Part shown: piece after piece, positions 1-28,588 of the stretch
How the letters are laid out: each line of letters opens with the position of its first letter
How positions within the stretch are numbered: position 1 is the first letter of the stretch
DNA from: a virus
Virus record (IMG/VR): IMGVR_UViG_3300037484_001834
Strand: one strand, 5' to 3'
Length of the DNA: 28,588 bases
Translations under genes and position numbers: made by a program
Notes under the pieces: model-generated
Databases searched by the model: none
What the model saw: only the letters and a program-made list of their open reading frames with translations
What the model was told of the DNA's origin: nothing

Positions 1-70
1 GCCGGCTCGGGAGCTCTCGAGGCTCCGGTAGCTTCATGAACGTGGAGCTACCGCAACTTCGTAAAGCTTA

Positions 71-691
71 CTACTCCTGTCGCGATATACGTCTTCCGCA
101 AATTATGAGTATTATGAGCGTTATGAGTGGTACTATGACCTTGATCTCTAGAGTGAGCCCACTGCCCCTGGCGATTGCAATAGCAATCCTGGTGATTGCA
201 ACAAAGGTTGCAATAGCGATTGTAATAGAGCCTATAATAACTATTTTTTGGGAAATCTTTTCTTTGTCAAATTTCCATTCGTTGCATAATTCGATAGGAC
301 AGAGTCTTTCGTCTATGCAGTTTTTGCGGTCATTGTCAGAAAAGGGTATTATGTTATCGAATTTTATCATTTGCTCTAAAATGATTATTTTTGCTTCATT
401 TTTGGTTAGTATATGATCTGTTTCGAGCACAGGGGAGCTGAGGTTGGTTGCTCCTGTTCCTGTTAGAGATGGTTGAAGCTCCCGTAATAGATATGACGAG
501 GGGCATGACCGATGGATTTTCCCCTTATTATCTATGTGTATGTACCCCATAGATAAAGCCTGTTCCATATCGAGATCGAGTTTTACGGTTTGCCTTCGGG
601 GAATTTTTTTAAAGCGCGACTTGAGAACGAGATCCTGATGAGCCTTTTTTGTCAGTTGATAGGAAGCCGCAAGGGTTATTCTACGTCGCAT
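71..691 (-). CDS. hypothetical protein; the C-terminal third is encoded by the AT-rich repeat segment (IAIAIA-type low complexity) and may be over-extended or a membrane tail
   Basis: Six-frame ORF of 206 aa. The N-terminal two thirds look protein-like. The region 100-420 is very AT-rich and repeat-laden. No strong SD. Confidence 0.3.
   Translation of the reverse strand: MRRRITLAASYQLTKKAHQDLVLKSRFKKIPRRQTVKLDLDMEQALSMGYIHIDNKGKIHRSCPSSYLLRELQPSLTGTGATNLSSPVLETDHILTKNEAKIIILEQMIKFDNIIPFSDNDRKNCIDERLCPIELCNEWKFDKEKISQKIVIIGSITIAIATFVAITRIAIAIARGSGLTLEIKVIVPLITLIILIICGRRISRQE
100..420. repeat. AT-rich segment with iteron-like repeats: CTCATAA x3 at 9-nt period (rc of 100-130) and four TTGCAA-containing (GATTGCAAtAGC) units, including the perfect palindrome GATTGCaataGCAATC (172-187)
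   Basis: Read directly. GC content is far below the window average. Confidence 0.55.
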
Positions 692-705
692 GATTTTTCT
701 TTGGT

Positions 706-2250
706 TCAGACTGATTCGTTTTCTAGGTGTGGAGACTCTGTGGGCATATTGAGACCAAGGTGATCGAGCTCCCAGTGCAGGATGCTCAAGTCCTCTTTCG
801 TAAGCGTAGTGGCGTCGAGAATTTCGTCGAGTAGCGTCTGAACGCCAATGAGTCTTCCGGGCGTGATTTCACCCGTGGGCGTGAAAGCCAAAGAATCGTG
901 AATCATTCCAATGGCCAAGGACCTTTCTCGGCCCATGATGGGCAGGTCACGCAGAAAAGCGAGGCTGAGCCGAACGACTTCTATCGGTATCGTTTCGCTT
1001 ATGAGCAATGCGCAAGCCTTCCACATGCTTCGCGGAATGGGTTTTAGAATGACCCCCGGAGCCCCAGGGGCCTCCGAGGCCGGCGCGTTGTCGTCAGCGG
1101 CCATCTGATCGGCGAACCCCTTCTCATCGAACGCGCGAAGCATTTCAGGCGTCGTTCGGCCATCGAGTATGATTCGTCTTCCGGGAACTCTTTCGCTCTC
1201 TAGCGGCTCCGCCGGAGCGTCTGGGAGTTGCTCCCCGCAGAGGTGCCCCCCGCAGGGGTGCTCCCCGCAGAGGTGCTCCCCGCAGGGGTCGTCTACGCTT
1301 TCTTCCGGATCGGCCGGCTGAAAATTTTGACCCGTTCGCATTTTTAGAATCAAGTCACGACGAAATTTTAGACCAGTGGCCCGGGCCCTACGCATAGCTT
1401 CCCGCCTATGCTCGCTGAAGATTTTTGGGCCGATTCCAGGCAAAGGCTCGTAGGCGATGTATGCATAGCCATGCGATAAGGCCGCTTCCCTGAGCTCGGG
1501 GAGATCCGACGCACTACACATGTTCTTTGCATAGCGGTCGGCGAGGATTTCGATACCGTCGGCGCGTCCGAGAGCTTGGCTTGCTGATACGATATCGTTT
1601 GCCACGTTTTGTGACGAGCGGCCTTGTCCAAGAGAGGTATAATACGCGGCCTTTTGGCGGCACCTGAATTGAAGAAGAGTCGAGCTGTCTATGCCCGGGC
1701 ATTTTCCGCAATAAGCTTCTTCAAGGCAGTGTTCGGAAGCTGCCGCGTAAACGCAATCCCTGGGAACAACGAACGAGAGACCGAACCCCTGAATCGTTCC
1801 GACAAAAACGCGCCATATGCTATCGAAGAAAAACTCTCCTATTTCGGGAAATTTTTTGCCAAATGATGTAAGTCCAGCCGCCGCGACGCTGATAGGCGGA
1901 TCGTGAATGTTCAGCACTCCGAGATTGGCCAGTATGGAAATCGTTTGCCCGATCAGTGAAGCCGACATGAAATTTTGCGCCGGTTCGTTGTCTGGCTCTT
2001 TTGGGGAAATCCACATATCCCATCTTTTTGGCATTTCGAAAGAGCAGTCCACGCCATAGACCTGGTCTGCCTGTATACTGTTTCGGTTCGTCATGTTCTG
2101 AGAGTTTTGAGCAGTTGGGCGAGCTCCGTTTACCAGAGCAAATTTCTTGGTTTCTTGGCAACGATCGAGGAGATCGGCAATAGCCATCATTGATGGAGAA
2201 TGCGGTCCAAGGACCCAAACGCGGTTCATGAGGAAACAAGCGCGGTTCAT
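706..2250 (-). CDS. Family-A paralogue, long form: N-terminal RVWVLGPHSPSMMAIADLL module plus a C-terminal domain shared with 20411..21487 (NF-SASLIGQ, DHCLxxAYxGxCPG); contains an in-frame 4x15-nt repeat encoding CGEHL/CGGHL
   Basis: ORF of 514 aa. AAAGGAAAG SD lies upstream of the ATG at 2250. By-eye alignment to three other ORFs in the window (19998..20414, 20411..21487, 21523..21903). Alternative start at 2229 (MNRVW). Confidence 0.6.
   Translation of the reverse strand: MNRACFLMNRVWVLGPHSPSMMAIADLLDRCQETKKFALVNGARPTAQNSQNMTNRNSIQADQVYGVDCSFEMPKRWDMWISPKEPDNEPAQNFMSASLIGQTISILANLGVLNIHDPPISVAAAGLTSFGKKFPEIGEFFFDSIWRVFVGTIQGFGLSFVVPRDCVYAAASEHCLEEAYCGKCPGIDSSTLLQFRCRQKAAYYTSLGQGRSSQNVANDIVSASQALGRADGIEILADRYAKNMCSASDLPELREAALSHGYAYIAYEPLPGIGPKIFSEHRREAMRRARATGLKFRRDLILKMRTGQNFQPADPEESVDDPCGEHLCGEHPCGGHLCGEQLPDAPAEPLESERVPGRRIILDGRTTPEMLRAFDEKGFADQMAADDNAPASEAPGAPGVILKPIPRSMWKACALLISETIPIEVVRLSLAFLRDLPIMGRERSLAIGMIHDSLAFTPTGEITPGRLIGVQTLLDEILDATTLTKEDLSILHWELDHLGLNMPTESPHLENESV
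1230..1289. repeat. 4x 15-nt tandem repeat (gctccccgcagaggt / gccccccgcaggggt), in frame within 706..2250
   Basis: Read directly. Confidence 0.9.
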
Positions 2251-2315
2251 GATTCTTTCCTTTTATTCTCTGGCGGATCGTTCTGTATAAAATGCCGGAG
2301 CCCAATCGTTTACGA

Positions 2316-3017
2316 TTATTTGATTCCGATTTCCTTGCACTTTGCCAGAAGTATTCGGGCCTCAATGGGGTTTACTGACCCTTCTGTTGTAATCACGACT
2401 CTTCCGTCGTCCCGTATGGTTATAGCGAGACTGGTAGGTGTTCTTACGTATCCGATTTTCTGAATGACCTCTGGGTCCGAAGTATGGCATTCGTAAAGGA
2501 CGGCGCCTTGTGGATGTGCAGTGAGATGTTCGTTGGCAAGCACTTTTTCAAATAGTGCCACAGCGTCCAGATCCTTCGGTCGTCCGGCCGCCCGTTTGAT
2601 ATCAATAACGTCTTTGAGGCTTGCTACGAAAACTTTTTCCGATCCGATCTCGAAATCCGCTCCACGCGACTTGAGGTCTTCGAACGAAAAACTGCCGCTC
2701 ACCTTATCGACGAAGTCGACTTGAACAAGCGGCTTTTTACCAAAAATTCTCCAGGGGTGGTTGTCTTTCGCGTAAGGACCTTCCTTCATGTACGAAAGCT
2801 CGTGAAGATCGCCGTCCAGTATTAATGCGACTTTTACGAACTTCGTGAAATCGAATTCGTTTACGACGAAATCGAGGTCTTTTGGGGTTACGGGCGCGCC
2901 ACGGAGAAAGGCCGCCGCGTTTCCGAACAGGATTCCTTCAATGCCACTTTCTCTGATGACTCGTGCAACCGTTTCGAGCACGAGAATCGGATTTTTGGGT
3001 TTTTCCGTGGATTCCAT
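2316..3017 (-). CDS. minimal nucleotidyltransferase-fold protein (pol-beta superfamily; GN-x10-DLDF motif) with a C-terminal helical domain
   Basis: ILFGNAAAFLRGAPVTPKDLDFVV matches the G[SN]...D.D signature of MNT/KNTase-type nucleotidyltransferases. 233 aa. Confidence 0.55.
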   Translation of the reverse strand: MESTEKPKNPILVLETVARVIRESGIEGILFGNAAAFLRGAPVTPKDLDFVVNEFDFTKFVKVALILDGDLHELSYMKEGPYAKDNHPWRIFGKKPLVQVDFVDKVSGSFSFEDLKSRGADFEIGSEKVFVASLKDVIDIKRAAGRPKDLDAVALFEKVLANEHLTAHPQGAVLYECHTSDPEVIQKIGYVRTPTSLAITIRDDGRVVITTEGSVNPIEARILLAKCKEIGIK

Positions 3018-3077
3018 TTTCTGTTTCTTTCGCTTAAGGTCTTGGGGGCGTCCGTGGGTTTTGGCTTCTGTCTTTTC

Positions 3078-3401
3078 TTATTGTCGTTTGATAAATTCAG
3101 CGAGAGCGCGATAGGGGCCGTCATTCTGAACGAGAATCGATTCGATTGTATAATCAAGGTTTTTATTTACGATCCACCAGTGGGGATCGGTTATTTCGAT
3201 CAGTTCGGTTATGATTCGGTCTATGTCTACTTGATTGATGGCACATTTGCCGCCAAATACATGTGGAGTAAAGTATCTTATACAAGAGAATCCCGAAAGT
3301 CTGTTAAGAACTTTTACCTTTAGGTTTATAGCTTCCGCGCGGAAGTTACCGGACAGGTCTACTATATTGACATTCTCTTTTGTAAAAACTGTAGCGCTCA
3401 T
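3078..3401 (-). CDS. hypothetical protein (AT-rich codon usage)
   Basis: ORF of 107 aa. Its ATG overlaps the downstream stop by 4 nt (ATGA at 3398-3401). Confidence 0.45.
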   Translation of the reverse strand: MSATVFTKENVNIVDLSGNFRAEAINLKVKVLNRLSGFSCIRYFTPHVFGGKCAINQVDIDRIITELIEITDPHWWIVNKNLDYTIESILVQNDGPYRALAEFIKRQ

Positions 3402-3835
3402 GTGTTTTCTCCTTTTGATTTGCTGTTTTTTTCTTCAGGTCCAATTACCGTTGATATTGAAACACGTTTATGAATGCAGTGGTCGCAAAGATAGTGGCCG
3501 TCGCCGTTGCACCCTTCCGGTCCTGCGGGTGTGCCCCCTTCGTAAGCTTCGCATTTATCGTCGGGCGCGCGAAGGTTTTTAGTGCCAACCCCGGCCCACT
3601 TTCCATTAGCTTCTTGATATACAATAACGTCGTATCCGTCCCAAAAGGCTGCCTGGCATACAATCAGCGCCTCACGCGGATCCTTGCCTATCCACCAAAC
3701 GTAATTTACGCCGCTTGAAATGGCGCCACGGGGAAGCATGACGGAGAAATGATCACTGCGGCCATTGTCGCACTCGATGAGGTAATGGCCTTTTTGGGGC
3801 TCTGGTTTTTTGGTGAGCCATTCAATGTGTTTCAT
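3398..3835 (-). CDS. Family-C paralogue (MKHIEWLTKKPEPQKGHYLIE...) with a Cys-rich C-terminal extension (CNGDGHYLCDHCIHK)
   Basis: 145 aa. Its N-terminal 75 aa align with the product of 3835..4065. ATGA overlap with the upstream gene at 3835. Confidence 0.5.
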   Translation of the reverse strand: MKHIEWLTKKPEPQKGHYLIECDNGRSDHFSVMLPRGAISSGVNYVWWIGKDPREALIVCQAAFWDGYDVIVYQEANGKWAGVGTKNLRAPDDKCEAYEGGTPAGPEGCNGDGHYLCDHCIHKRVSISTVIGPEEKNSKSKGENT

Positions 3836-4065
3836 CAGATTTTCCCGCAGTCAAGCGCAGTCCATTTACCTTCCACTTCGTGATAGATAGCAATGCTGTC
3901 ACCCTTTAACGTGGCAGCCTGACATGCTCTTAGAGCCTCATGTGGATCCGTACCCATCCACCATGTTACTGGCCATGCAAAGAGTGAGGGACAACTGTCG
4001 CTCTTGATAAGATAATGACCTTCTTGTGGGTCAGGTTTCTTGCTAAGCCATTCAATGCGCTTCAT
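3835..4065 (-). CDS. Family-C paralogue, short form (MKRIEWLSKKPDPQEGHYLIK...)
   Basis: Internal ATG at 4065 of the longer ORF 3835..4332. It forms an ATGA overlap with the methyltransferase stop. Paralogue of 3398..3835. Confidence 0.5.
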   Translation of the reverse strand: MKRIEWLSKKPDPQEGHYLIKSDSCPSLFAWPVTWWMGTDPHEALRACQAATLKGDSIAIYHEVEGKWTALDCGKI

Positions 4066-4646
4066 CACATTTTCCTTTCGTATCCAATCGACGTCATACC
4101 AAAGGCTGCGGCGGCTTTGACGAGCGCGCCGCTGCCGGCGAACGGGTCCAAAAACAGCCCGCCGGGAACGATCCAGGGCTTTACGGCCCATGACGCTACG
4201 GACGCAGGAAGCTCCGCACGTCGGCCGTTCCGGACCGGGGCCGCGGTGACGTGATCGAGCATCTCCGATGCCTCTTTCACATTCGCTTTGCCCTTTCGGA
4301 ACGCTATCGCCAAGACAGATGCGAATTTCCAACCAGGCGTTGTCACTTTTGAGCGGGACTGTGGTTTACACCAGGTGCCAATTCGGACGGGCTCCACAAC
4401 ACCACGTACGCTCTCTACCATGTAGCTCATGGACCGGTAGGAGGAAGCGCACATAACGATCATCCAACGCCCTCTCTTGAGTTTTTGGGCCGCTTCTCGC
4501 AGCACGACGGCGACAGTGGCCGAAATCGCATGCTCGTCTCCGGAGCCGCCGAAGGCATAGGGCGGATCGGTCACGATGAGATCGAGCTTGCGTTTTTCTC
4601 GTTGGATGAGGTCGAGGCAGTCGCCTTTGATTATTTTGAAGCTCAT
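4065..4646 (-). CDS. beta-class DNA methyltransferase, N6-adenine or N4-cytosine (PF01555-like); orphan, with no REase partner visible
   Basis: N-terminal IIKGDCLDLI...DLIVTDPPY (motif IV, DPPY) and C-terminal FLDPFAGSGA (motif I, FxGxG) are in the order typical of beta-class amino-methyltransferases. Start refined to the ATG at 4646 (MSFKIIKGD). 193 aa. Confidence 0.8.
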   Translation of the reverse strand: MSFKIIKGDCLDLIQREKRKLDLIVTDPPYAFGGSGDEHAISATVAVVLREAAQKLKRGRWMIVMCASSYRSMSYMVESVRGVVEPVRIGTWCKPQSRSKVTTPGWKFASVLAIAFRKGKANVKEASEMLDHVTAAPVRNGRRAELPASVASWAVKPWIVPGGLFLDPFAGSGALVKAAAAFGMTSIGYERKM

Positions 4647-4666
4647 AGCCAAAAAAGATCTTTGTT

Positions 4667-5104
4667 TTAAAGAAGGACCCATCCTTGGTTGGCGCATGCT
4701 CCACAGTTTCCAATAAGGAAGGAGAGCTCTATCTCGGCTGGACGCCGAAGCTTGCCTTCTTGCAAATGATCCCACCCCTCGTTTCTGGAGTCGTTGTTCC
4801 TGTCGGGGTAGATTACGTCTCCCTCGGGATTCACTTCGTATTCGACGTCGTAGGCCCAAATACCGCTATTCGAGCGATAACCCTCGATCACGGCGCCAGG
4901 GCCGAGTATGGCGCGAAAGAAGTCCCTTGGTGTTGGGAAGAATTCATAGGCCGCGCTCAGTCCCGCCTCGGCGCAATCGATATCATGAGAAAAGGCAAGT
5001 GGAATCGCATTCTTGCTCGTTATGCCTACGATACGGCCAGCTCGCAGACCGCTATGGCAAGCGAACAGCATCGTCTCCTTGATCGTTTTTGTTTCAAAGC
5101 TCAT
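4667..5104 (-). CDS. hypothetical protein
   Basis: ORF. Start refined to the ATG at 5104 (MSFETKT), 7 nt downstream of the preceding stop. Confidence 0.45.
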   Translation of the reverse strand: MSFETKTIKETMLFACHSGLRAGRIVGITSKNAIPLAFSHDIDCAEAGLSAAYEFFPTPRDFFRAILGPGAVIEGYRSNSGIWAYDVEYEVNPEGDVIYPDRNNDSRNEGWDHLQEGKLRRPAEIELSFLIGNCGACANQGWVLL

Positions 5105-5111
5105 GTAACAC

Positions 5112-5780
5112 CTATTTCTTTTCAATTTCGACGAAGTCGACGCGTTCGGAGTAATAGCCGTCAGACGTTCCCAGCCATCGAAACGTGACCGTTCCATGTG
5201 ATGTGCCAATAATGTAAAAAGTCCACGTAAATGACTCCCATGGATCTATCTCTTTTCCGTCAGGTAGTGGCTCATCAGATGAGGCTTCCTCTGCTCGCAC
5301 TACCTGAGAGCCAATCAAGTCGCCAACGTCTCCGCAAACGTCTTCCAGCAACACCGTTTCGCTGTCATCTTGTTCATGATACATGCGAAATCTACGGCCA
5401 TCAGTAAGCATGAAGTCGACAGAGTCGCTACCCTTCGTCGCTCCTTTGATGTGAGAAATCGTCTGTCCGATCAAGTCCTGGATTGTTCTCGCGGTCTCTT
5501 TCGGTTCTTCTTTTAACGTAGCACGCCTGGGCCTATCGGGAGCCGCCAAGATACGCGCTCCAAGTTGCTCCGCCCTGGAGATGGCAGAAGGTCCTACCGC
5601 ACACGTTGCGCCTAAGAGGGAATCGTGAATTCTCTCCATACTGGCGCCGCTCACTGGTCCCATAGCTCCAGGCCCTTCGAGATTCGCCAAAAAGTTGCTT
5701 TCCGGCCCAGGATCTATGGTGCCCGTCTCCGGATAGCAGCGCTTGCAACTCCTATTTGCTAGATCGTGGCGGCAGCTCAT
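5112..5780 (-). CDS. hypothetical protein with an N-terminal Cys cluster (CRHDLANRSCKRC)
   Basis: ORF of 222 aa with ATG at 5780. Confidence 0.5.
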   Translation of the reverse strand: MSCRHDLANRSCKRCYPETGTIDPGPESNFLANLEGPGAMGPVSGASMERIHDSLLGATCAVGPSAISRAEQLGARILAAPDRPRRATLKEEPKETARTIQDLIGQTISHIKGATKGSDSVDFMLTDGRRFRMYHEQDDSETVLLEDVCGDVGDLIGSQVVRAEEASSDEPLPDGKEIDPWESFTWTFYIIGTSHGTVTFRWLGTSDGYYSERVDFVEIEKK

Positions 5781-5798
5781 GTTCGATTTTCTTTCAGT

Positions 5799-6335
5799 TC
5801 ATATTGCAGCAAATCTAAATCTGTGAAGAGTATCTCCCATGATCTCTAACTCAAAACCCTTAGAAGACGGCCACCCTTCAAATTTAACACTTCCTCCGGT
5901 GGGGTAGCCAAGCGTCTGAAGCTCTATCATCACATCATTCTCGGACCACTTTGAGAAAAGAGCTACCTTGCCTACCTTCTCACCATTTTCAGAAACCTCA
6001 AATAACACAAAACGTTCTGATTCGATGGACGCTATCTGCTCCATCGATTCGCGAGGGAAGTCATGGATCACGTCGATTCGTTCGCCGGAGAGTGCTTTGA
6101 CAACGAACGGTAGGTACTCCATCGGCATGCCGGATGAGCAAAAATCTCCATTGGTGCGATTGCGTTTTGTCGTTCGAACAAGGCTCATTAGATCGGCCGC
6201 AATACCTCTATCGAGATAGGGAAAAATTTCGGTCAAGACTGACCAGTGGCCTGGATACTGTCCAGCCATTGCTTTTGCGATGGCTCGCGCCAGTTGATTG
6301 CGAATAGCCGTCAGTTCTTCCTCGGATATGTGCAT
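5799..6335 (-). CDS. hypothetical protein
   Basis: ORF of 178 aa with ATG at 6335. Confidence 0.5.
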   Translation of the reverse strand: MHISEEELTAIRNQLARAIAKAMAGQYPGHWSVLTEIFPYLDRGIAADLMSLVRTTKRNRTNGDFCSSGMPMEYLPFVVKALSGERIDVIHDFPRESMEQIASIESERFVLFEVSENGEKVGKVALFSKWSENDVMIELQTLGYPTGGSVKFEGWPSSKGFELEIMGDTLHRFRFAAI

Positions 6336-6386
6336 ATGCCCCTTCTTAAAAGTGTGTTAACTGAATAAGCATTTTCGGCCTTCGCA

Positions 6387-6629
6387 TCAAGGCGATTTTC
6401 TACACAACGGCCAGGCTTCATCGGTCCTGCAAATCGGGCATGCCTCGCAGCTCCCATGGGCTCTGTAGCAGGCTTTGCACGCCTCGTGAATTTTGGCGCC
6501 CTCAATGGCTTTCTCGAATAAGTCTGGCCCTTCTTTCACCGCGCCTATGACAAATACCCCGAAAAGTACGAGGCAGATTACGACAATGCTCCTTATGATG
6601 GCATTTTCGACTTTTTGGGGCTTTTCCAT
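6387..6629 (-). CDS. small membrane protein with one TM helix and a Cys-rich tail (CKACYRAHGSCEACPIC)
   Basis: 80 aa. Hydrophobic stretch IIRSIVVICLVLFGVFVIGAV. Its start is immediately adjacent to the upstream stop. Confidence 0.45.
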   Translation of the reverse strand: MEKPQKVENAIIRSIVVICLVLFGVFVIGAVKEGPDLFEKAIEGAKIHEACKACYRAHGSCEACPICRTDEAWPLCRKSP

Positions 6630-7133
6630 CTATTCCTCCGGAAGCTTGAATGGCGAAACGATGATTCGCGGCTCGACGTAGACCGGCCGCACGTCCGACC
6701 CCTTCGGATCCTTACACATGACCCATGTGCCCTCCGCGCCTGCCGGGGAAAACAGACCATTCGGATCGGCCTGGGGAATTACCGCTATCAAACCCCCGAC
6801 CCTCGTCTCGATTTTTTGGGGATTCGTGAACTGGGTAGCGTAGGGGATTCCATATCCGATGGACTGGCAGAAGAAAAACTTCTTGCCCGTCATCTCCGAA
6901 AACACATATGTGTACGTTACAAGACCGGTCTGGTCCCGAAGATCGAAAATGTCCCTAAGAAGTTTCTTCTCCCGAAAATTTTTGATGTTAGGCATACCGA
7001 CTTGTGAGGCGCCCTCGGCTAGGATTATTTCCTGCTGCTTGCGCTGGATAGCATCGCTATCGCTGCTTTCGTCACAGCCGCCGAAGACGAGACCTGCGGT
7101 CAGTAGGAGGGCAATTGCTGGAATTCGTTTCAT
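6630..7133 (-). CDS. putative lipoprotein
   Basis: N-terminal signal peptide MKRIPAIALLLTAGLVFGGC with a lipobox-like LVFGGC. 167 aa. 4-nt overlap with the upstream gene. Confidence 0.6.
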   Translation of the reverse strand: MKRIPAIALLLTAGLVFGGCDESSDSDAIQRKQQEIILAEGASQVGMPNIKNFREKKLLRDIFDLRDQTGLVTYTYVFSEMTGKKFFFCQSIGYGIPYATQFTNPQKIETRVGGLIAVIPQADPNGLFSPAGAEGTWVMCKDPKGSDVRPVYVEPRIIVSPFKLPEE

Positions 7134-7738
7134 GCTGTTTTCCTTTCGAGAGTCAACTTCGTTTCACAAAGACCCCTTGCACAGGTAATCCACGCCTTTC
7201 GGACATGGCAGCCCTTGCGCTTCGCGCACGCTTCACAGGCCTCGCATGCCTCGTAGGTTTCACACGATACGGCGGAGTTTTTCGCGAGAAGGCTTTGTCC
7301 CAAAAGAGCGATTCCGTTTTCCCTGGCCTCGCTTTTTGTAGCGGATTCCCCTGCTTTTCTTTCATCTTCCTTGATTTGCGAGGCAGCCAGGACTTCATCA
7401 TAGAGAGCCATGTTGTCGCCAAGAAGCTTGGTCGCCTCTTCTTCCGAGAGGATGTGATCGAATTTGCGCACGGGAGGAAGACGGCAGACGCCCAGGCGAT
7501 CCAAGCGGGCTCTCGGTTTATTGAAAGCGTACACGATGTGTACTGGCTCGCCATCTCCAGGCTCAATGTAGCCCGTACGAATGGCTTCTTGTCTGTTTAT
7601 GTTGAAGCCGACAAGTTGCACTTGCTCAAGAGCTCTTGGATCCAGCGAAGGATCTTTTTCAAGAGCATCATTGTTAAGTGCATAGCTTCCAATAACTCGA
7701 ATTGTTTTTTTCTTCGAGGCCGTAATTGTCTTTGCCAC
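7130..7738 (-). CDS. hypothetical protein carrying one copy of the RTGY/PEFDH-type module plus a Cys-rich C-terminus (CETYEACEACEACAKRKGC)
   Basis: GTG start with AGAGGAAAG SD. The internal segment EAIRTGY...FDHILSEEEATKLLGDNMALYDEVLA is repeated twice in the product of 9867..11639. Confidence 0.55.
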   Translation of the reverse strand: MAKTITASKKKTIRVIGSYALNNDALEKDPSLDPRALEQVQLVGFNINRQEAIRTGYIEPGDGEPVHIVYAFNKPRARLDRLGVCRLPPVRKFDHILSEEEATKLLGDNMALYDEVLAASQIKEDERKAGESATKSEARENGIALLGQSLLAKNSAVSCETYEACEACEACAKRKGCHVRKAWITCARGLCETKLTLERKTA

Positions 7739-7760
7739 GGGAGCTTTCCTCTTGTCGGGT

Positions 7761-8135
7761 CTATTGGGGTTCTCGTTCGCGCCGCAGGCCTTCGATGAAT
7801 GCTCGCAGCTCCGCCGGCACCGCCTGGTCGTTCAAATTGTATCCCGAGGCGCGGTGAAGAATGATCGATCCGAGCGCCGCTTTTGCTCCGGAATCCGTTT
7901 GTTTTGCGTACTCGAACTGCATGTTTTCGAGCTCCTGGATCATGCCCTGATTGAACGCGCGGCTTTGCTCGAAGACCTGCCGGCGAACGGCCTCCTGCCG
8001 CGGGGCAAAGACCTTGTAAAGGAAAAAATCATTACCCTGCACGATCCAGGTTATGGCCAAAAGGCCAAAGAGCCCCAAGAGCCCACCCGCCAGAACGGCG
8101 ATGATGTTTCCGGAAGTTTTTTGTGATTTCTCCAT
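7761..8135 (-). CDS. small membrane-anchored protein (single N-terminal TM helix)
   Basis: 124 aa. IIAVLAGGLLGLFGLLAITWIV. ATG at 8135 lies downstream of the promoter and palindrome at 8158-8186. Confidence 0.5.
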   Translation of the reverse strand: MEKSQKTSGNIIAVLAGGLLGLFGLLAITWIVQGNDFFLYKVFAPRQEAVRRQVFEQSRAFNQGMIQELENMQFEYAKQTDSGAKAALGSIILHRASGYNLNDQAVPAELRAFIEGLRREREPQ

Positions 8136-8157
8136 GTTTTCTCCTGTCGGTTCGCAT

Positions 8158-8228
8158 TATCTTATATAAGATACCCACCACGTCAAGATCTTTCGTCGTT
8201 TTGGCCTTACATTCTCAAAATCCGAGAC
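8158..8228 (-). promoter_or_regulatory. Promoter P1: palindrome TTATCTTATATAAGATA (8158-8174) over the -10, -35 TTGACG (rc of 8181-8186), upstream dyad TTCTC-N7-GAGAC (8212-8228)
   Basis: Read directly; same architecture as P2-P9. Confidence 0.55.
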
Positions 8229-9458
8229 TTATGGCTTTTTGACGGGCTGACAGGGAACGTCGTCTTTTCCAAAGACGTAGGATTCATAGCCAGCAGCCCT
8301 GATGCTTCCCATGCCTTGGTACTCCTCAAGCCATGAGTCAAGACCAACTGGGTCCGGCCGCCAGATGCGTGTCGTTTGATTCTTATCGAGCTCGCAAAGC
8401 ACGATGGAGGCCGCCGGGTCGCTCAGGGCATCGAGGAAGCGATTAGAATGCGTCGCAATGAGCATGGGGGCTTTTTTGGCCATTTCCTCAAGCATCCAAA
8501 CGACTCTGGATTGAAGAGCAGGATGCAGATTTACTTCCGGATCGTCAAAGGAGAGGATCGAGGGCGTGGTGCTCCCCGCAGGACCTGCGGTCAGCAGGGT
8601 GCTCCCCGCAGGGGTTTCATGAAGCGCGCTGAGCGCGACAAAGGCGAGGTAGCTTCGCTGCCCATCGGACATCATGCTTACCGGCAGGGATTTTCCGGAA
8701 AGCGACCCAAAAACCGCTTCGAGCTCGATATCGGAAGCTCCTGAAGGCTTTAGAACGAGGTCCTTGAGATCGGCCGAAAGTCCGAGTCGCGCCTTTTCCA
8801 AAACTTTTTGCCAGGTGTCTTTTCCCTGTTCGCGAAGTTTTTGGAATGCTCTTGGGAAGGTAAGGGTTTCTTCATGTGGGTGAGTTTTCTCCTTGATCGT
8901 GTAGGGCCAGCCACATTCGTGACCTGAATCGATCCGATCGAGCGCTTGGGCAAGGCGCTCCGTTTCCAGCGATACGCGTCGAATCTCCGGTAGGGCAAGC
9001 GCGTTGGGGGGAATAGATATTTTTTTGCCATTTAATGCATCGAATAGGGAAAGATCAACGACGTGATCGTTCCGCTTTTCCCGCAACATCACACGAACGG
9101 GCTTTTTGTCTTTGTGCACATCGATGCTTTCGTCAACAACGACTACCGAGCCGCCCAGGCAGGCCACGGCGAAGTCATAGTCTATTCTTGGCCCATCGCC
9201 TTCAATCGTGACCCCTAGACCGATCTGGTCTCTTCCTTGACGAAGAAGCGATTGGGCTCTTCCGTGAATTTTCATCGCGCCGTCTATGGATGGAGTTTTT
9301 CTGGCGGCGTGGCCGATGATATCGAGCGCATCGAGGATAGTGGTCTTGCCCGTACCATTACCTCCGATTAGTACCGTGAGCCCGCGAAGGTCCAGCTCGA
9401 TGTGATCGATTACGCGCAGGCCCGATATCCGAAGTTGAGTGATGCAGTCTTGACTCAT
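8229..9458 (-). CDS. ABC/OLD-type AAA ATPase (AAA_21/AAA_15-like) with no nuclease domain
   Basis: Walker A LIGGNGTGKTT, ABC-signature-like SDGQRSYLAF, Walker B/D-loop LSFDDPEVNLHP and H-loop IATHS. Start refined to the ATG at 9458, which forms an ATGA overlap with the upstream ORF stop at 9455. An in-frame PAGST repeat lies between the signature and Walker B. Confidence 0.85.
   Translation of the reverse strand: MSQDCITQLRISGLRVIDHIELDLRGLTVLIGGNGTGKTTILDALDIIGHAARKTPSIDGAMKIHGRAQSLLRQGRDQIGLGVTIEGDGPRIDYDFAVACLGGSVVVVDESIDVHKDKKPVRVMLREKRNDHVVDLSLFDALNGKKISIPPNALALPEIRRVSLETERLAQALDRIDSGHECGWPYTIKEKTHPHEETLTFPRAFQKLREQGKDTWQKVLEKARLGLSADLKDLVLKPSGASDIELEAVFGSLSGKSLPVSMMSDGQRSYLAFVALSALHETPAGSTLLTAGPAGSTTPSILSFDDPEVNLHPALQSRVVWMLEEMAKKAPMLIATHSNRFLDALSDPAASIVLCELDKNQTTRIWRPDPVGLDSWLEEYQGMGSIRAAGYESYVFGKDDVPCQPVKKP
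8568..8612. repeat. Two copies of ggtgctccccgcagg flanking an inverted CCGCAGG-A-CCTGCGG hairpin, in frame within the AAA ATPase gene
   Basis: Read directly. Confidence 0.85.
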
Positions 9459-9844
9459 GGTGATGTGCTCCAATTCCGCTCAGAAAGCCACGAGATAAGC
9501 TCCCCGTGGCGTTCTTCTGGTTTAAAAGTGCCTTCGATGGTCTTTCCATCAGTTACCTCGCCATGGAAGTCGCAAAATCCTTCAGGAGCGATATTGATGA
9601 GTATGGCGAAGTTTGATACGCGCCAGTGGATGTCGATGGACCCATCGGCCGCGGGCGTGATTTCTGGGGCGTCGATCGCGAGCCCGGTCTTCTGCATGAT
9701 TGTGCTCGCGATTCCTCTTAGGAAACTGGTGGCGCGCTCCCAGGTAACCGGTCTCATAGCAGGGCTTCCCTCGCCGTCCCAGTCTTCCTCGAGCTTCACG
9801 ATGAAGGACGACTGAGTGATGGCGCGTTCGATGGCTTCAATCAT
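9455..9844 (-). CDS. hypothetical 129-aa protein, translationally coupled to the AAA ATPase
   Basis: ORF with ATG at 9844. ATGA overlap with the ATPase gene. Confidence 0.5.
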   Translation of the reverse strand: MIEAIERAITQSSFIVKLEEDWDGEGSPAMRPVTWERATSFLRGIASTIMQKTGLAIDAPEITPAADGSIDIHWRVSNFAILINIAPEGFCDFHGEVTDGKTIEGTFKPEERHGELISWLSERNWSTSP

Positions 9845-9866
9845 GGCTAGTCGATTCGCGCCTATA

Positions 9867-11639
9867 TTAGGTTGGGTAGGCTGCGCACGAAGCCCGATAA
9901 TGCTCCGCTATGATCAAGCGGTAGTGTTCCTTCCGGAGATGACCGGACCAAGTGTCGATGTTTTGATCGGCTTGTCCATTGTTGAAGATCATTTCGCCGC
10001 TCGCATCCAGCCCTTTCATTTTCAGGATGCGTATGGGAATGCCTCTCCAGTCCAGGAGAATGCTTCCCGCCGGCAAGTTTTCGTAGAATTCCTCGAGCGA
10101 AGCGCCTTCGGATTCCTTTGGCGGCTCGTTAACGCGATTACAATCGACATCCATCCTGAGCGCGACTACGTTGTTTTTGTTCCAGGGGCATCTCATGATC
10201 AGAGCCGGCGCCCAGTTTGGGTCGTCGGAGCTCAAGCCAATTAAGCGAAGCTCTACGTTTCCGTCAGGCCATTTTTTCCGAGCTAGAATGAGCGCATCGA
10301 TTTCGCTTTCCGTCGGATCTTCACGTACTGTTGTGACTGATTTCAAAGGCATCCAGTCCGGCAGCTCGTGCGCAAGACGTTCGTCGTGGTACAACTCGCG
10401 GACCTGATCGAGAATCTTTGCCTCGAAAACCGCCTTCTGAAGCCGCGAGCTCCCATGCTCCTTTATCCACCCCAAAATGGGCTCATCGGCTCTCTTTTTT
10501 CGTTCGCTGATGAGAAACTCCATGGTTTTATCGACTTGATCTTCGCCGGATTCCTCCTCGATGAAGTCGTAACGCAAGGAAACTCGTTCATCGTCCATCT
10601 CGAACCACTCTGGAACATCGTGGTCCGGATCAATCACGCAAGGCTCGCCCTCCTTTATTTTCGGCAGGTAGTAATCGAGATTGGTCATGAGCTCATCAAT
10701 CTCCTCACGCCGTTTTCTTTCTTCTTTCGAAGTTTTCGAGCGGCCTTCTGCCAGAACGGCTTCCTTGGTCTTCATGGCCTCTGCCAGGACTTCATCGTAC
10801 CGAGCCATTTCGTCGACGATGAGCTTGGTTGCCTCCTCGGCCGTGAGCACGTGATCGAATTCCGGAGGCGCGTTTCCCTCGCGCAAGACGCTTTCGTTAC
10901 CTGGCGTCATTTTGCTAAAGAGTCTTCCAGCGCTACCGGCCGGTGACGCCTGTCCATTTTTATCGAGGTGCAAATACCCCGTGCGCAAGGCCTCCCGCGC
11001 GCTTACGGTGACGTTTACGTGCTGTTCCCGGGTCGTAGGGGTACCGGCGAGGAAAAGCTCCCTGTGCGCCTCCTCTGTAAGGCTATAAATGCCCGTGAGG
11101 GTGATCATGACCGTATTCGCGTTCGCTCGCTTGTCGTAGGCGGCGCGAGAGACGCCCAAGACTTTGTCATATCGCGCCATCTCTTTTTCGATCATCTCTG
11201 TGGCTTCCGCCTTCGACAGAATATGATCAAATTCCGGCAGGACAGAACCCCATTCCACACCGAGCTGAGCGAGATTCGGCTTGAGCTTGCAGAGAATAAA
11301 ATCGGTTCTGTCATAAATCTCCGCGTCCAGATCCGGCGACCATATTTTTCGAGCATAGCCCGTTCTGATGGCTTCATCCTTATCGAGCGTTACGGCGATA
11401 TATTGTCTTTTCCAAGGGGAGTCGGAGAATCCGTAAGGGGAGACCGTCGTCTTTTTAAGGGTCTCATTGGTGAGATTGTAACAAGCGGTGAGCAGAATGG
11501 TGGGAGTGCTCTCCGCAGGAGTGCTCTCCGCAGGAGTGCTCTCCGCAGGAGTGCTCTCCGCAGGAGTGCTCTCCGCAGGAGTGCTCTCCGCAGGAGTGCT
11601 CTCCGCAGGAGTGCTCTCCGCAGGAGTGTTTCTTTTCAT
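9867..11639 (-). CDS. multidomain hypothetical protein: N-terminal 8x PAEST tandem repeat, two RTGY/PEFDH-type modules, and a C-terminal Family-B domain (WPDGNVELRL...ALIMRCPW)
   Basis: 590 aa. ATG at 11639 with AAAGGACA SD. The internal repeats and the paralogy to 7130..7738, 11682..12140 and 15763..16179 are seen directly in the translations. Confidence 0.65.
   Translation of the reverse strand: MKRNTPAESTPAESTPAESTPAESTPAESTPAESTPAESTPAESTPTILLTACYNLTNETLKKTTVSPYGFSDSPWKRQYIAVTLDKDEAIRTGYARKIWSPDLDAEIYDRTDFILCKLKPNLAQLGVEWGSVLPEFDHILSKAEATEMIEKEMARYDKVLGVSRAAYDKRANANTVMITLTGIYSLTEEAHRELFLAGTPTTREQHVNVTVSAREALRTGYLHLDKNGQASPAGSAGRLFSKMTPGNESVLREGNAPPEFDHVLTAEEATKLIVDEMARYDEVLAEAMKTKEAVLAEGRSKTSKEERKRREEIDELMTNLDYYLPKIKEGEPCVIDPDHDVPEWFEMDDERVSLRYDFIEEESGEDQVDKTMEFLISERKKRADEPILGWIKEHGSSRLQKAVFEAKILDQVRELYHDERLAHELPDWMPLKSVTTVREDPTESEIDALILARKKWPDGNVELRLIGLSSDDPNWAPALIMRCPWNKNNVVALRMDVDCNRVNEPPKESEGASLEEFYENLPAGSILLDWRGIPIRILKMKGLDASGEMIFNNGQADQNIDTWSGHLRKEHYRLIIAEHYRASCAAYPT
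11506..11625. repeat. 8x perfect 15-nt tandem repeat gtgctctccgcagga (encodes PAEST x8 on the minus strand)
   Basis: Read directly. Confidence 0.95.
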
Positions 11640-11681
11640 TGGAAATGTCCTTTCAATAGAGATCTTCGAGTCTTTGGCGGT

Positions 11682-12140
11682 TCATTTTTCGATTTCTACG
11701 TTTTTTCCCGAAGAGTACAGCCGGTCGATAAACATTATCGCCCATGCGTCTGGCTCCCACGGCAAGGTCATCATGAGCGCCGGCTCCCAATCCGTTTTTT
11801 CATAACAGCGAACGGCGCGTAATTCGAGAGTCGATGAATCCGGCCACATTTTCTTTGCGATTACAAAGGTATCGATCTCATGCTCTTTCGCATTGGTTCG
11901 CACCTGGAAGTCGTTTTCTGGAACGTCGCTCCAGTCATACCACTTGTCGCCCAAGTCGAATTTGATTCGCTCCGTTCGATAGACGCCGTTCATTTGCAGA
12001 CCGGCCTCAAGACCCTTCTTGAGGCGCGCGGAGCCGTGCAAGCGGATCCATTCCGATCGCTCGTTTTCTTTTTCCACGCCTTTTACCATCATAGTCTCCC
12101 ATTCCGATCGGTCGTTTTGTTCTTCCGCGCTTTGAGCCAT
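11682..12140 (-). CDS. Family-B paralogue (RLHGSARLKKG... WPDSSTLELR...ALMMTLPW)
   Basis: 152 aa. Strong SD AAGGAGA 8 nt upstream of the ATG at 12140. First gene after promoter/operator P2. Confidence 0.55.
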   Translation of the reverse strand: MAQSAEEQNDRSEWETMMVKGVEKENERSEWIRLHGSARLKKGLEAGLQMNGVYRTERIKFDLGDKWYDWSDVPENDFQVRTNAKEHEIDTFVIAKKMWPDSSTLELRAVRCYEKTDWEPALMMTLPWEPDAWAIMFIDRLYSSGKNVEIEK

Positions 12141-12163
12141 TATCGTCTCCTTGGTGTCATTGC

Positions 12164-12193
12164 TTATCTTACATGAGATAAAAATGTAATCAA
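12164..12193 (-). promoter_or_regulatory. Promoter P2: TTGATT-N16-TAAGAT with palindrome TTATCTTACATGAGATAA over the -10
   Basis: Read directly. 18-nt leader with AAGGAGA SD to the ATG at 12140. Confidence 0.6.
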
Positions 12194-12212
12194 GCCCGCA
12201 CGCAGGTTTTTT

Positions 12213-12503
12213 CTAACGCGACAGATCCTTTTTTGGAAAGCCAAATGTTCGAGCGATGAGATTTTTGGGAAATTCTTGGAGCTTTTCCCCATAATTCTTC
12301 TTGTAAAGCAAGATTTTTCGTTTCGTCTCGATCGACTCGCAAGCGGTTTTGTCCGCCTGTTCGAGCCGGCGAGAGAGGGCCGCGATACCCGCTTCAGCTC
12401 TTATACATCCGGCGGTTACATCGACCACGAGGCCGATGGAGATGAGCATGAGGATTCCGGAAAAGACGACTAAGCCGGTCAGAATTTTTGTCTTGGTGGA
12501 CAT
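12213..12503 (-). CDS. small membrane protein (one TM helix)
   Basis: Start refined to the ATG at 12503 (MSTKTKILTGLVVFSGILMLISIGLVV), preceded by GGAGAA. Lies downstream of promoter P3. Confidence 0.45.
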   Translation of the reverse strand: MSTKTKILTGLVVFSGILMLISIGLVVDVTAGCIRAEAGIAALSRRLEQADKTACESIETKRKILLYKKNYGEKLQEFPKNLIARTFGFPKKDLSR

Positions 12504-12596
12504 GGGATTCTCCTGTTCGTTTTTGGGAAAAAATCCGATGGCGGCTCCAGGTAGGACATCAGGTGGAGCGCGCTTCGTCGGAAACCACAATGACGT

Positions 12597-12622
12597 TTAT
12601 CTTATGTAAGATAAGTCGTCAA
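12597..12622 (-). promoter_or_regulatory. Promoter P3: TTGACG (-35) plus palindrome TTATCTTATGTAAGATAA
   Basis: Read directly. -10 is weaker (TAAACG/ATAAAC). Confidence 0.5.
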
Positions 12623-12650
12623 GGATTTATTTTTTCATGGAACTGAAACG

Positions 12651-14504
12651 TTAGCCAGACGCGCTCGTAGCCGAGTGCTCCGACGAGTAGTCATTCACGA
12701 AGCTCTTTCTGTCGGCGAACGATCTTACCAGATCGACAAAGCCGTCTTCCGACGAGCTGTGCTCGGGCTCCTGGTTGTTTACCGTCGCGAGCGCGTAGCT
12801 CGTTCCCGCGGAATCGAAGAAGCGACAGGAAATAGCTATGCCATTCGAGTCGAAGATCTTGAGCGAGTCGAGCACACCGAGTGGAAGAAACGCGCGCGCT
12901 CGTTTGGTCATTTCACCTACGAGTCCCGTGAAGGCTGCCAAACCCTCTTCGGCGGCCGAATCGCCCGCGTTGGCGATCACGAAGCCGTTTCCGTCGGCCA
13001 ATACCGCGCTTCTAGCGCTCTTTTCACGCATGAGGGAATCGAGACTGCATTCCATATCGTTTTGAAGGATGGGCGTACCGTCCGGCAATTGCGATTCGCG
13101 CGGGATCCTCGGAGACGGCGTTTGCCGGCCACCCGCGAACAGGCGCGCTTGCAGGCTCATCTCGCGATTGCGCAAGTCCTCGACCTCAGAGGCCACGATT
13201 GAAAGCTCATGAACCTTAGAACGCAAATCGATGAGCTCGGCTTCCTTGGCATCGAGCGTATCCATGCGCCTTTGAAGCAGATCCGCTTCGATCCGGAGCT
13301 GCTTGTGCTCGGCACGTAGCCGTTCGAGCTCAGGTGTGCTATCCCGATGCTCCTCGAGCTCGGAGTTCGTGATCCTCAGCTCTCGGTTTTCCTCTACGAC
13401 CCTATCGATTTCGGCAAGCTTGGCCTGAGCGGCTTGGATTTTTACGCGCAGCTCCTTTGCCTCACCGCATGTTATCTCTAGATCGATTTTGATAGCATCG
13501 AGCTCCTTCGCCTGCTCACGCAAGGCGACAACCTCGTCGTTGGTTCGATCATGCAAAGACAGCTTGGCCGCGGCCGTTTGCAACTCGATGCGCAAGGAGC
13601 TTGTTTCTTCCGTTACGCCGGTCAAGATCCGGTCCTTTTCCGCCAGCTCGGTACAAGCGCGTATAAGGGCCTCTTCTTTTTCTCCAACGGTCGATAGCGC
13701 TTGGTCTAGGGCTTCCTCTTTCTCTGTCAGTTCGGCCCGTACGAGCGAAATGGTTTCGCTATAGTGAGCGGCATCGGTCTCGGCGCGTTCCAAGATTTTG
13801 GTCTTCTCTGTCTCAGAGTCGAAAAACCGCGCGAGCGTTTCGCTCGTTTCCACCTCCTTGGATTTCGCAAGATCGGTCAGCTCGCCAAGTAACCTTGCGA
13901 TTTTTTGGGTTTTTTCTTCTGACTCGATGCGAAGACACGCAATCGTCTCTTCTTTTTCCGCCATTTCGCATGTTTTGGGGTTATCGGCCGCCTTTTTGCA
14001 CAGATTGGCGTTTTCCTTTTGGAGCCGGAGGCGCTCGGACCTTTCCCGTTCGAGCTCCCGTTCGGCGACGAGCAGCTTTTGGGACGTTTTGCCCAGTATC
14101 ATGCGCGCTTCTACGCAAGAGTTTCCGATCTCCTCTTGAAGCGATTTGTTTTCTTCAAGCTCGGTGGTTAGCTGAGAAATCTTTGTGCGTAAGCCTGTGG
14201 CCAATAGGTCGGCAGCCTTTTGGTCCTTGGCCCGTTCGGCCTCAGATGCTTGGCGCAAAGCACATCGCGCTTCGATCTCCGAGTCGAGCTTCTGTTTCAG
14301 CTCGCTCATATCGACCCAGAGATTCACTCGGTCTAATTCGATATGGCTGCATTTCGTTTCGGATTCATCGAGCTGAGATCTCGCCGCTGCGAGCTCTTGG
14401 CGATGAAGCTCATTCTTGCGTCCGCAGCTAAGAAGAAATCCTACCGCGAAAGAAATCCCACCAAGTACCGCAACGAGAACGTAAAACGCGTGTAGTGTCG
14501 TCAT
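12651..14504 (-). CDS. membrane-anchored protein with a long coiled coil and a C-terminal Roadblock/LC7-like domain
   Basis: 617 aa. N-terminal TM helix FYVLVAVLGGISFAVGFLL. About 450 aa of heptad-rich E/K/L/R sequence. The C-terminal SAVLADGNGFVIANAG...GTSYALATV resembles the Roadblock fold of the protein encoded at 15256..15639. Confidence 0.7.
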   Translation of the reverse strand: MTTLHAFYVLVAVLGGISFAVGFLLSCGRKNELHRQELAAARSQLDESETKCSHIELDRVNLWVDMSELKQKLDSEIEARCALRQASEAERAKDQKAADLLATGLRTKISQLTTELEENKSLQEEIGNSCVEARMILGKTSQKLLVAERELERERSERLRLQKENANLCKKAADNPKTCEMAEKEETIACLRIESEEKTQKIARLLGELTDLAKSKEVETSETLARFFDSETEKTKILERAETDAAHYSETISLVRAELTEKEEALDQALSTVGEKEEALIRACTELAEKDRILTGVTEETSSLRIELQTAAAKLSLHDRTNDEVVALREQAKELDAIKIDLEITCGEAKELRVKIQAAQAKLAEIDRVVEENRELRITNSELEEHRDSTPELERLRAEHKQLRIEADLLQRRMDTLDAKEAELIDLRSKVHELSIVASEVEDLRNREMSLQARLFAGGRQTPSPRIPRESQLPDGTPILQNDMECSLDSLMREKSARSAVLADGNGFVIANAGDSAAEEGLAAFTGLVGEMTKRARAFLPLGVLDSLKIFDSNGIAISCRFFDSAGTSYALATVNNQEPEHSSSEDGFVDLVRSFADRKSFVNDYSSEHSATSASG

Positions 14505-14517
14505 GCGCGAATTCCCT

Positions 14518-15252
14518 TCATTGCTCTAGAAGCTGAAGCTGAAGCTCGATCACTGCTTTTTTCCAGATAAATTCTACGCGTCGATTCTTCGCATGAGACT
14601 CACTCGAGTCATCAAGCAGCCGACGCCATCCCACTCCTTCGATTTCGATTCTTTTAGGAGATGCACCATGGGCTATCAGCCAATTTCGAACGGATTCGGC
14701 TCTTTGGAATGACAGATGCATGTTGCGTTCGAGCCTGCCCTGTTTATCCGAGTGGCCTCTTATGAGAAGCGTTAAGTCCGTCCTGGCCTTCAGATGCCCG
14801 AGGACCTTCCAGGCGGTTCGAAAATCGTCTTTTTCCAAAGTGGCCGCGTTCGTGGGAAAGAAGATCATCCATGTCCTGGTCGGTCCACTTCCGCGTGTTT
14901 CGCCGGACCGTGTCCGCTCGTCGACCAAGGACAAATCCGGCAAGACGATTGTCGGCAAGATCTGAATCTTGCTCGGAGGCGCGACGTTCTGATCTTCTTT
15001 CGAATTCTTAAAAACAATTTCGTCGACTTTGATTTCGATCTCATGCTCCTGATCTTCGAATCCTCCCTTGATTCCTTGGGATTCGTTTTCATTGACGACG
15101 GATGATTCGCGGATCGCAACTGAATGATCCGCGAATCCGTCAATGATCCGGGGCACGATCAAAAACCTCAAAAGGCCTAGGTCGCCTGCGCCCAAAAGAA
15201 CGAGAGCGACGAGGAGAATCCTGTGGTGTTTGTTTTGATCGATGCTTACCAT
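14518..15252 (-). CDS. OmpA/MotB-family peptidoglycan-binding protein with an N-terminal TM helix
   Basis: The C-terminal LLIRGHSDKQG...NMHLSFQRAESVRNWLIAHGASPKRIEIEGVGW...NRRVEFI is an OmpA-like (PF00691) signature. N-terminal ILLVALVLLGAG helix. Confidence 0.8.
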   Translation of the reverse strand: MVSIDQNKHHRILLVALVLLGAGDLGLLRFLIVPRIIDGFADHSVAIRESSVVNENESQGIKGGFEDQEHEIEIKVDEIVFKNSKEDQNVAPPSKIQILPTIVLPDLSLVDERTRSGETRGSGPTRTWMIFFPTNAATLEKDDFRTAWKVLGHLKARTDLTLLIRGHSDKQGRLERNMHLSFQRAESVRNWLIAHGASPKRIEIEGVGWRRLLDDSSESHAKNRRVEFIWKKAVIELQLQLLEQ

Positions 15253-15255
15253 GGC

Positions 15256-15639
15256 TTAAGCCGCGAGCTGAATGGCCTTGGCCAGTTCCGCGCACCGTCT
15301 CTTGACTTCGATGAACACGAGCCCGAGCTTGGCGTCTTTGTTCGTCAAGACGACGAGGACCGAGTCGGTTCCGACGGCGTTGAGCACCACGTATCCCTTT
15401 TCGCTGCGGACATAGACCTGCTCCATGACCGAGGCCATGAGTTCAGTCGAGATTCGTTCGCCGACGCCGAGCATGGCCGCGGCCATACCCGAGACGAGCT
15501 CTTCGTCGATCTCGGAAGGCAATACCGACGCAACGATGAATCCATCGATACTAACGACCGCCGCGCCGATGATATCGGGTGAGGCCGAGCGTAAGCCGCG
15601 AAGAACGTCTTGCATTTTCTCTGTCCGTGATGCTGCCAT
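15256..15639 (-). CDS. Roadblock/LC7 domain protein (MglB-like)
   Basis: 127 aa. IIGAAVVSIDGFIVASV...GYVVLNAVGTDSVLVVL pattern typical of PF03259. Strong SD AAAGGAGAA upstream of the ATG at 15639. Downstream of promoter P4. Confidence 0.8.
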   Translation of the reverse strand: MAASRTEKMQDVLRGLRSASPDIIGAAVVSIDGFIVASVLPSEIDEELVSGMAAAMLGVGERISTELMASVMEQVYVRSEKGYVVLNAVGTDSVLVVLTNKDAKLGLVFIEVKRRCAELAKAIQLAA

Positions 15640-15699
15640 TTTGGATTCTCCTTTTGTGTTACTGATTCTTTTTCGGAAGAAACCGGTTTCACTTTATTT

Positions 15700-15750
15700 T
15701 GCGTGAGATAGAAAGGGAGTCAAGAGGAACTTTTCTCAAAAACCGAGAAT
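15700..15750 (-). promoter_or_regulatory. Promoter P4: TTGACT-N16/17-(C)AAAATA with a half-operator, plus upstream dyad TTCTC-N7-GAGAA (15734-15750)
   Basis: Read directly. Drives the Roadblock/OmpA/coiled-coil operon. Confidence 0.5.
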
Positions 15751-15762
15751 GCCGGCCTCGGG

Positions 15763-16179
15763 TCATTGCTTATTGTCAAAGGGCTTCTCGATCGCGAGAT
15801 CGACTCGGGGCAATTTCTCCTGGATGTAAAGAACGATTTCATCTTCTTTTGACCATGGGCAATCCATGATCAAGACCGACCATTGGCTACGATAGAGCCC
15901 AGAGTCGATCAAGCAGCACAGGCGAACATTTCCTTCGGGAAACTGCTTCTGCGTCTCCATGAGCATGTTTCCTTCGGTCTCGGAAGAGCTTTTCATTGGG
16001 AAAAGACGATCGTACCTGGAGGCAATTTTCCACTTCGGTAGCTCAAGCGCCAGACGCTCTATGAGATAGATTTTCCAAAGAATTTCCTTGATCCCGCCTT
16101 TCTCAAGAACAGCCTTTTTAAGACGGGGGCTACCGTGTTTCCCTACCCAAGACAAAGCGGACTCTTCTGGCGAGCTCAT
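15763..16179 (-). CDS. Family-B paralogue (KHGSPRLKKAVLE...ELPKW...FPEGNVRLCCL...VLIMDCPW)
   Basis: 138 aa. SD AAAGGAAAG. Downstream of promoter P5. Confidence 0.55.
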   Translation of the reverse strand: MSSPEESALSWVGKHGSPRLKKAVLEKGGIKEILWKIYLIERLALELPKWKIASRYDRLFPMKSSSETEGNMLMETQKQFPEGNVRLCCLIDSGLYRSQWSVLIMDCPWSKEDEIVLYIQEKLPRVDLAIEKPFDNKQ

Positions 16180-16202
16180 GGGCTTTCTTTCCTTTCATTC
16201 TC

Positions 16203-16231
16203 TATTTTATGTAAGATAATCCTCGGGTCAA
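16203..16231 (-). promoter_or_regulatory. Promoter P5: TTGACC-N16-TAAAAT with operator TATTTTATGTAAGATAAT; about 90% identical over ~60 bp to P6
   Basis: Read directly. Confidence 0.6.
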
Positions 16232-16257
16232 GGGAAATCTTTTTTGGGCTTTTATCC

Positions 16258-18102
16258 TCAGCGTCGTACGATCATCAACGCTGTTCGAACTTGGGTTCCC
16301 TGGTCAGAAAAGGTCCCGGCCGGCAACTCTTCCCACATAGTGGCTAAAGGGCGCAACTCCGTTTGCTGGCGAGGACCGTTTGCGCACAGAGCGACGAGGA
16401 CGCCGTCGCGCTCTAGGAAGCTTAGGGCGTGCTTGACGTGAGCAATATCCTCACCTTTGTGAAAGGGTGGGTTCATCAGGATCTTGTCATATCGTCCGAG
16501 GTTTTCGGTGGTACAGGTCAGGAAGTCCTGGCAGATGGCTTCGCCGCTTGATAGGAGGCTGGCAGGCAGACCATCACAAAGGGTGCGATTGATTTCGACG
16601 GCGAAAACATTAGCCATCGGCTGCATATCGATGATTGCGCGGAGTAGGTTGCCGGTTCCGGCACTCGGTTCGAGTACGCGATCATTGTCCTTAATGTCGG
16701 CGAGCATGGCCATGCGAACGGCGAGAGCCGGTGGAGTAGGAAAGAGTTGCGGGGCGGATACGACTTTTACGCCGGTCTTGAGTGTCTCCTTGAGCGCGAC
16801 GAAGGGAGCGGCCTCTTCACTTTTTTGCCTGTGTATTGATTTTCGCGCTTCGCTCGCCATCAGCCGCTCGCGAGCTTCATCGATTTTCCTGGCTAGCAAA
16901 GATTCGCGCGCGGCTTCGTCTTTTGCGGCTTGTGCTTTCACGGTTGTGGCGTTGGGCCGCGCGTGTTGTTTCGAATCAGTGAGATATACAACGGATAGGC
17001 CGGCCGCGCGATCTGGGCGGTTGAGCATTGCCGTGCGTAGCCGATGGGTTCCGTCCGCCGAAACGCAGGTGCCCTTGTAATCGGTATGAAGCTTCGCCCA
17101 TTCAGCTTTCGTGATACCCACCGCCTCGGTCGTTCGCGGCTCGTTCTGCCGGCAATCGCGAACCGACACCATGCCGGCGTAGTTCAGAAGGGGCAAGGCG
17201 GTTTTTTGGGATTTCCTGGGCGGAGGCTGGTATCCGCTTGCGGCAAGTAGGGCGCGCTCGTAGGTAAGTCGGTTATCGAGGTGGGAGATCCATCGGTTGG
17301 CCTCAGCGATGATCTTCTCGTGATTCGCTATATAGCGCGCTTGCGCCTCAGCCGGGGTCATTGCGCCGCTTTCGATTTTGGACCACAGGCCAGTTGAGGA
17401 GCGGTCGAGGCCAGCGACATGGGTGACGCGTTCCTGAAACGTGCTTGCGCCACCACCTGACTTATGGATGCTGTCGTCCTGGTCGAGCTTCTTCCACAGA
17501 GCGAGAAACGCCGTGCTGCTCTTCAGGTCACGATCATGGCTGCGCCTCTCGGCTTCGAGCTTCTTGATTCTGCGCGCACGCACAGCGGGCAACTCCTTGT
17601 ATTCCGCATGCCGAATGGCTCCAGAAGCACGATCTTGCCAATATTGGCTTGTCTCCCACAGCTTTACGGCCCGGCGCATGCCGCTTTCGATTCGATCAGC
17701 GTCGCGGCGCGCGTGTCGCTCGGAGTGATGGCCAACGAGAATGGGCTGGCCGAGAGGAATGCCGTTGGCGATGCACGCAACCGCCCTGTGGGCCTGCTCG
17801 GCGTCGGCCGCGCGCTTGCCCTGGTATGTGGCAAATCGCTCGGCTCGCGCGGCCGCGCGCTCTTCGAGGCTGGTTTCTTCGTCGTCTATATCACCAGCCA
17901 GCTCAGTGAGCAGATCTTCGCGGGATGGCGTCCAGACCGCATAGAAAAGATCTTGCTTCGGCGCCCAACCGAAGCCGGCCGTCTTTACCTTGGCGTAAGT
18001 TTCAGCGTCCAGACGCGAGCTGGCGCGCAGGCGGAGCTTGTCGTCGGTGGCGTCATATGTAGCCTCAAAGTCGATCACAGCGCGCTCTTCCGATAAGGTC
18101 AT
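16258..18102 (-). CDS. DUF3560 domain fused to an N6-adenine DNA methyltransferase (NPPF), orphan; typical of plasmid leading/anti-restriction regions
   Basis: The N-terminal TYDATDDKLRLRASSRLDAETYAKVKTAGFGWAPKQ...VW matches DUF3560. C-terminal motif I VLEPSAGTGNLLRAI and motif IV ILMNPPF. Start refined to the ATG at 18102, ATGA-coupled to the upstream gene. Confidence 0.85.
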   Translation of the reverse strand: MTLSEERAVIDFEATYDATDDKLRLRASSRLDAETYAKVKTAGFGWAPKQDLFYAVWTPSREDLLTELAGDIDDEETSLEERAAARAERFATYQGKRAADAEQAHRAVACIANGIPLGQPILVGHHSERHARRDADRIESGMRRAVKLWETSQYWQDRASGAIRHAEYKELPAVRARRIKKLEAERRSHDRDLKSSTAFLALWKKLDQDDSIHKSGGGASTFQERVTHVAGLDRSSTGLWSKIESGAMTPAEAQARYIANHEKIIAEANRWISHLDNRLTYERALLAASGYQPPPRKSQKTALPLLNYAGMVSVRDCRQNEPRTTEAVGITKAEWAKLHTDYKGTCVSADGTHRLRTAMLNRPDRAAGLSVVYLTDSKQHARPNATTVKAQAAKDEAARESLLARKIDEARERLMASEARKSIHRQKSEEAAPFVALKETLKTGVKVVSAPQLFPTPPALAVRMAMLADIKDNDRVLEPSAGTGNLLRAIIDMQPMANVFAVEINRTLCDGLPASLLSSGEAICQDFLTCTTENLGRYDKILMNPPFHKGEDIAHVKHALSFLERDGVLVALCANGPRQQTELRPLATMWEELPAGTFSDQGTQVRTALMIVRR

Positions 18103-18392
18103 GCGTTCTCCTGTATTCGTCGGCGAGACGGCCTTTTTTCGTAGCCGAGATCCCGAAGGAATCCTTGTCCTACGGGAGAGCCGAGCCACTGAATGACCGT
18201 GGCGGCGACCGTAAAATCACGGACGCTAGGTTCCGGTGGAATATGACTGGATTGATCTCCTGCAAGGAGCAGATAGGCGAGATTCGAGCCATACTCGCTC
18301 CGTCTGTTCCACTTGACCCACTCCTCGGCAAACCGCTTTTCCTCGGGATTATCCCGAAAACGGTATGGATGAAGTCCTTGGATCTTTTTCAT
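18099..18392 (-). CDS. hypothetical 97-aa protein, first gene of the methyltransferase operon
   Basis: ATG at 18392 with GAGAGGAAAAAA SD. Immediately downstream of promoter/operator P6. Confidence 0.5.
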   Translation of the reverse strand: MKKIQGLHPYRFRDNPEEKRFAEEWVKWNRRSEYGSNLAYLLLAGDQSSHIPPEPSVRDFTVAATVIQWLGSPVGQGFLRDLGYEKRPSRRRIQENA

Positions 18393-18415
18393 GCTCGTTT
18401 TTTCCTCTCATTTTC

Positions 18416-18444
18416 TATTTTACGTAAGATAATTCTCGGGTCAA
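18416..18444 (-). promoter_or_regulatory. Promoter P6: TTGACC-N16-TAAAAT with operator TATTTTACGTAAGATAAT; drives the 97-aa gene plus the DUF3560-methyltransferase
   Basis: Read directly. -10 rc at 18417-18422, -35 rc at 18439-18444. Confidence 0.6.
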
Positions 18445-18454
18445 GGGAAATCTT

Positions 18455-18483
18455 TTGAGGCTTTTATCAGAAGCGATTAAGAT
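18455..18483 (+). promoter_or_regulatory. Possible divergent plus-strand promoter TTGAGG-N17-TAAGAT overlapping the P6 region
   Basis: Read directly. Would give a near-leaderless transcript for 18494..18718. Confidence 0.3.
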
Positions 18484-18493
18484 GCGGGTGACT

Positions 18494-18718
18494 ATGGCAC
18501 GGCCGCTTTACACGGTTCTCTATGTCTACGGATCGAATGACTACTCCTCCATGCGAGAAGCGGTCAAACGCGCGCGAGCCATGGCGAAGGCGCACGGAAG
18601 CGCATCAATTTATGCCGGAGAGAAGAAGACCCGGAGATTCGAACGGCTGAAGGAAGATCGCGGACCCGGCTCGCGCTTCCGAACGGTTGGGCGAGTAATA
18701 GAAGTCGAAGTTACTTAA
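18494..18718 (+). CDS. possible small basic protein, divergently transcribed from the P6 operator region; candidate autoregulator, uncertain
   Basis: The only plus-strand ORF not overlapping minus-strand genes. Plus-strand TTGAGG-N17-TAAGAT lies at 18455-18483. The ATG at 18494 is near-leaderless. Convergent with 18715..19101. Confidence 0.3.
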   Translation: MARPLYTVLYVYGSNDYSSMREAVKRARAMAKAHGSASIYAGEKKTRRFERLKEDRGPGSRFRTVGRVIEVEVT

Positions 18719-19101
18719 GGCTCGCGCGCCAGGCCTTGGCCGCTTCGCGCTTCCAGGTTTTTGAGAATAACTTCCGCCCAATTCAGAGTGAGCGAACAAA
18801 TCGTGTGGTTCATGCGCACCATTTGGGCAAGCGGGCATGCTCCTCGTGTTTTGTACCAATGGAGTACTAGAAAATTCGGCATCGACTCGTCAAAGGCACA
18901 ATCTTCTGAAAGCTCCGGTATGGGAATTACTCCCAAGGTGTGGTCTTGACAGTAGCTTTCCTGGGTGAAGAGTCGTAGCGCATTCATCGTCGCGCAGTTC
19001 CAGTTATCTGCCGAAAAGTCCCCATTGGGAGCAAAGGCGCATCGTGGAAGATCGCCCAACCAGGTTTTTCCGCGAGCTTGGCAACGTGGGCACTCGAACA
19101 T
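18715..19101 (-). CDS. hypothetical Cys-rich protein (N-terminal CPRCQ...C), possibly a Lar-like zinc ribbon
   Basis: ORF of 128 aa. ATG at 19101 lies 18 nt after the upstream stop. Confidence 0.45.
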   Translation of the reverse strand: MFECPRCQARGKTWLGDLPRCAFAPNGDFSADNWNCATMNALRLFTQESYCQDHTLGVIPIPELSEDCAFDESMPNFLVLHWYKTRGACPLAQMVRMNHTICSLTLNWAEVILKNLEARSGQGLAREP

Positions 19102-19119
19102 GATGGTTCTACTCCGTTT

Positions 19120-19932
19120 TTATTGACTCAAGGCAAGGCGGAAGCCTTGGGTATCCGACCGCGAGTCAGGAGAATTTCTTTCTCTCATCGCGCAGCGGCA
19201 GTGTTTGGCCGAATTTAACCAGGAACCGCCCCGGGAGACCCTATCGATTCCTGATTCTGGGCCTGTGGGATCAACTTGATCGTCGGCATAGTCACCGTAA
19301 AAGTCCTCGCACCATTCCCAAACGTTCCCATGCATGTCATATAGGCCCCATTCGTTTGGCTTTTTCCATCCTACCGGATGCGTTTGGCCAAGGTACGTCA
19401 TGTCGCCTATCGAGTCTCCGAACCAGCTCAATTCTTGTAGTGCCGGATTCGTTTGATTAGGTCTTCTGCATTCTGATCCGTCGTTGAATGCGCTTATCGT
19501 TCCGGCCCGGCATGCATATTCCCATTCCGCCTCGGTTGGAAGTCGCGCGTTGATTCCTGGATATTGCAATCTGAGTCTTTTACAGAATTCCTGGCAATCC
19601 TCCCAACTTACCTGTTCCACCGGCCGGTTCGCTCCCTCAAAGCAGCTCGGTTGTGTTCTCATTACCGCTTCCCACTCCGCTTGCGCACAGGGTTTATCAG
19701 CCAGCCAGAAACCACAGGTTATTGTTACCTGATGCCGCGGTCCTTCGTTTTGGCAACGTCCAACTTCATCTTCCGGTGATCCCATCAGAAATATTCCCGG
19801 CGGAATCCAACGCAAACGCATCAGCATGCCTTTTCGCAAATGAATGCCGATAAAAGGATAGGGAGACAGCTTGTCCTTTCCCCATATACTTGCGCGCGGA
19901 TGGGGGTGTACTTCAGCCATTGTTGTTTGCAT
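19120..19932 (-). CDS. formylglycine-generating enzyme (FGE-sulfatase, PF03781) family protein
   Basis: LPTEAEWEYACRAG, HGNVWEWCEDFY, RVSRGGSW and GFRLA motifs. First gene after the regulatory region at 19940-19995. Confidence 0.85.
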   Translation of the reverse strand: MQTTMAEVHPHPRASIWGKDKLSPYPFIGIHLRKGMLMRLRWIPPGIFLMGSPEDEVGRCQNEGPRHQVTITCGFWLADKPCAQAEWEAVMRTQPSCFEGANRPVEQVSWEDCQEFCKRLRLQYPGINARLPTEAEWEYACRAGTISAFNDGSECRRPNQTNPALQELSWFGDSIGDMTYLGQTHPVGWKKPNEWGLYDMHGNVWEWCEDFYGDYADDQVDPTGPESGIDRVSRGGSWLNSAKHCRCAMRERNSPDSRSDTQGFRLALSQ

Positions 19933-19939
19933 GATTCTT

Positions 19940-19995
19940 TCTTAGCGTGCGAGACTTTAGATATGATCTGTCGATCTTTCTTAAAATCCGAGAAT
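19940..19995 (-). promoter_or_regulatory. Regulatory region P7 upstream of the FGE gene: dyad TTCTT-N7-GAGAA (19977-19993); -35/-10 not clearly assignable
   Basis: Shares the AAAATCCGAGAAT motif with P8. Hexamers are weak. Confidence 0.35.
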
Positions 19996-19997
19996 AC

Positions 19998-20414
19998 CTA
20001 TGAAGCCCAATCCACGAGTCTATCCATTAGTCCAAGGCGATCGATCTCCGCGCGGACTTGGCCAACGATCTCCGGTCCACTCCACGTTACGGACACGGGG
20101 CATGCGGCCTCAAATAGCCTTTCCGCGCAGTCGATGAAGTACGCGCGGGCCGGAACGACGCCATATGTGTTCGCGCAGGCCTCTGTCGAATGGGCTTCTT
20201 CTACGGATCGGGCGCGCGTCCACTCTTTAACGTCTGGTAGAAACACTTTTGTGTATATGTTCGGCTGCCATGTCAAGTCGAGCAGTCGTTCGATCTCGTT
20301 CATCTGCCAGGAGAAAGCCCCCAGGATCCAAACGCGTCCTTCGCGCTCTATGCTGCGCGCGAGCCGATCGGTCGCTGCTACTTCACAGGGAAGGGTCCAG
20401 ATTCGATTCTTCAT
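19998..20414 (-). CDS. Family-A paralogue, short form (MKNRIWTLP...RVWILGAFSWQMNEIERLL)
   Basis: Start refined to the ATG at 20414, ATGA-overlapping the stop of 20411..21487. Confidence 0.55.
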   Translation of the reverse strand: MKNRIWTLPCEVAATDRLARSIEREGRVWILGAFSWQMNEIERLLDLTWQPNIYTKVFLPDVKEWTRARSVEEAHSTEACANTYGVVPARAYFIDCAERLFEAACPVSVTWSGPEIVGQVRAEIDRLGLMDRLVDWAS

Positions 20415-21487
20415 GGCAAAAACGCCTCCACGATTTCTCGTGAGAGATCGACGTGAATGTCCAGTAATCGTTGATCTCGTACCCACCCGACAAAACCCTC
20501 GATCTCTTTTGGATCTCCCGACCAGACGATCTTTTTTCGTCCAGATGGGTCTTGGAGGGGTCCGGTGAGATAACTGATGTTCAGGTACGTGCCGGTATCG
20601 GCCAATTCAGGAAGCTCTCTTCCCCGAACGTCGGCGAAGCTGTAATTTCCAAGAACGATTTTTGGGGCTTCGTTAAGGCCTTTGAAGGCTTTTTCAAAGT
20701 CTTGTGAGACTTCCTTCTCGGAGCATTTTCTGATCGCCGCGCGCAGCTTTGTTCGGTACCCGAGGACTTCCAGGGAATAGACTCCCGGGCAGTCGCCGGC
20801 ATATGCTGCTCTAAGGCAATGGTCACACGCTGCGATAAGGAGTATGTTGTGGGGAATTCCAACGGGAGCTACGAGATTCGGATCGGTCATCTTCTCGCCC
20901 ACCTTCCACATGCCCCTAAAGCCTTCCAAAACCCATTCTCCGGGGTTTCCGATGCAGTGGTGCTCGCGCGGCCACGGCAACGCCGTAAAGTGGGCTAATC
21001 GCTCAAGACTTTCCGCAGGTACGATACTCGCCAGCCACCCGGATAGCGGTGGATATTCGGGCCTTGTCTGATGGCCGATGTTTGCGAGTCGCCCAAGCCT
21101 CGCCAGCTCGCAGATGACTTGACCGATGCTACTGGCGGGTAAGAAGTTTTTCGGCGCCTTGCCATATCCATGACTGCCCGGCTGGTGATGATCGATGATT
21201 TTTGAATTGCGCTCAATCCAGGCCGGTGGAGCGCGCAAAGCCGCACCCGCGAGATTGATCAGGACCGCGCGGCACTCGACAAAGTAGAATGTTTGTTCGG
21301 CACACACGGAAAGGCGAGCGTAGACGTCCGATTTCTTATAGGCATTTCCATCGTGAACACGCCTCCATGTCCCATCCGGATCTAGAGTTTGCGCGTAAGC
21401 GATTGTCTCCCCCGCAGAGTCGAGGAGCTTTTCGATAGCATCCATCTCCGGGTCCGGGGCGCCTAGAATCCAAATTCGATCGGCCAT
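20411..21487 (-). CDS. Family-A paralogue, long form (MADRIWILGAPDPEMDAIEKLL...) with a C-terminal domain shared with 706..2250
   Basis: 358 aa with ATG at 21487. The TTCTC-N7-GAGAA dyad lies 16-32 nt upstream of the ATG. Confidence 0.6.
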   Translation of the reverse strand: MADRIWILGAPDPEMDAIEKLLDSAGETIAYAQTLDPDGTWRRVHDGNAYKKSDVYARLSVCAEQTFYFVECRAVLINLAGAALRAPPAWIERNSKIIDHHQPGSHGYGKAPKNFLPASSIGQVICELARLGRLANIGHQTRPEYPPLSGWLASIVPAESLERLAHFTALPWPREHHCIGNPGEWVLEGFRGMWKVGEKMTDPNLVAPVGIPHNILLIAACDHCLRAAYAGDCPGVYSLEVLGYRTKLRAAIRKCSEKEVSQDFEKAFKGLNEAPKIVLGNYSFADVRGRELPELADTGTYLNISYLTGPLQDPSGRKKIVWSGDPKEIEGFVGWVRDQRLLDIHVDLSREIVEAFLP

Positions 21488-21502
21488 GTTCTCGATTTCC
21501 TT

Positions 21503-21519
21503 TTCTCGAAAAGTGAGAA
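21503..21519 (-). promoter_or_regulatory. Internal TTCTC-N7-GAGAA dyad 16-32 nt upstream of the start codon of 20411..21487 (overlaps the RBS region)
   Basis: Read directly. No -35/-10 follows it. Confidence 0.4.
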
Positions 21520-21522
21520 TGC

Positions 21523-21903
21523 CTACCGGCGGTTAAGTCTCACGACCTCGTTCTCGACGGTTTCCACCATATTGTAATCGGGAAACCTTACGTAGCTAGA
21601 AGGCGTCTTCTGCCGAGGTTTTATTTTGGGACCACAATCGATGCAGTAGATGCGCATAGGAGCGGACTGGCCCACGTCTGCGAACGCCTCTCTGTCACAA
21701 CTGTTTTCCTTGTTTACTCGCGCGCAAAGACCGGTTCCCTGTAGAAAAATTTGCGCATAGACAAAAGGCTCACCTGCCCTGGCTAAAAGCTCTTGGATTT
21801 TTACCATTTTATCCGAATGAGGGCCTAAAACCCAGAGTCGCTTTGTCCGGTTTGATTTTTTGGAAGGTATGAGCCGCGACCGCGCTACTGAGGGTTTCGT
21901 CAT
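21523..21903 (-). CDS. Family-A paralogue, short form (KRLWVLGPHSDKMVKIQELLARAGEPFVYAQ)
   Basis: Start refined to the ATG at 21903, ATGA-overlapping the stop of the upstream ORF. Confidence 0.55.
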   Translation of the reverse strand: MTKPSVARSRLIPSKKSNRTKRLWVLGPHSDKMVKIQELLARAGEPFVYAQIFLQGTGLCARVNKENSCDREAFADVGQSAPMRIYCIDCGPKIKPRQKTPSSYVRFPDYNMVETVENEVVRLNRR

Positions 21904-22208
21904 GATAAAAGCTCCGGCAGCACTCGCGTGCTCTTCTTGTCCCATCGGCCGTTTGGATAGACAAAACGAGCCGCCTTTAGGGCATCCTCGGCGCTTCCAC
22001 CCTTTTCGAGAATCTGTCTTGCCACGCGAGTCGCATCGCGCGCCCGGCGGGGAAGGTCTTTGGCCCACCTCTGCGCCTCGAGAAATTCGTTCATCATGGC
22101 CGCGCGTTCATCGGCCGTGAGGGGAGCCACCTCGTTTTTAGCGGAAATCTCGTCGAGGTAGCTTGATAACTCGAGTAGATCGAAGTTCAAGTCGAACGTC
22201 TTTCGCAT
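21900..22208 (-). CDS. hypothetical protein, first gene of the Family-A operon; apparently leaderless
   Basis: ATG at 22208 lies about 7 nt downstream of the predicted -10 (CAAAAT) of promoter P8. No SD. Confidence 0.45.
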   Translation of the reverse strand: MRKTFDLNFDLLELSSYLDEISAKNEVAPLTADERAAMMNEFLEAQRWAKDLPRRARDATRVARQILEKGGSAEDALKAARFVYPNGRWDKKSTRVLPELLS

Positions 22209-22214
22209 GACTCT

Positions 22215-22272
22215 ATTTTGCACAAGATAAATCACAGATCAAGAAAGATCGACTTTTATCAAAATCCGAGAA
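22215..22272 (-). promoter_or_regulatory. Promoter P8: TTGATC-N16-CAAAAT plus upstream dyad TTATC-N7-GAGAA (22256-22272); leaderless start at 22208
   Basis: Read directly. Confidence 0.5.
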
Positions 22273-22323
22273 TAAATCTTTTATAAACCCGTGGAAGCTC
22301 GAGATTTCTCGTGAGAACCCAGC

Positions 22324-22355
22324 GGAAAGACCCGAGGTAACCCGGGTCTTCCCGC
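22324..22355 (-). terminator. Stem-loop (about 10-bp GC-rich stem, GGAAAGACCCGAGG/CCCGGGTCTTCC) just downstream of the MVP stop; possible terminator without a clean U-tract
   Basis: Read directly. Lies between the MVP stop (22371) and promoter P8. Confidence 0.3.
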
Positions 22356-22370
22356 CTGTCCAGGTTTGAT

Positions 22371-28588: not shown

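What the first reader, a model, noticed from the sequence alone, without database searches (positions are those of the whole stretch)
8229..12140. Candidate defence or anti-defence operon: Family-B protein, 590-aa repeat protein, 129-aa protein and ABC/OLD-type ATPase, all translationally coupled
A nuclease-less ABC/AAA_21-type ATPase (Walker A, signature, Walker B, H-loop) is a hallmark core of many phage-defence systems (Septu, PARIS, Gabija-like, Lamassu-like). Here it is ATGA-coupled to a 129-aa protein of unknown fold. It is preceded by a large protein combining a PAEST-repeat N-terminus, two RTGY/PEFDH-type modules and a Family-B domain. None of the partners resembles known effectors (HNH, TOPRIM, DUF4435). 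The whole unit sits under operator-controlled promoter P2.
Basis: partly seen in the sequence, partly recalled or inferred. Interest (0 to 1): 0.6.

Follow-up and report, generated by a model that had tools for sequence, protein, structure and literature searches.

The report
Mosaic operon with orphan ABC ATPase
Four genes transcribed together on a rare, uncharacterised mobile element include a real defence-type ABC ATPase that has no nuclease partner, but they are a patchwork of element-specific proteins plus a small captured two-gene cassette, not a conserved four-gene immune system.

Summary
The four ORFs are real. They lie on the minus strand between two copies of a repeated promoter-operator. 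The 409-aa protein is a complete AAA_15/AAA_21 ABC ATPase with no nuclease domain. Its start overlaps the stop of the 129-aa gene (ATGA).

The "four-gene system" reading does not hold.
- The 152-aa and 590-aa proteins belong to two paralogous families specific to this rare element. The 590-aa family has 9 proteins among 5.8 billion. In related contigs these families occur without the ATPase.
- The closest ATPase relatives (76% identity) have no 129-aa gene, only a roughly 45-nt remnant of its 3' end. So a 129-aa + ATPase cassette was ancestral, and the small gene was later deleted.
- The 129-aa protein is not an orphan. It belongs to a large family (2,026 cluster representatives) that matches the C-terminal domain of the untested PADLOC candidate PDC-M32A. 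The family is common in phage contigs. The model (pLDDT 93) is a non-catalytic alpha+beta fold.
- More distant ATPase relatives (about 35-45% identity, high-GC, named ones Myxococcota) either carry an overlapping ~200-aa partner that looks TOPRIM-like by eye, or stand alone. That partner is absent here.

The surroundings resemble a conjugative-element establishment or leading region. The best reading is conflict-related accessory cargo of undetermined direction.

The parts
12160..12193 (-). Promoter-like site with an overlapping palindromic operator (cTTGATT, 16 nt, TAAGAT; palindrome TTATCTCATGTAAGATAA at 12164-12181). It starts the unit.
   Evidence: Sequence read. The palindrome recurs at 7 sites, and 6 of them have a TTGAC/TTGAT -35 hexamer at the same distance. 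The site scores 8 of 12 and so falls below the generic scanner's threshold.
11682..12140 (-). 152-aa stand-alone Family-B protein. Its 5' end carries a 51-nt tandem duplication.
   Evidence: 35% identity to residues 391-497 of the 590-aa protein. A paralogue lies at 15763-16179. No Pfam, PADLOC, PHROG or NCBIfam match. Tandem repeat at 12048-12150. Related elements have an unrelated 155-aa gene (L001, L008) or a 407-aa module + Family-B protein (L023) at this position.
9867..11639 (-). 590-aa multidomain protein, the conserved core gene of the element family. Layout: PAEST x8 (residues 6-45), two ~120-aa RTGY/FDH modules (46-174, 177-298), a charged linker, a middle domain (326-384), the Family-B domain (385-504) and a C-terminal extension (505-590).
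   Evidence: Only 9 family members among 5.8 billion proteins. Alignment A1. 35 module instances recovered by HMM, consensus in A5. No Pfam or PDB sequence match. dN/dS 0.38 against L008.
11503..11628 (-). Perfect 15-nt tandem repeat encoding (PAEST)x8 at the N-terminus of the 590-aa protein.
   Evidence: TRF: period 15, 8.4 copies, 100% matches. Relatives have 0-3 PADSG-type copies.
9455..9844 (-). 129-aa stand-alone domain related to the C-terminus of PDC-M32A (motifs WDGEGS, ADGSIDIHW). Predicted to be a non-catalytic alpha+beta protein-binding fold.
8229..9458 (-). 409-aa ABC ATPase (AAA_15/AAA_21) with no nuclease domain. Its start overlaps the stop of the 129-aa gene.
   Evidence: Pfam above cut-off. 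PADLOC HEC-01A 8.4e-27 and many others. PDB: OLD 6p74 at 5e-13 and PtuA at about 3e-12, on motif regions only. Alignment A2 shows a 17-aa deletion of the family's conserved HVPFETRPLWQQ segment and a 20-aa insert before Walker B. dN/dS 0.28 against L008.
8150..8229 (-). End of the unit and start of the next one: the palindrome AGTCTCGGATTTTGAGAA (8229-8212), then the promoter-operator TTGACG, 16 nt, TAAGAT (8186-8159) for the next gene (8135-7761).

Best explanation
The region is one transcription unit, about 12190 to 8229 on the minus strand. It sits inside a one-strand, repeatedly operator-regulated array of accessory genes on a rare, uncharacterised mobile element. The closest analogy to that array is the establishment or 'leading' region of a conjugative plasmid or ICE. 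The unit is a mosaic of two parts.

(a) Two proteins come from element-specific paralogous families: the 152-aa Family-B protein and the 590-aa module + Family-B protein. The 590-aa gene is the conserved core gene.

(b) Downstream lies a small captured cassette. It consists of a stand-alone domain related to the C-terminus of PDC-M32A (129 aa) and an ABC ATPase of the OLD/HEC-01A/PtuA/AriA kind. The start of the ATPase gene overlaps the stop of the 129-aa gene.

Proposed working, all inferred: the ATPase dimerises on ATP, like its relatives, and acts as an ATP-driven clamp or scaffold on a nucleic acid or protein ligand. The 129-aa alpha+beta domain is a non-catalytic adaptor or regulator that binds either the ATPase or a target. 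No nuclease is encoded in the unit. The output would therefore be sequestration or recruitment of another factor, not direct cleavage.

The cassette most likely serves the element in conflict with its host, with phages or with rival elements. The evidence does not decide whether it defends or counter-defends. The 129-aa gene is dispensable for keeping the ATPase.
For: SHOWN
- Unit boundaries: the same promoter-operator design occurs at six sites, including 12193-12160 and 8186-8157.
- Mosaicism: the 590-aa family is followed by this ATPase only in the window and in L001, L002 and L008. It is followed by a methyltransferase or a DUF7448 gene in L006, L007 and L023, and by other genes plus a different 309-aa AAA_21 ATPase in L022.
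- Ancestral cassette: the 67-nt spacer before the ATPase in L008 and L001 aligns with the last ~45 nt of the window's 129-aa ORF. The score is 46, against a shuffle mean of 13, sd 2.1, maximum 25. The spacer reads GELVSMPS*RNWST where the window reads GELISWLSERNWSTS. That stretch is the family-conserved C-terminal helix.
- Left edge of the same deletion: the 590-aa C-terminal extension is present in the more distant P0122 and missing from L008. This fits a single deletion of about 0.6 kb.
- The ATPase is intact and constrained: all motifs are present and dN/dS is 0.28.
- ATPase class.
- The 129-aa family occurs as stand-alone 113-150-aa genes in phage contigs. In five independent loci it is paired with a PDC-M32B-like gene. 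It is never next to this ATPase family outside the window.
- Context: all genes lie on one strand. There are two orphan methyltransferases, a RelB antitoxin and an RtcB ligase. The DUF3560-methyltransferase is 41-42% identical over 93-98% of its length to proteins in at least 5,000 plasmid records. 84% of the 5,000 best-scoring records are conjugative.
- A comparable one-strand array surrounds that gene on plasmid pOLGA2.
- Published leading regions carry orphan methyltransferases, toxin-antitoxin genes and anti-defence genes on one strand (PMC11541004).
Against: - No relaxase, oriT, replication, capsid or terminase gene lies in the 28.6-kb contig or in its relatives. The type of mobile element is inferred from analogy and from one shared protein.
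- No DNA or protein match for the ATPase or the 590-aa protein was found in the phage or plasmid collections or in IMG/VR.
- The 129-aa + ATPase pairing exists intact in only one sequence.
- Several neighbouring genes (OmpA, Roadblock/LC7, a vault-like protein, FGE-sulfatase) are unusual for a plasmid leading region.
- Some ATPase relatives stand alone between ruvC and ruvAB in a chromosome. A role in DNA metabolism is therefore not excluded.
- No interaction between any two of the four proteins has been tested or modelled.
Confidence: 0.5

Rival explanations
1. One reading: the four genes form one dedicated anti-phage (or anti-plasmid) defence system. The ABC ATPase is the sensor or motor, and one of the unknown partners (590-aa, 152-aa or 129-aa) is a new effector.
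For: - The ATPase is of the defence-associated AAA_15/AAA_21 class.
- The four genes share one promoter-operator.
- ABC ATPases recur downstream of module-family proteins in this element family. There are three different ATPases: the window type, a 309-aa one in L022, and a second one after the 883-aa protein in L008.
- L001 also carries a GmrSD_N-like fragment, so defence-like cargo does occur in these elements.
- The module has invariant or near-invariant polar residues (E, R, T, Y, D, H) that could form an active site.
Against: - The four genes do not co-occur outside the window.
- The 590-aa family exists without any ATPase.
- The ATPase persists under constraint after the 129-aa gene was deleted.
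- No partner matches any effector model.
- The 129-aa fold shows no catalytic resemblance.
- In L008 the second ATPase has its own terminator and promoter.
Confidence: 0.1
2. Counter-defence by mimicry. The element carries partner-less copies of host immune components. The orphan ATPase would soak up the host's TOPRIM-type effector or poison mixed oligomers. The stand-alone PDC-M32A-like domain would neutralise PDC-M32B-type toxins. Both would help the element establish itself in a new cell.
For: - Three of the five sets of high-GC relative loci examined (L005, L009, L010) carry an overlapping ~200-aa partner with an E...DxD pattern. That partner is absent from the window and from every related element locus.
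- The element's ATPases have lost a 17-aa segment that is nearly invariant in the family.
- Stand-alone short forms of the 129-aa domain are found in phage contigs. Longer forms pair with a PDC-M32B-like gene.
- The surroundings are rich in orphan methyltransferases and include RtcB and RelB, on one strand, as in leading regions.
- dN/dS is somewhat higher than in the neighbouring genes.
Against: - I know of no precedent for an ABC-ATPase decoy (my own knowledge, not searched).
- The ATPase motifs are fully conserved, which a passive sponge would not need.
- The relatives that carry the partner have 65-75% GC and the element about 52%. They may not be the element's hosts.
- The TOPRIM assignment of the partner rests on motifs read by eye. 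It has no Pfam or PADLOC hit.
- PDC-M32 is an untested candidate system.
Confidence: 0.2
3. Element maintenance or DNA metabolism. The ATPase is an SMC/RecF-like DNA clamp used for replication, repair or segregation of the element, possibly together with the multi-module 590-aa protein. It is not an immune protein.
For: - The general ABC/SMC_N-type N-terminus gives weak RecF, RecN and Rad50 P-loop matches.
- One clade of relatives stands alone between ruvC and ruvAB in 20 contigs.
- The family is widespread in Myxococcota genomes.
- The only gene that always lies next to the element's ATPase clade is the upstream 590-aa family gene.
Against: - RecF, RecN and SbcC models match only the P-loop and score far below their cut-offs.
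- The best profile matches are all to defence-type ATPases.
- The ATPase is absent from several otherwise syntenic relatives (L006, L007, L023). It is therefore accessory, not a maintenance gene.
- The position between ruvC and ruvA, together with a K+ channel gene, could simply be an insertion site.
Confidence: 0.1
4. Decaying cargo. The cassette is a remnant of a two- or three-gene system that has lost its effector and no longer does anything useful.
For: - The partner gene is absent.
- A conserved 17-aa segment is deleted, and a 20-aa low-complexity PAGST insert sits just before Walker B.
- The 129-aa gene has already been deleted in sister contigs.
- The ATPase is missing altogether from other relatives.
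Against: - The ORF is intact in five contigs from different samples and keeps all catalytic motifs.
- dN/dS of 0.28 at dS 0.46 indicates continuing purifying selection.
- The ribosome-binding site and leader are conserved.
Confidence: 0.1

Closest known systems
HEC-01 (PADLOC candidate: ABC ATPase HEC-01A + TOPRIM protein HEC-01B; bioRxiv 10.1101/2024.01.29.577857)
   Same: HEC-01A is the best PADLOC match to the ATPase, at 8.4e-27. It is also the best match to the second ATPase type in L022. Three high-GC relative loci have an overlapping ~200-aa downstream gene with an E...DxD pattern, which is the same two-gene layout.
   Different: The window has no TOPRIM gene. The match covers two partial stretches only. 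The ~200-aa partner of the relatives does not match HEC-01B or any other model. HEC-01 gave no protection in its authors' assay.
OLD-family nucleases, Gabija GajA, PARIS AriA and Septu/retron PtuA (AAA_15/AAA_21 ABC ATPases of defence systems)
   Same: Same ATPase class and motifs. The closest solved structures by sequence are OLD 6p74 (5e-13), PtuA (about 3e-12) and AriA (2e-4). PADLOC and NCBIfam also match.
   Different: The matches are limited to the P-loop and the signature/Walker B regions. All NCBIfam scores are about ten times below the cut-offs (PtuA 44.9 against 500; MAD3 45.4 against 420). There is no TOPRIM, HNH, DUF4435 or helicase partner and no fused nuclease.
PDC-M32 (untested two-gene PADLOC candidate: PDC-M32A of ~375 aa and PDC-M32B of ~123 aa)
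   Same: The 129-aa protein and 24 of 30 of its relatives match the C-terminal part of PDC-M32A, around profile positions 266-338 of 375. Relatives are followed by a PDC-M32B-like gene in L017-L019, L020, L026, L029 and L030.
   Different: The window protein is only the C-terminal domain. It has no PDC-M32B-like neighbour. Its downstream gene is an ABC ATPase, a pairing seen nowhere else.
Anti-defence and establishment islands in the leading regions of conjugative plasmids (Nature 2024, PMC11541004)
   Same: A one-strand gene array with orphan DNA methyltransferases, a toxin-antitoxin component and many unknown small genes. The DUF3560-methyltransferase is shared with thousands of conjugative plasmids.
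   Different: No oriT, relaxase, SSB, PsiB or ArdA is present. The promoters look like ordinary double-stranded sigma-70 promoters with operators, not Frpo/ssi hairpins. The word 'ATPase' does not occur in the main text of that paper.

Membership tests
Pfam AAA_21 / AAA_15 (ABC-type ATPases of the OLD/AbiEii/PtuA kind) | Score above Pfam's gathering cut-off, with Walker A, signature, Walker B and H-loop present | tested here: met
   AAA_21 69.4 bits (cut-off 27); AAA_15 59.4 bits (cut-off 32.1). The motifs lie in invariant columns of alignment A2.
Septu (PtuA + PtuB) | The PtuA equivalog model is reached | tested here: not met
   NCBIfam PtuA scores 44.9 bits against a cut-off of 500.
Septu (PtuA + PtuB) | An adjacent HNH nuclease, PtuB | tested here: not met
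   No HNH or PtuB match for any neighbour in Pfam or PADLOC.
PARIS (AriA + AriB) | An AriA-type ATPase with an adjacent DUF4435/TOPRIM protein, AriB | tested here: not met
   AriA models match only residues 260-348 or 11-55. There is no AriB, DUF4435 or TOPRIM match in the unit.
Gabija / OLD nucleases | A TOPRIM nuclease domain fused to the ATPase (plus the GajB helicase for Gabija) | tested here: not met
   The 409-aa protein is fully accounted for by the ATPase. No TOPRIM or UvrD-like match was found.
HEC-01 | A HEC-01A-type ATPase | tested here: inconclusive
   It is the best PADLOC hit (8.4e-27) but covers partial stretches only. PADLOC models have no curated cut-off.
HEC-01 | An adjacent TOPRIM protein, HEC-01B | tested here: not met
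   No homologue of the ~200-aa partner of the high-GC relatives, and no TOPRIM protein, in a six-frame search of the window and the related loci.
PDC-M32 | A full-length PDC-M32A (~375 aa) | tested here: not met
   Only profile positions 266-338 of 375 are matched, at 1.4e-4. The protein is 129 aa long. The family-level match is clearer: 24 of 30 members, best 8.7e-12.
PDC-M32 | An adjacent PDC-M32B | tested here: not met
   An HMM built from four PDC-M32B-like partners finds nothing in the window.
RecF / RecN / SbcC (housekeeping SMC-like ATPases) | The equivalog model is reached over the full length | tested here: not met
   RecF scores 32.1 bits (cut-off 172) and RecN 26 bits (cut-off 408), both on residues 6-50 only.
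Leading region of a conjugative element | Position next to an oriT or relaxase, with genes on the transferred strand | not testable with these tools
   No relaxase or oriT lies in the 28.6-kb contig. Only the one-strand layout and the shared DUF3560-methyltransferase could be checked.

The most novel reading that the evidence does not exclude
The element carries 'disarmed' copies of host immune parts as counter-defence. One is an ABC ATPase that has lost its TOPRIM partner and a conserved internal segment; it would act as a sponge or poison subunit for host ATPase-nuclease systems. The other is a stand-alone PDC-M32A-type domain that would neutralise PDC-M32B-type toxins. In addition, the RTGY/FDH module + Family-B proteins would be a new class of establishment or anti-defence proteins with no detectable relatives. 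They occur in 1-5 tandem copies per protein and only in this element family.
Probability: 0.15. Interest if true: 0.7.

Novelty: new variant of a known kind. Interest (0 to 1): 0.35.

Why it matters
Nuclease-less AAA_15/AAA_21 ATPases are often taken as proof of a defence system. This case shows why the gene neighbourhood must be compared before a "system" is declared. Here the operon is a patchwork. The family's own partner gene is missing. Some relatives sit in ordinary chromosomal surroundings.

If the cassette does act in conflict, it would be the first pairing of a PDC-M32A-type domain with an ABC ATPase. It could also be an example of a mobile element carrying a partner-less immune ATPase.

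Separately, the RTGY/FDH module and the Family-B domain are new domains with no match in Pfam, in the PDB by sequence, or in the phage and plasmid collections. They are confined to a very rare element.

The practical significance is modest. The evidence rests on a handful of metagenomic contigs.

Tried and rejected
SEARCHES THAT FOUND NOTHING
- DNA searches (blastn) of 8229-12140 against the plasmid and phage collections: no match.
- tblastn of the 590-aa protein and of the ATPase against both collections: no match.
- IMG/VR scans with the 590-aa protein and with the ATPase: nothing.
- The word-index protein search for the 129-aa protein found only itself. The exhaustive phmmer search was needed to find its family.
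- Profiles of the 590-aa family (A1), the module (A5) and the 129-aa family (A3) against PDB sequences: nothing.
- Pfam scans of the modules and of all partner proteins: nothing credible.
- tRNA and Rfam scans of the window: nothing.
- No terminal repeats on the contig.
- Literature searches for the MAG accession: no paper. Cluster look-up gave no taxonomy.

SEARCHES THAT UNDERPERFORMED
- The genome-contig scan with the ATPase alignment hit its candidate limit and returned only two true relatives, both Sorangium.
- The metagenome scan with the 590-aa family added three short contigs.
- The single-sequence AlphaFold model of the 129-aa protein was unusable, at pLDDT 53.
- The afdb50 fold library was not available.
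- The contigs of P0001 and P0129 could not be retrieved.

IDEAS REJECTED
- The 129-aa protein as a TOPRIM or other nuclease. Its topology (two N-terminal helices, a five-strand antiparallel sheet and a C-terminal helix) does not look TOPRIM-like, and no nuclease appears among the fold-search matches.
- The 590-aa protein as a strongly acidic DNA mimic. Its pI is 4.9, only moderately acidic and similar to several neighbours.
- The C-terminal extension of the 590-aa protein as a marker for the presence of an ATPase. L001 and L008 have the ATPase without the extension.

NOT DONE
- The 590-aa protein was not folded.

Full report
**1. What is in the sequence**

Every sizeable ORF in the 28,588-base window lies on the minus strand. 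The window is a complete JGI metagenome contig. The finding covers four consecutive genes:
- 12140-11682, 152 aa
- 11639-9867, 590 aa
- 9844-9455, 129 aa
- 9458-8229, 409 aa counted from the ATG. The public gene call uses this ATG, not the upstream TTG at 9473.

The junctions are a 42-nt gap, a 22-nt gap and an ATGA overlap. Only the last pair is translationally coupled in the strict sense. The ATPase also has its own GGAG ribosome-binding site about 10 nt upstream of its start.

Upstream of the first gene lies cTTGATT, 16 nt, TAAGAT. The palindrome TTATCTCATGTAAGATAA covers the spacer and the -10 hexamer. The same design recurs at 8186-8157, 12640-12597, 16235-16202, 18448-18415 and 27035-27002. 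A seventh copy of the palindrome lies at 3273.

The next such promoter follows directly after the ATPase stop. A second recurring palindrome, (A)TTCTCGGATTTTGAGAA, precedes it. That palindrome also occurs at 15750, 19995, 21520, 22273 and 27062.

So the four genes form one of at least six similarly built, probably co-regulated units. It is sequence evidence only.

**2. The ATPase**

- It passes Pfam's cut-offs for AAA_21 and AAA_15.
- It has Walker A (GGNGTGKT), the signature (MSDGQ), Walker B (SFDDPE) and the H-loop (ATHS), all in invariant columns of a 22-sequence family alignment.
- No other domain is present.
- The best PADLOC matches are HEC-01A (8.4e-27) and PDC-M07A, followed by AriA, PtuA, mad3 and GajA.
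- The best solved relatives by sequence are an OLD nuclease and several PtuA proteins (about 1e-12), on motif regions only.
- NCBIfam equivalog models (MAD3, PtuA, RecF, RecN) all score about ten times below their cut-offs.

The protein is therefore a defence-type ABC ATPase by class. It is not a member of any named system, and it is not RecF or SbcC.

**3. Relatives of the ATPase**

The nearest relative is 76% identical. It occurs on contigs from the same element family: L001-L003 and L008.

The remaining hits start at 42-44% identity. Those that carry a name are mostly Myxococcota (Chondromyces, Sorangium, Haliangium, Cystobacter and others), and the loci fetched for them have high GC (65-75%).

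- In three such loci (L005, L009, L010) the ATPase stop overlaps the start of a ~200-aa gene. These three partners are homologous to each other. They show an N-terminal ...YEDQ and a later VDxD pattern, which looks TOPRIM-like by eye. They have no Pfam or PADLOC hit.
- In Chondromyces (L004) the ATPase stands alone.
- In a clade found on 20 contigs (L040-L045) it also stands alone. There it sits with a K+ channel gene between ruvC and ruvAB.

An HMM of the ~200-aa partner finds nothing in the window or in any related element contig.

The element's ATPases also lack a 17-residue segment (HVPFETRPLWQQ...) that is nearly invariant in the rest of the family. The window copy alone has a 20-residue insert (ETPAGSTLLTAGPAGSTTPS) between the signature helix and Walker B.

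Even so, dN/dS between the window and L008 is 0.28 at dS 0.46. The gene is under constraint.

**4. The 129-aa protein**

The word-index search found only the protein itself. The exhaustive search found 2,026 cluster representatives at E<=1e-3 and 825 at E<=1e-10. In most of them the ~120-aa domain lies at the C-terminus of 170-250-aa proteins. Conserved motifs are DDWDxEGS, PGPDGSIDLHW, FYGD and a C-terminal LLxWL.

Twenty-four of 30 members match the C-terminal part of PADLOC's PDC-M32A (best 8.7e-12). The window protein itself scores 1.4e-4. No Pfam family matches.

With a 150-sequence alignment, AlphaFold2 gives a confident model (pLDDT 93.1, pTM 0.86). It has two N-terminal helices packed on a five-stranded antiparallel sheet, followed by a C-terminal helix.
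- Foldseek against the PDB finds nothing significant.
- BFVD has one uncharacterised phage protein at E 4e-5.

Nothing suggests catalysis. The fold type is one often used for protein binding. That last step is an inference.

Surroundings of family members:
- A PDC-M32B-like ~130-165-aa gene follows in L017-L019, L020, L026, L029 and L030.
- Stand-alone 113-150-aa forms sit among small genes in phage contigs of up to 348 kb.
- In one case the gene overlaps the end of an RtcB gene (L021).
- None of the 17 loci has an ATPase of this family next to it.

**5. The cassette is ancestral and the small gene was later lost**

In L001 and L008 the ATPase is preceded by a 67-nt spacer. The last ~45 nt of that spacer align with the 3' end of the window's 129-aa ORF at about 80% identity. 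The score is 46, against a shuffle mean of 13, sd 2.1, maximum 25.

In the corresponding frame the spacer reads GELVSMPS*RNWST. The window reads GELISWLSERNWSTS, which is the family-conserved C-terminal helix.

On the other side, the L008 protein ends exactly where the C-terminal extension of the window's 590-aa protein begins. That extension is also present in the more distant P0122.

The simplest account is one deletion of about 0.6 kb in the L001/L008 lineage. It removed the extension and most of the 129-aa gene. Two things follow: the 129-aa + ATPase junction predates the split, and the ATPase is kept without the small gene.

**6. The 590-aa and 152-aa proteins**

The 590-aa family has nine members among 5.8 billion proteins. 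A few more turned up on short metagenome contigs.

The 590-aa protein is laid out as follows:
- a variable low-complexity N-terminus. In the window this is a perfect (PAEST)x8 encoded by 8.4 copies of a 15-nt unit.
- two ~120-aa modules in the window; relatives have up to five
- a charged linker
- a middle domain
- the ~120-aa Family-B domain
- a C-terminal extension, present only in the window and in P0122

The module consensus is ..ITL.G.Y.LT.EA....Q.I.V.VDA.EALRTGY....L.KL.P.L...GV.R....PEFDHIL..EEAT.IV..EMARYDEVL.

The module also occurs alone at 7738-7130 and 691-71. Family-B also occurs alone at 12140-11682 and 16179-15763.

None of these domains matches Pfam, PHROGs, NCBIfam, PADLOC or PDB sequences. 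Their function is unknown. The conserved E/R/T/Y and D/H residues could mark a binding site or an active site.

**7. The four genes are not one system**

Gene order in the related contigs:

| Contig | Order |
|---|---|
| Window | Family-B 152 aa, 590 aa, 129 aa, ATPase |
| L001, L002, L008 | unrelated 155 aa, 510-522 aa, ATPase, 63 aa |
| L006, L007 | 87 aa, 65 aa, 486 aa, N6_N4 methyltransferase |
| L023 | 407 aa (module + Family-B), 513 aa, DUF7448 gene and methyltransferase |
| L022 | 545 aa, 114 aa (module), 149 aa (Family-B), 418 aa, a different 309-aa AAA_21 ATPase with an overlapping downstream gene |

The 590-aa gene is core. What follows it is a variable slot.

ABC ATPases of three kinds turn up in or near such slots. 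One is a second ATPase after the 883-aa five-module protein in L008, with its own terminator and promoter. This could reflect a functional link with module proteins. It could also mean only that these positions are cargo hotspots.

**8. The surroundings**

The window also encodes:
- a RelB antitoxin, a TPR protein and an RtcB RNA ligase
- a 903-aa protein with major-vault-protein shoulder and repeat domains
- an FGE-sulfatase domain protein
- a 643-aa DUF3560-methyltransferase and an N6_N4 methyltransferase
- a DUF7448 protein
- Roadblock/LC7 proteins, an OmpA-domain protein and a LemA-like protein

Relatives add Dam and Dcm methylases, a protein kinase and a GmrSD_N fragment.

The DUF3560-methyltransferase is 41-42% identical over 93-98% of its length to proteins in at least 5,000 plasmid records. 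Of the 5,000 best-scoring records, 84% are typed as conjugative. In phages only the methyltransferase part matches.

On plasmid pOLGA2 that gene sits in a long one-strand array of small unknown genes, with a zincin-like peptidase and another methyltransferase. Published leading regions have the same character: orphan methyltransferases, toxin-antitoxin genes and anti-defence genes, all on the transferred strand (PMC11541004).

On this analogy I read the window as an establishment or accessory array of a conjugative-type element. No relaxase, oriT, replication or packaging gene is present, so this remains an inference. The element family has about 52% GC, far from the 65-75% of the high-GC ATPase relatives.

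**9. Verdict**

The "all coupled" claim and the "no known resemblance" claim for the 129-aa protein are not.

The ATPase is of the defence-associated class and has no nuclease. But the unit is a mosaic, not a conserved system. It meets the definition of no known system. The nearest candidate, HEC-01, lacks its TOPRIM gene here and is itself unvalidated. Part of the ATPase family looks chromosomal and solitary.

My best account (confidence 0.5) is an accessory, conflict-related cassette (129-aa adaptor + ATP-driven clamp or scaffold). It is co-transcribed with two element-specific proteins. The direction, defence or counter-defence, is open.

The rivals are:
- a counter-defence decoy (0.2)
- a genuine four-gene defence system (0.1)
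- element DNA maintenance (0.1)
- decaying cargo (0.1)

Novelty: a new variant of a known kind (a new pairing for a known ATPase class), plus two undescribed domains. Interest is moderate to low (0.35). The evidence rests on a few metagenomic contigs, and no mechanism can be fixed without experiments or complex modelling.

Noticed in passing
window 8157-8174, 12164-12181, 12597-12614, 16202-16219, 18415-18432, 27002-27019 (and 3273-3290): A palindrome, TTATCTTAnnTAAGATAA, overlaps the -10 hexamer of promoters of the form cTTGAC/TTGAT, about 16 nt, TAAGAT/TAAAAT. It occurs at six sites plus one extra palindrome copy. This implies one repressor controlling many units of the element. The repressor is not identified.
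   Followed up: partly
window 8212-8229, 15731-15750, 19978-19995, 21501-21520, 22256-22273, 27045-27062: A second recurring palindrome, (A)TTCTCGGATTTTGAGAA, lies between transcription units, sometimes about 50 nt upstream of the first operator type. It could be a second operator or an RNA or terminator element. It has too few G-C pairs to qualify as a terminator stem in the scanner used here.
   Followed up: no
window 11503-11628, 1225-1289, 8555-8581: The same kind of 15-nt unit (GGAGTGCTCTCCGCA, encoding PAEST, PAGST or PAGGT) appears in three different genes. It is a perfect 8.4-copy array in the 590-aa gene, a 4.3-copy array in the 514-aa gene (706-2250), and a single repeat-like insert inside the ATPase just before Walker B. 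Copy number differs between related contigs, which suggests slippage-prone hypervariable linkers.
   Followed up: partly
window 12048-12150: A 51-nt tandem duplication (2 copies, 83% matches) at the 5' end of the 152-aa Family-B gene duplicates the peptide ...NDRSEWETMM / ...NERSEWIRLH.
   Followed up: no
window 22371-25082: A 903-aa protein has major-vault-protein shoulder (1.1e-19) and vault repeat (1.2e-8) domains. This is an unusual find on a bacterial mobile element.
   Followed up: no
window 25667-26953 and 25425-25649; L021 2-1113: An RtcB RNA ligase (3e-126) is followed by a 74-aa gene. Paralogues of that small gene (59-66% identity) follow the ATPase in L001, L002, L003 and L008. In an unrelated contig (L021) an RtcB gene overlaps the start of a member of the 129-aa family. 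This hints at a link between RNA repair and these small proteins.
   Followed up: partly
window 16258-18189: A 643-aa DUF3560 + methyltransferase protein is 41-42% identical over 93-98% of its length to proteins in at least 5,000 plasmid records, mostly conjugative Klebsiella and Escherichia plasmids. It is the best clue to the element type.
   Followed up: partly
window 7130-7738 and 71-691: Two further proteins each carry one RTGY/FDH module. The 202-aa one ends in a Cys-rich tail (ETYEACEACEACAKRKGCH...C..GLC), possibly metal-binding, which is conserved in L008 and L003.
   Followed up: no
L008 12653-12940: After the 883-aa five-module protein come a terminator-like hairpin, a TTGACA promoter and the start of a second, different ABC ATPase (GENGTGKT). 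The contig ends inside it. Together with the 309-aa AAA_21 ATPase in L022, three ATPase types lie downstream of module proteins.
   Followed up: partly
L001 451-960: A 169-aa ORF with a GmrSD_N (DUF262) domain, a fragment of a type IV restriction enzyme, is inserted between the coiled-coil/Roadblock gene and the LemA-like gene in a close relative of the window.
   Followed up: no
L040-L045 (about 4001-5239): A 39%-identical relative of the ATPase is a solitary gene that sits, with a TrkA-type K+ channel gene, between ruvC-yebC and ruvAB on 20 contigs from several samples. It is either an insertion hotspot or a hint of a role in DNA repair.
   Followed up: partly
L005 4052-4705; L009 6242-6835; L010 6236-6829: A conserved ~200-aa protein overlaps the stop of the ATPase gene in high-GC relatives (two of them Sorangium). 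It has YEDQ and VDxD motifs that look TOPRIM-like, but no Pfam or PADLOC hit. It may be an undescribed nuclease partner family.
   Followed up: partly
L017 5529-5921; L026 6333-6779; L029 6345-6839; L030 6324-6794: PDC-M32B-like proteins of ~130-165 aa follow members of the 129-aa family. They have conserved RVH, STxW and NRAHTD motifs and no Pfam match. They could be the toxin or effector of that candidate system.
   Followed up: no
window 706-2250, 20411-21487, 21523-22068; 3398-3835 and 3835-4332: The window holds further paralogous gene families besides the module and Family-B families (27-43% identity between copies). The element is built largely from duplicated, diverging gene families.
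   Followed up: no
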